In this document: positions 1 through 64,000 of the stretch, piece after piece
How positions within the stretch are numbered: the stretch's first letter is position 1
Layout of the letters: the number at the start of each line of letters is the position of its first letter
From: Acidobacteriota bacterium
Lineage (GTDB): Bacteria > Acidobacteriota > Terriglobia > Terriglobales > Acidobacteriaceae
NCBI GenBank assembly: GCA_018268775.1
Contig: JAFDVV010000019.1
Coordinates: forward strand, 156,483 to 220,482
DNA: 64,000 nt
Direction of reading: 5' to 3'
Notes under the pieces: generated by a model
Databases searched by the model: none
Seen by the model: only the letters and a program-made list of their open reading frames with translations
What the model was told of the DNA's origin: nothing
Translations under genes and position numbers: made by a program

Positions 1-2
1 CC

Positions 3-677
3 GAGATTGCCGTCGTCTGGGGGCATCGGCGTGAGCTTTACCCCGAGCGGTCGATTTACATCCGAACGCTTGATCTCGACTGGATCTACGCCGCTGGGAG
101 AACGCCCTATTGCGGCGGTGACGCCCTTTTTCTACGCGACGTGCTGGAACGGGTGAACGGCTTCGACGAGACGCTGATCGCCGGAGAAGAGCCCGAGTTG
201 TGCAGGCGAATCGCCGCGCTTGGCTTTGCCATCCTCCACGTCGATCGCCCGATGACAGGACACGACCTGGCCATTCATCGGTGGGGCCAGTATTGGAAGC
301 GGTCGACCAGGGCGGGGCATGCCTTTGCAGAGGTGGCTGATCGTTTTCAGTCCACGCAGCAGCAGTTCTGGACGGAGGAGTCGAAGGCCAACAGAAACCG
401 CGCCCTTGCGCTGGTAGGGTTGTTGCTCCTGGGGTTGGCTGGATCGATTGTTTGGCGCAGCCCGTGGCCGCTGGCAGCCGTTCTGGTGTTCCTGGCTCTC
501 TTGGCGGGCCGCTCAGCCTGGAAGGTGCGGTGGAAGTCGAACGATCTGCTGGCGCTGGCCCTCTATGGCGTTCATTCCCACCTGCAACAGTTGCCTATCT
601 ATATCGGTCAGTTGCAATACAAGCTCAACCGCAGAAGAGGGAAGCGGGCGATGCTGGTGGAGTACAAGCAGCTCTGA
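3..677 (+). CDS. Glycosyltransferase family 2, C-terminal part (5' end lies upstream of the window)
   Basis: Frame 3 is open from base 3 (EIAVVWGHRRELYPE...CGGDALFLRDVLERVNGFDETLIAGEEPELCRRI). This is a GT2-type catalytic-domain tail followed by hydrophobic C-terminal helices. The listed ORF 141..677 is only the part after the first Met. Confidence 0.6.
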   Translation, partial: EIAVVWGHRRELYPERSIYIRTLDLDWIYAAGRTPYCGGDALFLRDVLERVNGFDETLIAGEEPELCRRIAALGFAILHVDRPMTGHDLAIHRWGQYWKRSTRAGHAFAEVADRFQSTQQQFWTEESKANRNRALALVGLLLLGLAGSIVWRSPWPLAAVLVFLALLAGRSAWKVRWKSNDLLALALYGVHSHLQQLPIYIGQLQYKLNRRRGKRAMLVEYKQL

Positions 678-686
678 CCGTGCCGG

Positions 687-1904
687 TCAGTCGGCTTGAA
701 TCTGCAAATCCACAGCACGCTTTGGCGGCCTGAAGAAGTGATAGATGCGCGCCGGCCACTGCCGCTCAGGCCACGGCCCCTGGAGCAACTCGCGAACCAG
801 CGCCGGCTCCTCCCATGGAACATCATGATGGCCAGAGACCAGATAAGGGTTCTTAGGGTTTAGTAAGAACGCTTGAGGAAAGAACGCGATCGTATCTCCC
901 CGGATGGGGTCTGAGGGAACCGGCGGTTTCTCTCTGTATCTGGCGATGAAAGCCCCTGCCAGGTCGCCCTGGTTGGCCAGCCGCAGATGGCCCAGTTGTG
1001 TACACCGCGGATTGAGCTCGATGAGGTACGCATCGTTCGTCTCTTTATCGAGAATGAAGTCCAGCCCGTGAAATCCGTGGAGCGAAAGCCTCTTCGCCAG
1101 CTTACGCGCCGCTGCGATCATCTCAGGGTGTTGAATTACCTGGACGACCGTGGCCGAGCCGGTAGCACCCTGACTGTTCAGCACTTCAACTGCGACGATA
1201 CCGATCACCTCGCCCTTCCAGCAGGCGAACATCGCGTTTGCCGGACTCCCTGGAATGAACTGCTGTATGGTGACTCGGGGTTTACCCGCATGCTTCCACG
1301 ACCAAAGCGCAAGAGGATCGCGATTCACGACAAAGCGCTTCCACGAGAAGCCCGCTCCTTTTGGCTTCGCCAGCTTCTCGTAGGCTTCCGCAATCGCGGC
1401 CGATGAATCGGCGATCTCAACGCCGGTGCCGCCCCAGCTCCCGTCCAGCTTTAGAACGCCGGATGAGAGGGGCCACCTTTCCAGATCGACCTTCGATTGC
1501 AACTCCATCGTCTGCGGAACCCGAATCCCGAGCTCTGCGGCGACGCCTAGCAGGCCGCCGCGGCTACGGATGGTCTCGTACATCTCATGAGGCCCAAGCG
1601 AGGCCTCGATCAACTCCCTCAATTCGGGGCACCCGGCATGAAGAGCGTGAAGCTGCCAGACCACACCATCGTCGCAAGGCACAATCATGTCGGCCTTCGA
1701 TTGAACGATCGCTGCCTTCAGGCTATCGAGAGAGCCGGTGCGTTTGTAGGGGTAGATGGCGCTGATTCCGCTGACCACTCGAAGCGGGTGTCCCGGCGGA
1801 CAGACAGCAACGACCGTGCAGTTCTGGCGAAGCAGGGCCATCGCCATGCGGGCCGACAACTGCCACCACGTAGTGGCCCCAATCAGCACTACCGGTCTAT
1901 CCAT
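687..1904 (-). CDS. ATP-grasp domain protein
   Basis: 405 aa with an ATP-grasp-like pattern (GVLKLDGSWGGTGVEI, FHGLDFILDKETNDAYLIELNPRCTQ). Sits within the glycan locus. Confidence 0.55.
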   Translation of the reverse strand: MDRPVVLIGATTWWQLSARMAMALLRQNCTVVAVCPPGHPLRVVSGISAIYPYKRTGSLDSLKAAIVQSKADMIVPCDDGVVWQLHALHAGCPELRELIEASLGPHEMYETIRSRGGLLGVAAELGIRVPQTMELQSKVDLERWPLSSGVLKLDGSWGGTGVEIADSSAAIAEAYEKLAKPKGAGFSWKRFVVNRDPLALWSWKHAGKPRVTIQQFIPGSPANAMFACWKGEVIGIVAVEVLNSQGATGSATVVQVIQHPEMIAAARKLAKRLSLHGFHGLDFILDKETNDAYLIELNPRCTQLGHLRLANQGDLAGAFIARYREKPPVPSDPIRGDTIAFFPQAFLLNPKNPYLVSGHHDVPWEEPALVRELLQGPWPERQWPARIYHFFRPPKRAVDLQIQAD

Positions 1905-2030
1905 ATCTCACAAGTGTTTCATTAGGCGCGCTACATTTCGCAGGTTTTCTATACAAAGACGTAACACACAAGGGTCATTAAAGTGAACGTTTATTTTGGC
2001 TGGCTCTTGGTTGAAACCGGAGCCCCAAAT

Positions 2031-3248
2031 CTACGAGTGCCCTTCATCTTCATCCGAAAGCTCTGCGTTGCGATGGGTCCGGACCCACGCATTGGTCGAC
2101 CGCGCGTTCTTGAGGAGCGTAGGGATCAGCATGATCTTCCACAGAACATAGAGGGGAGCGGTTGCCAGCGCTCCAAGGTCTCTCCAGCCTCCCCCTCCGA
2201 CCGCAATCGCAGCAACGAGGTGCAGCAGGACGATGGCTGCCCCGGCAAGGCCGGTATAGCGGGCCGCCGGAACGGGCGCCGAGATGGCCGCGGCAAGCAG
2301 CGCCACATGGAACGCCAATGGGAGCAGAAGCAGCTCAAGCAGCGGCTCAAGCATCGAGAAGCGACCTCGGAGCACGCTAAGTGCCAGCCCCGGACTCTTC
2401 TCCAGCAGCATTCTCAGCCGTCCGCCCTCCCATCGCGACCTCTGCGTCTCGACGCCATCTCCGCGTACGGGCATCTCGCCATACACAGTTGTCTCATCGA
2501 TGAACGACACCCGGCGACCGGAACGCACAAGCGACAGGTGATACTCCAGGTCTTCGACGACCGAGGCCGCCAGGTAGGGAACGGCCTTGAGTGTCTCGGT
2601 GCGCAGGCCAAAGCCATTGCCGAGGATGCCAGCCGACAGGCCGAGATTCTCCCGCCCAAGTGGGCGAACCACGTTGAAGGCCCTCAGCGCCAGACCCATC
2701 AGCCGTGTTCGCGTACTGTCTTCGAGATTGCGAACCAGGTAGCGGGCCTGCACCGCTTCAGCGCCGTCGCGCATCGCGCCCGCCGCCGCCGCGATAAAGT
2801 TCGGCGCGACGTCAGTATCCGCATCGACGACTAGAACGCAGTCATAGTCCAGCGGTTCCAGTGCCTGAAACGCGAAGTGAAGCGCATGGCCTTTGCCGCG
2901 CTCCAGATCGTTTGTTCGCGTCAGCACCGTCGTCGCGCCCGCCCGCATTGCGGTGGAGCCTGTGGCGTCGGTACAGTTGTCCGCGATGACAAAGATGTCT
3001 GCCGCACACACTTCTGCTGCACAGCGCAGGCTTTGAACGCACGCGGCGATTCCACCTTCTTCATTGTGCGCCGGAACTACGACAGCGACCCTCCAGGACG
3101 ACGGCGGTGTACGGCAGGCGACTCGTCTCCGTGCAGGCAATAGTGCGGCAATACTCAGTACGAGCAGCTCAATGGAACCAGGCAACGTCAGACATGCCGC
3201 TGCAACACCAGCCACGCCCCAAAACGTTTTGAACAGGCCGCCGATCAA
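2031..3248 (-). CDS. Membrane-embedded GT2 glycosyltransferase, processive-synthase-like
   Basis: N-terminal TM helix; VVVPAHNEE, IADNCTDATG and VVDADTD motifs; a QRSRWEGG (Q-x-x-RW type) motif; C-terminal TM helices. Confidence 0.7.
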   Translation of the reverse strand: MIGGLFKTFWGVAGVAAACLTLPGSIELLVLSIAALLPARRRVACRTPPSSWRVAVVVPAHNEEGGIAACVQSLRCAAEVCAADIFVIADNCTDATGSTAMRAGATTVLTRTNDLERGKGHALHFAFQALEPLDYDCVLVVDADTDVAPNFIAAAAGAMRDGAEAVQARYLVRNLEDSTRTRLMGLALRAFNVVRPLGRENLGLSAGILGNGFGLRTETLKAVPYLAASVVEDLEYHLSLVRSGRRVSFIDETTVYGEMPVRGDGVETQRSRWEGGRLRMLLEKSPGLALSVLRGRFSMLEPLLELLLLPLAFHVALLAAAISAPVPAARYTGLAGAAIVLLHLVAAIAVGGGGWRDLGALATAPLYVLWKIMLIPTLLKNARSTNAWVRTHRNAELSDEDEGHS

Positions 3249-4483
3249 GGTGTCCTCAGCCTTTTTTCAAAGACATCGCGAAGGCGGTCTGCGCTCGCCG
3301 AGATCTCGTAGCTCTCCAGCACGCGCTGCCGGCCTGCCTTGCCTATGGATTCGCGCAGTGCGGGCTCATCCATCAGACGTGCCAACGCGGCCGCCAGTCC
3401 ATCGGCATCGGAAGGAGCAACCAGCAGACCGTCAACCCCATCGCGTATTAGCTCTGGAATGCCATTGATCGCGGTGGAAACGCAGGGAATCTCCATGGCC
3501 ATCGCCTCCATCAGGACGACCGGAATTCCCTCCGCAAAACTGGCGAGGGCGAAGATGTCGGCCTGCCGGTAAAACTCCTGAATTCTATCCTGGTTAATCG
3601 CCCCTTCAAAGCGGGCATGGGCTGACAGCCCCTTGCTTTCTACAAGGCGCTTCAGGTCGTTTCTGTCCGGTCCGTCACCGACAAAACGCAATTGAAAGCT
3701 CCTCCCGAGGCGGGCAAGTTGTTCCGCAGCCTCGATCAAAATGCGCTGTCCCTTTGCCGCGACCAAGCGGCCTACGCAAAGTATCTCGAATACCTCGGGC
3801 GACGCGCGAAACGGGCGGGGCGCAAAGTGGGAGCAGTCCACACCGAGCCTCGCAATATCGAACTTTTGCCATTCGCTTCCGGAAGACAGCTTCATCAACT
3901 GGCTCTGTGCAAAGAAGCTGATGCAGACCACAAAGCGTGCCGCCGTAATCTTTTCTGCAAGGTAGTAGCTGCTCACGTCATAGAACTCGTCCGGCCCATG
4001 CACCATCATCGAAAAGGTGACTGGGGCGATCTCCTTTAATAGGAGGGCAACTGTGGCCGCAGGGGTCGCAAAATGAACGTGCAGGTGGTTGAGCGAACGG
4101 TCTCTCATCCACTCTGCAAGGATCGCTGCCTCCGCAAGATAAAACATGCAAAGCAGTGTGCGCCGTGGCTCCATGCGGCCAAGTTTGAAGGCCAGACCAA
4201 TTCCGGCAAAGAGCTTACCGGGGTGCCGCAGGCCCAAAGCCGCGAGGGCCTTCAGCGCACCCATCGCGCCAGCCTGCTTCACGTAGAAAGTACTGGCGGC
4301 TTCGTCCATTTCAGCCTGCGTCATCGCCTTACGGTCGCCAGCCTCGTTGATCGAAGCCACTTCGACAGCGATGCCGCGCTGCCGGACTGCGGCAATCTCG
4401 CGAAGGATGAATGTATGGGAGACGGCAGGATACTTGCTGATCAGGTATCCAATCCGCAGCGACGATGAATTCGTCATGGGCAA
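3245..4483 (-). CDS. GT4 (GT-B fold) glycosyltransferase
   Basis: 412 aa. C-terminal half has the typical GT4 signature (FALASFAEGIPVVLMEAMAMEIPCVSTAINGIPELI). 4-nt overlap with the upstream GT2 gene. Confidence 0.7.
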   Translation of the reverse strand: MPMTNSSSLRIGYLISKYPAVSHTFILREIAAVRQRGIAVEVASINEAGDRKAMTQAEMDEAASTFYVKQAGAMGALKALAALGLRHPGKLFAGIGLAFKLGRMEPRRTLLCMFYLAEAAILAEWMRDRSLNHLHVHFATPAATVALLLKEIAPVTFSMMVHGPDEFYDVSSYYLAEKITAARFVVCISFFAQSQLMKLSSGSEWQKFDIARLGVDCSHFAPRPFRASPEVFEILCVGRLVAAKGQRILIEAAEQLARLGRSFQLRFVGDGPDRNDLKRLVESKGLSAHARFEGAINQDRIQEFYRQADIFALASFAEGIPVVLMEAMAMEIPCVSTAINGIPELIRDGVDGLLVAPSDADGLAAALARLMDEPALRESIGKAGRQRVLESYEISASADRLRDVFEKRLRTP

Positions 4484-4552
4484 GGTTTGAATGTCGTCAC
4501 CGGCGATTCAAAGAGAGGGAAGGTGTCCATCGGGAACGGTAAGTCCCGCTCA

Positions 4553-4891
4553 TCAGGCGATGTAGGAGGTAACGGCTTCCTCCGAGTTATTGAAGACCTC
4601 AAAGACCCTGTGCATCCGTACAAGCTCGAAGAGGGCTCGTGCGGGTTTGCTCAGGCCAGAGAGCTTGATCTCGCCGCCATCGGCATGGGCCTGGCGGAGG
4701 CACGAAACCAGCGCACCAAGCCCGCTGCTATCGATAAACTCCACCTTCGACAGGTCGAGGACGACCCGCGCACCCTCGGTCAACATCGGCTTGATGGCGT
4801 CTTTGAATGCCCGTGCGTTGCTGGCGTCGAGGGCTTTCGCGTCAATCTTTCCTACCAGTACGCCCTCTTTTTCAGAACTCAAAACCTGCAT
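4553..4891 (-). CDS. STAS-domain anti-sigma-factor antagonist (SpoIIAA/RsbV-like)
   Basis: 112 aa with the canonical VEFIDSSGLGALV phosphorylatable-Ser motif. Confidence 0.8.
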   Translation of the reverse strand: MQVLSSEKEGVLVGKIDAKALDASNARAFKDAIKPMLTEGARVVLDLSKVEFIDSSGLGALVSCLRQAHADGGEIKLSGLSKPARALFELVRMHRVFEVFNNSEEAVTSYIA

Positions 4892-5090
4892 TTTGCCCAG
4901 CTCCAGAATTTCGGTGACTCAATCTGTTTTATGTCGTCGACTCCAACAGGCGGAAGACCTTCGAGCCAGTTTTCATGATGTATCACATCGTCCGGCTATG
5001 ACGAAAGATACCTGTCGTGACGTACTTTCCTGTAACCAAAGAATGCATGGAATTTGTTGTGCCTATTCGTGTTAAGTCCAAAGAAAACAG

Positions 5091-5118
5091 TTGTACCGTC
5101 TAAGACGCATAGTATACT
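5091..5118 (+). promoter_or_regulatory. Candidate sigma70-type promoter upstream of the PGT operon
   Basis: TTGTAC (5091-5096), 16-nt spacer, TATACT (5113-5118), in the ~580-bp divergent intergenic region. Pattern match only. Confidence 0.2.
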
Positions 5119-5468
5119 TCAAGCCAAAACGGCTGACGATTTTTTGCCGGACGGAGCATGAGCACGGTTACATCTCAGGCCAGCTTTGGTTCTCAGTTTT
5201 ATTGCAGAAAGGGCCTAGACATATCCCACGAACGCAGTACAGCGTATTCCTCTGAAAAAAGGTACCTTGGAGGGGTTCGTTGGGAGGATGCGTGAACCAG
5301 AAGCACGTGCCGGTTTGTGATGGAGGCTCGCAGAAGGGGAACTACGTGGGCGCCACAAAACTGCATGTCGATTTCGGACGAAAGTCTCTGGTAGATCAGT
5401 TGTATCGAGGATATGGCGTTCCTGGATACGCTGGCGGGCGTTTTCGCACGTTTAAGGCCCATCTCAAG

Positions 5469-6101
5469 ATGTTTGGCTGGGCCCTGGTGGTCAACGGCGC
5501 CAAGTTCTTCAAGCGCGCCATGGATATCGTCGTCTCGGCCGTGGCGATCGTTCTACTGTCCCCTCTGTTCCTGTTTCTTGTAGTTGTCATCCGCCTTCAG
5601 GATGGCGGTCCCGCCCTTTTCTGGCAGAAGAGAGTTGGGATATGGGGGCGTGAGTTTCCTTTTCCGAAGTTTCGATCGATGGTCACGAATGCCGAAAAGC
5701 AGAAAGCGCTGCTCGCCGCTGAAAATCAACACGGCGGCGATGGCATTACCTTCAAGATGAAACGCGATCCCAGAGTGACCTGGATTGGCGGTATTCTCAG
5801 GAAGCTCAGCCTGGATGAGCTCCCGCAGCTCTGGTGTGTTCTTCGAGGCGATATGTCGCTTGTGGGACCTCGACCGCCTGTCCCTTCCGAGGTCGCCCGT
5901 TACTCCATTCAGGACCGCCGCAGGCTTGAGGTAAAGCCGGGGCTGACCTGCATCTGGCAAGTCAGCGGCAGAAGCGAACTTCCCTTTGAGCAACAGGTGA
6001 GACTTGACGCGCAATATATTGATAGTCATAGCCTTTTGCTTGATATATATCTCTTAATCAAGACGATCCCAGCTATTCTGACTGGCCGCGGAGCCTACTA
6101 G
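5469..6101 (+). CDS. Small monotopic phosphoglycosyl transferase (bacterial sugar transferase, PglC/WbaP-C-like)
   Basis: KRAMDIVVSAVAIVLLSPLFL re-entrant helix; KFRSM, DPRVT, SLDELPQL (Asp-Glu dyad at 5814-5819), GPRPP and PGLTCIWQVSGR motifs. The ORF is open from 5280, but Met at 5469 gives the usual family N-terminus. Confidence 0.8.
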   Translation: MFGWALVVNGAKFFKRAMDIVVSAVAIVLLSPLFLFLVVVIRLQDGGPALFWQKRVGIWGREFPFPKFRSMVTNAEKQKALLAAENQHGGDGITFKMKRDPRVTWIGGILRKLSLDELPQLWCVLRGDMSLVGPRPPVPSEVARYSIQDRRRLEVKPGLTCIWQVSGRSELPFEQQVRLDAQYIDSHSLLLDIYLLIKTIPAILTGRGAY

Positions 6102-6106
6102 CTCCC

Positions 6107-7549
6107 ATGCCGGTAGAGAAACCGAAGTTGGGATTGCGGAGCGGAGATATGGCGGATTCTTCCAATCGCGACCTGATCCTTGCCGATCTGGAGGGAGGCT
6201 TCTCGGAGGAGGGTATCCGGCACCGCAAGCGGGCCAGTTATCGCCGTTCGTTATCCTGGTCGGTTGCGATTTGGGCCGCTGGCACTCTTCGACGGTTAGC
6301 CGATGCCCTCCTTGCGGCAGTTTTGACGCTTGTCCTCAGTCCTGTTCTGCTTGGGTTGCTCATCGCCGCAACATTGTCGGGCGGGGGGATTCGCGAATTG
6401 CCCCGGCTCGGCCGCTGGGCTACCCACTTCGGCCAATACCAGTTTTACTTTCCGCCCTCCTCGTCGCTCAGATGGCTGAGCTGTTTTCGTGGACTGCCTT
6501 CCATTTTGAACGTGCTAAGAGGAGAGATGTCCTTTATAGGTCCCCGCGCGGCGGCGCCGCACGAGACCTTTGCCGATGGCCGGATGGCCTGGAAGCGGTA
6601 TAACCTTCGTCCGGGTCTGCTTAGCCTCTGGTGGCTTCGAAAACGGGCCAACATTGCATACTCCAGCGAGGTCGGACTCGACCTGGAGTACATCGAAACC
6701 AACTCTCTTTGGGGAGACCTCGGAATTGCCGCGCGCGCGGTTCCCGCAGTTTTCTTTGGAGGAGAGGGCAGCGCAGCCCCGCCAAAGCTGAACTTCCTGG
6801 GTGTATCGATCGACAATCTCACCATGGTGGAGGCTTCCGCCCGGATCGTAGGCATGGCGGCGAACAATGACTCCCCCGCCCAGATCAGCTTTGTCAACGC
6901 GGACTGCGTGAATATCGCGTTCGCGGATCCCCAATACAAGACGGTTCTCTCGCATTCGCGGCTTGTACTGGCGGATGGAATTGGAATACGCGTCGCTGGA
7001 GCGATCCTGAACCAGAACGTTCGTGAGAACATCAACGGAACGGACATGCTCCCCTTTCTTTGTGCCTCGGCCGAGCAGGCAGGAACCAGCATTTATCTTC
7101 TGGGAGGGCGCTCGGGCGTTCCCGAGGGGGCAGCGGACTGGATGACTCAGCATTACCCCGGGCTGAAAATCGCCGGCTGTCGCCAAGGCTATTTCTCAAA
7201 CGAAGAAGAGCCGAGTGTCGTCGAAGCCATTCGATCATCTGGTGCGGATATACTTCTGGTAGCATTGGGAGCGCCCCGGCAGGAGAAGTGGATAGCAGCC
7301 CATAAGGACCAATTGGGCGCGAAGGTCCTGATCGGTGTCGGCGGACTTCTCGATTTCTACTCGGGAAGAATTCCGCGTGCGCCGGTCTGGATACGTGAGC
7401 TTGGTATGGAGTGGGTTTACCGTTTTTGGCAGGAACCTCGCCGCATGTGGCGCCGATACTTTGTAGGCAATGGCATATTCCTCTATAGGGTTCTTGGGGA
7501 ACGGCTGCATGCCCGTTCTTCGGGCCATACGGGGGGCGTTGCTTCATGA
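6107..7549 (+). CDS. Fusion of a degenerate PGT-like N-terminal domain and a WecB/TagA/CpsF (GT26) glycosyltransferase
   Basis: N-terminal region is homologous to sugar transferases (LSPVLLGLL..., LPSILNVLRGEMSFIGPRA, PGLLSLWW) but lacks key motifs. C-terminal half has GT26 signatures (FVNADCVN, VLADGIGI, LLVALGAPRQEKW, GVGGLLDFYSG). Confidence 0.7.
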   Translation: MPVEKPKLGLRSGDMADSSNRDLILADLEGGFSEEGIRHRKRASYRRSLSWSVAIWAAGTLRRLADALLAAVLTLVLSPVLLGLLIAATLSGGGIRELPRLGRWATHFGQYQFYFPPSSSLRWLSCFRGLPSILNVLRGEMSFIGPRAAAPHETFADGRMAWKRYNLRPGLLSLWWLRKRANIAYSSEVGLDLEYIETNSLWGDLGIAARAVPAVFFGGEGSAAPPKLNFLGVSIDNLTMVEASARIVGMAANNDSPAQISFVNADCVNIAFADPQYKTVLSHSRLVLADGIGIRVAGAILNQNVRENINGTDMLPFLCASAEQAGTSIYLLGGRSGVPEGAADWMTQHYPGLKIAGCRQGYFSNEEEPSVVEAIRSSGADILLVALGAPRQEKWIAAHKDQLGAKVLIGVGGLLDFYSGRIPRAPVWIRELGMEWVYRFWQEPRRMWRRYFVGNGIFLYRVLGERLHARSSGHTGGVAS

Positions 7550-9066
7550 CCGGCGTTATCGTCGTCTCAGGACAATCGGAGAGAATGCCCCAGTTGGGTG
7601 TGAAGCGCTCGCTTGCGCTGCTGCCTCTCGGAGACAGGTCGGTTCTTCAGCATGTGGTTGAGGGACTTGCCGGTCAAGGTATTACCTCAATTGAGTTGAT
7701 CGTGTGCCAGGCACCTGAAAAGGTCGAGGAGTTGCTGGGAAATGGAGACCGGTGGGGGTGCAGCTTCCGCTACCATCTTGCGACGCAACCGGAACGCCCC
7801 TATCGTTCGCTCAGAGTTATTCCCGAATTGCATGCCGAACCATGGGTTTTGGTCCACTCGGAATGCTATCCCTCGTTGAATTTTCCTACCGGTGAGCTTG
7901 AGAGGCCGGTTCTGTTTTATGGGGCATCGCGGAAGCCCTTGCCGGGGAAAGAGCCCGCCGTTCCTCCAGTCGAGAGGTGGAAAGGAACTGCGGTTTTTCC
8001 TGCGGGGTATGTCACCGATGCCATTTGCAATCTTTCAGTGGACGAGCTCTACGCTCATTTTGAAGGGCTTGCAGAGACATCTCAGGCATCTGTTGTGCAG
8101 GCCCCTCTTTGGGTCGATGTTTCAAGTCCGGGCCGTCTGCTTGAGACCCAGACGCTGTTGCTTCAGCGAAAGCTGAACGGTCCGGCGATCAGCGGAACGG
8201 AGCGCGATCCGGGAATCTGGATATCACGAAACGTCGTCATTCACCCTACGGTCGAGCTGGTTGCGCCTCTTTATGTTGGGCCCAACAGCCGCCTCAACCG
8301 TGGAGTAAAGTGCGGCCCCAATGCGGTGATTGAAGGGGAATGTATCGTCGATACGAATACGACGATAGAGAACACGCTCGTCACCTCCGGCAGTTATGTT
8401 GGCGAAGGGCTTGAGTTAAATGAGGTCATCGTCGACCAGAACCTTCTGACCAATGTCCGGCTCGGTACCAGCGTCGACGTTGTCGAGAGCTTTTTACTTG
8501 GCGGTCTTACACCGCCGCGCCGTCCAAGCTGGATCGTGCGTGGCGTGCAGTCCGTTCTAGCGGTACTACTGATTGTTCTCTTTCTTCCCGTGTCGCTTCT
8601 ATCGCTGCTGGTCTTCGGAATATTGAGGCGCCTCAGCTATACCACCGTACGGGTGGTTCAACTGCCGGCCCGGGAAAATGAGTTGGCCTCTCGAAGCTAC
8701 TCCCTGCCTTGTCTCGGGGCGGATGCATGGGTGGTTCCTCGTGTCGCGGGATGGCGGACCTTTGTACGGCAGTTTCTGCCTGGGCTCTTTGCCGTTGCGC
8801 AGGGGCGAATCGGCTTTGTGGGCCTGCCTCCCCGCACCCCCGAGGAAGTCGGACGCCTCGCTCCGGATTGGCGTGCTCTTTATCTTCAGGGATCGTCGGG
8901 CCTGATCACCGAAGCTGCTCTTGCGATCGCTGACCCGGGGGATGAGACGCAGAAGTACCTCGCGGACGCGTACTACGTCGTCCAGCAGGGCTTGCCGCAC
9001 AATTTGAAACTTGCGGCGCAGTATTTCCTCAGACTGCTGTTTCCGGTTAAATCGAACCTGCGCTAA
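7546..9066 (+). CDS. Fusion of a divergent nucleotidyltransferase-like domain, left-handed beta-helix repeats and a degenerate PGT-like C-terminal domain
   Basis: N-terminus resembles the NDP-sugar pyrophosphorylase fold (VIVVSGQSERM...LALLPLGDRSVLQHVVEGL). Hexapeptide-like repeats span about aa 225-315. C-terminal membrane segment is homologous to sugar transferases (LFLPVSLL..., LPGLFAVAQGRIGFVGLPP). 4-nt overlap with the upstream gene. Confidence 0.6.
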   Translation: MTGVIVVSGQSERMPQLGVKRSLALLPLGDRSVLQHVVEGLAGQGITSIELIVCQAPEKVEELLGNGDRWGCSFRYHLATQPERPYRSLRVIPELHAEPWVLVHSECYPSLNFPTGELERPVLFYGASRKPLPGKEPAVPPVERWKGTAVFPAGYVTDAICNLSVDELYAHFEGLAETSQASVVQAPLWVDVSSPGRLLETQTLLLQRKLNGPAISGTERDPGIWISRNVVIHPTVELVAPLYVGPNSRLNRGVKCGPNAVIEGECIVDTNTTIENTLVTSGSYVGEGLELNEVIVDQNLLTNVRLGTSVDVVESFLLGGLTPPRRPSWIVRGVQSVLAVLLIVLFLPVSLLSLLVFGILRRLSYTTVRVVQLPARENELASRSYSLPCLGADAWVVPRVAGWRTFVRQFLPGLFAVAQGRIGFVGLPPRTPEEVGRLAPDWRALYLQGSSGLITEAALAIADPGDETQKYLADAYYVVQQGLPHNLKLAAQYFLRLLFPVKSNLR

Positions 9067-9071
9067 TGCGC

Positions 9072-9560
9072 TCACTTGTCTTCAAGGGCGACATGTTTGC
9101 GGATGGTCATGCGATTGTGATGTTGATCCGATGTCAGGGCGATTGAGTCGACGATCTGCCTGACAATCTGCAACCCATGGCCTCGCATGGGCCAGTCTTC
9201 ATTAGGCTCTTCCAGAAGCGCAGGTTTGCCTTCAAGGCGATAACGCTCGCTCTCCGGGAAGGGCGGGGCCTTGTCGTTCAGGTCGATCTGGACCTCTGAA
9301 CCGCTCACATGGACCTTGACTTCGATCGGTTTGTCTTCCACGCCGCGGTACCCATGCTCAAGCGTGTTGTTGATGATCTCCGTAACAGCCAGCTCGAGAG
9401 AGAAGATGTCAGATTCGACGACGCCAAGATAGCTCAGGACTCCAGACAGCGCCGCCCGTACCAGACTGATCTGATTCAGTTGGCTGTCGATGCAGAACGA
9501 AATGGAATGGCTCATCTGGTCTTGCAAGACTGGCTCCCGTAGCAGAGATAACGTGATCAT
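9072..9560 (-). CDS. Anti-sigma regulatory Ser/Thr kinase (RsbW/SpoIIAB-like HATPase)
   Basis: 162 aa with an N-box (ELAVTEIINNTLEHGY) and a G-box-like segment (MRGHGLQIVRQIVDS). Confidence 0.7.
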   Translation of the reverse strand: MITLSLLREPVLQDQMSHSISFCIDSQLNQISLVRAALSGVLSYLGVVESDIFSLELAVTEIINNTLEHGYRGVEDKPIEVKVHVSGSEVQIDLNDKAPPFPESERYRLEGKPALLEEPNEDWPMRGHGLQIVRQIVDSIALTSDQHHNRMTIRKHVALEDK

Positions 9561-9581
9561 TTTGATGTCCCGATTACCAAA

Positions 9582-10790
9582 TTACTTGCTTTCGATAATT
9601 AACATTGAGACATCGTCTGGAAAGTTCTTGCCTCCGCACCATCTTTCAAGGTCTTCCTGTACGGCTTCAAGGGCTTCCCTGGTTGAAAGACCTGTGGTTT
9701 GTTGAAGCAGCTTCTTCAGGTGGTCCATGGAGTAAGGGACACCCTCTGGATTGGAGCATTCCAGAACCCCATCCGTGTATAAAAGCAGGCGGTCGCCGGG
9801 ATTGAGGATTGTCGTGGTCTCTTCGTAGGTCATGTCGGGCCAGAGGCCTACGGGGAATCCCCCATTGCCGATGGGGCTGATGCTTCCATCGCCGCTTATC
9901 TGCAAAGGAATTGGATGGCCGGCCTGGCAGAACCGGACCTCTCGCGTTTGGGTGTCCAGTACGCCATAGATCATGGTGAAGTAGCCGTCTCCCTGGGGTT
10001 GAAAGCGACGGTTCAGCTCGCTGACAACATCGACGGGGGGGACGATGCGCTTCAGCTCCAGATGCGGGTCGAAGCGAACCATGGGGCTCCCTGGCTGGGG
10101 CGAAAGAAGATGGTTCAGTGTCACGGAGAGCAGGGCCGACGGTATTCCATGTCCAGCGACATCGAGCTGGTAGAAGATGAGATACCGCTCCTGCATCATG
10201 AAGTAGTTGAGGTTGTCGCCAGCCAGGAAGCTGCTGGGCAACACCATCCAGTCGAGCCGGAACGAAGGGTGGACCTCGGATATCTTGGGCATCAGTCCCG
10301 TTTGCAGGGCAGACGCCGCTTGCAGGTCGGATTGAATGGTCTTATAGGCCGCACCGAGTTTCTCATTCAGACGGTTCAGGCTGGCGTTCTGCTCAGCCAG
10401 TTCCTGCCGAAGGGTCAGGATTCGCTCCGCCGCCCTGAGCCGGACCTGCAGGCGGCCAGCCTCAAGAGGAATGCTGATGAAATCGTCCGCCCCGGCATCC
10501 ATGCCTGCGACGAAATCGAGTTCACCCGGCTTGAGCGTGTAAAGAATGATGTAGCAGTAGGTTGGGCTTGGGTTCTCCCGTATCCTCCGGCAGAGGGCAA
10601 GTTCGTCCAGTTCAGAGACGATCCAGTTGCTGAGGACGAGGTCGAAATCGCGCTGCTCCAACAGGGCTACAGCATGTGGCCCGTTGTCCGCCGTCGCTAC
10701 CTTATGGTTCCATTCTTGCAGCCAGCCCAGCAGGAGCTTCCGGGTGGGCAGGTCGTTTTCCACTACAAGAATGTTCATGCACATACCCAA
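9582..10790 (-). CDS. Receiver-like domain fused to a PP2C/SpoIIE phosphatase (RsbU/RsbY/HsbR-like)
   Basis: N-terminal REC fold (ILVVEND..., DLVLSNW, GADDFISIP). C-terminal PP2C motifs (DVAGHGIPSAL, LLLYTDGVLE, DDVSMLIIE). Alternative ATG starts at 10784 and 10778. Confidence 0.8.
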   Translation of the reverse strand: MGMCMNILVVENDLPTRKLLLGWLQEWNHKVATADNGPHAVALLEQRDFDLVLSNWIVSELDELALCRRIRENPSPTYCYIILYTLKPGELDFVAGMDAGADDFISIPLEAGRLQVRLRAAERILTLRQELAEQNASLNRLNEKLGAAYKTIQSDLQAASALQTGLMPKISEVHPSFRLDWMVLPSSFLAGDNLNYFMMQERYLIFYQLDVAGHGIPSALLSVTLNHLLSPQPGSPMVRFDPHLELKRIVPPVDVVSELNRRFQPQGDGYFTMIYGVLDTQTREVRFCQAGHPIPLQISGDGSISPIGNGGFPVGLWPDMTYEETTTILNPGDRLLLYTDGVLECSNPEGVPYSMDHLKKLLQQTTGLSTREALEAVQEDLERWCGGKNFPDDVSMLIIESK

Positions 10791-10936
10791 CCAGAAGAAA
10801 GCAAAGAGTTGTTCGGCAGTATCGCGTTGGAGAGCCGGATAGATTTATATGTTGACCTGAGCAGTCCAGGCAAGTTTACTCGACTATAAATGCCTGTGGG
10901 GGAGCTTCTCAAGAAAGTTGAGCCCCCGGCTGCACA

Positions 10937-12358
10937 TTGGTTATTGAGGACGCCTTGCGACCATTTGAAGTTGCACTGACGATTGCCTTGGCTTTGACCG
11001 CCCTGATCGATCTGGCTGCCGTCAACCGAAGGGCCGGGTCTTTCCTCCGATCGCTTAGCGTGGCGCTGCTTGCCATTCACCTGGTTTATGAAGGCGGTCA
11101 CTGGCAGATGTTGCCGGTATACCTTGCGATCCTTGTGCTGATCTTTACATGGAGGAGGTCCGAGACCGGAGCCTGGAGATGGATGGCATCGGGACTGGTC
11201 TGCATTCTCTGCGCGCTCGGCGGAGTATTGTCCTATGCGATCCCGATGTTCTCCCTCCCTAAACCCACCGGGCCGTATCCCGTTGGCACCTGTGTGATTT
11301 ATATGCGCGATGACAGCCGGAAGGAAGATGCGGGGACGGACCGGGGCCGTAGCCGGGAGTTGATGGTCCAGATTTGGTATCCGGCGGCACCTTCAAAGAA
11401 CCATCTGGCTCCTTACCGGCGGTGGGCCGAGAGCAGGCTGAAAAATTCATATCAAAGTGTCTTGTGGACGAACTCCCGCGAAGATGCCCCAGTGGAATCG
11501 CACAGTGGGCCGTTTCCATTGGTTCTCTTCGGTCATGGATGGGGAGCGACGCGCATCTCGGACACGTTTCTGGCGGAGGACCTGGCCAGTCATGGTTATG
11601 TTGTTGTGTCGACCGACCATCCTTACAACTCAGCGCGCGTGGCGTTTCCCGACGGCCGGGTGATCGATGGAATAGACAATTCGCCCATCATCGATCTGGG
11701 GACTGAGCCGGCCGACAGGACCGAAGAGCTTTGGAACATGGAACTGGAGAAGTGGACGGCGGACCAGTTCTTTGTTTTGAACTCGCTTCAGGCAGCAAAT
11801 CTCGATCCGAAGAGCGTCTGGTACGGGCACCTGAACACAGACATCGTGGGAGCATTAGGACACTCCTTCGGAGGATCGGCGGCGCTGCGCATATGCAGCC
11901 TCGATCCAAGGGTCAGGTCGGCTATCAATATGGATGGCTGGACGTTCGATGGGGTCCGCGACCGGAAGAAGGGGAAGCCCATCATGTATATGTACGAGGT
12001 GAGCACGGATTCACAGCATGTTCTGGTGCACTCCCCCATTCCCGCAGAGCGGGTGAATGCCGAACTGGACGCTCTGGACGATAAGAACGTGCTGGACAAC
12101 CTGAAGGAGTACGGCGGATACAAGTTGACAATCGCAGGGGCCATGCATGCCGACTTTACCGACCAGCCCATGGTCTCGCCGTTCCACAGGATCACTCATA
12201 CGGGGCCGATCAAACCGGCACGAATGCAACTGATCGTTCGAGACTATGCGCTCGCCTTTTTCAATAAAACGCTGAGGGGGCAGAGTTCGCCATTACTGGA
12301 TTCCGGCGACACAAGCCCCTTCGGCGAAGTGCATTTTCAAGAGTGGTCCGCGCAGTAG
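10937..12358 (+). CDS. Membrane-anchored alpha/beta hydrolase (PAF-acetylhydrolase/lipase-like)
   Basis: Three or four N-terminal TM helices, then a hydrolase domain with a GHSFGG nucleophile elbow. TTG start as listed. Confidence 0.6.
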   Translation: MVIEDALRPFEVALTIALALTALIDLAAVNRRAGSFLRSLSVALLAIHLVYEGGHWQMLPVYLAILVLIFTWRRSETGAWRWMASGLVCILCALGGVLSYAIPMFSLPKPTGPYPVGTCVIYMRDDSRKEDAGTDRGRSRELMVQIWYPAAPSKNHLAPYRRWAESRLKNSYQSVLWTNSREDAPVESHSGPFPLVLFGHGWGATRISDTFLAEDLASHGYVVVSTDHPYNSARVAFPDGRVIDGIDNSPIIDLGTEPADRTEELWNMELEKWTADQFFVLNSLQAANLDPKSVWYGHLNTDIVGALGHSFGGSAALRICSLDPRVRSAINMDGWTFDGVRDRKKGKPIMYMYEVSTDSQHVLVHSPIPAERVNAELDALDDKNVLDNLKEYGGYKLTIAGAMHADFTDQPMVSPFHRITHTGPIKPARMQLIVRDYALAFFNKTLRGQSSPLLDSGDTSPFGEVHFQEWSAQ

Positions 12359-12384
12359 AGCGTTGATTCCCATATTGCCGATAC

Positions 12385-15300
12385 TCACGACAGGCATTCC
12401 CGCAGGCTTCTGACGACGCGCGGCAGGTTCTCGTCCGAAAGAACCTGGAGGTGCGCGCCTGGAATCTCAAAGATGCGCACAGGCTGGGTTGAGAATTTGC
12501 TCCATCCCAGGTCTCTCGGCCCTTTTTCCCGCGAAGCCCTCAGCATTGTGATGACGCCATCGTAGGTTTTGGGAACGTAGTTGACCGCTGCGAAGGAGTT
12601 GATGTGATAAACGCTCCGAAGTCTTGAGGGGATCGGTATCTTTCTGGAAGCGGCAAAGGTGTAGTACGTCCGCAGGATGGTGCTCTTCACGCCATCAAAT
12701 ATCTCCATCGGCGTGCACGGGCGCAGACGATGAAAGAACGGGCTCCATACTGCCATGATCTGTCGCACGCCCTTTGCAACAGGGTGATTGTCCTCGCGGA
12801 TGGCATGTCGCCAGACCGGGGTGTCCAACATTCCCAGCATGTCGACTTTTTCGCCGGCGAGTTGAAGCTGGCGCGCCATCTCAAACGCGACAAAGCCGCC
12901 ATAGGAGTATCCGAGGAAGTTGTAAGGGCCGTTGGGCTGTACCTTTCTGACTTCCTGAACGTAGTAGGCTGCGAGGTCTTCAAGCGAGGTCAGGGGTGTG
13001 GCGTCGGGCTGTAGCGATTGCGCCTCAACGCCGTAGATCCGGTACTTCGATCCAAGGCTCTTTGCGAGGTCGTAGAAATTCAACACGTTTCCGCCGACGC
13101 CATGGACGACAAACAGGGGAGCGGATGTGCCGTCGGGCTGGACGGCGACAATCGACGAAGGCACCTGAGGCGTAAGCTGACCTCGGATGAGCGCGGAAAG
13201 CTCCGCGATGGTGGGGCAGTTGAATAGGGTCGCGAGGCCCAGTTTCAGAGAGTATTCCTTGTTGATCTTTGCGATCAATCGCGCGGCGACGAGAGAGCGC
13301 CCGCCAAGCACAAAGAAATTATCGTGCGGCCCAACGCGGTCGACATTCAAGGCCGATTGCCAAATAGCGGCCAGATCGGTAGAGAGCGAATCGTGAGGGA
13401 AATCTGCCGCTCCTACGATTGCCGCCCGCTCATGGGACACAGCCTGCGCAGGTTCGATTGCCAGGGGCCTGGCAACGTACGGAGGTGCAGGCAACTCGCC
13501 GATCTTCTGTTCCGGGGCTGTAACCATGACGTGAAGCAGCGTCTGGTAGTACTCCAGCCATGCCTGGATCGTCGATCGATCAAAGAGGTTGGCGTTGTAT
13601 TCAAGCTCCGCCCGAACGCCCTCTTTTCTTTCGATGACGGCAAGCTGCATCTCGAACGGCATACCTACACTTGTGGTGGGCTGTGGAGTAATTGTCAGCC
13701 CAGGAACTTCACGGGCTTGCAGAAAGGCGGTCTGGCAGAAGAAGTAGAACTGAAAGAGCGGACTCCTTCCAGCCACAGGATGGACGTTGAGCTTATCGAG
13801 AAGCACCTCGAAGGGTACTTCGGTATGTCCCAGGGCTTCGATAGTCTTGTCCCTGTTCGCGACGATGAGGTCGCGTATTGTCAGGTCGTCTCGTACCTGA
13901 AGCCGCAGCGCTACGGGGCCGGCGAAGGGGCCCATCAGCGGTTCTGTCTCACTCCGGCGATTGACGACCGGTGAGCCGACGACGAGGTCTTGCGCGATCG
14001 AAGCGCGTGCCAACAGGAGTGAGAAGCAGGTCAGCGATACGACGTAGAGCGTTGTATCGTTTGCCTGTGCCAACTGCTTGAGGGACTGCGTAAGCTCGCC
14101 CGGAAACAGAAGGCTCTCAAGGGAGCTGTTCGGAGTACCTTGCAGATGAGCGGGCCGGTCGGTAGGGAAGTTCAGCACTGGAAGGTCGCCGGAGAGAGAC
14201 CTGAGCCAGTAATCGAGATGGTGCTGCGTTGCCTCCGATGCGATTCCTTCCCGCTGCCAGACGGAGAAGTCGCCATATTGCAGGGCGAGAGGCTCAAAGC
14301 GGAAGGCGCGGTCTTTGCCGAGGTTCTCGTAGGCTGTCCATAACTCACGCTGAAAGACCTGGATAGACCAGGCATCGGCGATGACGTGATGAACACTCAG
14401 AACGAGGAGGTGTTCTTCTGGCGACAGGCGGCATAGCGAAGCCCGGAAGAGAGGCAGCGAGGATAGATCGAAGGGCTCCCGGAGCATCCGCTGCACGGTT
14501 GCAGCGAGCAAAGCCGCGCGTTCGGTTACGGGGGCCTCATCGATGTTGGCTTGTTCAAGGGCGAACGCTGAGCGGTCGTGGATGACCTGCATCAGCTCGC
14601 CGCCGATCTCGGAGAACGTCGTTCGCAGCGTCTCGTGGCGATCGATAACAAGGCGAAAGCTCTCTTCGAGAAGCGGAATGGAGAGTTTACCGCCAAGCCG
14701 AAGAGTAACCGGCATATGAAACGCCGGATTTTCGGGATCGACTTCAGAGAGCGTCCAGAAGCGTTCCTGCGCGAAGCTGGCGGGAATCGCCTCGGTGCCT
14801 TGCGCTTCTGCAATAGCGCTATCCGCGTTGCCCGAATCCGACGTTGAACAGGCTGCATCTCTCTTGAGGAGTGCTTCCGGGTTGTTTAGTGGAAGGTCGA
14901 CCAGCTTTGTGCTCGTGTCGAGCGCGATGCCGGCGAGAACCTCGTGAAAGTTCGTAAGGAGACCTTCGGCAGTCTCTTTCGAGTAGAGATCGGTCTTGTA
15001 CTCGAGCGAGAGGCGCCAGCCCACCTCGCGTTCGACGAGGAAAAAATTCAGGTCGTAAATCGCCCCTTGAGACTTCGACGGCAGCGTGGTCATGCGAGTG
15101 CCATCGAGTTCGAACTGGAATGGCCCACTGCGTCCGTACTCGCGCTGACAGACGAAGTTGATTCTGAAGAGGCCGGTTGGGTCGATGTCTCGCCCGGCGT
15201 AGTTGCGGACCACTGTTTCGAAGGGGGCGTCCTGATTGGCGAGTGCCTCCCACACACAGTCGCGGACCTTTGCGACGAGATCGCGGAAGGTCAACTCCCC

Positions 15301-16263
15301 CGACAGAGCGGAGCGGACGATGACCTGGTTGGTGAACTGACCGATGAGCGACTCGAATTCGACCCGCGTCCTGCCCGCAAGCGGTGTGCGAAGAGCTACG
15401 TCGCCGGAACCGGTATAGCGATGGAGCAGCGCCATGCAGGCCGCCATGGCGACAACGAAGAAGGTGGTGTTCTCGGTCTGGGCGATACTACGCAGTTGTT
15501 CCGTCAGATTGCGCGGCAGAAGCTGCGACACAATGTCGCTCGCAATGGATGGATCCGCTACATCAAAATCGTGAGCGACCTGTAGCTGCGCGCAGTCCGC
15601 GAGCTTGTTCTTCCAATAGGCAAGCTGGGCCTGGACCTCAGGTTGAGAGAGCATCTCCTGCTGCCAGATAACGTAATCGCCGTATTGGAAGGTAACGGGA
15701 TCCAGAGGAGATGGCTGGTGTTGTGCATGGGCTGTGTAGAGCTTTGCAAGCTCGTCCATCAAGACGCCAATCGACCATCCATCGCAGACGATCTGATGCA
15801 GCGTGAGCACAAGCATCGACTTCGCCGGTGTCAGATGTATGAGGACAACCCGAAACGGTGGAGCTTGCGTCAGGTTGAAGCCGGTCTGCGCCTCACGAAC
15901 ACAGATGTCGTCCAACTCGCCGGCCTGCTTGTCTTCTGGACGGCCACGCAGATCGACGACGTTGAATGCGAGATCGACGGTGGGCCTGACAAGCTGGACG
16001 GTCTCAGCGCCATTGGCCTGGAATGTCGTTCGAAGCGACTCGTGGCGCTGCACGATCTCTCGGAGAGCGCGCTCCAATAGCGCGTCGTCGATGACGCCTT
16101 CAAGGTTCATCCGGAATGCGCCGTTGAACCGGGAGTCCGCCGTGCCGTCAAGATTCACAGGCAGCATGGCTGTCTGACCCGGCGTCAGCGGAAACGCAAA
16201 GTATTCTTCGTCCGGATTGCCGGGCTCCGACGATGGATTGCGAACAGTCATCTCCGAGGTCAT
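12385..16263 (-). CDS. NRPS termination protein with domains C(HQxxxDG)-C-T-TE and no adenylation domain
   Basis: - C1 spans about aa 20-460, with FPLTPGQ at its N-terminus and LHQIVCDGWS.
- C2 spans about aa 493-920, with SFAQERFW and VHHVIADAWS.
- T domain Ser lies in FFVLGGRSL (about aa 990).
- TE has GYSYGG (about aa 1118-1122) and a C-terminal GAH.
- 4-nt overlap with the upstream gene. Confidence 0.9.
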   Translation of the reverse strand: MTSEMTVRNPSSEPGNPDEEYFAFPLTPGQTAMLPVNLDGTADSRFNGAFRMNLEGVIDDALLERALREIVQRHESLRTTFQANGAETVQLVRPTVDLAFNVVDLRGRPEDKQAGELDDICVREAQTGFNLTQAPPFRVVLIHLTPAKSMLVLTLHQIVCDGWSIGVLMDELAKLYTAHAQHQPSPLDPVTFQYGDYVIWQQEMLSQPEVQAQLAYWKNKLADCAQLQVAHDFDVADPSIASDIVSQLLPRNLTEQLRSIAQTENTTFFVVAMAACMALLHRYTGSGDVALRTPLAGRTRVEFESLIGQFTNQVIVRSALSGELTFRDLVAKVRDCVWEALANQDAPFETVVRNYAGRDIDPTGLFRINFVCQREYGRSGPFQFELDGTRMTTLPSKSQGAIYDLNFFLVEREVGWRLSLEYKTDLYSKETAEGLLTNFHEVLAGIALDTSTKLVDLPLNNPEALLKRDAACSTSDSGNADSAIAEAQGTEAIPASFAQERFWTLSEVDPENPAFHMPVTLRLGGKLSIPLLEESFRLVIDRHETLRTTFSEIGGELMQVIHDRSAFALEQANIDEAPVTERAALLAATVQRMLREPFDLSSLPLFRASLCRLSPEEHLLVLSVHHVIADAWSIQVFQRELWTAYENLGKDRAFRFEPLALQYGDFSVWQREGIASEATQHHLDYWLRSLSGDLPVLNFPTDRPAHLQGTPNSSLESLLFPGELTQSLKQLAQANDTTLYVVSLTCFSLLLARASIAQDLVVGSPVVNRRSETEPLMGPFAGPVALRLQVRDDLTIRDLIVANRDKTIEALGHTEVPFEVLLDKLNVHPVAGRSPLFQFYFFCQTAFLQAREVPGLTITPQPTTSVGMPFEMQLAVIERKEGVRAELEYNANLFDRSTIQAWLEYYQTLLHVMVTAPEQKIGELPAPPYVARPLAIEPAQAVSHERAAIVGAADFPHDSLSTDLAAIWQSALNVDRVGPHDNFFVLGGRSLVAARLIAKINKEYSLKLGLATLFNCPTIAELSALIRGQLTPQVPSSIVAVQPDGTSAPLFVVHGVGGNVLNFYDLAKSLGSKYRIYGVEAQSLQPDATPLTSLEDLAAYYVQEVRKVQPNGPYNFLGYSYGGFVAFEMARQLQLAGEKVDMLGMLDTPVWRHAIREDNHPVAKGVRQIMAVWSPFFHRLRPCTPMEIFDGVKSTILRTYYTFAASRKIPIPSRLRSVYHINSFAAVNYVPKTYDGVITMLRASREKGPRDLGWSKFSTQPVRIFEIPGAHLQVLSDENLPRVVRSLRECLS

Positions 16264-19200
16264 CGATTTCCGTTTCTTCCGGGATCGACCGGCTCAGGCT
16301 CACGCAGCACTTGCGGCTGGGTGATTCTGTATTTCGACCGTGAGACAGGGACCAAGGGGGCCTGTCTGGGCGCGGCCGCACCCTTTTCGATGTCCGCAAG
16401 TATGGCTGCGATATTGCGGTGCTGAAGTATCTGACGCGGACGGGCTTCAATTCCTGCCTGGTTGGCACGCGCCGCGATCTGGAAGACGTGGAGAGAGTCG
16501 CCGCCAAGCTCGAATATGTTGTCTTCTACCCCGACGCGCTCAAGGTGCAAGACATCGGCCCATATCTTCGCGAAGCTCTCCTCTTGCGAGGTGCGCGGGG
16601 CAACGTACTTTGAGTTCTGCGAGAGTGACGTCCAACTGGGAGCGGGAAGCGCTTTGCGGTCGATCTTTCCGTTCGCCGTCAGGGCAAAGGACGGCAGGCT
16701 GATAAACGCCGCGGGTACCATGTAGTCCGGCAGCCTGCCCAGAAGATAGCTGCGTAGATCACCGGCATCTGGCGCCGTATCGTGACGCGGAATGATGTAG
16801 GCCACCAGACGCTTGTCGCCGGGGACGTCTTCGCGCAGCAGTACGACGGCCTGATCGAGCGCCGGATGGGTCGAGAGTATGCTCTCAATCTCGCCAAGCT
16901 CGATGCGGAATCCGCGAAGTTTGATCTGGCCGTCGGCCCTGCCGAGGAACTCAAGTTCACCGTTTTTCAGGCGGCGAACCATGTCGCCGGTGCGGTAGAG
17001 CCGTGCTCCCGGCTTGCTGCTGAAAGGATCGGAAATAAACCGTGCGGCCGTCAGGTCGGGACGCTTGTAGTATCCCTTGGCTACACCTGCACCGCCAATG
17101 TAGAGCTCGCCGGGAACGCCAAGTGGAACGAGTTGCTGCAACGGGTCGAGCACGTAAAACTGAGTGTTGTCGATTGGCAGTCCAACCGGAACTGCGCTGC
17201 CCCGGTTGGTGATGCGATTGGCCGCCGACCAGATCGTCGTCTCCGTTGGCCCGTACATGTTCCAGAGTTTGATGCCGCAGTCGAGTATCTGATCGGCCAG
17301 GTCGCGAGGCATTGCCTCGCCGCCACACCATGCGGTGATCGCGGGCTCTCCCTTCCATCCCGCCGCAAGCAGTAGACGAAAGGTGATGGGAGTGGCCTGC
17401 ATGATGGTCGCATGCGAGTCGCGCAGCAGCTTCAACAGTTGAGTGCCGTCGCTCGCAACCGCGCGGCTTGCAAGGACCAGTTCCGCGCCGCTGACGAGAG
17501 GCAAATATATCTCAAGCGCGGCGATATCGAAGGAGATTGTTGTGACGGCAACCAGAGTGTCCTTTGCTGTAAGTCCTGGTGTCTTTGCCATGGAGTTCAG
17601 CAGGTTTACAGCGTTTGAGTGCGTGACCTCAACTCCCTTTGGACGCCCCGTCGAACCAGATGTGTAGATAACGTATGCGACCTGTGAAGGCACATAGTTC
17701 AAATTGAGGTTGCCTGGGTCTTCCAACTCGATCTCGGGCCAAAGCGCGTCCACCGATAGAACTCTGGAGTTTGCGGATGGAACGTCGCCGGCGATCGCGG
17801 CCTGGGTGAGAACGGTCGGATTGACGATGTCCTCAAAGACCATCTTCAGGCGCTCGGCAGGGAACGTTGGATCGAGAGGAACGTAGGTCGCGCCAGCTTT
17901 CCAGACCGCAAGCAGCGAGACGATCATCGCGACCGACCGCTCCATATAGATTCCCACGACGTCGCCAGTCTTGACGCCATGCGAGAGAAGGTAGCGGGCA
18001 AGCCGGTTGACCCTCTCGTTCAACTGGAGATAGCTCAGGGACTGGTCTTCGAACTGTAGTGCCGGGGCATGCGGCGTTCTGGCCGTCTGCTGCTCGAAGA
18101 GTTGGTGGACGCAAAGGTCTTCCGGGAACGAGGCCTCAGTCTGGTTGAACGCAAATAGCGCGAGGTCGTGCTCCTTGCCGGTGAGCAGGGGAAGACGCGC
18201 GAGAGGCTGCGATGCGTCGCCGGTAAGGCCATTCAACAGAGCTTCATAGCATTCCATCCATCGCGTTACGGTCTCCTTGTCGATGAGGTTTGTGTTGTAG
18301 TCAACGTGCAGTGTGAGTCCGTCGGATCCTTCCACCGCGTTGACGAAGAGGTCGAAGTTGACGAAGCTCTTGGGATTCGGTTCGATCTTCGTCTCAAGGT
18401 TTGCAAACTTCAGATCGCCGCCGATCTTCTCGAGATTGAATTGCACTTCGAGGAGAGGAAGACGGCTGGCGTCGCGCGGGATCGCGAGCTTACGTACCAG
18501 TCTGCCGAAGGTGTAGTTCTGATGGTCGTAGGCATCGAAGACAGTTTGGCGTACTTGATCGAAGAACTGCGCCGTTGAAATGCCCTCGGCAGGCAGCGTC
18601 CGCATAGGCACGAAGTTGACGCAGTGGCCGACCAGTGTCTTGTCTTCAACGAGCGACTGGCCGGCTGCCGGAACGCCGATGACGATATCGTCCTGGTTCG
18701 AGAGCCGCGACAGCAGAGCGGAGAAGGCGCTCAACAGTGTGGCGAAGAGCGTGCATTTCTGTTGTGCACCGGCCTTCTTGATCTCCTTCAGCGTTTGTAA
18801 GTCGATCTTCTTCGTGAACGTCGAGCCTTCAAAGCTCTTCATCGCAGGACGCGCATGATCGAGTGGAAGGTCGAGCAGTGGAGGCAGTATCTCGAATTTC
18901 TTCGTCCAGTAAGATTCGACTGCTGCGCCTTCGATGCTGGCGAAGTGTTTTTCCTGCGCCCTTGCATACTCGCTGAAGGGCATAAGTGGACCGAGTGCGG
19001 GAGAGGTTCCCGCAGAGCGCGCGGTGTAAGTCTTTGCCAATTCGTCGAGCAGGACGTTGATGCTCCAGCCATCGCAGACCGCGTGGTGCGCGGTAAACAC
19101 AAGAGCGTGACGTTGCGGCGCGAAGCGCAGCAGAGACATACGAACCAGAGGCCCCAGCTTCAGATCGAAGGGTTTGCGGGCATCTTCGGCAATGAAACGG

Positions 19201-22200
19201 TCGAACCTTTCCTTCTGCTGGCCTTCGGAAAGATCGGAAAGGTCGATGGACGAAAGATTGGCAGAGGCAGGTGCAGCAAAGTGCTGAATACCAGCGTTCT
19301 GGTCGAACGTTGCGCGCAGAGCTTCGTGGCGCGACAGGAGATCGGCAAGCGAATCGGTAAGAACCTTCCGGTCCAGTTCGCCCGTCATATGCAGCGTGAA
19401 GGATTCGTTGAAGCTGCAATTGGCCTCAGGAGATAGCTCGGCTGAGAGCAGGATCTCCATCTGCGATTCGGTGATTGGAGCGCTCTTTGCAGTCGACGAT
19501 TCGAAAACAGCGTCAGTCGCAGTGCCGGACGGCAAGGGTAGAAGATCGCCAGCCTGCATCTCCGCGATCGTCTCATGGAAGGCGCGGAAGACTTTTTCGA
19601 GGTCGGCGTCGCTATGTTCGGTCGTAAGGAAGCAGGGGAAGCCCTCGAGCAGGTAGATGCCCTTGGAGCGCAGGTGCGTGTAGAAGATGCTGCTGAAGCG
19701 ATAGTCGCTGGGGAAGGCAAAGTAGAAGAAGCTGGCGAAGGTCTCGATCCTGACCGGCAGCTCGTTCTGAGCAAAGAGGGAATTGAGCCGCGCGATCAGT
19801 TGTGCTGTTCGCTGCGTCAGGCGTTCCTGCAGTTGCGGACCCTGCTCCTTGAGATACTTCAGCACTGCGGCGCAGGCGGCCATCGCAAGCGGATGACGGA
19901 CGAAGGTCCCGGCGAAGAAGGTTACGCCAACCTCTGGGAAGGAGTCGTCGCCGTAGTGCCACATTCCTCCGTCGAGAGCATCCAGATACTTCGCTTTGCC
20001 TGCAAGGACGCCCATGGGCATGCCCCCGGCAAGAACCTTGCCGTAGGTGGCGAGATCGGCGTGGACCCCGAAGAGCGTCTGGCAGCCGCCGGGATGAGAG
20101 CGGAAGCCCGTGACGACTTCATCGAAGATGAGGCAGACGTCGGCTTGCTCCGTAATGCGGCGAATCTCGCGCAGAAATTCGACCGGCTGCAGGTTGGGAT
20201 GGCGGCTTTGCACCGGCTCGACAAGGACAGCGGCAAGCTCGCCGATGTGGGAGCGAATCCACTCGAGCGATTCAGCCGTGCCGTAGTCGAGCACGATCAT
20301 GTTCGAGACGGACTCGCGCGGAATGCCGGGAGCGATGGGGGCCGATTGTGGAACGCCCTGGCGCTTGAACCCTTTGACCAGCACCTCATCGAACATGCCG
20401 TGATAGTCGCCTGCGAAGAAGACGATCTTGCTCTTGCCTGAGATTGTCCTTGCGAGACGCATCGCGGCCATGACGGCCTCTGAACCGGTATTGCAGAACG
20501 TCGCTCGCTCATTGCCGGTCATCTCGCAGAGCGCTTTCGCGACCTCGCCAGCCAGGATCGTTTGCGGGCCAATCTCAAAGCCCTCGTGCAACTGCTTCGC
20601 GATGGCCTCTTCGACGAAGTCGGGCCTGTGGCCCAGCATGATGGGGCCAAAGCCGTTGAGGATATCGACATACTCGTTGCCGTCGAGGTCCCAGATGTGT
20701 GAGCCCTTGGAGCGGTTGGTGACGATCGGATAGATCAGTTCTTTCCACTGCGCGCGGAAACCGGCAACGACTCGCGGGTCGGCGAGATACTGACGGCTCT
20801 CCTGGGTCTTGCTCTTTGAAGTTCTGGTGCGGGTCGTGTAGGAATCCGTCAGATGCCGGATGTGGTCGAGTTGACGTTGGGTCAACTCACCGGAGACGTT
20901 CTTCTGCAGAGGTTTGAACGGGGTGTAGCCCTTCAACTCAACGTTGGCGGCATCTTTCGCTGGCGCGGATGCTTCGGGCTTCGGAGGCACTGCGGCTGGT
21001 ATTGGCGGTATGGCTTGAGGAGCCGCTCCAGCGCCTTGCAGGACAGCGACCTGCTGCGCAAAGAGCTGGTTCATCGCCTGAAGTTGATCTCTCATCAACT
21101 GTTCGAGGGCCGTGCCGGCACCTGGTGTTGTGCCATAGCTCTGCGCGGCCGGCTGTGTCACCGGCCTGACCGCGTTCATACCTGCGGAGTCTGGCGTTGT
21201 GTTCCCCACCGGGGCCTCCCCGGACAAAGCTGGGCCCTCAAACGATCCGGGCGGCAGTTGCGCATCAATATAGTCCGCGAGTGCAACCAATGTCGACTGA
21301 TCGCCCATCAGTTGCCGAAACGTGGTTTTGACGCCGAATTTACTCTGGAGCCCCTGAGATATCTGAGTCAAAAACAGGGAATCGAAGCCGAGTTCGAGGA
21401 AAGAGGCCTCCCGGTCGGAGTCAGCGACTGTCTGTCCGGAAAGCTCCTCGAAGATATCTGCAATCAGCCCGCGTAGATGCTCGTTGCGGGGCTTCGTGCC
21501 AATGGGTGCGGCCGTACTCATGGATAACATCTCCTCGGAAGTTGAATCGGCAACAGGTGCGGTGACCTGCACGGAGGCGGTTCCTCTATCTGGCGCCAAT
21601 GTGTTGCTGTCTGTCGTTGCTGTCAGTGAATCGCTGAACCAGAATCGTTTGCGATCGAATGGGTACGTAGGCATTGAGACGCGCAGGCGCCGTTCATCCT
21701 TATGGAACTGTTCCCATGCAGGTTGAACTCCGTAGGCCCAAAGCGCGCCCAGAGATTGCTGCATGACGAACGCCTCGCCATGGTTAGAGTTGCCGTCAGT
21801 CATAGATGAGACGATGACGCGGTTCGCCGATGGCGTCGTGTGCTGGCGGGCCAATGTAGCGAGTACACCGCCAGGGCCCACTTCCAGAAGCGCGGTATCT
21901 TCTGTCTTCAGAAGGAGAGTGATGGCCTGCGAGAAGCGGACAGAGTCCCTGACATGCCGCGTCCAATATGCGGGATCGGTAGCCTGCTCCGCGGTTATCC
22001 AGTCGCCGGTGACGCAGGACACATAGGGGAGCGAAGGGGCAGACAGGCGCACCTTCTCAACTTCCTTCTGGAAGGCGGGAAGGATTGGATCCATCATCGA
22101 TGAGTGGAATGCATGCGAGGTATAGAGCTTGCGATGAACCACTCCGCGAGCCGTCAGTTCCTCCTCCAGCTTTGCAATGGCGTTGGAGGGGCCGGAGACG

Positions 22201-24323
22201 ACGCACAGCGCCGGTGCGTTGATCGCCGCGATACTCAGACCGTGACTAAGGAGCGGTAGTGTATCTGCCTCGCTCATGCGAACGCTCAACATGTCTCCTT
22301 TGGGAAGGTCCTGCATCAGAGCGCCGCGAACGGCTACCAGGTGCAAGGCGTCTTCAAGTGAGAAGACTCCGGCAAGGCAGGCTGCGACAAACTCGCCGAT
22401 GCTGTGGCCTGTCATCGATCGAGGTTCGATGCCCCACGACATCCACAACTTCGCAAGAGAGTATTCGACTGCAAAGATCGCAGGCTGGGCGAAGTACGTC
22501 TGCGTCGTGTCGAAGTTGGCGGAGTTGTCGTCCTGAAACAGCGCCTCGCGCAAGTCAAGGCCGAGTTCGGAACGCAGCAGGGAAGCGCAGGTGTTGAAGG
22601 CGTCGCGATAGACCTGCTCCGTCCTGTAGAGCTCACGGCCCATATTGGCGTGTTGCGAGCCCTGGCCCGGGAATATGAAACTGACGCCCGGTTGTGCGGA
22701 TTCCCTCCTGCGATCAGCACGCGAAGTGAGGGGAGTGTTGAGTGCGGCGACGGCAGATTCGATGGAGTCCGCGGCTACGGCGCGGCGGTAGGGGAATGCC
22801 TTGCGTCCTAGTTGTAGCGTATAGGCAACATCGGCCAGCGAGATGTCTGGATACTGCTTTAGGAAACCGGCAAGGTTTGACGAGGCTCTATTCAATGCCT
22901 CCTGCGATCGCGCGGAAAGCGTCAGCAGTTGAACCCGGCGAGCTGGCGGTGCAGACTCCTGTGGTGGGGCCTCTTCCAGAATGAGGTGTGCATTGGTCCC
23001 GCCGACACCAAAGGCGCTCACTCCCGCACGGCGCGGCGAGCCGTTGTTCTCCCACCTTCCGCCCGTGGCCGTCACCTTGAAAGGGCTTGAGGCGAAGTCG
23101 AACTTCTCCGTCGCATGCTTGAAGTGAAGCGTTGGCGGAAACTGTCCATGTCTCACGACATGCGTCGCGTGAATCAGTCCTGTAACTCCGGCGGCGATGT
23201 CGAGGTGGCCGACGTTGGCCTTGGCCGTGCCGATAGTGCAGAACCCGGATTCGTCCGTACCGGCGCGGAATGCCTTCGTCAACGCTGCAAGTTCTATAGG
23301 GTCGCCTAGTGGGGTGGCAGTGCCATGGGCTTCGACGTACCCGATGCTTGCGGGATCGACTCCGGCAGCCTGCTGTGCCATTGCGATGACGCTGGCCTGA
23401 CCTTCGATACTTGGGGCCGTGTAGCCGATCTTGGTTGCACCGTCGTTGTTGGAGCCAAACCCGCGTATGACCGCGTAGATATGATCTCCATCGGAGATGG
23501 CGTCTTCAATCCGCTTTAGAAGGACGACGCCCACGCCGCTGCCGAAGACCGTACCCTGCGCATCGTTGTCAAACGGGCGGCAGTGCCCGTCGGCTGATCC
23601 CATGCCGCCTTCCTGATACATATAGCCGCGCTTCTGCGGCAGCGTGATGGAAACGCCGCCGGCGAGCATCATGTCGCTCTGGTAGGTGAGGAGACTCTGG
23701 CAGGCCTGGCAGATGGCAAGCAGCGAGGTCGAACACGCGGTCTGAATGGCATAGCTGGGGCCGCGCAGGTTGAACTTGTATGAGACACGGGTCGGCAGAA
23801 ACTCAGGCTGATTTCCCATCATGCTCTGGTAGTTGCCGATCTGGTAGTTCTCGATGAAATTTTGTGCGAACCCGGGTTGCGCGCAGAGCTGCGAGAGGAA
23901 ATAACTGCCGTAACTCGATCCGGCTACAACGCCGATCGAGCCGGTGTAGTCGAAGGGGTTGTAACCGGCATCTTCAAAGGTCTCCCAGCAGCACTCAAGA
24001 AAGAGCCGGTGCTGCGGGTCCATCTGCAATGCTTCCTTCGGAAGTATTCCGAAGAACTCTGCATCGAAGTTTTCAATGTCAGCCAGTACGGAACGTGAAC
24101 GGATGTAATTTGGTTCCCGTGCCTGCGCCTTGTTGCCCGCGAGCTCAAGCTCCTCAAAACTGAAGTGAGAGATGGCTTCGACACCCGCAAGCTGGTTCTT
24201 CCAGAACTCTGCCACACTGCTCGCGCCGGGGAAGCGGCCGGACATTCCGATGATGGCGATTCCGTCAAGGTTGTCCGTGGCTTGTGCAGGCTCGTGCTCG
24301 AGGTTGTTCTCGGGAGGTGTCAT
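16260..24323 (-). CDS. Hybrid PKS-NRPS with domains KS-AT-ACP-aminotransferase(class III, PLP)-C-A-T
   Basis: Approximate aa ranges:
- KS 21-450: TACSTS Cys197, EAHGTATPLGD, ANVGHLD.
- AT 547-860: GHSIGE, and HAFH indicating malonyl specificity.
- ACP about 950-1025: LGFDSL.
- AMT 1180-1590: GSEAVMAA, DEVVTGFR, TYGKVLAGG with the PLP Lys.
- C 1615-2045: HHAVCDGWS.
- A 2070-2560: YTSGSTGRPKG, NMYGPTE, GELYIGG, YRTGD.
- T about 2580-2650: LGGDSL. Confidence 0.92.
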   Translation of the reverse strand: MTPPENNLEHEPAQATDNLDGIAIIGMSGRFPGASSVAEFWKNQLAGVEAISHFSFEELELAGNKAQAREPNYIRSRSVLADIENFDAEFFGILPKEALQMDPQHRLFLECCWETFEDAGYNPFDYTGSIGVVAGSSYGSYFLSQLCAQPGFAQNFIENYQIGNYQSMMGNQPEFLPTRVSYKFNLRGPSYAIQTACSTSLLAICQACQSLLTYQSDMMLAGGVSITLPQKRGYMYQEGGMGSADGHCRPFDNDAQGTVFGSGVGVVLLKRIEDAISDGDHIYAVIRGFGSNNDGATKIGYTAPSIEGQASVIAMAQQAAGVDPASIGYVEAHGTATPLGDPIELAALTKAFRAGTDESGFCTIGTAKANVGHLDIAAGVTGLIHATHVVRHGQFPPTLHFKHATEKFDFASSPFKVTATGGRWENNGSPRRAGVSAFGVGGTNAHLILEEAPPQESAPPARRVQLLTLSARSQEALNRASSNLAGFLKQYPDISLADVAYTLQLGRKAFPYRRAVAADSIESAVAALNTPLTSRADRRRESAQPGVSFIFPGQGSQHANMGRELYRTEQVYRDAFNTCASLLRSELGLDLREALFQDDNSANFDTTQTYFAQPAIFAVEYSLAKLWMSWGIEPRSMTGHSIGEFVAACLAGVFSLEDALHLVAVRGALMQDLPKGDMLSVRMSEADTLPLLSHGLSIAAINAPALCVVSGPSNAIAKLEEELTARGVVHRKLYTSHAFHSSMMDPILPAFQKEVEKVRLSAPSLPYVSCVTGDWITAEQATDPAYWTRHVRDSVRFSQAITLLLKTEDTALLEVGPGGVLATLARQHTTPSANRVIVSSMTDGNSNHGEAFVMQQSLGALWAYGVQPAWEQFHKDERRLRVSMPTYPFDRKRFWFSDSLTATTDSNTLAPDRGTASVQVTAPVADSTSEEMLSMSTAAPIGTKPRNEHLRGLIADIFEELSGQTVADSDREASFLELGFDSLFLTQISQGLQSKFGVKTTFRQLMGDQSTLVALADYIDAQLPPGSFEGPALSGEAPVGNTTPDSAGMNAVRPVTQPAAQSYGTTPGAGTALEQLMRDQLQAMNQLFAQQVAVLQGAGAAPQAIPPIPAAVPPKPEASAPAKDAANVELKGYTPFKPLQKNVSGELTQRQLDHIRHLTDSYTTRTRTSKSKTQESRQYLADPRVVAGFRAQWKELIYPIVTNRSKGSHIWDLDGNEYVDILNGFGPIMLGHRPDFVEEAIAKQLHEGFEIGPQTILAGEVAKALCEMTGNERATFCNTGSEAVMAAMRLARTISGKSKIVFFAGDYHGMFDEVLVKGFKRQGVPQSAPIAPGIPRESVSNMIVLDYGTAESLEWIRSHIGELAAVLVEPVQSRHPNLQPVEFLREIRRITEQADVCLIFDEVVTGFRSHPGGCQTLFGVHADLATYGKVLAGGMPMGVLAGKAKYLDALDGGMWHYGDDSFPEVGVTFFAGTFVRHPLAMAACAAVLKYLKEQGPQLQERLTQRTAQLIARLNSLFAQNELPVRIETFASFFYFAFPSDYRFSSIFYTHLRSKGIYLLEGFPCFLTTEHSDADLEKVFRAFHETIAEMQAGDLLPLPSGTATDAVFESSTAKSAPITESQMEILLSAELSPEANCSFNESFTLHMTGELDRKVLTDSLADLLSRHEALRATFDQNAGIQHFAAPASANLSSIDLSDLSEGQQKERFDRFIAEDARKPFDLKLGPLVRMSLLRFAPQRHALVFTAHHAVCDGWSINVLLDELAKTYTARSAGTSPALGPLMPFSEYARAQEKHFASIEGAAVESYWTKKFEILPPLLDLPLDHARPAMKSFEGSTFTKKIDLQTLKEIKKAGAQQKCTLFATLLSAFSALLSRLSNQDDIVIGVPAAGQSLVEDKTLVGHCVNFVPMRTLPAEGISTAQFFDQVRQTVFDAYDHQNYTFGRLVRKLAIPRDASRLPLLEVQFNLEKIGGDLKFANLETKIEPNPKSFVNFDLFVNAVEGSDGLTLHVDYNTNLIDKETVTRWMECYEALLNGLTGDASQPLARLPLLTGKEHDLALFAFNQTEASFPEDLCVHQLFEQQTARTPHAPALQFEDQSLSYLQLNERVNRLARYLLSHGVKTGDVVGIYMERSVAMIVSLLAVWKAGATYVPLDPTFPAERLKMVFEDIVNPTVLTQAAIAGDVPSANSRVLSVDALWPEIELEDPGNLNLNYVPSQVAYVIYTSGSTGRPKGVEVTHSNAVNLLNSMAKTPGLTAKDTLVAVTTISFDIAALEIYLPLVSGAELVLASRAVASDGTQLLKLLRDSHATIMQATPITFRLLLAAGWKGEPAITAWCGGEAMPRDLADQILDCGIKLWNMYGPTETTIWSAANRITNRGSAVPVGLPIDNTQFYVLDPLQQLVPLGVPGELYIGGAGVAKGYYKRPDLTAARFISDPFSSKPGARLYRTGDMVRRLKNGELEFLGRADGQIKLRGFRIELGEIESILSTHPALDQAVVLLREDVPGDKRLVAYIIPRHDTAPDAGDLRSYLLGRLPDYMVPAAFISLPSFALTANGKIDRKALPAPSWTSLSQNSKYVAPRTSQEESFAKIWADVLHLERVGVEDNIFELGGDSLHVFQIAARANQAGIEARPRQILQHRNIAAILADIEKGAAAPRQAPLVPVSRSKYRITQPQVLREPEPVDPGRNGNR

Positions 24324-26263
24324 CGGGCCACGCCCTTCGTCGTACGTAGGCGGGCAAAGGCCTCACGCTGCCTGCGCGCCTGCTCCTGGGCCGCGGTGAG
24401 CGTCGCAGAAGGCCTGGCCGGTGAACCGCTTGTTTCGACAAGTTTGTCCGCGAGAGAACGAACCGTTGTGAACTCGAACATCCACGTCACAGGGATTGAG
24501 CGGTTGAGCTGCTCCTGAAGCTGTGACCTCACGGCGGCCAGAAGAATAGACGTGCCGCCGATGTCGAAGAAATTGTCGTCCAAACCTACCTGCGAGGCCT
24601 TCAATACGTCGCGCCAGACCTGAGCGATCCGGGCTTGCAATGGTGAACTGGACGTTGCTTGCCGCTCGTCTGCGGTGGCTGACGCGGAGCCGGTTGTTGG
24701 CTTTGGTAGCGCCGCGCGATCGACCTTGCCATTGCCAGTCAGCGGAATCGTCTCCATCTGTATATAGAAGGACGGCATCATCTGCGCTGGCAAACGCTGC
24801 GAGAGGAACCGGCTCATGTCACCAGCCGTGGGTTTGCCGCCTTCCGTGACGAAATAGGCCGCAAGCGCTTGCCGTCCGTCGTCGGTCGTGTGGCCGATGA
24901 CGCAGACCTGACGTACTCCTGGAAAATCGGAGATCGCCGCTTCGATCTCTCCAAGCTCGATGCGAAAGCCGTTGATCTTCACCTGGTTGTCGCCGCGTCC
25001 GAGATAGACAAGCTCGCCGTCGGGGCGCCGCCTGGCGAGGTCTCCAGAGCGATACATCTTCGCTCCGGGAGGGCCGAACGGGTCGGGTACAAAGCGTTCG
25101 GCCGTCAGTTCAGGCCGGTTGAGATATCCGTGGGCGACACCTCCTCCGCCCACGCATATCTCTCCGACCTCACCATCTGGAACCGGAAGAAGCTCCGCGT
25201 TCAGAAGGTGAATCTGTAAATCGGGGATTGGCACACCGATCAGGCTGTCCTGCTCGCCCTGTGTGTCCGCTTCGCGCACGATGCGATAGGTCACATGAAC
25301 CGTCGTCTCGGTGATGCCGTACATGTTGACGAGTTGCGGCTTGATGTCGCCATGTCGCCTGAACCAGTTGCGCAGTGAGTGGTATTGAAGCGCCTCACCG
25401 CCAAAGATCACGACGCGTAGCGAGAGCGGCAGCGCAGTTCCAGACTCCTCCAGTTGGTTGAGCAGTGAGAATGCAGAAGGGGTCTGATTCAGCACCGTCA
25501 CCTTTTGCTCGGAGAGCAGGGCGTAAAAGTCCTCTGGAGAGCGACTGGTGGCAAAGGGAACGATGACAAGTTTTCCGCCAGTGGTCAGTGGCCCCCATAT
25601 CTCCCACACGGAGAAGTCGAAGGCAAACGAATGAAACATGGTCCAGACGTCGGTTTCGTTGAAGTGAAACCACGTCTCCGTCTCGCTCAGCAGGCGGACG
25701 ACGTTATGGTGCGAGACCAGCACGCCCTTTGGCTTGCCTGTGGAACCCGATGTGAACATGACGTAGGCGAGGTCGTCGGCCTTCGGGCGTACTGGGAGAG
25801 GTTCCGGCACTATGGGGTCAAGCGAAGGCAGTTCGTCTGCAAGGATGATTTGCGATGCTGTCTTCTCAAGGATGGAGGCCAGTTTCCGATTCGTTATGAC
25901 GACCAGCGGCGTAGCATCTTCAAGCGTTTGTAGGACTCGCGCCGAGGGATACCCGGGGTCGATCGGCAGGTAGGCGCTTCCTGATTTGAGCACGCCAAGC
26001 ATGGCGGCAATCATCTCGATGGAGCGGTCAAGGTAGATGGCAACGATACCGCGTCGATCCCCCGAGGCTGCAACCAGGCGACGTGCCATTTGGTTGGAGG
26101 CGCGATCCAACTCGGAATAGGTCGCCTGCTGGGGCCCGCAGACGACGGCAACTCTATCCGCATGGCTCCGGGCTGCTTTTTCAAACAGTGAAACCAGAGA
26201 ATCGTCGACAATGCGGTTTCTGGAAGTCTCGTCTTCTATTGCATGTATTGCTCTTGTTGCCAT
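24320..26263 (-). CDS. Stand-alone NRPS A-T didomain (loading module), predicted Thr-activating
   Basis: FTSGSTGKPKG, FAFDFSVWE, NMYGITETTVH, YRSGDLA, NGKVDR; T-domain motif FFDIGGTSI. A hand-extracted 10-residue specificity code reads DFWNIGMVHK, which equals the canonical Thr code. Confidence 0.9.
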   Translation of the reverse strand: MATRAIHAIEDETSRNRIVDDSLVSLFEKAARSHADRVAVVCGPQQATYSELDRASNQMARRLVAASGDRRGIVAIYLDRSIEMIAAMLGVLKSGSAYLPIDPGYPSARVLQTLEDATPLVVITNRKLASILEKTASQIILADELPSLDPIVPEPLPVRPKADDLAYVMFTSGSTGKPKGVLVSHHNVVRLLSETETWFHFNETDVWTMFHSFAFDFSVWEIWGPLTTGGKLVIVPFATSRSPEDFYALLSEQKVTVLNQTPSAFSLLNQLEESGTALPLSLRVVIFGGEALQYHSLRNWFRRHGDIKPQLVNMYGITETTVHVTYRIVREADTQGEQDSLIGVPIPDLQIHLLNAELLPVPDGEVGEICVGGGGVAHGYLNRPELTAERFVPDPFGPPGAKMYRSGDLARRRPDGELVYLGRGDNQVKINGFRIELGEIEAAISDFPGVRQVCVIGHTTDDGRQALAAYFVTEGGKPTAGDMSRFLSQRLPAQMMPSFYIQMETIPLTGNGKVDRAALPKPTTGSASATADERQATSSSPLQARIAQVWRDVLKASQVGLDDNFFDIGGTSILLAAVRSQLQEQLNRSIPVTWMFEFTTVRSLADKLVETSGSPARPSATLTAAQEQARRQREAFARLRTTKGVAR

Positions 26264-26472
26264 AAATACGGTTTCCGGAATTGATTGAGGGGGCCCTTGG
26301 TTGATAGTGCCATGTTTCGAGTAACCAGGGCATAACTCTTGTGTTGTACGTGATTTATAGATGCCAAAGAGCTTGCCTGCAACAGGCGGGCGTGGCCTTG
26401 TCTATTGATCTTTAGCCTGCCCATTTTTTTGAATACCTGGGGAGCGTTTCACCCTGAATACTCCCGCGGGTG

Positions 26473-27423
26473 TCAGTGCTGGCCCTTTACGCCGCGAACG
26501 ACCTTTCCTGCCAGCTTTCGCATAGGAAGGATGGCATTCATCGCATTTGCCTTCAACGCGTCTGCTGCCGGGTGTTTTCCTGGCTCGGACGGGGCGATCC
26601 CAGCGCGCCGTATGTAGTGATTGAAGGCGCGTGTTCGTCCCAAAGACCGTGTCGACTCAGTTTCCAGAACGACCGAGTAAGAGATCGACTGCGAAGAACA
26701 GGTCTCGACCCAGTGCGGTGCGTTCTGTGGCTGGTGCAGCCCCTTTCCGGCTGAAAGTTGGAAGACGTGCTCCCGGGCTGGGTCGCGCCGGTTGACGTCC
26801 ACTTTGCCGATCTCGACGGAACTCTTGATGTAGAAAGGCTCCAGTTCCGCCTCCGTCACATTGGCAGGTGGATAGACGTGGTAGATCTTTTCGCCCGCAA
26901 TCTGGCAGAAGAAACCCACCTCGGGGTCGAAATGGATCGGAGTCGTTGTCTTTGCCGAGCTGACGAAGACGGAAGACTCAAGCCGCACGATCTTGTCGCC
27001 TCCAAATCCGCCCTTCGCCTCGCTGATCGATGCAAAAAGCGCGTCGATCAACTCGCGGAAGCCCGTATCGTACTTCTCCGGACGCTTGAGCAGGACGCGA
27101 TAAGGGGCTTGGTCGAGCAACGTCATCGCAACATGCGGGGCGTGTTGTCCATGAGGTACGGAGTTGAAGTCGGCATTCGCGGAGGGCGCGCTTGATGCGA
27201 CGAAGGCGTCTGCCGGATTCGCGAGGTACTTCTCGGCCAGGTTGCGCAGATAGTCGTAGGAGAATATCTCCAGGTCGCTCAGATTGTGAGCTGTCGCCAG
27301 TGGCTCGATATTGAATGTCTCGGCAAATGAGGGAGTCGCAAATCGCAATGCGGCTTCCCGTGGCGCAGAGGCCTTCGGCAGGGGAAGACCGGCTTGCGAA
27401 TGAACTGTTGTACTGGATGCCAT
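26473..27423 (-). CDS. Cupin/JmjC-like Fe(II)/2-oxoglutarate oxygenase candidate
   Basis: 316 aa. An H-x-D (TPIHFDPE) and a distal His (QNAPHWVE) are spaced as in JmjC/FIH-type cupins. First gene of the minus-strand NRPS-PKS gene string. Confidence 0.45.
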   Translation of the reverse strand: MASSTTVHSQAGLPLPKASAPREAALRFATPSFAETFNIEPLATAHNLSDLEIFSYDYLRNLAEKYLANPADAFVASSAPSANADFNSVPHGQHAPHVAMTLLDQAPYRVLLKRPEKYDTGFRELIDALFASISEAKGGFGGDKIVRLESSVFVSSAKTTTPIHFDPEVGFFCQIAGEKIYHVYPPANVTEAELEPFYIKSSVEIGKVDVNRRDPAREHVFQLSAGKGLHQPQNAPHWVETCSSQSISYSVVLETESTRSLGRTRAFNHYIRRAGIAPSEPGKHPAADALKANAMNAILPMRKLAGKVVRGVKGQH

Positions 27424-27855
27424 AGCGCTTGCTCCTGTGTACCGGCCTTCTCAAGCTGTTCACCTGAATAGCTTGAAAGCCGCCGTTTCGCGGTTTAACG
27501 AACCGATGGGCGTAGTTGGAATTGGTTTCGCGTAGGAGCGCTAGAAGCCAGAAAGATGGATTGTCTGCGCTCTCAAAAACTCTTCCTTGAGTATCTCGAG
27601 AACAAGGTCTGCAAAGCGATCTCTAAAAAAGTGCAAATACAGCAAATATGAATTGACGACAATTTACCACACGCGGATGTTTCAAAAACGTCGAAAACAA
27701 GGGCGATCCCCCAAAGGAGGCAGGCCGAACCTCGATGCGTGACGAATAGGTAACTGCCTGATTTCGCTGGATGTTCAATGCGAAAACAGCGCCTGCTCCG
27801 GCTGATCGCCGTCAGTTCAGCACCATCCCGGCATTACGTCCTGATCTTGGAATCC

Positions 27856-29106
27856 CTAGCTTTTGCGGGAAGTTTCGCCGGTTACTTTTGTGTAGACATC
27901 TCTCCAATCCCGAATGACTCCCGACCATAGATAGCCATGGTTGTAGGCCCGTTCCCGCGCTTGGATTGACATGCTCTCGGCCAGGCTGCCGTTCTCTGCC
28001 AGACGGTCCATGGAGGAAGCGAGTTGCTCGATTACGAACTCCTCGCTTACGGGGTCGATCAGGATTCCAGTCTCGGGTGTCACGAGCAAAGAGGGCCCCC
28101 CCCAGTTGCAGGCGATGACCGGTAGACCCTGGACCATGGCCTCCTGAACGACGATCCCGTTTGCTTCGGCAAGACTGGGGAAGACGAACGCACGGTATTG
28201 CCGCAACATCTCGGCCAGCTTGCTGTGGTCGGCGACCCACTCGATGAACTGGACGCGGTCTTCCAAAGAGAGGCTTTTTGTCAGGGACTTCAGTTGGCCA
28301 AGTTCAGGCCCGCGGCCAATAATATCCAGCTCAATTCGGTTCTTTGTCTTGAGAAGGCTCTTGATGATGAGGTCCGTACCTTTATGCTCAACCAGACGTC
28401 CGTTGTGGAAGAAGCGAAGGTTCTTGCCCTCATGGGTGATCCGGGGTTGATCGTAGAGGCGGTCGAGGACGCCGCTGTCGATCGAGGCGACAAACTGCTT
28501 CTCGCTGCATCCTGCCATGCGCAGAGATTCGTAGGTTCGTCTACCGCCTGCAACAAGCAGGGCGTTTGCCTTGCGTTTGCCTGGAAACAAGATGCCGTTG
28601 AGGTATTGCAGTGAAGGATGAAGCCAGCGCCGCACTTTGTAGGAGAGCTTTTCGCGGTGCCGAAATCCCGGTGGGTAGTGGATGTTGCCGTTGATCGGGC
28701 CGATTACAACGGTTGCGCCACCAATCGACGGGTAGGGCAGCACGGGGGACACGGGGGAGGTGAAATGGATCAGCGCTCCCGGATTTTCCTTTAGCAGAGT
28801 TCTTGCATGTCTTGCGGCGGAGCAAAAGAACAGATAGTTCAGCAATTGTTCGAATATCTTGCCGCGATAGAGCAGCCTCTCCGTCATCGTCTCGGCAATG
28901 TAGGAGACCTTCATCTCGGGGAAGCTCTTTGCCATCTCCAGACGAACACGCTCATGCGTGATCTGATGCGCGCTAACGCCTTGCTTCTCCAACTCCCGGT
29001 AAATCTGCAGGGCCTTGATCGCCTCTCCGCCCATCTGTTCGGAAACGTTGGGGGCGATGAGGATGACGTCGAATTTTTCAGTGGACGAGGCAGCAGTTAC
29101 AGTCAT
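27856..29106 (-). CDS. GT4 glycosyltransferase
   Basis: 416 aa with the E-x7-E region FPSLAEANGIVVQEAMVQGLPVIACNWGGP. Confidence 0.75.
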   Translation of the reverse strand: MTVTAASSTEKFDVILIAPNVSEQMGGEAIKALQIYRELEKQGVSAHQITHERVRLEMAKSFPEMKVSYIAETMTERLLYRGKIFEQLLNYLFFCSAARHARTLLKENPGALIHFTSPVSPVLPYPSIGGATVVIGPINGNIHYPPGFRHREKLSYKVRRWLHPSLQYLNGILFPGKRKANALLVAGGRRTYESLRMAGCSEKQFVASIDSGVLDRLYDQPRITHEGKNLRFFHNGRLVEHKGTDLIIKSLLKTKNRIELDIIGRGPELGQLKSLTKSLSLEDRVQFIEWVADHSKLAEMLRQYRAFVFPSLAEANGIVVQEAMVQGLPVIACNWGGPSLLVTPETGILIDPVSEEFVIEQLASSMDRLAENGSLAESMSIQARERAYNHGYLWSGVIRDWRDVYTKVTGETSRKS

Positions 29107-29222
29107 TCGTGTTGGAACCTTAGGAAGAACTCAGTGGCGAGGATTTCAATTGTCCGGTCAGAGCGCTTCACGAGAATACAGGAAGCGGTCAACGCTGGTC
29201 AGCAGTTGTACGGCATGTAGTC

Positions 29223-30350
29223 TTGCAAAGAAAAAAGCGCGTCTATTGCAAGTTACCCATCGGTTACGCGTGTGAGATTACATTTTTACTCACCAAAAAG
29301 GTCTATAGCAGAGATGTGGCTTCTCCGTATACTGAGAACACTGTGTCACAAGCGGCCAAAAGTTGTTACGAGTACGATGCGTCCATCATCATTGTCTCTT
29401 TTAACACTCGCGAGGTTCTTCGTGAATGCCTCGATTCGGTGATCTGCGAATCCGCCGGCTTCCGCATTGAAATACTCATAGTGGACAACAACTCGTCCGA
29501 TGGATCGCCCGAGATGATCGAGCGGGACTTTCCCCAGGTGAAGCTGATCCGAAGCGCTGTCAATCTTGGCTTCGGTGCCGCCAATAATCTTGCGCTCGAA
29601 CAGGCAAAAGGCCGGTACTACGTCCTGCTGAACTCGGACGCTTTCTTTCAAAAGGATGCGCTGAAGAGGGCGATCGAGCACATGGATGAGCAGCCCGGCT
29701 GTGGTCTTGGAGGCAGCCGCCTCATAGGAAGAGACGGATCGTGGCAGCCGTCGTCGCGCTCCTTTCATTCCATTGTCCGCGATTTGGTCGTGATGACGGG
29801 ATTGGCATACAAGTTTCCACGGTCGAGGTTCTTTGGCCACTTCGACCGGACATGGGCAGACCGCGACCAGCCGGCATCGGTTGATTGGGTTCCGGGGGCT
29901 TTTTCCATTATTCGTCCGTCGGCGTTAGCTAGAACGGGATTGTTCGATCCAGCCTTCTTTCTTTACTACGAAGAAGTCGACCTTTGCAGGCGAATCAAAG
30001 ACGCTGGCTATTCAATCTGGTACTGGCCGGACGTTGTCGTCGTTCACATCGGCGGAGAGTCTTCCCGGCAACTCAAAACAACACTCGAGATATCCTCAAT
30101 GGCGGCACAGGTGGTGATGTGGCGGATGCGCAGCACTCTTCTTTACTACCGCAAGCATCACGGTCCACAGGCCTGCATGGCCAAGTGGAGCGAGCTGACG
30201 ATGTACCGGCTTACCGTATTGCGCAATCGGTTCAGCAGCGCTCCGATGCGGAGGGAGCGCGGAGAACACTATCGCACCATGATTGCGTTGATGAACCAGG
30301 CGTGGAAGGACACTCAGGGAGGACGCGTCTCGCCCCCGCGACCGTGGTAA
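29223..30350 (+). CDS. GT2 glycosyltransferase (rhamnosyltransferase-like)
   Basis: SIIIVSFNTREVLRECLDS, VDNNSSDGS, LNSDAF and a YYEEVDLCRR motif. TTG start at 29223; an in-frame GTG at 29316 is an alternative. Confidence 0.75.
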   Translation: MQRKKRVYCKLPIGYACEITFLLTKKVYSRDVASPYTENTVSQAAKSCYEYDASIIIVSFNTREVLRECLDSVICESAGFRIEILIVDNNSSDGSPEMIERDFPQVKLIRSAVNLGFGAANNLALEQAKGRYYVLLNSDAFFQKDALKRAIEHMDEQPGCGLGGSRLIGRDGSWQPSSRSFHSIVRDLVVMTGLAYKFPRSRFFGHFDRTWADRDQPASVDWVPGAFSIIRPSALARTGLFDPAFFLYYEEVDLCRRIKDAGYSIWYWPDVVVVHIGGESSRQLKTTLEISSMAAQVVMWRMRSTLLYYRKHHGPQACMAKWSELTMYRLTVLRNRFSSAPMRRERGEHYRTMIALMNQAWKDTQGGRVSPPRPW

Positions 30351-30360
30351 CCTTCCGGCT

Positions 30361-30969
30361 ATGTCCCACACGCGCTTGAAATCCGTGCTGGTTGCACCAC
30401 TGAAGTTATTGCTGCGAGTTCTCTCGGGTCCGGGTGAATTGTTCCGGCGGCTCTACTCCCACGCCTCGCTCGCTGCGCATTTGCGCGCAAAGCTCCCCAC
30501 ATCCGTCGTTGTGCTTGGCCGGACATGGGTCTATGGGACGGGCGCCGTGCGTTTTGGCAATTCGGCGTTGATCTATCCCGATCTGCACCTTGAAACCCAG
30601 GGAGCGGCGACGATTACCCTCGGCGATGGCGTCGTGCTCTCGCGCGGGGTGCATCTTGTAGCCATGAGCGGGATAACGATCGGTAACGGCACAATGATCG
30701 GCGAATATACGAGCATCCGCGATGCAAATCATCAGCGGGTTGACGGAATGCCGCTGAGGGATTCCGGGCATACCGCCAGTCCGGTCGCTTTGGGCTCCGA
30801 GGTCTGGATTGGCAGGGGAGTGACCATACTCGGCGGGGTTTCCATAGGAGATGGCGCAACGGTTGGCGCGAATGCTGTCGTCACCCGGGACGTCCCCGCA
30901 GGCGCGGTTGTGGCCGGAGTACCGGCAAGGGCGATCTCGCAGAGCGCAGTCAGCGTACGCAGTGCGTAG
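30361..30969 (+). CDS. Hexapeptide-repeat (LbH) O-acetyltransferase
   Basis: Repeated [LIV]-G-x4 hexapeptides (ITIGNGTMIGEYTSI, VWIGRGVTILGGVSIGDGATVGANAVV). Confidence 0.75.
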   Translation: MSHTRLKSVLVAPLKLLLRVLSGPGELFRRLYSHASLAAHLRAKLPTSVVVLGRTWVYGTGAVRFGNSALIYPDLHLETQGAATITLGDGVVLSRGVHLVAMSGITIGNGTMIGEYTSIRDANHQRVDGMPLRDSGHTASPVALGSEVWIGRGVTILGGVSIGDGATVGANAVVTRDVPAGAVVAGVPARAISQSAVSVRSA

Positions 30970-31011
30970 GCTCAGACCGATTCCAGGCTCCGGCTTTCCA
31001 GCACTGACAGG

Positions 31012-31359
31012 TTAGCCGGCTTCCGCCCAATTGGTGGATTGGACGATCAGAACCATCGCCTTCGCCCAAACGGAAAGTTCGATGCTCCGTTTAAGTTCAT
31101 TTGCGATCGTCATTATATCCGGGTGGTCTCCGTAGGTTGTTGCCTGGTAGGTGGCATGGGGGAGCTTGCAGGTGATCGTTCCTCGAATGGTCCGATGCCA
31201 GAACATCGCGCTCATATGCGTATTGAGCAACTCGTAGGTTTCGTGTGTGGGCGTTCCGCGAAGTTCAATCCGTGCAAAAAGTTGCGCCATATCGACCTCA
31301 GCCATGTCATGGAGACGTCGGCCTTTGTCTCGCACAACGATAGCGGAATTTTCATTCAA
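31012..31359 (-). CDS. Hypothetical small protein
   Basis: 115-aa ORF with no recognisable motif and an uncertain start. An alternative start is the Met at MAEVDM. Confidence 0.3.
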   Translation of the reverse strand: MNENSAIVVRDKGRRLHDMAEVDMAQLFARIELRGTPTHETYELLNTHMSAMFWHRTIRGTITCKLPHATYQATTYGDHPDIMTIANELKRSIELSVWAKAMVLIVQSTNWAEAG

Positions 31360-31504
31360 ATAAATTGTCTACCATCCGAGTATCGTTATCACTCTCGTCA
31401 TGCGAGTCATGCGAGTGCAGATGGCAATTAATCTTACATTCATAGAGAAGATCCTTTGGTCACTCTGCGACTCCAAATCTTGCGAGGGTAGCCAGGGTGC
31501 CTCT

Positions 31505-33004
31505 CTATGCCCGAGGCAGGGTGAAAGAAAACACCGAACCCAAGCCGAGTTGGCTCGTGACGCTAACTTCGCCGTTATGCGCTTCGATTATCGCCTTGAC
31601 GATCGCCAGCCCCATGCCTGTTCCCTGCACGCGATGCCGCTGGCTTTGCCCTCGATAGAACTTGTCGAAGATGAGCACCTTGTCCAGATCGTCAAGTCCC
31701 ACCCCACGATCTGCGACGCTCGTTATAACAACCGAGTCCCTCGTCTCAGCACTAATGAAGACAGGCTTGCCGTCTTCTGAATACTTCGTCGCATTTTCAA
31801 GAAGGTGATGCAGCACTTTCTGAATCCAGCGGATATCCATGGCCACAGCGGGCAAACCGGGCTGCAGGTTTACTTCAACAGGATGCTTCTCCAGCATGGT
31901 GCGGCATTCGTCCATCGCTTCCCGCACGGCATCTGCAATCTGACGCGGCTCAAGATGCAGGTGAACCCCCTGCGCATCCAACTGCGCCATCTCGACGGTC
32001 TGGCCGATAAGGTGGTTCAGCCGCAGGCTCTCTTCTTCAATCACGGTGAGCAGGTCATCGCGCATCTCTGCGTCCTGAATAACCCCTGAACGGAGACTCG
32101 TGATCGAGGCAGTAATCGCCGTCAGCGGTGTCCGTAGCTCGTGTGTCACGGAGTCAAGGAGAGCGGTCCGGAGCCTCTCGCTCTCCTGGGCCGCTTCGGT
32201 ACGCGCCAGCCGTTCTGCGGTCATGCTGCGCTCCACCGCTAGAGCGATCAATCCGCTGAGTGCATCGATGGTCTCGCGTGACGGGAGATTGCCGGCGATT
32301 CCAAGGGCACCGATGGAGCGCAGACCGAGTAACAGCGGGGCGATGATGACGTTTCTTTCAGAGTCAGATCGTGTCTCCTTTCGGTCGGCGATCTCCTGTA
32401 GCTCCGCTTTGGTAATTGCCCCGGAAGCGGCAGTCGATCGATAGACGCGATCTCTGTCACGCAGGTAGATGCTTACCGCTTCATTGTGAAACGAAGAACA
32501 GATGTGGTCCGGGATAGTATTGAGCAGGTCGCTGACACGATCGGACGTGAGCAACATCTGACTGAAGTCGTAGAGTTGCTCGACCTCGCGCCTGCGGCGG
32601 TCGGAGGCTTGGGTCTCGCGGCGCGCACGCTCGGTGAGATGGCTCGCCAGCACGCCTGCGATCAAAAATGCGAACAACGCTACCCAATTCTGGGTATCTG
32701 AAATGGTCAGTGCACCTATAGGCGGGAGAAAGTAAAAATTGAAGGCCGTCGCGGCGAGCACCGACATGAAAACCGCATAGCGTAGGCCGAGGCGATTGGC
32801 AACAAAAAGAATTCCAAGTAAAAATGTGAGAGCGACCGTGGTGGGGTTAACGTGGAGGACCCGGAAATACAAGACGACGATGCACGCCACCAACGCTGTG
32901 ACAAATCCGTACCGGAGCAACTGTAGTATCCATCGCCGATTCACAGGGCAATTATAAAGACCGCATGGCCACAAAGATTGCCAATTCGACAACGGAAAGA
33001 GCAA
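31505..33004 (-). CDS. kdpD: KdpD C-terminal half: membrane domain, GAF-like domain, HisKA and HATPase histidine kinase
   Basis: Four TM helices of the KdpD type. H-box LLDSVTHELRTPLTAI. N/G boxes (HLLENATKYS, DRGVGL, GTGMGLAIVKAI). An in-frame GTG at 32944 is the more likely start, because it avoids overlap with the divergent gene. Confidence 0.85.
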   Translation of the reverse strand: MLFPLSNWQSLWPCGLYNCPVNRRWILQLLRYGFVTALVACIVVLYFRVLHVNPTTVALTFLLGILFVANRLGLRYAVFMSVLAATAFNFYFLPPIGALTISDTQNWVALFAFLIAGVLASHLTERARRETQASDRRRREVEQLYDFSQMLLTSDRVSDLLNTIPDHICSSFHNEAVSIYLRDRDRVYRSTAASGAITKAELQEIADRKETRSDSERNVIIAPLLLGLRSIGALGIAGNLPSRETIDALSGLIALAVERSMTAERLARTEAAQESERLRTALLDSVTHELRTPLTAITASITSLRSGVIQDAEMRDDLLTVIEEESLRLNHLIGQTVEMAQLDAQGVHLHLEPRQIADAVREAMDECRTMLEKHPVEVNLQPGLPAVAMDIRWIQKVLHHLLENATKYSEDGKPVFISAETRDSVVITSVADRGVGLDDLDKVLIFDKFYRGQSQRHRVQGTGMGLAIVKAIIEAHNGEVSVTSQLGLGSVFSFTLPRA

Positions 33005-34110
33005 CGCCCGAAGAGTGGCTGGAGAAGGTTGCTCCTGAAAAACGAAAGGGCTTGTTCAAAATCTTTCTCGGATACGCCCCCGGTGTTGGCAAGACCTACA
33101 ACATGTTGAGCGAGGCGATCCGGCGGCGCGAACGGGGCGAGGACGTTGTCATCGGTATTGTCGAAACACACGGCCGGGCGCGGGTGGCAGAGCTGGCAGC
33201 GCAGCTTGAGTTCGTCCCCCGCAGGCGAATGGAATTCCGGGGAACGATCTTTGAAGAGATGGACGTGGATGCGATCCTCGCGCGTTCCCCCCAGGTTGTG
33301 CTGATCGACGAACTGGCGCACACCAATGTTGAAGGAAGCAGACACCGTAAGCGCTATGAGGATGTTCTGACTATCCTCGATGCCAAAATCGACATACTGT
33401 CAACGATCAACATCCAGCACATTGAAAGTGTGACAGCGACGGTGCAAAGTCTAACCGGTGTCACCGTGCGTGAGACGGTTCCCGACTGGGTGCTGCGCAA
33501 AGCGGATGAAGTGGTGATGGTCGATCTCACACCCGAGGCATTGCAGACCCGGCTGCGCCGTGGAGATGTCTACCCTTCGGACCGCGCCGAGCGGGCCCTG
33601 ACGCACTTCTTCCGGCGTGGAAACCTTATTGCGCTGCGCGAGCTTGCACTTCAGCACGTTACTCGAGCGGTGGACAGAAGCCTCGACGAGTATGTGGCCA
33701 AAAAAAAGCTGGGAAGCCATTGGGCCGTGCATGAGCGCGTCGTAGTATGCATCAGCTCAAGCCCCGCAGCGCAGGAACTGATCGCCCGCGGAGCGCGGAT
33801 GGCAGAAGCCACAGGCGGCGACCTCTTTGCGTTGCACATCGACACGGGCCAGGACCGCTCTGAAGACGAGAACCGCACTCTGGCAGGCAACAAACGCTTT
33901 GCCATCGACCTCCATGCCGAGGTCGCGGAGGTCAAGGGTACGAGCATCCCACTGGCCATCGCCGAGTTTGTGCGTGAGAAACGCGCGACGCAGGTAATTC
34001 TCGGCCGTTCAGCAGTACGTGGACTGCGCAAGTACCTCTATTACTGGGCAGTCCAGAGGCTGCTGCAAAATGCGCCGTTTGTCGATGTGCACATCATCAC
34101 GCAGGAGTAA
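32965..34110 (+). CDS. kdpD: KdpD N-terminal sensor half (KdpD domain + Usp domain), with no kinase module
   Basis: GLFKIFLGYAPGVGKTYNML Walker-A-like KdpD signature; IVETHGR; a USP-like C-terminal part. Ends at HIITQE, exactly where the TM region starts in full-length KdpD. Confidence 0.85.
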   Translation: MATKIANSTTERATPEEWLEKVAPEKRKGLFKIFLGYAPGVGKTYNMLSEAIRRRERGEDVVIGIVETHGRARVAELAAQLEFVPRRRMEFRGTIFEEMDVDAILARSPQVVLIDELAHTNVEGSRHRKRYEDVLTILDAKIDILSTINIQHIESVTATVQSLTGVTVRETVPDWVLRKADEVVMVDLTPEALQTRLRRGDVYPSDRAERALTHFFRRGNLIALRELALQHVTRAVDRSLDEYVAKKKLGSHWAVHERVVVCISSSPAAQELIARGARMAEATGGDLFALHIDTGQDRSEDENRTLAGNKRFAIDLHAEVAEVKGTSIPLAIAEFVREKRATQVILGRSAVRGLRKYLYYWAVQRLLQNAPFVDVHIITQE

Positions 34111-34116
34111 GCAACA

Positions 34117-34824
34117 ATGCAGGACGAAACCCCTTGCCGGATTCTGGTTGTTGATGACGAGCCGCAGATAACACGGGTTCTGCGGTCATCCCTCACATCC
34201 AACGGGTACGAGGTACAGACGGCACAGGATGGCGTTGCGGCACTCGAAAAAATGGAGACGTGGGTGCCCGACATGGTGATTACCGACCTCGCCATGCCGC
34301 GCATGGATGGAGTTGATCTGTGCAACGAAATACGCGCTCACTCGAATATCCCAATCCTTGTCCTTTCGGTGCGCGACCAGGAGGCGTCGAAGGTTCGCGC
34401 ACTCGATGCCGGCGCGGATGACTACGTGACCAAGCCGTTCAGCATTCAGGAACTGCTCGCGCGTGTTCGTGCCCACATCAGAAGACAGCGGACATCGGAG
34501 ACCGAGGAGGAAACCGGGCCACTTGTGGTCGGTGATTTTCTCATTGACAGCCTCAGGCACCGCGTCGAAGTGCGGGGGCAGGAGATCCGGCTCTCACCTA
34601 AAGAGTTTGACCTGCTTCTCTACATGGCGCAGCGTCCAGAGCGGGTATTGACGCATCGTGCGCTCTTGTCCGCGATCTGGGGGCCTCATGCTGTTGGTCA
34701 GCCCGAATCGCTGCGAGTGCTTGTGGGACAGCTTCGCAGGAAGATCGAGCCGGGGCAGGAACCCAGATACATCCTCAATGAGCCATGGGTAGGCTATCGC
34801 TTTCAGCCTGACGAAAAACTGTAG
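34117..34824 (+). CDS. kdpE: OmpR-family response regulator KdpE
   Basis: REC domain (ILVVDDEPQI, MVITDLAMPRMDG, DDYVTKPF) plus a winged-helix domain (LSPKEFDLLLYM, GYRF). Lies immediately upstream of kdpFABC. Confidence 0.85.
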   Translation: MQDETPCRILVVDDEPQITRVLRSSLTSNGYEVQTAQDGVAALEKMETWVPDMVITDLAMPRMDGVDLCNEIRAHSNIPILVLSVRDQEASKVRALDAGADDYVTKPFSIQELLARVRAHIRRQRTSETEEETGPLVVGDFLIDSLRHRVEVRGQEIRLSPKEFDLLLYMAQRPERVLTHRALLSAIWGPHAVGQPESLRVLVGQLRRKIEPGQEPRYILNEPWVGYRFQPDEKL

Positions 34825-34867
34825 CGACCGCTCTTCAGCACAAAGGGCCTCCCCACGCCTTCCCCTC

Positions 34868-34906
34868 TTTACGAATTTTTTATATCTCGCCTACGGCTTT
34901 TTTACG
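34868..34906 (+). promoter_or_regulatory. Candidate KdpE operator (T-rich phased hexamers)
   Basis: TTTACG (34868), TTTATA (34879) and TTTACG (34901), spaced 11 and 22 bp apart. About 90 bp upstream of the first small ORF of the kdp operon. Confidence 0.3.
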
Positions 34907-34995
34907 CGCGACAGAATGAACTGGAACCGTTGTTGTTGGAACGCTCAGTGACCGGTTCTAGGGCCGTGCTTCACTGGCGTCAATGGAGAGCCAGC

Positions 34996-35097
34996 ATGTG
35001 GGATTTCCTGATGATTCTGTCCGGCATCGCCTTCTTTGCGATTGCCATCGCCTATACGTGGGCGTGCGAGAGACTGAGGTGGCGCAATGAGCATTGA
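34996..35097 (+). CDS. Unannotated 33-aa single-TM peptide ORF preceding kdpF
   Basis: MWDFLMILSGIAFFAIAIAYTWACERLRWRNEH. GGAGAG lies 5 nt upstream of the ATG. The ORF overlaps the kdpF start by 11 nt. Confidence 0.4.
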   Translation: MWDFLMILSGIAFFAIAIAYTWACERLRWRNEH

Positions 35098-35176
35098 AAC
35101 GGTCGCTCTGCTCGCCGTCATTGTCTTTCTGATGGTTTACCTGGTCTACGCGCTGTTGCGCCCGGAGAAGTTCTGA
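35087..35176 (+). CDS. kdpF: K+-transporting ATPase subunit F
   Basis: 29 aa, MSIETVALLAVIVFLMVYLVYALLRPEKF, with the canonical KdpF C-terminus (YLVYALLRPEKF). The stop abuts the kdpA ATG. Too short to appear in the ORF track. Confidence 0.85.
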   Translation: MSIETVALLAVIVFLMVYLVYALLRPEKF

Positions 35177-36952
35177 ATGGCTCCCAATGGATGGTTGCAG
35201 ATTGCCGTATTTTTCGGTGCGCTGCTGGTGATTGCAAAACCCCTCGGGGTCTACATGGCGAAGGTGTTCGAGGGAGAGCGGACATTCGCTGACCGATTCT
35301 TCAATCCCATCGAACGGCTTTTGTATCGTCTGACCGGCGTGAATGAAACCCATGAGATGCGCTGGACAGAGTATTGCGTCGCGATGCTCCTATTCAGTGC
35401 AGTTACGATGCTGCTGACCTATGGGATCGAACGTCTTCAGCATCTTTTGCCATTCAATCCCCAACATCTTGGTGCCGTAGCGCCCGACCTGGCTTTCAAT
35501 ACGGCCGTGTCCTTCACTACGAATACCAACTGGCAGTCGTATGTGCCGGAAACAACGATGAGCTACCTGACCCAGATGCTTGGTCTGGCCACGCACAATT
35601 TCTGGTCGGGAGCTACCGGCATCGCACTGGCGATCGCATTGATTCGCGGCATCACACGCAAGGAAAAGAACACCCTCGGGAACTTCTGGGTGGATATGAC
35701 GCGCGCAACGCTACGGGTATTGCTGCCACTGAGTGTCGTTTGCAGCCTCTTGCTCGTCTCGCAGGGCGTGATCCAGAACTTCAAACCCTATACGACAGCG
35801 CATGTCGTCGATGCGCAAACGACCACGGCAACAGGGGCCGATGGCAAGCCGGCAACTCAAAAAATCACGGAACAGACCATCGCACAGGGGCCGGTTGCAT
35901 CGCAGGAAGCAATCAAGATGCTCGGCACCAACGGCGGCGGGTTCTTCAACGCAAACAGCGCGCACCCGTTTGAGAACCCCACGCCGTTCACAAACCTTCT
36001 GGAGATGCTCTCCATCTTTGTCATCCCCGCAGGGTTTACAGTCGTGCTTGGTCGTATGACGAAGTCCCCGCGTCATGGCTGGGCGATTTTCGCTGCCATG
36101 GCCGTTCTCTTTTTTGGCGGCCTATGCGTAGCGTACCGGGCGGAATCGCAACCGAATCCTCTGCTGCACGGAGTGAATCAACAAGTCACAGCATCGCAGT
36201 CCGGCGGAAATATGGAAGGCAAGGAGGTCCGGTTCGGCATCGCCAACTCGGCGTTGTTTGCCACCGTGACCACAGACGCCAGTTGCGGCGCAGTCAATGC
36301 GATGCATGACTCCTTCATGCCCCTTGGGGGGCTTGTTCCGCTCGTGAACATCATGCTCGGTGAAGTCGTCTTCGGTGGTGTGGGAGCAGGCTTGTACGGA
36401 ATGTTGATCATGGTCGTACTGACGGTCTTCATCGCTGGCCTGATGGTCGGTCGAACGCCAGAATATCTCGGGAAGAAGATTGAGGCCTACGACGTGAAGA
36501 TGGCCATGCTCTACGTGCTTATCTTTCCACTTTGCATTCTTGTTTTCAGCGCTATCGCGTGTCTCTCTCCCACCTATGGCCTGAGCAGTCTGAACAATGC
36601 AGGGCCGCACGGGCTCTCCGAGATCCTTTACGCCTTCACCTCTGCGACCGGCAACAACGGTTCTGCATTCGCCGGACTGAACGCCAACACGCACTTCTAC
36701 AACCTCACCCTCGGTGCTGCGATGCTGATCGGGCGCTTTCTGATGATCGTCCCTATGCTGGCCCTGGCGGGAAATCTGGCAACGAAAAAACTTGTGCCGC
36801 CATCGTCCGGGACCTTTCCAGTCACAACGCCATTGTTTGCGGGTCTGCTGGTCAGCGTGATTATTATCGTTGGCGCGCTGACCTTCTTTCCCGTTCTCAG
36901 TCTTGGCCCCATCCTTGAGCACCTGTTGCTCTTCGCCGGAAAGGTATTTTGA
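35177..36952 (+). CDS. kdpA: K+-transporting ATPase subunit A
   Basis: 591 aa, a polytopic protein starting [31 protein letters not shown], with NGGGFF and [10 protein letters not shown] selectivity-filter-like segments. Confidence 0.95.
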
Positions 36953-36961
36953 GGAACTTCC

Positions 36962-39061
36962 ATGTCAACTGTTTCAGTCTCCCACAGCGAAATCCAACAG
37001 GCACACACTACAGCAGGCCGTCCCGGCAAAGGAAACCGCCGCCCCCTCTGGGACAGCAAAATTGTGCGACAAGCCCTTCTCGATTCGCTGAGAAAGCTCA
37101 ATCCGCGCACGATGATGCGTAACCCCGTAATGTTCGTGGTCGAAATTGGCAGCGCGATCACCACGGTGTTGCTGTTTCGAGACACAGGCGTGCATCATGC
37201 CGCCCTGCGGTTCGATCTGCAAATCACACTTTGGCTCTGGTTTACCGTGCTGTTTGCGAATTTTGCCGAGGGCATGGCCGAGGGGCGCGGCAAGGCGCAG
37301 GCAGATACGCTGCGGCGCGCGAAGTCGGAGACCCTCGCGCATCGTCTCCGTGAGCAGGGCATAACCGAGGACGTGCCGAGCTCGCAACTGCGAGCGGGCG
37401 ACGTCGTAATGGTAGCGGCTGGAGAGATGATCCCCGGCGACGGTGAAGTTATGGACGGCGTCGCCTCAGTGGATGAGTCCGCCATCACCGGTGAATCAGC
37501 TCCTGTCATCCGCGAATCAGGCGGGGACCGCTCGGCAGTCACAGGAGGAACGAGGGTGCTCTCCGATCACCTGACGATCAGGATCACATCGAACCCAGGA
37601 GAGACCTTTCTGGACAAGATGATCGCGCTCGTCGAGGGGGCTGAGCGACAGAAGACCCCAAATGAGATCGCACTCAACATTCTGCTGGCCGGGTTGACTG
37701 TTATCTTCCTCCTCGCGGTAGTGACCTTGCAGCCGTTCGCTGTTTATTCCGCTGCGCCGCAGACGGTCTTTGTACTGGTCTCGCTTCTGGTGTGCCTTAT
37801 TCCAACGACCATCGGCGGCCTGCTCTCAGCGATTGGCATCGCGGGCATGGACCGCCTCATTCAGCACAACGTGTTGGCCATGAGCGGACGCGCAGTCGAG
37901 GCGGCGGGAGACGTAAACACGCTGCTTCTCGACAAGACAGGCACGATCACTTTTGGCAACCGCCAGGCAACCGAGTTTGTCGCCGCACCCGGAATCAGCA
38001 ACGATCAACTTGCCGATGCAGCCCAACTGTCGTCCTTGCCGGACGAAACGCCAGAGGGACGCTCCATTGTCGTGCTTGCCAAGGAACGCTATGGACTGCG
38101 CGGGCGCGAAATGGAGGAGATGAATGTGGAGTTCGTGCCCTTCAGCGCAACCACCCGCATGTCCGGTGTGAATATTCAGGGAAGCGAAATTCGCAAGGGC
38201 GCAGCCGAGGCAATTGCCCGTTTCGTGGAAGAGCGCGGCGGCAAGGTACCGCAACAGGTGCGCGAGGCAGTAGAGACCGTAGCCCGCGCCGGGGGCACGC
38301 CGCTGGTGGTTGCCCAGGACGCGCACGTACTCGGCGTAATTCACCTGAAGGACATCGTGAAAGGCGGAATGCGGGAACGGTTCGCACAACTGCGAACCAT
38401 GGGAATCCGAACCATCATGATTACCGGCGACAACCCCCTCACAGCCGCTGCCATTGCGCGCGAAGCGGGCGTGGACGACTTCCTTGCCGAAGCGAAACCG
38501 AAGGACAAGATGGACCTCATCAAGCGCGAGCAAGCGCAGGGCAAGCTCGTCGCGATGACAGGCGACGGGACCAACGACGCTCCCGCGCTCGCACAAGCTG
38601 ACGTGGGCGTAGCCATGAACACCGGTACGCAGGCGGCAAAAGAAGCGGGCAATATGGTTGACCTCGACTCAAACCCAACCAAGCTCATCGAGATCGTCGA
38701 GATTGGCAAACAGTTGCTGATGACCAGAGGCGCGCTCACAACCTTCTCCATCGCCAACGATATAGCAAAATACTTCGCAATTATTCCAGCCATGTTTGCC
38801 GGTGCATTTCCCGTCCTGAATGCGCTGAACATCATGCATCTGCGCACCCCACAATCAGCGATTCTGTCGGCGGTCATCTTCAACGCTCTGATTATCGTCG
38901 CCCTCATCCCGCTGGCGCTGCGCGGTGTGCGCTACCGGCCCATGCAGGCGTCGGAACTGCTTCAGCGCAATCTCTGGATCTACGGAGTCGGCGGCATTGT
39001 TGTGCCTTTCGTGGGAATCAAAGCCATCGACATTCTCATTACCGCGATACACCTCGTTTAG
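36962..39061 (+). CDS. kdpB: K+-transporting P-type ATPase subunit B
   Basis: DKTGTIT phosphorylation motif, [22 protein letters not shown]. Confidence 0.95.
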
Positions 39062-39070
39062 GAGTAGGCC

Positions 39071-39661
39071 ATGCATAAGAATCTTGTGACCTCCGTTCTC
39101 TACACCGTAGTCACCGCCCTGTTGCTGGGCATCGCCTACCCGGTTTTCATGGCCGCTCTGGCGCATATGCTCTTCCCCTACAAGGCGGACGGACAGCTCC
39201 TCACAAAAAATGGCGAAGTGATTGGCTCACGGATTATCGGTCAGTCATTCACAGGCCCAGGCTACTTCCACAGCCGTCCCTCTGCGGCGGGTACCGGATA
39301 CGATGCGACCTCTTCGGGAGGCTCCAACTACGCAGCCACCAACGCGAAATACATCGCCAGGGTCGAAGCAAATGTGCTCAACCTGCAAAAGAACGACCCA
39401 GGAATTGCAGTGCCCGTAGACCTGGTAACAACATCTGGATCGGGCCTTGATCCCGACATCACGCCGGCAGCGGCAGAGTTTCAGGTACCGCGCGTTGCAA
39501 AAGAATGCGGGCTATCTATACCAGTAGTCGAAGATATGGTTAGGAAGCATACGGAGTCCCGGCAGTTCGGCTTTCTGGGGGAGCCGCGGGTCAATGTACT
39601 CGAACTGAATCTTGCACTACTTGCAGTCTGTCCACAAGAGGCTGATCAATCACTTCCGTAG
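39071..39661 (+). CDS. kdpC: K+-transporting ATPase subunit C
   Basis: 196 aa with an N-terminal TM helix, SSGGSNYAATN, and GSGLDPDITPAAAEFQVPRVA. Confidence 0.9.
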   Translation: MHKNLVTSVLYTVVTALLLGIAYPVFMAALAHMLFPYKADGQLLTKNGEVIGSRIIGQSFTGPGYFHSRPSAAGTGYDATSSGGSNYAATNAKYIARVEANVLNLQKNDPGIAVPVDLVTTSGSGLDPDITPAAAEFQVPRVAKECGLSIPVVEDMVRKHTESRQFGFLGEPRVNVLELNLALLAVCPQEADQSLP

Positions 39662-39752
39662 ATCAATTTGCAGATTGTGCTGAGTATGACCCAGGCGAAG
39701 TAGTGAGAAGCTAGCGATCTGTTTCGGAAATCGTTGCAACAATCGTTCAGTT

Positions 39753-39989
39753 TTGCGTCACGATCTTGAACCAATATCTGTGGGCGGGCACACGTTTCGC
39801 CACTCGTTTGCGACCATCCTCAAGTCGCATGGCGAGGACGTGAAGGCGGTGCAGGAGCTACTACGGCACGCGAACAGGAGCGTAACGCTAAACCTCCACG
39901 CACAGGCCGCGACAGACATCAGGCGTGGAGCGCAGAGCAAAGTGGCAAGATTAGTTTTCCAATCCAAAGAGGGGCAGGCGGAGAAATGA
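39753..39989 (+). pseudogene. Tyrosine-recombinase (phage integrase) C-terminal remnant
   Basis: Only 78 codons survive, covering the HTFRHSFAT (H-x-x-R) box and LLRHANRSVTLNLHAQA. His occupies the position where the catalytic Tyr is expected. No N-terminal or core-binding part is present upstream. Confidence 0.65.
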
Positions 39990-40054
39990 ACTCCTTATTG
40001 GACTTTTTCGGACCGGTGGCAATTTTAGGGGTTCCCGCTAAGCGGTTTGTTTTG

Positions 40055-40098
40055 TTGGCGTCCCCGACGGGATTCGAACCCGTGTTATCGCCGTGAAA
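40055..40098 (-). tRNA. 3' half of tRNA-Glu(UUC), from anticodon loop to CCA; fragment / att-site remnant
   Basis: Minus strand reads CTTTCACGGCGATAACACGGGTTCGAATCCCGTCGGGGACGCCA. This gives an anticodon loop with TTC, a T-arm ACGGG/TTCGAAT/CCCGT, and the acceptor 3' strand plus GCCA. The upstream sequence cannot form the anticodon 5' stem, D-arm or GTCCCCG acceptor strand. Confidence 0.7.
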
Positions 40099-40230
40099 GC
40101 CTCCGGAACTGAGGTAACTTATTGACTCTAATGGGAACGGGTGGCTCCCTCAGTCCCTCTTTAGACCTCTGGGCGCGCGGTATCGGACGGCAATTGGACG
40201 GTGATTCCGATGCCGTCTCGTGCCCGCGCT

Positions 40231-40851
40231 TCACCATCCAGGCGGTTTTGCAAACGTGCCCTTACGGTCAGTCACCATCCTCGGAAACTGGCTTGCGGCA
40301 AGTTCCCCTTGCCGGATACGCTTGATGAACGTCGCATACTGCCGGAGTTCCCGGCTGTGAAATTGATGTGGGTTGAGGATGCCAACCGGCAGCCCAATCT
40401 CCTGAGCGACGATACGCACCGGCTCCGCCAGATCGGAGTCGTTGGTGATCAGAACCGCCACCTCGAACCGTTTCATATAGGCGTCCCGCAGCAGGTGGGA
40501 CCCGAGGTTCACATCCGAGCCCTTTTCTTCGGTCTTGTCCACCCACACCCTCTGCGGGGGTACCACGTCAGTCAGGTACATCGGAACCGAATGCGTCAGG
40601 AAGCGCCCATATTTGATGTGGAGGTTCGGAATCGTCCTGAGCGCCCGGATGTACAAGCCCTGATCGTGAGCAGAGGAGGGATTGTAAGCTCTTGAGCTGA
40701 CGCGCGCCGTGAAATAGTGAAGTTCCTGGATTTTGTCCTTGGGGAGGAGGGTTTGGACGAGCTTGCTGAGGTCAAGCCACTTGTAGGGCGTACGCTTCAG
40801 GGCACCGTAATACAGATTGAATCCATCGACATAAGCGTTTACGATCGCCAC
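40231..40851 (-). CDS. NYN-domain (LabA/PIN-like) putative ribonuclease
   Basis: MAIVNAYVDGFNLYYG N-terminus and an internal VAVLITNDSDL acidic motif, both typical of NYN domains. Confidence 0.65.
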   Translation of the reverse strand: MAIVNAYVDGFNLYYGALKRTPYKWLDLSKLVQTLLPKDKIQELHYFTARVSSRAYNPSSAHDQGLYIRALRTIPNLHIKYGRFLTHSVPMYLTDVVPPQRVWVDKTEEKGSDVNLGSHLLRDAYMKRFEVAVLITNDSDLAEPVRIVAQEIGLPVGILNPHQFHSRELRQYATFIKRIRQGELAASQFPRMVTDRKGTFAKPPGW

Positions 40852-40873
40852 TCACTGCTCCGGACACTCGACC

Positions 40874-40901
40874 TTGACACATCGGGGTGACCCTGTAAAA
40901 T
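40874..40901 (+). promoter_or_regulatory. Near-consensus sigma70-type promoter
   Basis: TTGACA (40874-40879), 16-nt spacer, TAAAAT (40896-40901). Confidence 0.35.
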
Positions 40902-40907
40902 TGTAAT

Positions 40908-40976
40908 AGAAACTCCCCCTGCCCCTTGGTGGGCAGGAAGCGAGGCCGGCCTGCAAAGGCTGGCCTCAGTGTTTTT
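40908..40976 (+). ncRNA. Candidate ~70-nt small RNA (two stem-loops, second one terminator-like)
   Basis: Lies downstream of the promoter above. Hairpin 1 is CCTGCCC/GGGCAGG (40918-40937). Hairpin 2 is GAGGCCGGCC/GGCTGGCCTC (40942-40967), followed by AGTGTTTTT. No plausible plus-strand CDS is present here. Confidence 0.3.
40942..40976 (+). terminator. Intrinsic-terminator-like hairpin with T-run
   Basis: 10-bp GC-rich stem with one G-U pair, a 6-nt loop, and TTTTT at 40972-40976, which is 4 nt after the stem. Confidence 0.4.
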
Positions 40977-41054
40977 GGAAGGAATGAAAGATTTTTCAAT
41001 GTTCTGGGATCATTCAGGGAGCTGTTGGACGATCCGGGGGCGAGCGTTCTTCGT

Positions 41055-41618
41055 CTACTGGGCGGACGCCTGATCTCGGATCACACTTGCCAGAATCGGA
41101 GAACTATTTTCGCCAATGTCGCTCGCTCGCGTTGGATATTCCATGCTCCATTCCGCAAGAAAATGGAGGAGGCGAGAGACGGCTATGCCGCGCGGCTCCA
41201 ATAGAGAGTATTGGACGTGCGGCACTTTTCTGCTCAGATCGTTGCGAACGATGAGTCCATCGCGTTCCATCTGGCGTAGTTGCTGAGTCAGCATCTTTTT
41301 GGACGCGGCTGGGAACAAGCGACGCAGTTCTCCGAGCCTCGCCGGCCCTTCTTGAAGTCGGCAAAGAATGCCGATCTTCCATTTTCCTTGAACTAGGTTG
41401 ACCGCAAATCGGATAGCGGCTTGCTCCTGTTGCGAAAACTGGCAGTGCCCCGAGATCACGTTGCGTGAGGATTCGGAAGGACTGCAACGACTCGACACAC
41501 GATGCAGCGCGGTTGTAGGTAGGCTCCCGTAACCGTCCTCAGCCCCCTTGAAATTGGCTTTTACCGCCGCCCGCGCCACATGGCACCGCCGCTTCTCAAC
41601 ATTGGCGGACTTGCGCAC
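41055..41618 (-). CDS. HxlR-family winged-helix transcriptional regulator
   Basis: AVNLVQGKWKIGILCRLQEGPARLGELRRLFPAASKKMLTQQLRQMERDGLIVR is the HxlR signature. The ~60-aa N-terminal extension of the ORF may not be translated. Confidence 0.7.
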   Translation of the reverse strand: MRKSANVEKRRCHVARAAVKANFKGAEDGYGSLPTTALHRVSSRCSPSESSRNVISGHCQFSQQEQAAIRFAVNLVQGKWKIGILCRLQEGPARLGELRRLFPAASKKMLTQQLRQMERDGLIVRNDLSRKVPHVQYSLLEPRGIAVSRLLHFLAEWSMEYPTRASDIGENSSPILASVIRDQASAQ

Positions 41619-41771
41619 TGCCTCCTCGGAGCAATCCTTAGAGCGGTGTTCCGTTACTTGCTAAAGGCATCTTCGGAGGCGTTTTGGGGCACGCAGATTT
41701 GAATTGGCGGCAAACTGATCGCCTATACTTTTGGAATCGGTGGTTAATCCCCCTCGGGCAGAAGCTCGCAA

Positions 41772-42335
41772 ATGCCGCCAAAGGACACTCGCCGGCAAGA
41801 TCTGACGTGGAGTTGGGCCTGCTCAACGGGGCATCCGGCCACCGATCAGGCATTGGATGCTGCTGCCCAAGCAGCCTGGCCCTATGCTGTTCTTTGCGCC
41901 TGGACGTACCTGAATGATCGCGATTCCGCGCACGACCTGATGGACCACGCAGTCCAAAATGCGGCGGATTACCTTGAACGGCACCCGGGCAGACCTGTCC
42001 AAAAACTGACCGCGCGCATAAAAAGCGTCCTTCGCCGGCGCGCCAAACAATTAACGGCAAAGCGAGGCCGCGAGCTTTCGCATGGCTCGCTTGCCGATCT
42101 GGAGCAGATGTACTCTGAGCGGCCTGAGATCGAGCAGCGGATATATGCGTACGAGGTGTTGGCTCAATTGTCCCCTTTTGCGAATTCCATTGTTCATTGG
42201 CGCTGGCTGGAATACTCGTGGCGAGAGATTGCCAAGGAATTGGGCATGGATCACACAGCGGTACGCCGCGCATACTTTCGGGAGTTAGAATCGGTTGTTC
42301 GAAGCCTCTCCCGGCCAGGAGCTTCTCCTCAATGA
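41772..42335 (+). CDS. ECF-type sigma-70 family factor (divergent)
   Basis: Region-2-like segment (WPYAVLCAWTYLNDRDSAHDLMDHAV) and region-4 HTH (SWREIAKELGMDHTAVRRAYFRE). The stop overlaps the next ATG in an ATGA arrangement. Confidence 0.6.
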   Translation: MPPKDTRRQDLTWSWACSTGHPATDQALDAAAQAAWPYAVLCAWTYLNDRDSAHDLMDHAVQNAADYLERHPGRPVQKLTARIKSVLRRRAKQLTAKRGRELSHGSLADLEQMYSERPEIEQRIYAYEVLAQLSPFANSIVHWRWLEYSWREIAKELGMDHTAVRRAYFRELESVVRSLSRPGASPQ

Positions 42336-43030
42336 GATTGAATCTGCGGCGGTCCTCACGGGCGGAGAACCGCTTCGAGAAATGGATTGCTCAGCGCCAT
42401 CAGGAACGTGTGCTGGCAGGCGACACGACTGTTGTGGGTCCATGCCCCGATGAAGCTTTTCTGGAGGATTTGGCGCGCAGGTCAAGAAGGATTGCGCTAT
42501 CGGACCCGCGAGTCGATCATGCCGCAACCTGCTCAATATGTATGAACCGGCTATTGGCGCTGCGTTGCGAGCACCGTTCGCGCCAGCAAAAGCTGGTGTT
42601 CGCAACCGCTATCGCAGTCTGCGTAATCATTGCCGCAATTGTGACAATCACTCGATATGAGATAGGAAATCACTCTTTAGCCTCGAATATGGCCCCAATT
42701 GCTGAAACAGTTAACCTGTGGGATACCGGCGCATTCCGAGGCCAACAGCCGGGCCCACTGCAATCCGTCTCTTTGCCTGCCGCCCTCGTTCGGGTGAGAA
42801 TCATATTGCCGCGATTCAGTTCACCTGGACGGTATGTGGTGGCGGTTACTCACGATCCGAGCGGAAATGGAGTGGTCGCCGAGGCTACTGCCAATGCGAC
42901 CAGCAGCGGACAGCAAGAAATTATAGTGGCCGATCTCGATTTACGGAGCGCGAGGGCCGGCCGATACTACCTTGCCACAACGCATGAACAAGATCAGGCG
43001 GCATACTACTATCCGCTCCAAATTAAGTAG
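42332..43030 (+). CDS. Single-pass anti-sigma factor with a ZAS-like H-x3-C-x2-C motif
   Basis: The Met at 42332 overlaps the sigma stop. HAATCSIC lies at 42518-42541. A TM helix (LVFATAIAVCVIIAAIVTI) is followed by a ~110-aa extracytoplasmic domain. The ORF-track start at 42197 is an upstream extension overlapping the sigma gene. Confidence 0.55.
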   Translation: MRLNLRRSSRAENRFEKWIAQRHQERVLAGDTTVVGPCPDEAFLEDLARRSRRIALSDPRVDHAATCSICMNRLLALRCEHRSRQQKLVFATAIAVCVIIAAIVTITRYEIGNHSLASNMAPIAETVNLWDTGAFRGQQPGPLQSVSLPAALVRVRIILPRFSSPGRYVVAVTHDPSGNGVVAEATANATSSGQQEIIVADLDLRSARAGRYYLATTHEQDQAAYYYPLQIK

Positions 43031-43162
43031 AAGATGCATTCGACACTTGGTAGATGCGATGGCGCATCACCCTGTTCTAAGCAAACCCCAAGATGGGAAT
43101 GTCTGCCCAGGCGTATGATCGGAACTTGCGATTGGCAGCTCTCATTGTAGCAACCGTGGGAT

Positions 43163-44446
43163 TCAGCCATGGTTTGTAACGGTCGTCCCATGGATGTAGC
43201 TGATTGCATGATCGAGTTGTCGATCATTGCCGAGTCGCTGGTTTTGCCAATCAAATTCGATCATCTCGTCAGGCTCAATTGGTGTTCCCTCCAAAACCGC
43301 CCCCTTCCATGTGTAATAAGCTCCGGTGGGAAGCGCGAGCCTGAAACCTTTGCCGACTTTCATGGATGTCGCTGAGAGAAGCCGTCCAGCGGTTTTTTCG
43401 CCGATAATCGTAGCCAGCTTATTTTCTCGCGCGAATGCGACAATCATTTCAGCAGCGCTCGCAGTGTGTCTGTCTACGAGCAAAACAATCATTCCATGAA
43501 ACGGCTTCTCCCCCAATCCTTCCGTTTGAAGCACGATTGGCTTCTTTGCCAGCATCACGGGCGCAAATTGCAGCGCGAGAAGCCAGAGTGCTTTGGTTGA
43601 TGAGGGTATGTGGGAAAAGCGAGGGTACCCGAGTTTCTCCGAGTTGAGGCTCTTCGTGATCCGCCTCCTGTCCAGAGCAAATCCAACTGGGGTTCTTTCT
43701 GGTGTCAACAGGCTCATGACGCGCAGCGCGCCGATACCCCCTCCCGTATTCCCCCGGAGATCAATAATCAGGCGTGCGATTGCGCCCAGCTTCTCTACTT
43801 CGCTGGAGATTGCGTTGGCCACTTTGACACCCACCATACCAGGGAACATCGTAACCTTCAGATATCCCAAGCCGTCGTCGATGAGTCGGGCATCAACGAG
43901 CGTCGGCTGAATGAATTGAAGCTTTTTCCCTCTGGGGCGGGCTACATCGACTGACACCGTGCGTCGTTGTTCATCGTTGCCAACGATCTCAAGGCTGGTC
44001 TGCTTTCCCATTGAGAAGACCGGATGCTCGGGCGGCGAGACATCGCGACCATCGACGCTGAGGAGTATGTCCCCCGGTGAGATCCTCGCAATGCTGGCGG
44101 CTCCGCCGGCATGGACATCTTGAAAAATCCAACGCTTGCCGTAGGGAGTATCGTCGGCAAGGTAGGTCGCGCTGAGCGCAGCGCGGCTGGACGCTCTGCG
44201 GGCGCTGCGGTGGAAGAAGCCCAAATGCGACGTGTGCAATTCCGCCAGAAGATCGCTCATTGCCTGCTCAAAGGCGTCTGCGGTTGCCGCTCCTTCAATC
44301 AATGGCCAATGGCGCTCCACAGCCGCCTGCCAATCTGCGTTCAATTTCTCCGGTGAATAAAATCGTGTCTGCAATGACTTGAGCACGTTGCCCAGGATTT
44401 CATGCCGGTCTTTCGTGGAGAGTTGCATGGTTGAATTTGTCGTCAT
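43163..44446 (-). CDS. S41-family serine peptidase (C-terminal-processing/tricorn-core-like), no signal peptide
   Basis: LIIDLRGNTGGG and VDRHTASAAEM (S41 Ser motif); a PDZ-like segment (ISPGDILLSVDG). The start ATG overlaps the CHAT gene stop in an ATGA arrangement. Confidence 0.75.
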   Translation of the reverse strand: MTTNSTMQLSTKDRHEILGNVLKSLQTRFYSPEKLNADWQAAVERHWPLIEGAATADAFEQAMSDLLAELHTSHLGFFHRSARRASSRAALSATYLADDTPYGKRWIFQDVHAGGAASIARISPGDILLSVDGRDVSPPEHPVFSMGKQTSLEIVGNDEQRRTVSVDVARPRGKKLQFIQPTLVDARLIDDGLGYLKVTMFPGMVGVKVANAISSEVEKLGAIARLIIDLRGNTGGGIGALRVMSLLTPERTPVGFALDRRRITKSLNSEKLGYPRFSHIPSSTKALWLLALQFAPVMLAKKPIVLQTEGLGEKPFHGMIVLLVDRHTASAAEMIVAFARENKLATIIGEKTAGRLLSATSMKVGKGFRLALPTGAYYTWKGAVLEGTPIEPDEMIEFDWQNQRLGNDRQLDHAISYIHGTTVTNHG

Positions 44447-47082
44447 CGACCGCTCCTGAACAAAATCTCTCTTGCCGGTTTCTTGAAGAGGCTGCCGCTT
44501 GGTTCGCCAACCAGCTCGAATCCGGCCCAGTAGTAGGGCGGCGCGCCGGAGTGCAGCATGTCGAGCTGCGCCCGCCGCAACGCCTCTGCTTTTCCCGCGC
44601 CAGTGCCGAGCTGCCGATAGAAATCAATCATCAGTTGCGCGGTTGCCTGATCTTCAACTTCCCAGAGCGTCGATACAACACTCTGTGCTCCTGCCTCAAT
44701 GAAAGCGTTAACGATATTAGCGACTCCCTCTTCTCCTACGGGGCCGATGCCTGTGTCACAGGCCGAGAGCGTTACCAGGCTGGCATTGAGAGGCAATCGC
44801 CTGATTTCGCGCACCTGGAGGAGTCCATCATTGACGGGCGGGTTCTCGGGTGCGAAGACAAGAGCGGAACGATCCGGGAATTCGGAATTGGCATATCCGT
44901 GCAGGGCAAGATGAATGACGTTGAACCGACTGAGCGGAAGACGCTTGAAATCTGTCTCGGTAGCGTGGTTGCCCAGTAAGACCGTGCTTGGTTTGGGAAA
45001 ATCAGCGGCAATTGTCTCCACTTCGTTGCGGCTTTCCGGCAGAGCGATCAGTTGTTGTCGCTCCGGCCCGGAAATGGCCCTGCGGATATCCGCAATCAAT
45101 GTCATTGAGGGCGGTTTGGATGTCCAGGCCGCTATTCCCAAATACGGCAGGTCCTCTCGCGTCATCGAGGTTGTACGATGCCTGAGCATATCGAGCACGG
45201 TTCCCGACGGCGCCACCGTCATCAAATGCGAGTTGAGGATGTATTGCCCGGAATCCACCAATGCGGAAAATGGCAGGAGATGTAACTTGCTATCCGGAAC
45301 CACAATCACGGCCTGCTTCTCTTTGAATTCCGGTATGCCGCCAAGCAGACCGTCGAAGAGTCGTTGTGCCAGGGGCAAATCCGTCTTCTGCTCGACCAAC
45401 TCGGACCGGTACTGCGCCGCTTCTCGTTCGAGGATGGACTTCGGCGGCAGGGTGTAGCGATGAACAGTGTCTCGTGCAATCGCGAGCGCATAGGAATTTG
45501 GATCGGCCAGCACATATTCGACAAGGAGCTCAGATGGTTGCATGGCACGCTGCAATTCGGCCAGGGGAACCGGTTTCGGCGGTGTATCAATCGCTGATGC
45601 TGCTCCTCCGGGGAGTTGCTGTTCCGCAGCGTAAATGGCGGCCAGGGTATTGGTTCTTGCTTTTGGATCATCGGTGTCGAGTAGCTGTACATTCAGTTTC
45701 GTAAGGCGAATCTCCTCAGCATCCGGCTCGCTCGGTGCAATCGTTTCGTGATGAGTAAGTGTCTGCGCCTCTACCCGTCCGCGCGCGCGCTCGATGGCCC
45801 GGAACGCATCTGCCATTCTGCCCTGTTCGGTGAGCGATACAAAATACCCGGCATAGACGGTGCTCAGATCGCTCAGCAGTTGCCGTTCCACCATCGGTGT
45901 TGGAACTTTGCTCAGGAGCCCATCCAGCAGGTCGGCGCTTTTCCCATAGAGATCGTTCGATGCCTTTACGTTCCCCATCCGCGCCATGATTTCTGCTTTG
46001 ATCGCAAGATTTTTCGGCGCGAAATACAGCTCGTCGGGGATTTTGCGGTTGGCATCAATGGCTTCGTTGATCGCCGCCAATGCTGGTTGCAGTGCGTCTT
46101 GATGGAGGTATGCGCTTGCCAAGGACCCGTCCACCTGTGTCAATCCGCGCCAATACAAAAGCTGATTGGCGTACGAGGCCGATGCGGTAAGGTCGGATAT
46201 AGTCTGAGGCCAGTTGCCCATTTGCTCGTAAACGTCCGCCCTCGTTTGGTAAAGCTCATAGAGATGCTCCGTGAGATGGTAAGCAGAAACCTTTTGCATC
46301 TCGGTGGCGGCCAGCGCAAGAGCTTCTTTGTTCTTGCCGAGGCCACTCAAAGCCTCAATCTTGGCCGTGATGGCGATAGAGGGATACGCTACCCCTCTGG
46401 TCTTCGTGGCAACCCTGATCGCCTCATTTAGTGGTCCGAGCGCCTCTTTATATTTGTGCAACTCGACCAAGCCCGTGCCATAGACGCTCGCATATCGAAC
46501 CTGAGCGGCAGGATCGGCAACCTTCGCCACCGTCCATGCCTTCACCACGTCTTTTTTGGCAGTTGCGATGTCACCGAGCAGGAACGCCGCTATGCCTTGC
46601 TCGCCAATTGCTCGCGAGGCGAGCAGAAAATGATGCTGCCGCATAGCCAGAGTTTCTACCTGTGCCCATGTATCCCGTGCCATGCCGGAATCGTAGTTCA
46701 CTTCGAGCATTCCCAGAATAGTCAGAACCCGAAGCCGTGTTTCGGAGTCGCGTGCCTCGGGCAAGCTCAGATCGTGCCGTAAAGTCGCAATCTGGCTAGG
46801 GAGAGTCGTTGTGGATTCGCTGTGCGCTGGCATCTGGCTCACCCGCGCGTAGAGGGCCTTCGAGGGCCGATGCTCCTGTGTGAACTGCAATTCGGCTTGA
46901 TGATAGAGGGGCGCGGCGGCAATCCAGCTATTGAGCCACGACACCTTGTCGGCCCGCTCCAAGAGCGCCTCTGGCAAATCGGGCTTTCTGCGGTGGACGA
47001 TTCGATATCCAACCGCACCCAGAGAGACGGCGACGAGCACACCGGCAGTGATGCGAACAGCAGGGGAGGAGGCAATTCGCAT
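44443..47082 (-). CDS. CHAT-domain (caspase-like) protease with an N-terminal TM anchor and a long helical-repeat (TPR-like) region
   Basis: The C-terminal CHAT domain has an intact His (HLALHGYAN, codon 44899-44901) and Cys (TLSACDTG, codon 44758-44760). The preceding ~550 aa are a helical-repeat region. N-terminus: MRIASSPAVRITAGVLVAVSLGAVGYRIV. Confidence 0.8.
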   Translation of the reverse strand: MRIASSPAVRITAGVLVAVSLGAVGYRIVHRRKPDLPEALLERADKVSWLNSWIAAAPLYHQAELQFTQEHRPSKALYARVSQMPAHSESTTTLPSQIATLRHDLSLPEARDSETRLRVLTILGMLEVNYDSGMARDTWAQVETLAMRQHHFLLASRAIGEQGIAAFLLGDIATAKKDVVKAWTVAKVADPAAQVRYASVYGTGLVELHKYKEALGPLNEAIRVATKTRGVAYPSIAITAKIEALSGLGKNKEALALAATEMQKVSAYHLTEHLYELYQTRADVYEQMGNWPQTISDLTASASYANQLLYWRGLTQVDGSLASAYLHQDALQPALAAINEAIDANRKIPDELYFAPKNLAIKAEIMARMGNVKASNDLYGKSADLLDGLLSKVPTPMVERQLLSDLSTVYAGYFVSLTEQGRMADAFRAIERARGRVEAQTLTHHETIAPSEPDAEEIRLTKLNVQLLDTDDPKARTNTLAAIYAAEQQLPGGAASAIDTPPKPVPLAELQRAMQPSELLVEYVLADPNSYALAIARDTVHRYTLPPKSILEREAAQYRSELVEQKTDLPLAQRLFDGLLGGIPEFKEKQAVIVVPDSKLHLLPFSALVDSGQYILNSHLMTVAPSGTVLDMLRHRTTSMTREDLPYLGIAAWTSKPPSMTLIADIRRAISGPERQQLIALPESRNEVETIAADFPKPSTVLLGNHATETDFKRLPLSRFNVIHLALHGYANSEFPDRSALVFAPENPPVNDGLLQVREIRRLPLNASLVTLSACDTGIGPVGEEGVANIVNAFIEAGAQSVVSTLWEVEDQATAQLMIDFYRQLGTGAGKAEALRRAQLDMLHSGAPPYYWAGFELVGEPSGSLFKKPAREILFRSGR

Positions 47083-47314
47083 GAGGCCCCATTTGAACTT
47101 CAGCGTTTATGATGCCAGATTGCACTCAGCATGAGCAATTTTCCCAATTCAAATTCAGAGCAGCAGCTTGTTCCCTGGCGGGCATACGAACGGCAGCCAA
47201 GACCAACGTGCCGGATCTGGCGTGTTTCTGATTCGATGTATAGCTGTGGAGCTTCAGCGGCCATTCCTCATGCTGACCAGATTATGTATCAGAAAACGAA
47301 TCGGGAAGAAAAGC

Positions 47315-50300
47315 TCACTCCGTTTGCCCTCTTTGCTTGGGTGAGGCGATAATATCGTCGTGCGCTGCGGTTTGGGTTTGGTCGGGATGAAGATGCCCGC
47401 GTTTCAAAGCGCGTTCTTTGATCATGACGAAGAAGATAGGAACAAGAATTAACACATGGATCGTGGAGGTAATCATGCCCCCGACGATTGGCGCCGCGAT
47501 TGGCTTCATCACATCGGAGCCGATGCCCGTTTCCCAGAGGATCGGCGCAAGACTGGCGATGACCGCGATCACGGTCATTAGCTTGGGACGGAGCCGCAAT
47601 ACCGCTCCTTCCATTGCGGCGGCTTCTATGTCCGCATTGGTGAGTGGCTCTCCCGTTTCCAGACGGTTTTCCAACGCTTCGTGAAGATAGACGACCATGA
47701 CCACCCCGGTCTCAACGGCAACGCCAAACAGCGCGATGTAGCCCACCGCAACGGCAACGCTAAAATTGTAGTGAAGAATCCATTGCAGAAGCAGCCCTCC
47801 GGTCATGGCGTAGATCGTGGGAAAAATAAGAACGAGCGCTTCCGTCACAGAATGGAAGACCATGTATAGCAGCAAGAAGATCACGAAAAAGACGATTGGC
47901 AGGATGAGTTTCAGGCGCTGTTTCGCCGCCAACTCAAATTGATACTCGCCCGACCATTGGAAAGTGTAATTTGCGGGCAGTTTTAGCTTGTCTTGAATTA
48001 GTTTATTGGCCTGGGAAACGAACCCGCCGTAATCTGTAGTATTCAGGTCGATGTAGATGTAGCCTGTCAGCGCTCCATCCTCATCGCGGATCATGGCCGG
48101 ACCCTTTGAGAATGAAATGTTTGCCACCTGTCCGAGAGGGATCTGTGCGCCCGATGGTGTTCCAATGAGAACCCTGCGCATCGCTTCCACGTTATCTCGA
48201 AATGCTGGTTGATAGCGGACGTTGATGGGGTAGCGTTCCCGTCCTTGGATGTTCTCGGCGATGTTCTGGCCGCCGATTCCGGAGGCCACGGCAGTCTGGA
48301 CATCCGCGATGGTCAGTCCGTAGCGGGCAGCTTCCTCTCGATTGACGGCTACGTTGACATAAAATCCTTGCGCCACCTTTTCCGCAAAAATAGACCGGAC
48401 CTGCGGCATGCTCGAAAGCACAGTCTGAATCTGCGCAGCGACTTTTTGGATACCATCGACCGTGGTTCCTTGCACTTTGATGCCAAGCGGAGTTTTTATG
48501 CCGGTCAATTCCATATCCAGCCGGTTCTCCACGGGCATGGTCCAGGTGTTGGTAAGTCCCGGAAACTGGAGCTTGGCATCCATCGCCTGAATGAGCTTTT
48601 GATACGTCATGCCAGCGGGCCACTGATTGCGCGGCTTCAGCATCAGCGTTGTATCGAACATGTCGAGCGGAGCATTGTCGGTTGCGCTGTCGGAACGTCC
48701 AACGGCGCCAAAGACGCTTTCCACCTCCGGGAAGGTTCGTAGAATCTTGTCCTGCTCTTGCAGCAACACCTTGGCCTGTCCAATGGAGACCCCAGGCAGC
48801 GCGGTGGGCATATATAAAGCTGATCCTTCAAAGAGCGACGGCATGAACTGGCTGCCCAGGTGAAGAGCGAGCGGAAGCGTCACAAGCAGGAAAATCAGGT
48901 TGACGAGAATCGTGAGTTTGCGATATCTCAGGCAGAAGCGAAGTATTGGCCGGTAAATGGCCTGCGTAACACGGGAGATAGGGTTGTCGTTTTCCGGTCG
49001 CAGGCGGCCACGGATCAGCATCACCATCAGCACCGGAACAAGTGTTATGGCCAAGATGGAGGAACAGGCTTCGGAGAGTGTCTTGCTCCACGCCAGCGGG
49101 CGGAACATCCGTCCCGACTGCGCCTGTAGCATAAAGACCGGCAGGAAGGACACGATGATAATCAGCAGCGAAAAGAACAGCGCCGGGCCGACCTGCTTGG
49201 CTGCGCGGATCAAGACCGTGCGGCGTTCCGGCTCTGTGACTGGGGTGTTGCTGTCCTGCTGGCGTTCCGATAAATGGCGATACCCATTTTCGACCATCAC
49301 AATCGAAGCATCAACAAGAACTCCAATGGCGAGAGCCAGGCCGCCCAGCGACATAATGTTCGACGTGACGCCGAGAAAGTAAATGGGCAAAAACGACACC
49401 ACGACCGCAATGGGTAAGGCGATGATGGCGATGAGCGCCGAGCGGAAGTGAAACAGGAAAATGATAATGATCAGGCTGACAATGATCACTTCTTCCAATA
49501 GGTCACGCTGGAGCGTTTCGATCGATGCTTCGATCAGGCCAGAGCGGTCGTAGCCGGTCATGATTTTGACGCCCGGAGGCAGCGACGGCGCAATCTCGCG
49601 CAGTTTCTGCTTGACGCCTTGAATGACCTTCAAGGCGTTCTCGCCTTGACGCATGACGATGATGCCGCCGACCGTCTCGCCTTTGCCATTCCATTCGGCG
49701 ACCCCTTCGCGGATGTCGGGGCCAAAACTGACGGTGCCGACATCGCGGATCAGCACTGGCGTTCCATTTTTGCTGCCCACCGCCACGTCCGCTAAATCAT
49801 TTAAGGAATGCAGGTAGCCCAGTCCGCGGATCATGTATTCGGCGCCACTTAGGTCTAGCAGCCGTCCCCCCACTTCATTCGTGCTCTGCTTGACACGGTC
49901 AATCACGGTAGAGAGTGGAATGCCGTAGGCCAACAATTTATTTGGATCGAGTTGCACCTCATACTGGCGTACGTAGCCGCCGATGCTCGCGACCTCAGCC
50001 ACACCGGGCACCGTTTCCAACTGATAGCGCAAATGCCAGTCCTGCAGGGTGCGCAGGTCGGCCAGGCTCAGGTTGTGGCTTGTATCGACAATGGCATACT
50101 CATAGACCCAGCCTGCGCCGGTCGCGTCGGGACCAATCGCGGGATGCACGTTGGGCGGCAGTTGCCCGCTGATCTGTTGCAGGTATTCGATTACGCGGGA
50201 ACGCGCCCAGTAGAGGTCCGTGCCATCCTGAAAAACAACATAGACATAGGAATCGCCAAACATGGTCTGTGCACGAACTGCTTTCACACGCGGTGCAGCG

Positions 50301-50521
50301 AGGAAGCTCGTCACAATGGGATAGGTGACCTGATCTTCGATGACATCCGGCGGTTCACCCGCCCAGCTCGTATGAATAATCACCTGCACGTCCGAGATGT
50401 CCGGCAATGCGTCGATGGGCACGTGTTTGAGCGACCAGATACCAGCCAGCGTTAGAAATACCACCGCAGTGAAAACCAGGAAACGATTATGGGCGCAACC
50501 TTCAATAATTTTGGAGAGCAT
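47315..50521 (-). CDS. Heavy-metal efflux RND pump (CusA/CzcA family)
   Basis: 1068 aa with 12-TM RND architecture and HME-type motifs (GGLALAIGVLVDASIVMVEN, ALFGVAVETGVVMVVY). Confidence 0.9.
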   Translation of the reverse strand: MLSKIIEGCAHNRFLVFTAVVFLTLAGIWSLKHVPIDALPDISDVQVIIHTSWAGEPPDVIEDQVTYPIVTSFLAAPRVKAVRAQTMFGDSYVYVVFQDGTDLYWARSRVIEYLQQISGQLPPNVHPAIGPDATGAGWVYEYAIVDTSHNLSLADLRTLQDWHLRYQLETVPGVAEVASIGGYVRQYEVQLDPNKLLAYGIPLSTVIDRVKQSTNEVGGRLLDLSGAEYMIRGLGYLHSLNDLADVAVGSKNGTPVLIRDVGTVSFGPDIREGVAEWNGKGETVGGIIVMRQGENALKVIQGVKQKLREIAPSLPPGVKIMTGYDRSGLIEASIETLQRDLLEEVIIVSLIIIIFLFHFRSALIAIIALPIAVVVSFLPIYFLGVTSNIMSLGGLALAIGVLVDASIVMVENGYRHLSERQQDSNTPVTEPERRTVLIRAAKQVGPALFFSLLIIIVSFLPVFMLQAQSGRMFRPLAWSKTLSEACSSILAITLVPVLMVMLIRGRLRPENDNPISRVTQAIYRPILRFCLRYRKLTILVNLIFLLVTLPLALHLGSQFMPSLFEGSALYMPTALPGVSIGQAKVLLQEQDKILRTFPEVESVFGAVGRSDSATDNAPLDMFDTTLMLKPRNQWPAGMTYQKLIQAMDAKLQFPGLTNTWTMPVENRLDMELTGIKTPLGIKVQGTTVDGIQKVAAQIQTVLSSMPQVRSIFAEKVAQGFYVNVAVNREEAARYGLTIADVQTAVASGIGGQNIAENIQGRERYPINVRYQPAFRDNVEAMRRVLIGTPSGAQIPLGQVANISFSKGPAMIRDEDGALTGYIYIDLNTTDYGGFVSQANKLIQDKLKLPANYTFQWSGEYQFELAAKQRLKLILPIVFFVIFLLLYMVFHSVTEALVLIFPTIYAMTGGLLLQWILHYNFSVAVAVGYIALFGVAVETGVVMVVYLHEALENRLETGEPLTNADIEAAAMEGAVLRLRPKLMTVIAVIASLAPILWETGIGSDVMKPIAAPIVGGMITSTIHVLILVPIFFVMIKERALKRGHLHPDQTQTAAHDDIIASPKQRGQTE

Positions 50522-50523
50522 GG

Positions 50524-52137
50524 TTACATGCCTCCTTCAGCGTTCACATGGAGCATCTTGGTCGCAAGCATTTTCCCGTTCTGCTGTGCGGTAATGGTGG
50601 TCTGCCAACTGCCGCCGGAGCCGAGATTGCCCTGACCTTCATACAAACCGTTGCCTTTGTCCGTTAGGGTGACGGTCGTCTTCATCGCGGACATGCCCAT
50701 TGCAGGCATCGCTGGCATATAGAACGTGACAGCCACTTGCGCTCCGCTGATTGGCGCTCCAGATGCATTCGTGAGTCGGACGCGGAAGGTATTGCTGCCT
50801 TTACGAGCTGGAGTGGGGTCGGTGGTGAAATCTATTTTGGCTTGCGCACTTGGCGGGGCGTTGTTACTTCCCGCACCGGGCGGAGGAGGAGCAAAGGAAC
50901 CCGCAGCGGCCTGAAGCTGGCTTTCCGAGTCAATGAGGAAGTTCGCAGAGGTGACAATTTTCTGGTGTGCTTTGAGCCCCTTCAGCACGACGAATTCATC
51001 CCCTGCCCGTGGACCAAGGACCACTTCTTTCGGATCGAGGTTGCCATCGCCCTGATCGAGAAAAACGACCGAACGAGTTCCTGTTTGAAAAACTGCGGAT
51101 GCAGGAACGACCAATTGGCGACCCAGTGGCGCTTTCAAATCGACATTCACAAACATCCCGGGCTTAAGCTCCAGACCACGGTTGGCAATCACTAACCGGA
51201 CGCGAACCGTCCGCGTTGCCAGATCGACTTGGGGAAGAATGTCATCGATGCGTCCGTAGAAAGTCTGTCCGGGATACGAATCGACAGTGATGGAAGCTGC
51301 GTCTCCCGGTTTCAGCCGTCCCACGTCGTTCTGAAACACTTGCGCGTACACCCAGACACGGGACAGATCGGCCACGGTATAAAGCCTTGTCGACGGTTCC
51401 ACATACATATTCGGCAGCGCGTTGTATTCCGTGATATAGCCGGACACCGGGGAATTGATCGTGAGATCTGTGATGGGCTTGCCCGTGGCTTTGAGCTTGT
51501 TCAGTTCGCTTTGCGGCACCTCCCACTGCTCAAGCCGCTGTTCGGCCGCGACCGTCAGGGCGGCCGCTCCAGACGCCACTCCATCAACGGTGCTCGCGCT
51601 GAGCGCCTTCTGATTCTTCCGCGCCAGCAGATATTCCTGCTGCGTCGCGACAAGATCGGGACTATATACGGTGAAAAGAGGTTCGCCCTTGCGGACGTAT
51701 TGGTAAACTGCATTCGCAAATACTTTGCGGATGTAACCCGGAAAGCGCACCTGCACATATGCGAGCAGGCGCTGGTCGATATCGACGTTTCCAGTGGCCC
51801 GGACATCATTGCTTAGTTGCTTGTACTCGACCATTCCGGTCGTGACGCCAATACTCTGCATCCTTTGCGGCGTGATTTGTACCGGTGTCAGCGTCATTTC
51901 CGTTGGCTCCTGCGGCGACTCTGCGGTTGGAGGGCTCGTCATTCCAGGCATGCCGGTGGATTTGGAGGCAGGGGCAACCGTAGGGCCCTGAGCGACTGGT
52001 TGTTCGGCGGTGGGCTGAGAGGAATTCGCCCTTGCAGGCGCCGCAACACGGTGGGAGCGATAGAAAAGTAATCCGGCAATGACAATCGCAAGAATCCCAA
52101 TCCAAACGAGAGAAGTCCGCACAACATACTTATTCAT
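50524..52137 (-). CDS. RND periplasmic adaptor (CusB/CzcB-like) with an extra C-terminal YtkA/FixH-like domain
   Basis: Membrane-fusion-protein core (barrel-sandwich and beta-barrel regions). A Met-containing ~100-aa C-terminal beta domain follows (TFRVRLTNASGAPISGAQVAVTFYMPAMPAMGMSAM...GSWQTTITAQ). Confidence 0.8.
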   Translation of the reverse strand: MNKYVVRTSLVWIGILAIVIAGLLFYRSHRVAAPARANSSQPTAEQPVAQGPTVAPASKSTGMPGMTSPPTAESPQEPTEMTLTPVQITPQRMQSIGVTTGMVEYKQLSNDVRATGNVDIDQRLLAYVQVRFPGYIRKVFANAVYQYVRKGEPLFTVYSPDLVATQQEYLLARKNQKALSASTVDGVASGAAALTVAAEQRLEQWEVPQSELNKLKATGKPITDLTINSPVSGYITEYNALPNMYVEPSTRLYTVADLSRVWVYAQVFQNDVGRLKPGDAASITVDSYPGQTFYGRIDDILPQVDLATRTVRVRLVIANRGLELKPGMFVNVDLKAPLGRQLVVPASAVFQTGTRSVVFLDQGDGNLDPKEVVLGPRAGDEFVVLKGLKAHQKIVTSANFLIDSESQLQAAAGSFAPPPPGAGSNNAPPSAQAKIDFTTDPTPARKGSNTFRVRLTNASGAPISGAQVAVTFYMPAMPAMGMSAMKTTVTLTDKGNGLYEGQGNLGSGGSWQTTITAQQNGKMLATKMLHVNAEGGM

Positions 52138-53399
52138 CGCAGTGTCGCTCCTGTCAGGGTTTCCAGATGGGCTAAAGTAGTTTCGTGATCCGCCAGCACC
52201 TGCGCCTCGTCGAGTTTCATGTTCAGCACGTTCACGAAATAGAGGAGCACGTGCGTGAGCACATCGCGATTGCTGGCATAGGCATTCAGCGTAGAGCGGT
52301 AAGCGGCATCCGATTGCGGAATCAATCCTTCCCGGTATTCTTTCAAAAGCTCCTCATCATTCCTCACAGTGACGTACCCGCGCTTTACCTGAGCAAGCTG
52401 CTGCTGCAAGTGGGCGTCGAGAGTTTCTTGCGACTGGGCAAGCTTTTCCGCGGCCTCTGCAACTTCGGCGTGGGTGCGCGCTCTCCGCGGCAGGCGAATG
52501 TTGAAGGTGAACATGTAGTAGTCGGGGTATTTGCGGTCATTCTGCTGCCACATGTAAGCAAGGCCGAAGTCTGGCTTCCCTTCACGCTTGGCGGATGCAA
52601 GCGCGGCATTTGCTTGATTTACAGAACTAGCGTCTACCTGAATCTGCGGATTACTCTCTTTTACCAGCCCCAACAAATCATCTGAGGAGCGCTGAAGGGA
52701 ATTTTCTTTCAGGGCTTCAGCCACTATATCCGGAGAATTCTGATCGCGATGCAGCAGCGCTTTCAGGTCCGCTTCAGTGTCGCCCCTTTGCTCGTTATTC
52801 GAGGTGATCTCCCTTAAGATTTTTGTGCGCTCCACCTGGGCCTGCAAAACATCGGCCTGCAAGCCCTGGCCGACCTGATAACGTGCGGTCGCATCCTTAA
52901 TGAGCTGGTCAAGAACGCGCTCGTTTTCGCGCAGGATGCCGAGCGCCTCTTGCAGGTACGCCAGATGGATATAGTCCACCTTGACGGCGTCGGCGACACT
53001 GGCAGTGGTCGCTCCAAGTTGCATATCCATCACGTCCGCTTGCCGCTTCGCCACTTCGCCGCGCAAACGCAGCTTGCCCGGATAGGGCAATTCCTGCGAA
53101 GCTCCAATGCCGATGTACGCGAAATTGTTATTGGTGTATCCCGCAAAAGGTCTCGGGCTGCCAACGCTGAATTGCTGATACGTGAACGTCGGATCAGGCA
53201 GCGTGCTTACCTGGCGCGGAACTTGCTTTGCCGCCTGCCAGGCATAATCTGCCGCTGTTATTTGCGAGTTGTTCTGGCTCGCTTCCGTCAAAAGCTCGGA
53301 TAGTGGCGTCGGCGCATTCGAAGAAGCCTCTTGCCCGAATGCGCCAGTCGAAGCAGCAACGATAATGAGCATGGCGGTCAAGAACCGGACCATGAGCAT
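52134..53399 (-). CDS. TolC-family outer-membrane factor (CzcC/CusC-like)
   Basis: 421 aa with a signal peptide and two OEP-type repeats. 4-nt overlap with the adaptor gene. Confidence 0.8.
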   Translation of the reverse strand: MLMVRFLTAMLIIVAASTGAFGQEASSNAPTPLSELLTEASQNNSQITAADYAWQAAKQVPRQVSTLPDPTFTYQQFSVGSPRPFAGYTNNNFAYIGIGASQELPYPGKLRLRGEVAKRQADVMDMQLGATTASVADAVKVDYIHLAYLQEALGILRENERVLDQLIKDATARYQVGQGLQADVLQAQVERTKILREITSNNEQRGDTEADLKALLHRDQNSPDIVAEALKENSLQRSSDDLLGLVKESNPQIQVDASSVNQANAALASAKREGKPDFGLAYMWQQNDRKYPDYYMFTFNIRLPRRARTHAEVAEAAEKLAQSQETLDAHLQQQLAQVKRGYVTVRNDEELLKEYREGLIPQSDAAYRSTLNAYASNRDVLTHVLLYFVNVLNMKLDEAQVLADHETTLAHLETLTGATLR

Positions 53400-53497
53400 A
53401 CGAAATCTCCAATCTCAAAAACGGTTCGCAATTCAGGAATGAGCAGACGCGCGGTTGCGCTGCTGCTCAAGCACACGAAGCGTGAGAGAGGAGTTTG

Positions 53498-53872
53498 CTA
53501 AATTCGGAGGACGGAGATTGCCGCAGGCGGAGATTGCGGAAGCGTGTATGTATGCTGTGGAGCATCACTCGGCAAACCTGTGGGGATATGCAGGAGAGCG
53601 ATGAGAGGAAGACCGGCTGTCCCGTTCAGCGAGTTCTGAAGATGGGCAGTTGAAAGTTGCGCCACATTCCACGAGCTCGCTGCCGGAAGTTCCGTGCTGC
53701 AGCAATTGTGCGAGGCCGGCATTTTCATATTGCCGCACTGGCTTGCCATCTGCTTACAGCAGGCGCGTTCCGCAGAAGTCAGATGTGTACCCGGAACAAC
53801 GCAGGCCATTGCCGGCGTCACCAGCGGCAGGAACACTGCAAATATCAGCGCGAAATGGCGTACGGCCTTCAC
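53498..53872 (-). CDS. Small secreted Cys/Met/His-rich protein (paralog A), first gene of the RND operon
   Basis: Signal peptide MKAVRHFALIFAVFLPLVTPAMA; CCKQMASQCGNMKM; HNCC; C-terminal PPAAISVLRI. Confidence 0.55.
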   Translation of the reverse strand: MKAVRHFALIFAVFLPLVTPAMACVVPGTHLTSAERACCKQMASQCGNMKMPASHNCCSTELPAASSWNVAQLSTAHLQNSLNGTAGLPLIALLHIPTGLPSDAPQHTYTLPQSPPAAISVLRI

Positions 53873-54021
53873 GGCAGCTTCTATTGTACGCTAGGTTGGC
53901 AAGGCGCCTGATGGTAGGTGTCCAAACGTGCCTGGCAATGGTGCATTCACACACTCCGGAGTTTGCAATCAGACCTTGTAGAATTTGCATCTACAGAAAG
54001 CAGAGGCGTATCTTCATCAGG

Positions 54022-54426
54022 ATGAGGCTCAAGGCCACATGCTCGTTGTTGCTGTTCCTTCTGGTGGGCGTTCAGGGGTTTGCATCGGTGTGCGCTGTGC
54101 GCTGCGAGACGATGGCGAGCATGGGTTCTTTGAGCCGGATGTCAGGGATGGCGAATTGTCAGATGGCATCCCAATCCGGTTCCAATGATCAGGAGATGGC
54201 CGCTTATATATCGTCTCAGTCTTGTGCCGGCCATCTCTGCACGAACGATTGGACGTTTCTCCAAAATCAAGTTGACCATGAACTGAACGTTGCAGCATTG
54301 CCAATGGCCTTTGCAGGTCATCCCATAGTGCCCATTCCAATTGCAAGCCGTTTGCAATTCGATGCCAATCGAAGTACGCGCTCCATCCCGCCTTTCGATC
54401 CACTCATTTCCAATCTCCGCGTCTAG
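54022..54426 (+). CDS. Small secreted Cys/Met-rich protein (paralog B), first gene of the cop operon
   Basis: The Met at 54022 gives signal peptide MRLKATCSLLLFLLVGVQGFASV. NCQMASQSG, CAGHLC, C-terminal PPFDPLISNLRV. The ORF-track start at 53650 is an antisense extension over paralog A. Confidence 0.55.
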   Translation: MRLKATCSLLLFLLVGVQGFASVCAVRCETMASMGSLSRMSGMANCQMASQSGSNDQEMAAYISSQSCAGHLCTNDWTFLQNQVDHELNVAALPMAFAGHPIVPIPIASRLQFDANRSTRSIPPFDPLISNLRV

Positions 54427-54613
54427 TCTCGGTCTTCGCCGCGTCTTCGCAGGCTGAACGAATGAGATGTGTCGCTCATTGACAGCGACATTCTTCCGTT
54501 CCGCCTCCGCGCACAAATCCTGCCGTCAATTCATCTCCGCATTCCTGGCTCCAATGGGCCAAATGCAGGCGTGAGCTGAATTCCTTTAGGGCAGAAACAG
54601 ATCAGGAGAAGTT

Positions 54614-56659
54614 ATGTACAAAAACGACAAAACCGAGGATCGCGGTATTTTCCCTGTCAGCCGCCGCCGCTTCGTTCAGGGTCTGGCCACGGGTGGAGCG
54701 CTCGCGGCACTGGAATGGGGCGGGCTGCGGGCCTTTGGCGAGGCCGCGCCGCACACGCCACCAACTCTTTCGGGCAAGCATTTCGAGCTTACGATCGATA
54801 CTTTGCCGGTGAACTATACGGGAAAACGTTCCGTAGCGACCGCAGTAAATGGCTCAGTACCGGGACCGATTCTGCGATGGAAAGAAGGCGATTCGATCAC
54901 GATAGCCGTGACCAACCGCCTGAAGGAACCGACTTCGATTCACTGGCATTCCATACGACTTCCATCGGATATGGACGGCGTGCCGGGATTGAGCTTTTCC
55001 GGCATCGCGCCCGGCGAGACTTTTCACTACCGCTTCCCCGTGGTGCAGAACGGCACCGCATGGTATCACAGCCACAGCCGTTTCCAGGAGCAGCTTGGAC
55101 TGATTGGCGCCATCATTATCGAACCCCGTCATAAAGACCCCATTGAGTTTGACCGAGAGTATGTGGTCTTTCTCTCCGACTGGACCGATACCAATCCGGA
55201 AATACTCTTCAACAATCTGAAAGAGCAAAGTAACTATTACAACTATCATCGGCTTACCTTGCCTGACTTCATATCCGAGGCGAAACGGAATGGCCTGAGA
55301 CGGACCATTTCCGACCGGCTTATGTGGGCAAAGATGAACATGAGTCCGATGGACATTCTCGATGTAACGGGTTCGACCTATACCTACCTGCTGAACGGAA
55401 ATAATCCAACCACGAACTGGACGGGCCTCTTCAAGTCCGGAGAACGAATCCGCCTTCGCTTCATCAATGGATCTTCCATGACAGCTTTCGATGTGCGCAT
55501 ACCGGGTTTGTCAATGACGGTGGTGCAGGCCGATGGCAACGACACGGAGCCGGTCAAAGTGGATGAATTCCGTATCGCTGTTGCCGAGACTTACGACGTA
55601 ATTGTTCAGCCGCGGGACGATGCCGCGTATACCATTTTTGCGCAATCACAGGACCGCAGCGGTTATGCACGTGGAACGCTCGCCTCCAGGATGGGAATGA
55701 CAGCAGCGGTTCCTGCCATGGACCCGGTTCCGATGCGCACAATGATGGCTATGGGCATGCCTATGGGCAACATGAAGGGCATGAAGATGGGGGGCATGGA
55801 AGGCATGAACATGTCCGGTGTCGATGGCATGACGAAGAAAGACATGTCCGCGCCGAACGGAAATTCCGAGAACAAAGAACAAGACATGTCTGGAATGGAC
55901 ATGGGCGGCCAGAGCATGTCCGGCATGAACATGGGCAATCAGAGCATGGAAGAGATGGACATGGGTTCTCATCCGGCGAAGCACGATATGGCAACCAAGC
56001 CTCCCGAGATGCAAGGCATGGCCGGCATGGAGATGGGCAACAGCACCGGCACTATACCTTTTCCGCAACCCGGTCCAAACACCATGCCCATCATGTCCAT
56101 GTCCATGGCTGAAATGAAAAGGGCTGAAGCAAAGCTGAAGCCGTCCAACCCCGTGAAGCTGCATACGGGACCGCAAATTGATAACGTGCCGATGGAGGTC
56201 ACTGAGCGGCTGAACGATCCCGGTATCGGATTGGAGAACAATGGGCGGCGCGTGCTGACCTACGCCGATCTGCGCGCGCGCTATCGCGGCGTGGATGGAA
56301 GGCCGCCGACGCGGGAAATCGAGTTGCACCTGACGGGCAACATGGAGCGGTTCATCTGGGGGTTCAACGGCGAGAAATTCTCCAGCGCCGAACCAATTCA
56401 CATGAAGCTCGGGGAGCGGATTCGCATTGTGCTTGTCAACGACACGATGATGGAACACCCAATCCATCTGCACGGCCTATGGAGTGAACTGGAGAATGGG
56501 CATGGGGCCTTCAACCCGTACAAGCACACCATCAACGTGAAGCCTGCTGAACGGGTGAGCTATCTCGTCAGCGCGGACACGCCCGGACATTGGGCCTTTC
56601 ACTGTCATCTGCTCTATCACATGGAGGCTGGGATGTTCAGAACGGTGGTGGTGTCATGA
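54614..56659 (+). CDS. copA: Copper-resistance multicopper oxidase (CopA/PcoA-type) with Tat signal and Met-rich insert
   Basis: RRRFVQGLATGGALAAL twin-arginine signal. Cu-site motifs HWHS, WYHSH, HPIHLHG and HCHLLYHMEAGM. The Met-rich region spans about 55740-56040. Confidence 0.9.
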   Translation: MYKNDKTEDRGIFPVSRRRFVQGLATGGALAALEWGGLRAFGEAAPHTPPTLSGKHFELTIDTLPVNYTGKRSVATAVNGSVPGPILRWKEGDSITIAVTNRLKEPTSIHWHSIRLPSDMDGVPGLSFSGIAPGETFHYRFPVVQNGTAWYHSHSRFQEQLGLIGAIIIEPRHKDPIEFDREYVVFLSDWTDTNPEILFNNLKEQSNYYNYHRLTLPDFISEAKRNGLRRTISDRLMWAKMNMSPMDILDVTGSTYTYLLNGNNPTTNWTGLFKSGERIRLRFINGSSMTAFDVRIPGLSMTVVQADGNDTEPVKVDEFRIAVAETYDVIVQPRDDAAYTIFAQSQDRSGYARGTLASRMGMTAAVPAMDPVPMRTMMAMGMPMGNMKGMKMGGMEGMNMSGVDGMTKKDMSAPNGNSENKEQDMSGMDMGGQSMSGMNMGNQSMEEMDMGSHPAKHDMATKPPEMQGMAGMEMGNSTGTIPFPQPGPNTMPIMSMSMAEMKRAEAKLKPSNPVKLHTGPQIDNVPMEVTERLNDPGIGLENNGRRVLTYADLRARYRGVDGRPPTREIELHLTGNMERFIWGFNGEKFSSAEPIHMKLGERIRIVLVNDTMMEHPIHLHGLWSELENGHGAFNPYKHTINVKPAERVSYLVSADTPGHWAFHCHLLYHMEAGMFRTVVVS

Positions 56660-57474
56660 GCGCCCGCGCGAATTTTCACAGCAAAACCGCATGGTTGAAA
56701 TCCGCTCTTTACGCCTCCATGGCGGTCATCGTCGGAATCATGCCGTTTCTGTATTCAGCGCCGCTTTCCGCCCAGGCGTCAGAGGCGCCCGGCAAAGTGG
56801 TCGCTACCATTCCCGGCTCCCAGTCTCCGGTCCAGGATGACAAAATCTTTAAGCATGTGCTGCTGGATCAATTTGAAGGGCGCACGAACGGTGCGAACAA
56901 CGAACTGCGTTGGGATGGAGAAGCATGGGCGGGCACGGACATGAACCGGCTCTGGCTCAAATCGGAAGGGTTTGCCAGCGCCAGCGGCGTAAGCGATGGC
57001 GACCAGGAATTTCTGTATGACCGTCCGATTTCACGGCTAAAGTATTTCGACGCGCAGGCAGGCGTGCGCGCCGATCTGGATTCCGGCCCAGCTCGCGCGT
57101 GGGCGGCCATCGGTATTGAAGGACTTGCGCCCTATTACTTTGAATTTGCACCCACACTCTACATCCGCAATGACGGCCATGTCGCCGGTCGAATCACCGG
57201 ATTTTATGATCTGTTGTTTACACAACGGTTGATTGCAGAACCCGAAGCGGAATTGAACTTTTACAGCAAGGACGATGCTGCGCGCGGAATAGGGTCGGGC
57301 CTTTCAGAATTGGACACGGGTGTGCGGTTACGTTACGAGTTCAGCCGCAAATTTGCGCCCTATGCCGGTTTTGCCTACACCGGCAGGTATGGGAATACCG
57401 CCAGCTATGCGCGGCGAGCAGAAGAAGACGCCAGCAATTCCAGCTTCATATTCGGCCTTCGGCTCTGGTATTGA
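56656..57474 (+). CDS. copB: Copper resistance protein B (CopB/PcoB outer-membrane protein)
   Basis: The start ATG overlaps the copA stop in an ATGA arrangement. Conserved CopB-type C-terminal beta-barrel segments (NELRWDGEAWAGTDMNRLW, YAGFAYTGRYG). Confidence 0.8.
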   Translation: MSARANFHSKTAWLKSALYASMAVIVGIMPFLYSAPLSAQASEAPGKVVATIPGSQSPVQDDKIFKHVLLDQFEGRTNGANNELRWDGEAWAGTDMNRLWLKSEGFASASGVSDGDQEFLYDRPISRLKYFDAQAGVRADLDSGPARAWAAIGIEGLAPYYFEFAPTLYIRNDGHVAGRITGFYDLLFTQRLIAEPEAELNFYSKDDAARGIGSGLSELDTGVRLRYEFSRKFAPYAGFAYTGRYGNTASYARRAEEDASNSSFIFGLRLWY

Positions 57475-57514
57475 AGCCTATTCATGTCAATGTCTAATCG
57501 GAAGGGAAGATATT

Positions 57515-58090
57515 ATGCGTAAGTTCTGGCTGGGATTTGTCATTGCTGTCATTATCATTTTCGTCGGCGGATTCCTTTATGTGCGCTTTGGGTTCGTTGA
57601 TCCACGCGCTGATATAGAGATAGGTCATCTTGAACGGGATCTGGCGATGCCTTCGCTCGATGCTGCCGTAGACCGGCGGGCACCCGACATCAAAAACCCA
57701 ATCGAGGCGAATGACGCGAATCTGATTGCCGGGATGAAGGTGTATCAGGCCAATTGCGCCAGTTGCCACGGTGATATCCATCATCCGCATGGGCAGCTAG
57801 CGGATTCGTTCTATCCGCGCGCTCCCCAGTTTGTCGACGATGCGCCAGATATGCCTGAAAATCAAAACTTCTACATCATCCAGCATGGCATTCGCCTGAG
57901 CGGGATGCCCGCCTGGAAGCCCATCCTCAACGAACAACAGATGTGGCAGGTGACCATATTTTTGAGCCACATGGATAAACTCCCACCGGATGTCTCCACG
58001 CAATGGAAGAATGCTGCGGGAGGTACGACGAGTCAGCCGTCACAGCCGGATGCTCCCGCCCAGAAAGGCCACGCGGGCATGAAGATGTAA
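57515..58090 (+). CDS. Membrane-anchored c-type cytochrome
   Basis: The ATG at 57515 is preceded by GGAAGGGAAG. N-terminal TM helix, CASCHG haem-binding motif, and a distal Met (SGMPAW). The ORF-track start at 57320 overlaps copB. Confidence 0.7.
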   Translation: MRKFWLGFVIAVIIIFVGGFLYVRFGFVDPRADIEIGHLERDLAMPSLDAAVDRRAPDIKNPIEANDANLIAGMKVYQANCASCHGDIHHPHGQLADSFYPRAPQFVDDAPDMPENQNFYIIQHGIRLSGMPAWKPILNEQQMWQVTIFLSHMDKLPPDVSTQWKNAAGGTTSQPSQPDAPAQKGHAGMKM

Positions 58091-58204
58091 TGTACGTCTT
58101 ATGGCCGGCGTCAAAGATGCGTGCGGCTTCATTCGCTGTCAGATAAGCACAAATACCAATCGGGCCTTTGACATCAATCATCAGCATTTGAGCACGGATA
58201 AACG

Positions 58205-58921
58205 ATGACCATACTTACGCTAATCTCGTGGATTTCTCTCGGACTGGCTTTTCTCTCGGCCATCGTAATCGCAGTTGACGAGCTGCGCCGGCCGCAGGAG
58301 ATGTGGATCATGAATATCGTTTGGCCGGTGACCGCGCTCTACTTCAGTATCTTTGCGGTTTGGGCCTATTTCAGAATCGGCACGGGCATGACCAAGCGTG
58401 CAATGCAGGGCATGTCGCAGGACCAGATGCAACAGCACAAAAAGGAACAGGAGGAGCAGGCGAGACGTAATCCTGCCTGGCACCAAACTGCGGTTTCTGA
58501 TAGCCATTGTGGTGCCGGATGTACTCTCGGCGACATCATTGCCGAGTTTTCCATTTTCGGACTAGGACTTACGCTGTTCAGCGAGCGAATCTTTGCCGAA
58601 TATGCCGGAGACCTTTTGCTGGCTTGGCTTCTCGGCATTGTGTTTCAATATTTCACGATCAAACCGATGCGGAACCTCAGCCCCGCACAGGGATTGCTCG
58701 CAGCGGTCAAGGCGGACACTCTTTCCATCCTGACCTTTGAAATCGGCCTCTTTGCCTGGATGGCCATCACTTACTTCATCCTCTTTCCACATCCACATTT
58801 AAAGCCCAACCAGCCCGCGTACTGGTTCATGATGCAGATCGGCATGGTACTGGGATTTTTCACCTCGTATCCGATGAACCGTGTTCTGGTGAAGATCGGA
58901 TGGAAGGAGGCAATGGGATGA
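58205..58921 (+). CDS. Polytopic membrane protein with an HCGAGC motif (DUF4396-like)
   Basis: 238 aa with about 5-6 TM helices and a central SDSHCGAGCTLGD motif. Confidence 0.5.
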   Translation: MTILTLISWISLGLAFLSAIVIAVDELRRPQEMWIMNIVWPVTALYFSIFAVWAYFRIGTGMTKRAMQGMSQDQMQQHKKEQEEQARRNPAWHQTAVSDSHCGAGCTLGDIIAEFSIFGLGLTLFSERIFAEYAGDLLLAWLLGIVFQYFTIKPMRNLSPAQGLLAAVKADTLSILTFEIGLFAWMAITYFILFPHPHLKPNQPAYWFMMQIGMVLGFFTSYPMNRVLVKIGWKEAMG

Positions 58922-60069
58922 TCCACGCAATCGAACATGCGCTGGCCATGGCCGGAACGATGGGTTGGGAGATTCTTTGGGCACTTGTTCTCGGCTTCTG
59001 GCTTTCGGCTGTGATTCAGGCAGTTGTGTCAAAAGAAGAGATGGGCCGATTGTTGCCCGATGACTCCCCCAAGACGATTGCACTGGCCTGTGGTCTAGGA
59101 GCGGCTTCGTCCTCGTGTTCGTATGCTGCCGTGGCGCTTGCGCGGTCAATGTTCCGCAAAGGAGCGAACTTCACGGCCTCGATGGCGTTCCAGTTCGCGT
59201 CGACGAATCTCGTTCTCGAATTGGGAATCCTTCTCGCGGTCCTGATGGGCTGGCAGTTCACGCTGGCCGAATTCACTGGCGGCCCGCTGATGATTGTCGT
59301 CCTCGTGTTCCTTTTTAAGGTGTTCCTGACACCGAAAATTGTCGATGCGGCACGGAATCAGGCTGATAAAGGGTTGCAGGGTCGAATGGAAGGCCACGCT
59401 GGCATGGATATGTCAGTACATGAAGGCACGATTTGGCAGCGGATGAGTTCCAGCAAGGGGCGCACTGCAATCAGTCATTTCTTCGTAATGGACTGGGCTT
59501 CCCTCTGGATGGACATCGGCGTTGGCCTGTTGATTGCCGGAGCGCTAGCGGCCTGGGTGCCGAAGCATTTCTGGCAGGCATTCTTCTTTCAGGGGCATCC
59601 GTTCTTGGCGAAACTTTTGGGGCCGCTTATCGGGCCGCTCGTTGCTATCGTGTCGTTTGTCTGCTCAGTCGGCAATGTTCCATTGGCGGCGGTCCTCTGG
59701 AACGGGGGTATCAGTTTCGGCGGAGTCGTGGCTTTTCTGTTCGCCGATCTGATTGTGCTGCCAATCCTAGATATTTATCGCAAGTATTATGGTCTCAAGG
59801 TCAGCGCCTTCCTGCTTGTTGTCTTTTACGTCTCGATGGCAGCCGCCGCATTGGTTGTCGAATTTATCTTTGGTGCGCTTCACCTGGTTCCACAGCAACG
59901 CAATGCACGCCTTGTGGAAGAAGCGATTCGCTGGAACTATACAACATCGCTTAACGTTGCATTCCTCATTGTGGCGGCATTCCTTATCGTGCGATTTTTG
60001 CGGACAGGTGGCCCGCAGATGCTGCGTATGATGAACGCTCCGCAAAGCGGCGAGCACGAACGAGCATAA
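58918..60069 (+). CDS. Permease of the UPF0718/ArsP-like family (putative metal transporter)
   Basis: The ATG at 58918 overlaps the upstream stop in an ATGA arrangement. Multi-TM protein with GLGAASSSCSYAAVALARSMFRKGA and CSVGNVPLAAVLW motifs. Confidence 0.55.
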   Translation: MIHAIEHALAMAGTMGWEILWALVLGFWLSAVIQAVVSKEEMGRLLPDDSPKTIALACGLGAASSSCSYAAVALARSMFRKGANFTASMAFQFASTNLVLELGILLAVLMGWQFTLAEFTGGPLMIVVLVFLFKVFLTPKIVDAARNQADKGLQGRMEGHAGMDMSVHEGTIWQRMSSSKGRTAISHFFVMDWASLWMDIGVGLLIAGALAAWVPKHFWQAFFFQGHPFLAKLLGPLIGPLVAIVSFVCSVGNVPLAAVLWNGGISFGGVVAFLFADLIVLPILDIYRKYYGLKVSAFLLVVFYVSMAAAALVVEFIFGALHLVPQQRNARLVEEAIRWNYTTSLNVAFLIVAAFLIVRFLRTGGPQMLRMMNAPQSGEHERA

Positions 60070-60181
60070 GTCATGTCCCTCTACTCATGGACCATCTCAG
60101 CCGTTTTGAAAATGACGCTCTGAAAACCTTCTAGGCGCGAACTGCGCTCCGAGACCGGGAGCGTTGCCGCAAGTATGAAGG

Positions 60182-61207
60182 ATGGCAGCATCGCCAATCT
60201 GCGACTATAATTGTCGTATATTGGCGATGTTTAGCATAAACAAAGACTTAGAAACGACAGCGGCCCCTTCGTTCAGAGTCGCACCGATCCTTTGGGCAGT
60301 TCTCGGCGGTTTGGCGTCGTTGCTGCTTGGCGTCTTGATCTGGCAAGGGATCACCTCATCCGGCAACCCGGATCCGTTGGTTCAGGCCCGCGGCTCTCTT
60401 GCTGGAACTCTCGACATCGCCATTCTTGTGTTCCGTGAAGGGCTGGAGTGCATCCTGGTCCTTTCGGCCATTACCGCCAGCATGGTCAAATCGCACGAGC
60501 CTTATCAGCGCCCGGTGGCTGCGGGCGTTGGGGTGGGCTTTCTGGCCACACTCGCGACTTGGTTTATTGCGGTTGGTGTTGTGGACGATTTGACGAAGAG
60601 CCTGAATGCGCTTTACGTGCAGGCCGCTACCGGCCTGCTGGCTATATTTGTTCTTCTGGTCGTTATGAATTGGTTTTTCCATAAGGTCTATTGGACGGGA
60701 TGGATATCGATGCATAACAAAAGAAAGCGCAGCCTTATCGAGTGCGCGGCGACTGAGGATACCTCGAACCGGAAAGTGTTCTTTGGAATGGCGCTCCTGG
60801 GCTTTACCTCTTTTTACAGAGAGGGCGTGGAAGTGGTCTTGTTTTTGCAGAGCTATCGGTTGAAGCTGGGCGGAGATTCTGTTTTTTACGGGGTACTGCT
60901 CGGCCTGCTCTTCACTGGAATCGTGGCAATTCTGACGTTTTTAGGACATAGGAAGCTGCCCTACAAGCGGATGCTGGTGCTGACGGGCGTGATGCTCGGA
61001 GCCGTACTGCTTGTAATGGTGGGTGAGCAGGCCCAGGAGATGCAGTTGGCGCATTGGCTGCCTACGACACAAATCCCGTGGCTTGCGAACTTGATTCCAG
61101 CCTGGATGGGGTTGTGGCTCTCGGTGTATCCAACTGTCCAGACATTGACAGCCCAGGCCGTCGCTGGTGTCGCGGTAATCGGCTCATACTTCGTGGCGCG
61201 ACGCTGA
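60182..61207 (+). CDS. FTR1/EfeU-family iron (metal) permease
   Basis: Two REGxE motifs (FREGLECILVL, YREGVEVVLFL) and 7 predicted TM helices. Met-16 at 60227 is an alternative start. Confidence 0.75.
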   Translation: MAASPICDYNCRILAMFSINKDLETTAAPSFRVAPILWAVLGGLASLLLGVLIWQGITSSGNPDPLVQARGSLAGTLDIAILVFREGLECILVLSAITASMVKSHEPYQRPVAAGVGVGFLATLATWFIAVGVVDDLTKSLNALYVQAATGLLAIFVLLVVMNWFFHKVYWTGWISMHNKRKRSLIECAATEDTSNRKVFFGMALLGFTSFYREGVEVVLFLQSYRLKLGGDSVFYGVLLGLLFTGIVAILTFLGHRKLPYKRMLVLTGVMLGAVLLVMVGEQAQEMQLAHWLPTTQIPWLANLIPAWMGLWLSVYPTVQTLTAQAVAGVAVIGSYFVARR

Positions 61208-61301
61208 TCTATTGCAGTCGTAGGCTTCACTTCACATTGCCCTCTGGCCTAATACTGTGGCGTTGAAATGGAGTGTTGGCAAAGTCTGAAACTCGGGGAG
61301 G

Positions 61302-61919
61302 ATGCATTTGAGCGACTGCGGCTGCGAGGCAAAACTCGAATTTCCCGCGCAGCGGCGAGTTCTCTCGATCGCTCTAGGATTGAACGCAACTATGTTCGTA
61401 GTTGGCATGGTTGCTGGGCTGATAGGTCAATCCAGTGGCTTGATCGCCGATTCTCTCGATATGTTTGCCGATGCGGTCGCCTATGGCATTGCATTGAGTG
61501 CATTGCATCGTGGCGCCATCTTTAAGGCGAGGGCGGCAATGGTAAGCGGCGGAGTATTGCTGGTCCTCGGTATCGGCGTTCTATTGGACGTTATCCTCCG
61601 CGGAGTACTTGGCAGTACTCCAGAGAGCCGCGTAATGATTGGTATCGCTAGTATCTCGCTATTAGTGAACGCAACCGTCTTGTACCTGTTGGGGAAGTAC
61701 CGGGATCAAGGCGCGCATCTGCGCGCCACTTGGATATTCACGCGAGTGGACGTGATCGCCAACCTGGCGGTGATCCTCTCCGGTCTGGCCATATTGCTTA
61801 CCGGATTCCGCTTCGTTGACCTTATCGTCGGCGCAGCGATTGGATTGTATGTCATCAAAGAAGCATTCGAGATCATCAGCGAAGGGAGGCGGGCTAGACG
61901 AAAGGTACAACAATCATAA
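61302..61919 (+). CDS. Cation diffusion facilitator, transmembrane domain only (no cytoplasmic C-terminal domain)
   Basis: 205 aa and six TM helices. CDF signature SGLIADSLDMFADAVAY and a second acidic site (FTRVDVIANL). N-terminus is MHLSDCGCE. GGGGAGG lies upstream of the ATG. Confidence 0.65.
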   Translation: MHLSDCGCEAKLEFPAQRRVLSIALGLNATMFVVGMVAGLIGQSSGLIADSLDMFADAVAYGIALSALHRGAIFKARAAMVSGGVLLVLGIGVLLDVILRGVLGSTPESRVMIGIASISLLVNATVLYLLGKYRDQGAHLRATWIFTRVDVIANLAVILSGLAILLTGFRFVDLIVGAAIGLYVIKEAFEIISEGRRARRKVQQS

Positions 61920-64000
61920 CGGACTCGTGAAGGAGGCTCCCATTTGGGTCATTTTTGCCTCACGCCGCTGCTCAATCCACTTGTAGAGAGCGGGGAGGAC
62001 CAGCAGCGTCAGCAACGTGGAAGTAATCAGGCCGCCAATCACGACTGTAGCCAGGGGGCGCTGCACCTCCGCTCCCGCACCATGAGAAACCGCCATTGGA
62101 ATAAAGCCGAGACTCGCAACGAGCGCAGTCATCAAGACGGGGCGCAGTCGAGTCAGAGCCCCTCGCTCCACGGCCTCTTCGATAGGAAGACCCTCCTCTC
62201 TCAGTTCACGGATGTACGTCAGTAGAACGATGCCATTCAGAACCGCAATGCCGAACAATGCGATAAATCCGACTCCTGCGGAAATGCTGAACGGCAACCC
62301 ACGTACAAGCAGAGCCAGAATGCCGCCCGTTGCCGCCAGGGGAATGTTCAGAAAAATCAACAGTGCTGGCATCGTGGCTTGAAAGTTCAGGTAGAGCAAT
62401 ATAAAGATAAGCGTTAGCGCGGCTGGGACAACGATCATCAGCCTTTGGCTTGCGCTTTTGAGTTGCTCAAATTGGCCGCTCCATTCCAACTGATACCCGG
62501 TGGGAATCTTCACCTGACTTGCGATTGCTTGTTTAGCAGCGCTGACGAAGCTGGCAAGATCACGCCCACGCACATTCACTTCCACGCTGATCCGTCTCTG
62601 GCCGCCCTCGCGGCTGATCTGCGCCGGGCCATCCTCTTCCTGAATGTCGGCGAGTTGAGCAAGCGGGATGAAATGTCCTTCATTGTCTCCCACCCGCAAA
62701 TTACCGATCTCTTCATCCGTGGCGCGCTGTTGCTCAGGGAAGCGGACCTGCAACGCAAAACGACGATTGCCTTCCACAATTTCGCCAACAGTTTTGCCGC
62801 CGATAGCCTGAATTGTATCCAGGACATCGGATTCATCCAGGCCATGGCGGGCGAGCGCATCGCGCCGCAGGCGAATGCGCAGATAGGGCAGGCCCGCGAC
62901 CCGTTCGGCGCGCACATCGGCGGCTCCTGGGATTTTCTGGACGACTGCGGCGATCTGATCGGCCTTCTGGCGCAAAGTGTCGAGATTTTCTCCGAAGAGC
63001 TTGATGGCGATATCGCTGCGCGATCCACCTTCCATCAATTCCTGCATTCGCATCTGGATCGGCTGTGAAAAGCTGTATACCGCTCCTGGCGCTTCCTCTT
63101 CCAACCGCGTCTTCATCGCCGCGATTAGATCGTCCTTGCTGCGTTTCACTGGCCATTGATTTCTAGGCTTCAACATCACGTATACGTCACTCTGGTCAAT
63201 GGCCATTGGATCGGTAGCGACTTCGGGGCTCCCGGTGCGGCTGAAGACGTGCGACACTTCCGGGAATTCCCGGAGCACCGTCTCGACGATTTGATTGCCA
63301 TGCAATGATTCGGTGATGGAAATTCCGGGCACTCGATACATCTCGACCAGAATCGAACCTTCATCGAGCGACGGAATAAACACCGCGCCCAGGAACGGAA
63401 TCGCAATCAGCGAGGTCGCAAAAATGGCCAGTGCTATGCCGCTAGTCCAAATGGGCGAACGCAGCGCCCGCTTAAGGGCGGGGCGATAGAAATGGTCCGC
63501 CTTCCGCATCAGCCATGTGTGCTCTTTCTTCGGATGCTTCGGAAGTGCGTACCAGCCGAGCACCGGCATTAGCGTGAGCGCAATGACCAGCGATGCCAAA
63601 AGCGCGAACAGGACGGTTGCCGCCATGGGCTTGAACATCTTGCCTTCAACGCCGCTCAAGGTCAGGATTGGAACGTAGACCAGAACGATGATGAGGACCC
63701 CGAAAAAGATGGGCTTTGCGACTTCACGCGCGGCATGGTGGAATACGCTTTCCAGATGCTCTTCGGGTTTACGATGATGAAGGCGGCGCAGAATATTTTC
63801 GATGATAACGACAGAACCGTCCACAATCAGACCGAAGTCGAGCGCGCCCAGACTCATCAGGTTGCCGGAGATATTGGCTTGAACCATGCCAATAAATGCA
63901 GCCAGCATGGATAATGGAATCGCGAGTGAAACAATAATCCCAGCCCGGAAACTGCCGAGTAGCAGAAGCAGAACGGAGATTACCAGCAATCCACCTTCGA
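61914..64000 (-). CDS. Second heavy-metal efflux RND pump (CusA/CzcA family), C-terminal ~695 aa; N-terminus lies beyond the window
   Basis: The reading frame is open to the window end. Same HME-RND motifs as the 47315-50521 gene (ALFGIAVLNGIVLL, RLRPVLMTALVASLGFIPMA). Confidence 0.9.
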   Translation of the reverse strand, partial: EGGLLVISVLLLLLGSFRAGIIVSLAIPLSMLAAFIGMVQANISGNLMSLGALDFGLIVDGSVVIIENILRRLHHRKPEEHLESVFHHAAREVAKPIFFGVLIIVLVYVPILTLSGVEGKMFKPMAATVLFALLASLVIALTLMPVLGWYALPKHPKKEHTWLMRKADHFYRPALKRALRSPIWTSGIALAIFATSLIAIPFLGAVFIPSLDEGSILVEMYRVPGISITESLHGNQIVETVLREFPEVSHVFSRTGSPEVATDPMAIDQSDVYVMLKPRNQWPVKRSKDDLIAAMKTRLEEEAPGAVYSFSQPIQMRMQELMEGGSRSDIAIKLFGENLDTLRQKADQIAAVVQKIPGAADVRAERVAGLPYLRIRLRRDALARHGLDESDVLDTIQAIGGKTVGEIVEGNRRFALQVRFPEQQRATDEEIGNLRVGDNEGHFIPLAQLADIQEEDGPAQISREGGQRRISVEVNVRGRDLASFVSAAKQAIASQVKIPTGYQLEWSGQFEQLKSASQRLMIVVPAALTLIFILLYLNFQATMPALLIFLNIPLAATGGILALLVRGLPFSISAGVGFIALFGIAVLNGIVLLTYIRELREEGLPIEEAVERGALTRLRPVLMTALVASLGFIPMAVSHGAGAEVQRPLATVVIGGLITSTLLTLLVLPALYKWIEQRREAKMTQMGASFTSPL

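Follow-up and report, generated by a model that had tools for sequence, protein, structure and literature searches.

We consider it rather probable that the window, a 64,000-nucleotide stretch of DNA from an acidobacterium belonging or close to the family Acidobacteriaceae, carries an intact and conserved hybrid NRPS-PKS assembly line working by the Thr-malonate-Gly mechanism proposed below. The ORF listing contains the four minus-strand genes placed there by a preliminary description of this DNA: a JmjC/Cupin_8 oxygenase gene (26473-27423, 316 aa), a free-standing A1-T1 didomain gene (24320-26263, 647 aa), a KS-AT-ACP-AMT-C1-A2-T2 megasynthase gene (16260-24323, 2687 aa), and a C2*-C3-T3-TE termination gene without an A domain (12385-16263, 1292 aa). 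The reported 4-nt overlaps at 24320-24323 and 16260-16263 are also present, and both synthetase gene junctions read ...CGATGAC... with a stop/start ATGA overlap. A gene for a PAF-AH_p_II-like serine hydrolase lies on the plus strand (10937-12358, 473 aa from a TTG start, the start being uncertain); this gene and the HQ motif at the start of the termination protein, in C2*, had been overlooked in the preliminary description.

Pfam returned exactly the claimed domain order for all four products: Cupin_8/JmjC_2 in the 316-aa protein; AMP-binding and PP-binding in the 647-aa protein; ketoacyl-synt, Acyl_transf_1, PP-binding, Aminotran_3, Condensation, AMP-binding, and PP-binding in the 2687-aa protein; and two Condensation domains, PP-binding, and Thioesterase in the 1292-aa protein. 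The E-values of the domains, 1e-15 to 1e-175, exclude chance as the source of the synthetase domain calls. The KS, AT, carrier, A, C, and TE motifs of a modular hybrid NRPS/type I PKS are all present, no KR, DH, or ER was found by Pfam in the cluster proteins, and 14 kb of cluster ORFs contain no frameshifts or internal stops. The catalytic motifs are intact throughout the cluster except in C2*.

The A1 domain of the loading didomain (about 24725-26185, minus strand as are all domains below; Pfam/NCBIfam, TIGR01733) carries the specificity code DFWNIGMVHK, kept in 10 of the 11 family loci, which agrees with the canonical Thr code, the assignment being by comparison with canonical codes and not by a predictor. 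A1 is predicted to be Thr-specific, and both Pfam/NCBIfam and the code agree with the earlier view of the A-T starter as an amino-acid adenylation didomain, not a fatty-acyl ligase. The T1 carrier (about 24446-24631) has its Ser in GGTSI (24545-24559). The A-T ORF abuts or overlaps the KS ORF in most related loci, and the A-T gene in the window is predicted to be translationally coupled to the KS gene.

The KS (23121-24260) contains the Cys in TACSTS (23724-23741), followed by HGTAT and GHL. Its best matches include KSs of hybrid NRPS/PKS systems, such as ClbC and ClbK, and at the sequence level it resembles KSs downstream of NRPS modules. The AT (21795-22679), with GHSIG (22395-22409) and HAFH (22104-22115), is predicted from these motifs to be malonyl-type. 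The ACP (about 21264-21476, GFDSL) is followed directly by the AMT (19644-20729), whose Lys lies in TYGK (20037-20048); over its whole length the AMT aligned with the solved MycA domain (6kfm, E 3.6e-135), the catalytic Lys included, and the claim of an in-line aminotransferase of the MycA type is thereby supported. The module continues with C1 (18171-19484, HHAVCDG at 19068-19088), A2 (16665-18098, TIGR01733), and the T2 carrier (16395-16571, GGDSL). The A2 code, DILQWGMIWK, was read by motif anchoring in the GGE region and appears Gly-like, one or two positions off the canonical Gly code by the same comparison; the A1 and A2 codes are conserved in both di-C and single-C relatives. A PKS module without a KR, whose ACP leads straight into a class-III AMT and then C-A-T, is the arrangement of MycA/ItuA, in which priming is by a fatty acyl-AMP ligase and an ACP; no AL/FAAL or loading ACP was found here. 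The arrangement is not that of McyE (microcystin/nodularin), where the AMT module belongs to a multi-module PKS chain that builds Adda and is followed by a C-A-T(-C) for D-Glu, since there is a single PKS module with none upstream, and A2 is Gly-like.

The C-C-T-TE protein has more than 120 full-length homologues, and the three-gene core recurs across the Acidobacteriaceae and many metagenomes. It is present in Granulicella, Acidisarcina, Tunturiibacter, Bryocella, and 'Ca. Acidiferrales', and in a sister variant only one C domain precedes T-TE. The domain order had been called uncommon, which is true only in a relative sense: the family is conserved, and amino-acid-primed AMT modules were catalogued in 2013 (PMC3870968). 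In a genome scan with the A-T alignment, only about 10 of 80 loci belonged to the family, and the remainder were mostly generic Thr-type A domains of Nostoc, Bacillus, and actinomycetes. As previously stated, the window holds no MbtH-like, PPTase, or transporter gene, and the missing PPTase is a counter-point to our main reading; in relatives, the core is flanked by genes for a PPTase, a type II TE, an OPT transporter, or a Wzx/MATE-like transporter. The cluster is repeatedly located in exopolysaccharide or envelope loci.

The termination protein begins with C2* (about 14869-16191), in which the motif HQIVCDG (15778-15798) has Gln in place of the second His, and continues with C3 (13492-14790, HHVIADA at 14371-14391), the T3 carrier (13186-13374, GGRSL at 13291-13305), and the TE (12400-13119, GYSYG at 12898-12912, His in GAHLQ at 12445-12459). 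That the last protein is A-less with two C domains stands, and both C domains match the LCL type, not E domains: their PDB matches are Txo1/2 and TycC6, at 1e-54 for C2* and 1e-66 for C3, and the best C2* matches, the Txo2, Txo1, and TycC6 C domains, span 1e-54 to 1e-46. We considered the first terminal C as an E domain and rejected this, because TycA-E (2xhg) reached only 4.9e-13 with C2* and was not listed for C3. An icosalide-type tandem, whose second C is a lipo-initiating starter C, was also rejected on similarity; the CDA starter C (4jn3/5du9) reached about 3.5e-13 with C2* and was not among the C3 matches at E<=1e-10. The glycopeptide X domain 4tx2 matched C2* at 1.5e-36, against 1e-54 for LCL.

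The replaced His of C2*, a T3 without an A domain, and a window without PPTase, MbtH, or exporter might together describe a broken line in a decaying or silent cluster, which we judge very improbable. The reading frames are undamaged over 14 kb, and every other catalytic motif is intact. Furthermore, about 60% of 120 homologues have the HQ variant and about 33% keep HH, and C2* is conserved to the same degree as C3 across the family; we regard HQ as a family trait and not as decay on these grounds. The terminal T lacks its own A domain in all family members, including the single-C variant with its canonical HHIICDG. Neither of the outcomes that the preliminary description had set against itself was seen: no characterised equivalent of the cluster was found in the literature searched, and the atypical motif is conserved, not decaying.

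Because C2* is conserved, it is presumably functional. Some C domains work without the second His, and tandem C domains have precedent (PMC10510592). C2* might carry out an atypical condensation or cyclisation, or might serve as a docking platform for the hydroxylase. A far-reaching version of these ideas, in which C2* would be a new C-fold platform for the JmjC hydroxylase or would catalyse, in a non-canonical way, a second acylation of the vicinal diamine or a cyclisation on it, and the family would make an unseen class of diamino-acid peptides processed by the PAF-AH-like hydrolase and perhaps linked to exopolysaccharide or the envelope, seems improbable to us.

In the proposed mechanism, A1 would load L-Thr on T1, and Thr would pass from T1 to the KS and be extended with malonyl-ACP to 4-amino-5-hydroxy-3-oxohexanoyl-ACP. 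Because there is no KR, the beta-keto group would be aminated rather than reduced, and the in-line aminotransferase would give the vicinal diamine 3,4-diamino-5-hydroxyhexanoyl-ACP. As a counter-point, the beta-keto intermediate has a free alpha-amine and could close prematurely to a tetramic acid. C1 would couple the diamino acyl chain to Gly on T2, and C3, the canonical C domain of the last protein, would move the chain onto a residue on T3. Since T3 is A-less, its loading has to occur in trans; the most plausible loaders are the free-standing A1 (Thr) and the neighbouring A2 (Gly). There are no further A domains in the window, and in a carrier comparison T3 stood about as close to T1 as to T2, giving no pointer to the A domain that loads it. 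The Ser-type TE would then release the chain by hydrolysis or by cyclisation onto a free amine or hydroxyl. The likely product, as we infer it, is (3,4-diamino-5-hydroxyhexanoyl)-Gly-X, possibly hydroxylated. A linear product would be C12H24N4O6 (about 320 Da) with Thr as X and C10H20N4O5 (about 276 Da) with Gly as X, with 16 Da more in either case if hydroxylated. Thr, malonate, an amino group, and Gly are consistent with the small polar product suggested earlier.

The syringomycin proteins SyrB1, SyrB2, SyrC, and SyrE are the known case of a trans-loaded, A-less terminal C-T-TE module, and the window likewise combines a stand-alone Thr A-T with an A-less C-T-TE. The Thr A-T and the Fe/2OG cupin could serve, not (only) as PKS starter, but to make a modified Thr on T1 for T3, with the KS primed by an acyl group of primary metabolism and an iturin-like beta-amino acyl-Gly-Thr* as the product. 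A trans loader is needed in every family member, A1 lies beside an Fe/2OG-type oxygenase much as SyrB1/SyrB2 feed the A-less last module of SyrE, and the AMT is closest to that of MycA, whose substrate is a fatty beta-keto acyl chain. However, the window shows neither a FAAL nor an acyl-loading ACP, a starter C, or a SyrC-type shuttle, the A-T gene is coupled to the KS gene with the ORFs abutting or overlapping in most relatives, the KS groups with NRPS-fed hybrid KSs, and C2* is far from a starter C (CDA-C1 3.5e-13 against LCL 1e-54). Among the window ORFs there is also neither a SyrC/CmaE-type shuttle nor a SyrB2-type halogenase, the oxygenase being JmjC-type. We hold this reading to be unlikely and favour Thr as the PKS starter; it is possible that Thr-T1 is used twice, as starter and as T3 donor.

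The 316-aa oxygenase passes the Pfam cutoff for Cupin_8 (2.7e-8), and has an HxD motif (26926-26934) and a distal His in PHWVE (26704-26718). Residues H164, D166, H237, and K179 are invariant in 40 homologues. The best Foldseek matches of its AF2 model (pLDDT 90.5) are NO66, MINA53, FIH, and YxbC, with E about 1e-11 and TM about 0.5. The beta-helix fold, the HxD...H triad, and the 2OG-binding basic residue are those of a JmjC/Cupin_8 Fe(II)/2OG hydroxylase, and the protein is a probable JmjC-type hydroxylase acting as an accessory tailoring enzyme, which would probably hydroxylate a carrier-bound residue. Such hydroxylation of NRPS-bound residues by Cupin_8 proteins has been proposed for laxaphycin/scytocyclamide (PMC7524897). 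The inclusion of the cupin among the cluster genes, made in the preliminary description, holds at many family loci but is not constant: with the flanks partly visible, it accompanied 6 of 8 di-C-type loci and 0 of 5 single-C loci, and Granulicella aggregans is a counter-example to the co-occurrence with the di-C type. A promoter/terminator scan, meant to show whether the gene forms its own transcription unit, gave fewer matches than in shuffles and so no pointer either way.

We think it less likely, yet still worth weighing, that the cupin, a chance neighbour, is a protein hydroxylase with a housekeeping role unrelated to the cluster, which would then consist of the three synthetase genes, whether or not the hydrolase belongs to it. 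In fold the cupin resembles ribosomal-protein and protein hydroxylases, ~52% cupin homologues in other phyla (Pedosphaera and Methylocella) adjoin a lysyl-tRNA synthetase or ribonucleotide reductase gene with no NRPS, the protein is better conserved than the synthetases (93% vs 77-82%), 209 nt separate it from the A-T gene, and Granulicella aggregans, Tunturiibacter, and Bryocella lack it. However, the cupin keeps its place beside the A-T gene (64-93% identity) even with a changed outer flank; in locus L088 it is kept directly upstream of the A-T gene (72% identity) while the outer flank is entirely different. Moreover, Acidisarcina and a gammaproteobacterial MAG have a second, distant type of Cupin_8 at this position, which in 'Ca. 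Acidiferrales' is found close to the core, and a 56% cupin homologue adjoins a different NRPS (L090). L088 also has a 77-aa ORF between the cupin and A-T genes, which was tried as an MbtH-like candidate and rejected once translated.

The hydrolase gene is convergent with the C-C-T-TE gene at a distance of 26 nt. Its product matches PF03403 (6e-19) and shows about four N-terminal hydrophobic helices and then a GHSFGG domain. Homologues with 36-51% identity stand beside synthetase genes in four loci (L009, L014, L089, and L091), in varying positions and orientations. It is a probable cluster member, with a role in processing, release, or immunity; a membrane-anchored enzyme of this kind would probably process or detoxify the product outside the cytoplasm.

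In soils, the Acidobacteria rank with the most abundant bacteria, and surveys indicate that almost none of their NRPS/PKS products is characterised. Compact at about 16 kb with three synthetase genes, complete, and conserved in the cultured genera Granulicella, Tunturiibacter, and Bryocella, the cluster is a tractable entry for heterologous expression. It would offer a test case for the loading of A-less termination modules, for the function of a conserved C domain that lacks the second His, and for the question of whether carrier-bound substrates are truly hydroxylated by JmjC/Cupin_8 enzymes. For genome mining it is a good target and no surprise, and current understanding is not overturned.

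Compared with known systems, the cluster is an uncharacterised version of a well-known assembly-line type, not a new kind of system. The iturin-family MycA/ItuA (AL-ACP-KS-AT-ACP-AMT-C-A-T) shares the block order KS-AT-ACP-AMT-C-A-T, the malonyl-type AT, the lack of a KR, and the amination of the beta-keto group. In contrast, an acyl-AMP ligase and a loading ACP are missing from the window, a separate Thr A-T feeds the KS, the downstream part is one Gly module and an A-less C-C-T-TE instead of a long lipopeptide line, and the host is an acidobacterium. In the case of syringomycin, the free-standing Thr A-T, the adjoining non-haem Fe/2OG-type enzyme, and the A-less termination module are alike; the oxygenase here has a JmjC/Cupin_8 fold instead of that of a SyrB2-type halogenase, there is no SyrC-like shuttle, and the A-T gene is coupled with that of a KS. 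Laxaphycin/scytocyclamide (PMC7524897) also has a PKS module ending in an AMT (LxaE) and Cupin_8/JmjC proteins (LxaF/G), but its products are FAAL-primed lipopeptides of 11-12 residues from cyanobacteria, and the Cupin_8 role there is a proposed one. The non-condensing glycopeptide X domain is likewise a C-fold with an altered His motif between a carrier and the next catalytic domain, often with a trans oxygenase encoded nearby; C2* is nearer to LCL, about one third of the family keep HH, and a JmjC enzyme would stand in place of the P450 as partner. Icosalide shares the tandem C domains. Amino-acid priming is shared with the uncharacterised AMT modules of Pedobacter (A-CP-KS-AT-CP-PLP) and Thiorhodococcus (A-CP-KS-AT-CP-PLP-C-CP-C-C-A-CP-C) (PMC3870968), which, compared by architecture only, also place an amino-acid A-CP ahead of KS-AT-CP-AMT, the Thiorhodococcus module having an A-less C-CP and tandem C domains as well, but they are single fused proteins of other phyla with other downstream modules, none with a known product.

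Four co-directional ORFs form the cluster on the minus strand, and the cluster is real and intact. The ORF calls bear out the coordinates proposed in the preliminary description as well as the overlaps between the megasynthase genes, Pfam recovers the proposed domain order with consistent NCBIfam calls, and the overall interpretation proved essentially right. The cupin ORF (26473-27423) carries a Cupin_8/JmjC_2 domain, and the A-T ORF (24320-26263) contains AMP-binding and PP-binding domains. The KS-AT-ACP-AMT-C-A-T ORF (16260-24323) contains KS, AT, PP-binding, Aminotran_3, Condensation, AMP-binding, and PP-binding domains; the C-C-T-TE ORF (12385-16263) contains two Condensation domains, a PP-binding domain, and a Thioesterase domain. 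Both megasynthase junctions read CGATGAC, with an ATGA stop/start overlap. No KR, DH, or ER domain was found by Pfam in the cluster ORFs, and the G+C content is 55-60%. Beyond the preliminary description, the analysis adds the Thr and Gly specificities, a C domain with an HQ motif, the family context, and one more gene, for a hydrolase, and it treats the cupin as accessory.

Decay, named beforehand as grounds for rejecting the cluster, is not what we found: all searched motifs are present, with one deviation that is widespread in homologues. The KS shows TACSTS, HGTAT, and GHL; the AT shows GHSIG and HAFH, as in malonyl-type ATs; the carriers show GGTSI, GFDSL, GGDSL, and GGRSL; and the TE shows GYSYG together with a C-terminal His. 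The aminotransferase domain can be aligned over its whole length with that of MycA, whose structure is solved (6kfm, E 3.6e-135), and the alignment covers the TYGK lysine. C1, the C domain of the hybrid protein, has HHAVCDG, and C3, the second C of the terminal protein, has HHVIADA. The sole deviation is HQIVCDG in C2, the first C of the terminal protein. Among 120 homologues, ~60% of the C2 domains have HQxxxDG and ~33% have HHxxxDG, and C2 matches C3 in conservation (33% vs 36% of columns at least 80% conserved), which makes the HQ motif a selected family trait. The second His is dispensable for activity in some C domains (PMC10510592). C2 and C3 best match LCL-type condensation domains (Txo1/2, TycC6; 1e-54 and 1e-66); E domain, glycopeptide X domain, and starter C readings gave far poorer matches.

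Code positions were mapped via a GrsA-PheA fragment, which returns the published DAWTIAAICK code. The A domain of the A-T protein (A1) has DFWNIGMVHK, the canonical Thr code, and that of the C-A-T module (A2) has DILQWGMIWK, which resembles the canonical Gly code DILQLG(L/M)IWK. The A2 code is DILQWGMIWK in loci with the C-C-T-TE protein and DILQLGVIWK in a sister variant with a single C. The Thr code of A1 occurs in 10 of the 11 family loci; the exception, L088, has a Val-like code, DAFWLGGTFK (10735-12609), and keeps the cupin. A CmlA_N/metallo-beta-lactamase-type gene is located nearby. The KS resembles those downstream of NRPS modules (ClbC, ClbK, and other hybrids), and the A-T and KS genes overlap in the window, just as they overlap or abut in most relatives. 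Together with the Thr code, these features support Thr as the PKS starter. In the proposed assembly, Thr on the A-T carrier (T1) and malonyl-ACP would yield a gamma-amino-beta-keto acyl-ACP, which the AMT would convert to a 3,4-diamino-5-hydroxyhexanoyl unit; C1 would add Gly, C3 would pass the chain onto a residue bound to the terminal carrier (T3), and the TE would release the product. No family member, the single-C variant included, has a cognate A domain for T3, and no further A domain lies within the window, so T3 must be loaded in trans, most plausibly by A1 or A2.

The terminal protein has >120 full-length homologues of the same architecture (38-77% identity), including those of Granulicella aggregans and 'Ca. 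Acidiferrales'. In a scan of species-representative genomes, the A-T gene plus 8-kb gene arrangement recurs in Granulicella, Acidisarcina, Tunturiibacter, Bryocella, and uncultured Acidobacteriaceae and, fragmented, in one gammaproteobacterial MAG. The three-gene order is kept even in members at 40-42% identity; the cluster is therefore a conserved family rather than a one-off. In the single-C variant (L010-L014; Tunturiibacter, Bryocella, and Granulicella MAGs; about 19800-21900), a canonical C (HHIICDG), slightly nearer C3 than C2, precedes T-TE; three of these loci have a Wzx-like Polysacc_synt_3 gene immediately upstream of A-T, and in Bryocella the two genes overlap. Some relatives, the window not among them, have a PPTase, type II TE, OPT transporter, or Wzx/MATE-like gene. 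Conservation is lowest in the TE (~30% identity to distant members). Its nucleophile is Cys instead of Ser in 74 of 120 members (GYCLG, GFCFF, GWCSH), whereas in the window clade (at least 49% identity) it is Ser; the window TE lies at 12400-13119. Cys-TEs are tied to strained-ring release in obafluorin and sulfazecin, and by analogy the release chemistry may differ between clades.

The cupin is probably a tailoring enzyme that is not universal in the family. Its HxD...H triad and Lys are invariant in homologues, and its confident structure model (pLDDT 90.5) has the fold of the JmjC protein hydroxylases NO66, FIH, and YxbC; Cupin_8 proteins were proposed to hydroxylate NRPS-bound residues in laxaphycin biosynthesis (PMC7524897). 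Its nearest relative (93%) belongs to an Acidobacteria MAG that also has this cluster and the same glycosyltransferase flank. Linkage is favored by retention of the cupin (72% and 64% identity) beside the A-T gene even where the outer flank has changed, by a second Cupin_8 type, only distantly related, that adjoins the core in Acidisarcina, 'Ca. Acidiferrales', and the gammaproteobacterial MAG, and by a 56% homologue next to a different NRPS (L090, 218-7309). However, ~52% homologues in Verrucomicrobia and Methylocella have housekeeping contexts, and no cupin was found in the visible flanks of the Granulicella aggregans, Tunturiibacter, and Bryocella loci. L090 is another NRPS/cupin/polysaccharide neighbourhood, in which a 1707-aa C-A-T-TE NRPS is followed by two Cupin_8 genes, the 56% homologue among them, and then DegT aminotransferase and glycosyltransferase genes.

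A PAF-AH-like hydrolase gene (10937-12358, plus strand), absent from the gene list of the preliminary description, encodes a protein with membrane helices at its N terminus and a GHSFGG motif; homologues (36-51% identity) adjoin the synthetases in four additional, rearranged contexts. Just past it lies a partner-switching-type module on the minus strand (9072-10790), an RsbW-like anti-sigma kinase and a response regulator whose best match is Pseudomonas RssB and whose C-terminal part also matches the phosphatase SiaA; a regulator homologue also flanks the related locus L089. Exopolysaccharide-type genes flank the cluster at 687-9066 and 27856-30969 and comprise ATP-grasp, GT2, GT4, polyprenyl sugar-phosphate transferase fragments, a partial sugar-transferase/WecB-TagA fusion, a nucleotidyltransferase, GT4, GT2, and a hexapeptide acetyltransferase. 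Relatives L088, L091, and L092 are also flanked by polysaccharide, exosortase, or Wzy genes; the cluster may be functionally linked to such genes. Elsewhere in the window, the sensor of a Kdp potassium system (31505-39661) is split: the KdpD N-terminal sensor plus Usp (32965-34110) lies on the plus strand, as do KdpE, KdpA, KdpB, and KdpC, and the KdpD-like histidine-kinase part lies on the minus strand (31505-33004), overlapping by ~40 nt. A translationally coupled, minus-strand CHAT-domain protein (879 aa) and S41 peptidase (427 aa) form a caspase-like/peptidase pair (43163-47082). A copper/metal resistance island (47315-56659 and 61914-63989) comprises a Cus-type RND pump (AcrB-family, HlyD/CusB with a YtkA domain, and OEP), a multicopper oxidase, and, at the window edge, a second RND pump.

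The cluster is a conserved orphan. No paper on the family was found in the literature searched, and surveys of acidobacterial BGCs list very few characterised products, none like this cluster. As a compact cluster with three mechanistic oddities that can be tested, it is well suited to genome mining, but it would not surprise a specialist. Amino-acid-primed AMT modules, and likewise A-less C-CP and tandem C arrangements, had been catalogued from genomes by 2013 (PMC3870968). Compared with MycA/ItuA, the PKS-AMT-C-A-T block of the window works alike, but the cluster departs from those systems in lacking the fatty-acyl ligase.

Follow-up and report, generated by a model that had tools for sequence, protein, structure and literature searches.

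A predicted threonine-primed NRPS-PKS line with an in-line aminotransferase in a soil acidobacterium

Our analysis of a 64,000-nucleotide stretch of DNA (the window) from a soil acidobacterium (Acidobacteriaceae) points to a hybrid NRPS-PKS assembly line that would build on threonine. The locus is best explained as a hybrid NRPS-PKS operon of four genes next to a hydrolase gene, an explanation that we consider probable when taken as a whole, and its domains are likely to be read as a threonine start followed by malonate extension, beta-transamination, addition of glycine, and a terminal C-C-T-TE protein. Its reading as a MycA-type module in a Thr-primed version is a well-supported prediction from the sequence. 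The original prediction, a collinear route from Thr through a malonyl unit and a beta-amine to Gly, is supported by sequence evidence at each step and by comparative data, and all the sequence features on which it relied are found, on the minus strand.

The synthetase part consists of 3 genes spanning approximately 14 kb, all on the minus strand (as are all of their domains given below) and translationally coupled through 4-nt stop/start overlaps (24320-24323 between P0001 and P0002; 16260-16263 between P0002 and P0003). Pfam and motif positions define P0001 (24320..26263) as an A-T loading protein, P0002 (16260-24323) as a KS-AT-ACP-AMT-C-A-T protein, and P0003 (12385..16263) as a terminal C-C-T-TE protein that lacks an A domain. 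The span first assigned to the pathway (19554-26263) contains the loader, KS, AT, ACP and AMT but, within P0002, reaches only residue 1590, where the AMT domain finishes, so that the C-A-T with the Gly code (16395-19484) falls outside it. The cluster lies inside a glycan locus, comprising exopolysaccharide and partner-switching genes.

The A domain of P0001 (24725-26185) scores 451.6 bits against the amino-acid adenylation model TIGR01733 and is not a fatty-acyl-AMP ligase of the MycA type; it is accompanied by a T domain (24446-24631) with its serine at residue 572 (codon 24548-24550). When the residues equivalent to GrsA positions 235/236/239/278/299/301/322/330/331/517 are extracted, the code, running from Asp216 to Lys513, is DFWNIGMVHK, the Stachelhaus code for Thr, matched at 10/10 positions as the original prediction had it. 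These positions can be trusted because the same extraction, applied to relatives, yields textbook codes of the Val, Gly, Ser, Asn and Pro-like types. Nor is the match due to chance, given that 5 orthologous clusters keep both A-domain codes of the line at 10/10 even though identity is only 61-79% for the loading A domain and 65-85% for that of P0002; the loading code is 10/10 in L081-L084, of which L082 belongs to the cultured bacterium Granulicella aggregans. In the A-domain tree, the Thr-coded loaders form a single clade. Of 63 relatives, 30, including the Thr-coded L046, have the loading A-T and the KS in one polypeptide, with the A-T in front.

The KS of P0002 (23121..24260) retains the catalytic Cys197 in TACSTS (codon 23733-23735) and both histidine motifs, EAHGTAT (His333) and NVGHLD (His373); with this Cys-His-His triad it is of the elongating kind, neither KSQ nor KS0. 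The AT (21795..22679) carries GHSIGE at residues 639-644, with the active Ser641 (codon 22401-22403), and HAFH at 737-740, which is the mark of malonyl-specific ATs, and conforms to the GHS[VIL]GE plus HAFH pattern of malonyl cis-ATs rather than to GHSQGE with YASH. The second PP-binding stretch recognized by Pfam, with the motif GFDSL and Ser982 (codon 21378-21380), corresponds to the ACP (21255..21497). In the PDB, the KS-AT portion is matched best by 8XJY/8XJZ (E 5.6e-244), a PKS whose structure was determined together with a peptide synthetase. Among 65 relatives, the KS Cys/His/His, the AT Ser, the ACP Ser and the AMT Lys are invariant, and in HAFH both histidines and the alanine are each found in 64, and the phenylalanine in 62. 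A decarboxylating or inactive KS is ruled out by the invariance of the triad in these relatives.

Immediately after the ACP comes a class-III PLP aminotransferase (19536..20870; Aminotran_3, 1e-52), in which the anticipated Schiff-base lysine, Lys1429 (codon 20037-20039), sits in TYGKVLAGG. This domain aligns with the structure of the mycosubtilin MycA AMT, 6KFM (E 3.6e-135; query residues 3-447, with the YGK aligned), and similarly with 6KFU (approximately 1e-135). The MycA AMT acts on beta-ketoacyl-S-ACP by transamination. As predicted, KR, DH and ER domains are absent, with no Pfam match in P0002 at E <= 0.001; Pfam detects no KR in P0002 or in the neighbouring genes, which sets the line apart from the statine type. 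A reductive domain hidden in the ACP-AMT linker was also considered and is ruled out, because the stretch is empty in Pfam and of low-complexity, Ala/Pro-rich composition. P0002 thus has the MycA/ItuA-type order, KS-AT-ACP-AMT with a C domain immediately after it.

This C domain (18171..19484) is intact, with HHAVCDG, and precedes the second A domain (16665-18098) and a T domain (16395..16571; Ser2610). The code of the second A domain reads DILQWGMIWK, agreeing, as originally reported, with DILQLGLIWK, the Stachelhaus code for Gly, at 8/10 positions, and with the usual code of the family, DILQLGMIWK, at 9/10. Glycine is therefore a likely but not certain substrate, the doubt coming from the replacement of Leu by Trp (Trp2332) at position 299. 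Activation of another small amino acid, such that the unit after the diamino acid would not be Gly, is unlikely, even though only 8 positions of the canonical code are matched and the Trp, strictly conserved in the sub-family, could mean an altered pocket. Indeed, Asp235 and Lys517 are retained, implying an alpha-amino acid substrate, Gly domains share the DILQ.G.IW. frame, and a bulkier residue at 299 would be expected to make the pocket smaller, not larger. Furthermore, the position-equivalent A domain is of the DILQ.G.IW. type, with a 9/10 Gly code, in nearly all relatives.

The architecture of P0003 is common to more than 120 full-length relatives. Its first C domain (14878-16200) has the degenerate motif HQIVCDG (HQxxxDG) and is probably non-catalytic; it bears no sign of an epimerase or cyclisation type, and a PDB search retrieved ordinary C domains (Txo1/2, TycC). 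The second C domain (13492-14790; HHVIADA) is intact and is followed by a T domain (13186-13374; Ser990) and a TE (12400-13119; GYSYGG). Most likely, the carrier of this A-less module receives its amino acid in trans; the probable donor is the second A domain of P0002, which would supply Gly. This donor is suggested by those relatives in which the last module has its own, Gly-coded A domain (L025; L018, L019, L021); in other relatives, the last-module A domains carry Ser- or Val-like codes, and in none is the code that of the loader. Because the line runs on through C(degenerate)-C-T-TE, and because a JmjC-like oxygenase accompanies it, the diamino-acyl-Gly unit would be an intermediate rather than the product.

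The gene for this putative Fe(II)/2-oxoglutarate oxygenase, a JmjC/cupin-like protein (26473..27423, minus strand; Pfam Cupin_8, 2.7e-08, and JmjC_2), is separated from the downstream A-T gene by 209 bp. It has no NCBIfam match and only marginal PDB matches, to JMJD5 and FIH (E about 0.4-0.7), but at least 30 of 80 loci with related lines have a cupin homologue alongside. On the other side of the cluster, convergent with P0003, is a gene for a membrane-anchored, PAF-acetylhydrolase-like serine hydrolase (10937..12358, plus strand; PAF-AH_p_II, 6e-19) with a hydrophobic N-terminus and a GHSFGG motif. In Bradyrhizobium and other loci, and in L081, homologues of the hydrolase are encoded directly 3′ of the terminal NRPS gene; we regard the hydrolase gene as a probable accessory to the cluster.

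From the domain order, catalytic residues, codes and conservation, we infer the substrates and the order of events as follows. The free-standing A-T protein P0001 would activate L-threonine and load it onto its own carrier; the KS of P0002 would receive the threonyl unit and condense it with the malonyl-ACP supplied by the cis-AT, yielding 4-amino-5-hydroxy-3-oxohexanoyl-S-ACP. With no KR, DH or ER at hand, the PLP aminotransferase is predicted to convert the 3-keto group into an amine, producing 3,4-diamino-5-hydroxyhexanoyl-S-ACP, a vicinal diamine; this step is proposed by analogy, as the homologous MycA domain does the same on fatty-acyl chains. The C domain of P0002 would then link the diamino-acyl chain to Gly on the carrier of the second A domain, after which the chain would move to P0003, with its second C domain and A-less carrier, and be freed by the TE through hydrolysis or cyclisation; the oxygenase may add a hydroxyl.

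Alternatively, P0001 might charge the A-less terminal carrier in trans and not feed the KS at all, the latter being primed otherwise, for instance with acetyl from decarboxylated malonyl, such that the product would be 3-aminobutyryl-Gly-Thr or similar. In support of this scenario, the terminal module lacks an A domain, P0001 is a protein on its own, and the oxygenase gene adjoins that of P0001 in an arrangement reminiscent of the SyrB1/SyrB2 pairing, in which SyrB1 provides Thr to the A-less last module of syringomycin synthetase. We nevertheless consider it improbable, given that the A-T is covalently ahead of the KS in nearly half of the relatives, that the coupled genes follow the order A-T, then KS, that the KS possesses Cys instead of the Gln of a decarboxylating loader, that Pfam and motif searches reveal no GNAT or KSQ loading domain, and that complete last modules never carry the code of the loader. 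P0001 could also act in both roles, priming the KS while serving the carrier of P0003, which needs a donor as well. A point against the main reading is that, with a free alpha-amine beside it, the beta-keto thioester could close to a pyrrolidine-2,4-dione ahead of transamination. Very improbable is an early exit, in which attack of the Thr-derived amine on the thioester would release a tetramic-acid-type or 4-aminopyrrolidinone lactam, leaving the downstream modules idle or otherwise used. A gamma-amino-beta-keto or beta,gamma-diamino thioester could plausibly react in this way, and no N-acylating starter C domain that would shield the amine is detected by Pfam, but the AMT-C-A-T arrangement and the terminal TE are kept across phyla with intact motifs, which would not persist if the chain left at the ACP.

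The closest known systems are MycA and ItuA, of mycosubtilin and iturin synthesis (AMT structures 6KFM, 6KFR and 6KFU), which share with P0002 the KS-AT-ACP-AMT-C-A-T order, the lack of reductive domains, a homologous AMT, and the predicted conversion of a beta-ketoacyl-S-ACP into a beta-aminoacyl-S-ACP prior to condensation with an amino acid. MycA, however, starts with a fatty-acyl-AMP ligase and an ACP and places the amine on a long fatty chain, whereas here the starter would be an amino acid delivered by an NRPS A-T, so that the new amine would be installed beside an existing one, giving the vicinal diamine; the Thr-primed line is also very short as a whole. In statine-type lines (pepstatin, didemnin, thalassospiramide), an NRPS-carried amino acid is likewise passed to a KS and extended with malonate, but their modules employ a KR to make gamma-amino-beta-hydroxy acids, whereas the line described here has an AMT and, by Pfam, no KR. 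The microcystin McyE, nodularin NdaF and puwainaphycin lines and the beta-aminating flavipulchrin line (PMC12819058) likewise introduce a beta-amine by means of an in-line class-III aminotransferase located after the ACP, but the chains of all of these are polyketide or fatty-acyl, not aminoacyl-primed. A catalogue published by Milano et al. in 2013 includes uncharacterised A-CP-KS-AT-CP-PLP1 proteins, such as Pedobacter heparinus C6XWU5, with the predicted type ‘Nrp-Mal-Gly’ (PMC3870968), which share the amino-acid-primed architecture and the subsequent Gly but are cis-fused, have other loading specificities and were listed without a product. The carenaemin locus cpl of Collimonas arenae, a PKS/NRPS that begins with KS/AT and an aminotransferase, is linked to glycans in that activity also needs a sugar repeat-unit locus (PMC8313283); however, its starter is unknown, it has a KR-containing module and uses other amino acids. 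The link to the present cluster is positional only.

The line belongs to a widespread family. One genome collection contains at least 585 related stretches, such a line is present in 21 of 150 genomes sampled from the Acidobacteriaceae, and clusters of this kind are common in public genomes and frequent in soil bacteria. The scheme of amino acid, malonate, amine and Gly is kept in relatives across phyla, with a variable first residue that is mostly Val. Our search of the literature found no characterised member, biochemical data or metabolite for the family, only the orphan catalogue and unrelated, fatty-acid-primed AMT lines. Speculatively, and we regard this picture as doubtful when all of its parts are taken together, the family may represent a large cross-phylum class of small metabolites with an amino acid-CH(NH2)-CH2-CO-Gly core (beta,gamma-diamino-acyl-glycine) and a lineage-dependent first residue, the Thr version of which is kept in an acidobacterial exopolysaccharide/partner-switching locus, where the metabolite may be tied to the glycan, being produced for it, linked to it or regulated together with it, instead of serving as a free antibiotic.

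If the threonine-primed reading is correct, vicinal (beta,gamma) diamino acids would be made from an amino-acid starter and one malonate by means of an in-line transaminase, a route for which we found no characterised example, and the Thr-primed clade would endow the core with an extra hydroxyl handle. Because the line is short, it is a practical target for heterologous expression, and given the frequency of the family, a single solved product would annotate hundreds of orphan clusters.

Three long open reading frames follow one another on the minus strand of the window, with stop/start overlaps of 4 nt: P0001, the loading protein (24320-26263, 647 aa; A-T by Pfam), P0002 (16260-24323, 2687 aa; KS-AT-ACP-AMT-C-A-T, where AMT is an in-line PLP aminotransferase domain) and P0003, the terminal protein (12385-16263, 1292 aa; C-C-T-TE). 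As originally predicted, the Pfam domain orders of the three proteins include no KR, DH or ER, and the catalytic motifs on which the prediction drew are in place in P0002: TACSTS (Cys197), EAHGTAT (His333) and NVGHLD (His373) in the KS, GHSIGE (Ser641) and HAFH (737-740) in the AT, and TYGKVLAGG with the PLP lysine (Lys1429) in the AMT; the ACP motif is GFDSL (Ser982). Alignment-based extraction recovered both specificity codes: the loader (the A domain of P0001) has DFWNIGMVHK and the second A domain (16665-18098, minus strand) has DILQWGMIWK. The ten positions were taken from an alignment to P0001 in which the motifs defining GrsA 235-517 (FDxS, NxYGxTE and GK) served as anchors. Identical extraction in relatives yields textbook codes (DAFWLGGTFK, DILQLGMIWK, DVWHISLVDK, DLTKIGHIGK), which validates the positions. 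The span first assigned to this chemistry, 19554-26263, is too short: it stops where the AMT does, at residue 1590 of P0002, leaving the second A domain outside.

In MycA, a mycosubtilin synthetase subunit, the AMT domain converts a beta-ketoacyl-S-ACP to its beta-amino form. The AMT region of P0002 matches the MycA aminotransferase crystal structures 6KFM and 6KFU over its full length (E about 1e-135), with the lysine of YGK aligned, and the runner-up matches are glutamate-1-semialdehyde aminomutases (about 1e-56). The best match of the KS-AT didomain, ahead of CurL and DEBS modules, is a PKS solved with a peptide synthetase (8XJY/8XJZ, 815 bits), which fits a KS taking its substrate from an NRPS carrier. 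Apart from its starter, an amino-acid A-T rather than a fatty-acyl ligase, the module is of the MycA/ItuA beta-aminating type in all respects tested; statine-type modules differ in having a KR. We propose that threonyl-S-T would be extended with malonate to 4-amino-5-hydroxy-3-oxohexanoyl-S-ACP, that transamination would give 3,4-diamino-5-hydroxyhexanoyl-S-ACP, and that the intact C domain (HHAVCDG) would join this chain to Gly. As a prediction, this collinear reading is quite likely to be right, with conservation and gene fusions behind it.

A scan with the AMT region of one-genome-per-species contigs yielded at least 585 confirmed relatives, in Acidobacteriota, Bradyrhizobium, Rhodanobacter, Dyella, Lysobacteraceae, Pedobacter, Flavobacteriia, Verrucomicrobiota, Kofleriaceae and Ignavibacteriaceae, among other hosts; 80 loci were kept, and their domains were annotated by search with those of the window. 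The core (A-T, KS-AT-ACP-AMT, C-A-T) is constant, and the ends differ (C-C-T-TE, C-A-T-TE, C-T-TE, TE alone, or extra modules). A loader could be recognised in 63 loci, and 30 of these have the A-T fused in cis ahead of the KS, the strongest argument that the separate P0001 would prime the KS. Across 65 relatives, no substitution occurs at the KS Cys/His/His, the AT Ser, the ACP Ser or the AMT Lys, and HAFH is kept in 62 to 64. The second A domain is of the Gly type, DILQ.G.IW., almost everywhere. Loader codes vary, most being Val-like (DA[FL]W.GGTFK), with some Ile-like, Pro-like, Asn-like or lacking an assignment. Thr-coded loaders, DFWN[IV]GMVHK, occur in the window and seven loci (DFWNIGMVHK or DFWNVGMVHK in L032, L033, L035, L038, L039 and L046; the related DFWNVGGVFK in L042) and form one clade beside the Val clade in a maximum-likelihood tree.

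In Verrucomicrobia and Pedobacter relatives (L034, L037, L049, L061, L070), the Gly-type A domain (second or third) is split into two matches and the Lys517 column is missing, suggesting insertion of a domain, possibly a methyltransferase. The Xanthomonadales versions (L059, L066, L071; Rhodanobacter, Dyella) have two or three extra Gly-coded modules (Val*-Gly-Gly-Gly), and the second His is absent from their last C domain (HAHELVLDR). The megasynthase is broken into several overlapping frames in L001, L020, L038, L043 and L067, several of them long-read-derived MAGs; these are probably assembly frameshifts, not real pseudogenes.

Orthologous clusters (L081, L082 from Granulicella aggregans, L083, L084) were retrieved via the terminal protein. 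Identity to P0001 is only 61-79% for their loading proteins, and the P0002 homologues share 65-85%; still both codes are kept 10/10, down to the unusual Trp that the second domain has at position 299, which points to purifying selection on both pockets.

The original scheme stopped at Gly. Its predicted Thr-malonate-amine-Gly order is supported, but P0003 continues the line, so that the predicted diamino-acyl-Gly unit is an intermediate, not the final product. In the first C domain of P0003 (14878-16200, minus strand), the second His of HHxxxDG is replaced by Gln (HQIVCDG); otherwise it is like an ordinary C domain. Many relatives with the C-C-T-TE order have Gln or Leu at this position and others have His (the loci noted besides the window are L002, L006, L012, L017, L023 and L035); the second C domain has HH in all cases. 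Judging from its sequence, the first C domain therefore seems to be either degenerate or repurposed. Some relatives have HHSVADY there, without Gly-Trp. Pfam found no A domain for the terminal carrier of P0003, and where relatives have one, its code is Gly in L025, L018, L019 and L021 and Ser- or Val-like in others; hence the carrier is most likely loaded in trans with Gly by the second A domain, loading by P0001 being the alternative.

Two further genes lie beside the synthetase genes. A JmjC/cupin-like protein (26473-27423, 316 aa) is encoded 209 bp upstream of P0001, and since such genes adjoin Val- and Thr-primed lines alike (at least 30 of 80 loci), this putative oxygenase probably acts on a part of the scaffold common to both. 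A membrane-anchored PAF-acetylhydrolase-like serine hydrolase (10937-12358, plus strand; GHSFGG motif, hydrophobic N-terminal region of about 100 aa) is convergent with the NRPS-PKS genes and probably part of the cluster; homologues come immediately after the last NRPS gene in Bradyrhizobium (L012, L016, L017, L035), in L018, L019, L021, L025 and L033, and likewise in L081, a close orthologue.

The block is flanked on both sides by genes for glycan synthesis (GT4, GT2, sugar transferases, a WecG/TagA fusion), and a kdp operon and a set of partner-switching genes are close by; the glycan and partner-switching genes lie at 2031-10790 and 27856-30969. The close orthologues L081 (13967-23933) and L083 (14055-23807) share the REC-PP2C phosphatase, RsbW-like kinase, STAS protein, sugar transferases, GT4 and GT2 in the same order at 65-77% identity; more distant orthologues do not keep these neighbours, and in L082 glycan and partner-switching genes do not flank the block. 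Only within the lineage, then, has the cluster kept its place inside a glycan locus. A loose parallel for a connection in function may be the carenaemin locus of Collimonas, where activity of an AMT-containing PKS/NRPS depends on a sugar repeat-unit cluster (PMC8313283).

Our literature searches found no characterised product of an amino-acid-primed member; a 2013 survey listed proteins of this sort as orphans, among them a Pedobacter heparinus A-CP-KS-AT-CP-PLP1 protein with the prediction 'Nrp-Mal-Gly' (PMC3870968). Among sampled genomes of the window's taxonomic family, 21 of 150 have such a line, which is therefore an accessory trait there. The line in the window is a predicted Thr-primed form of a known kind of module, belonging to a widespread orphan family.
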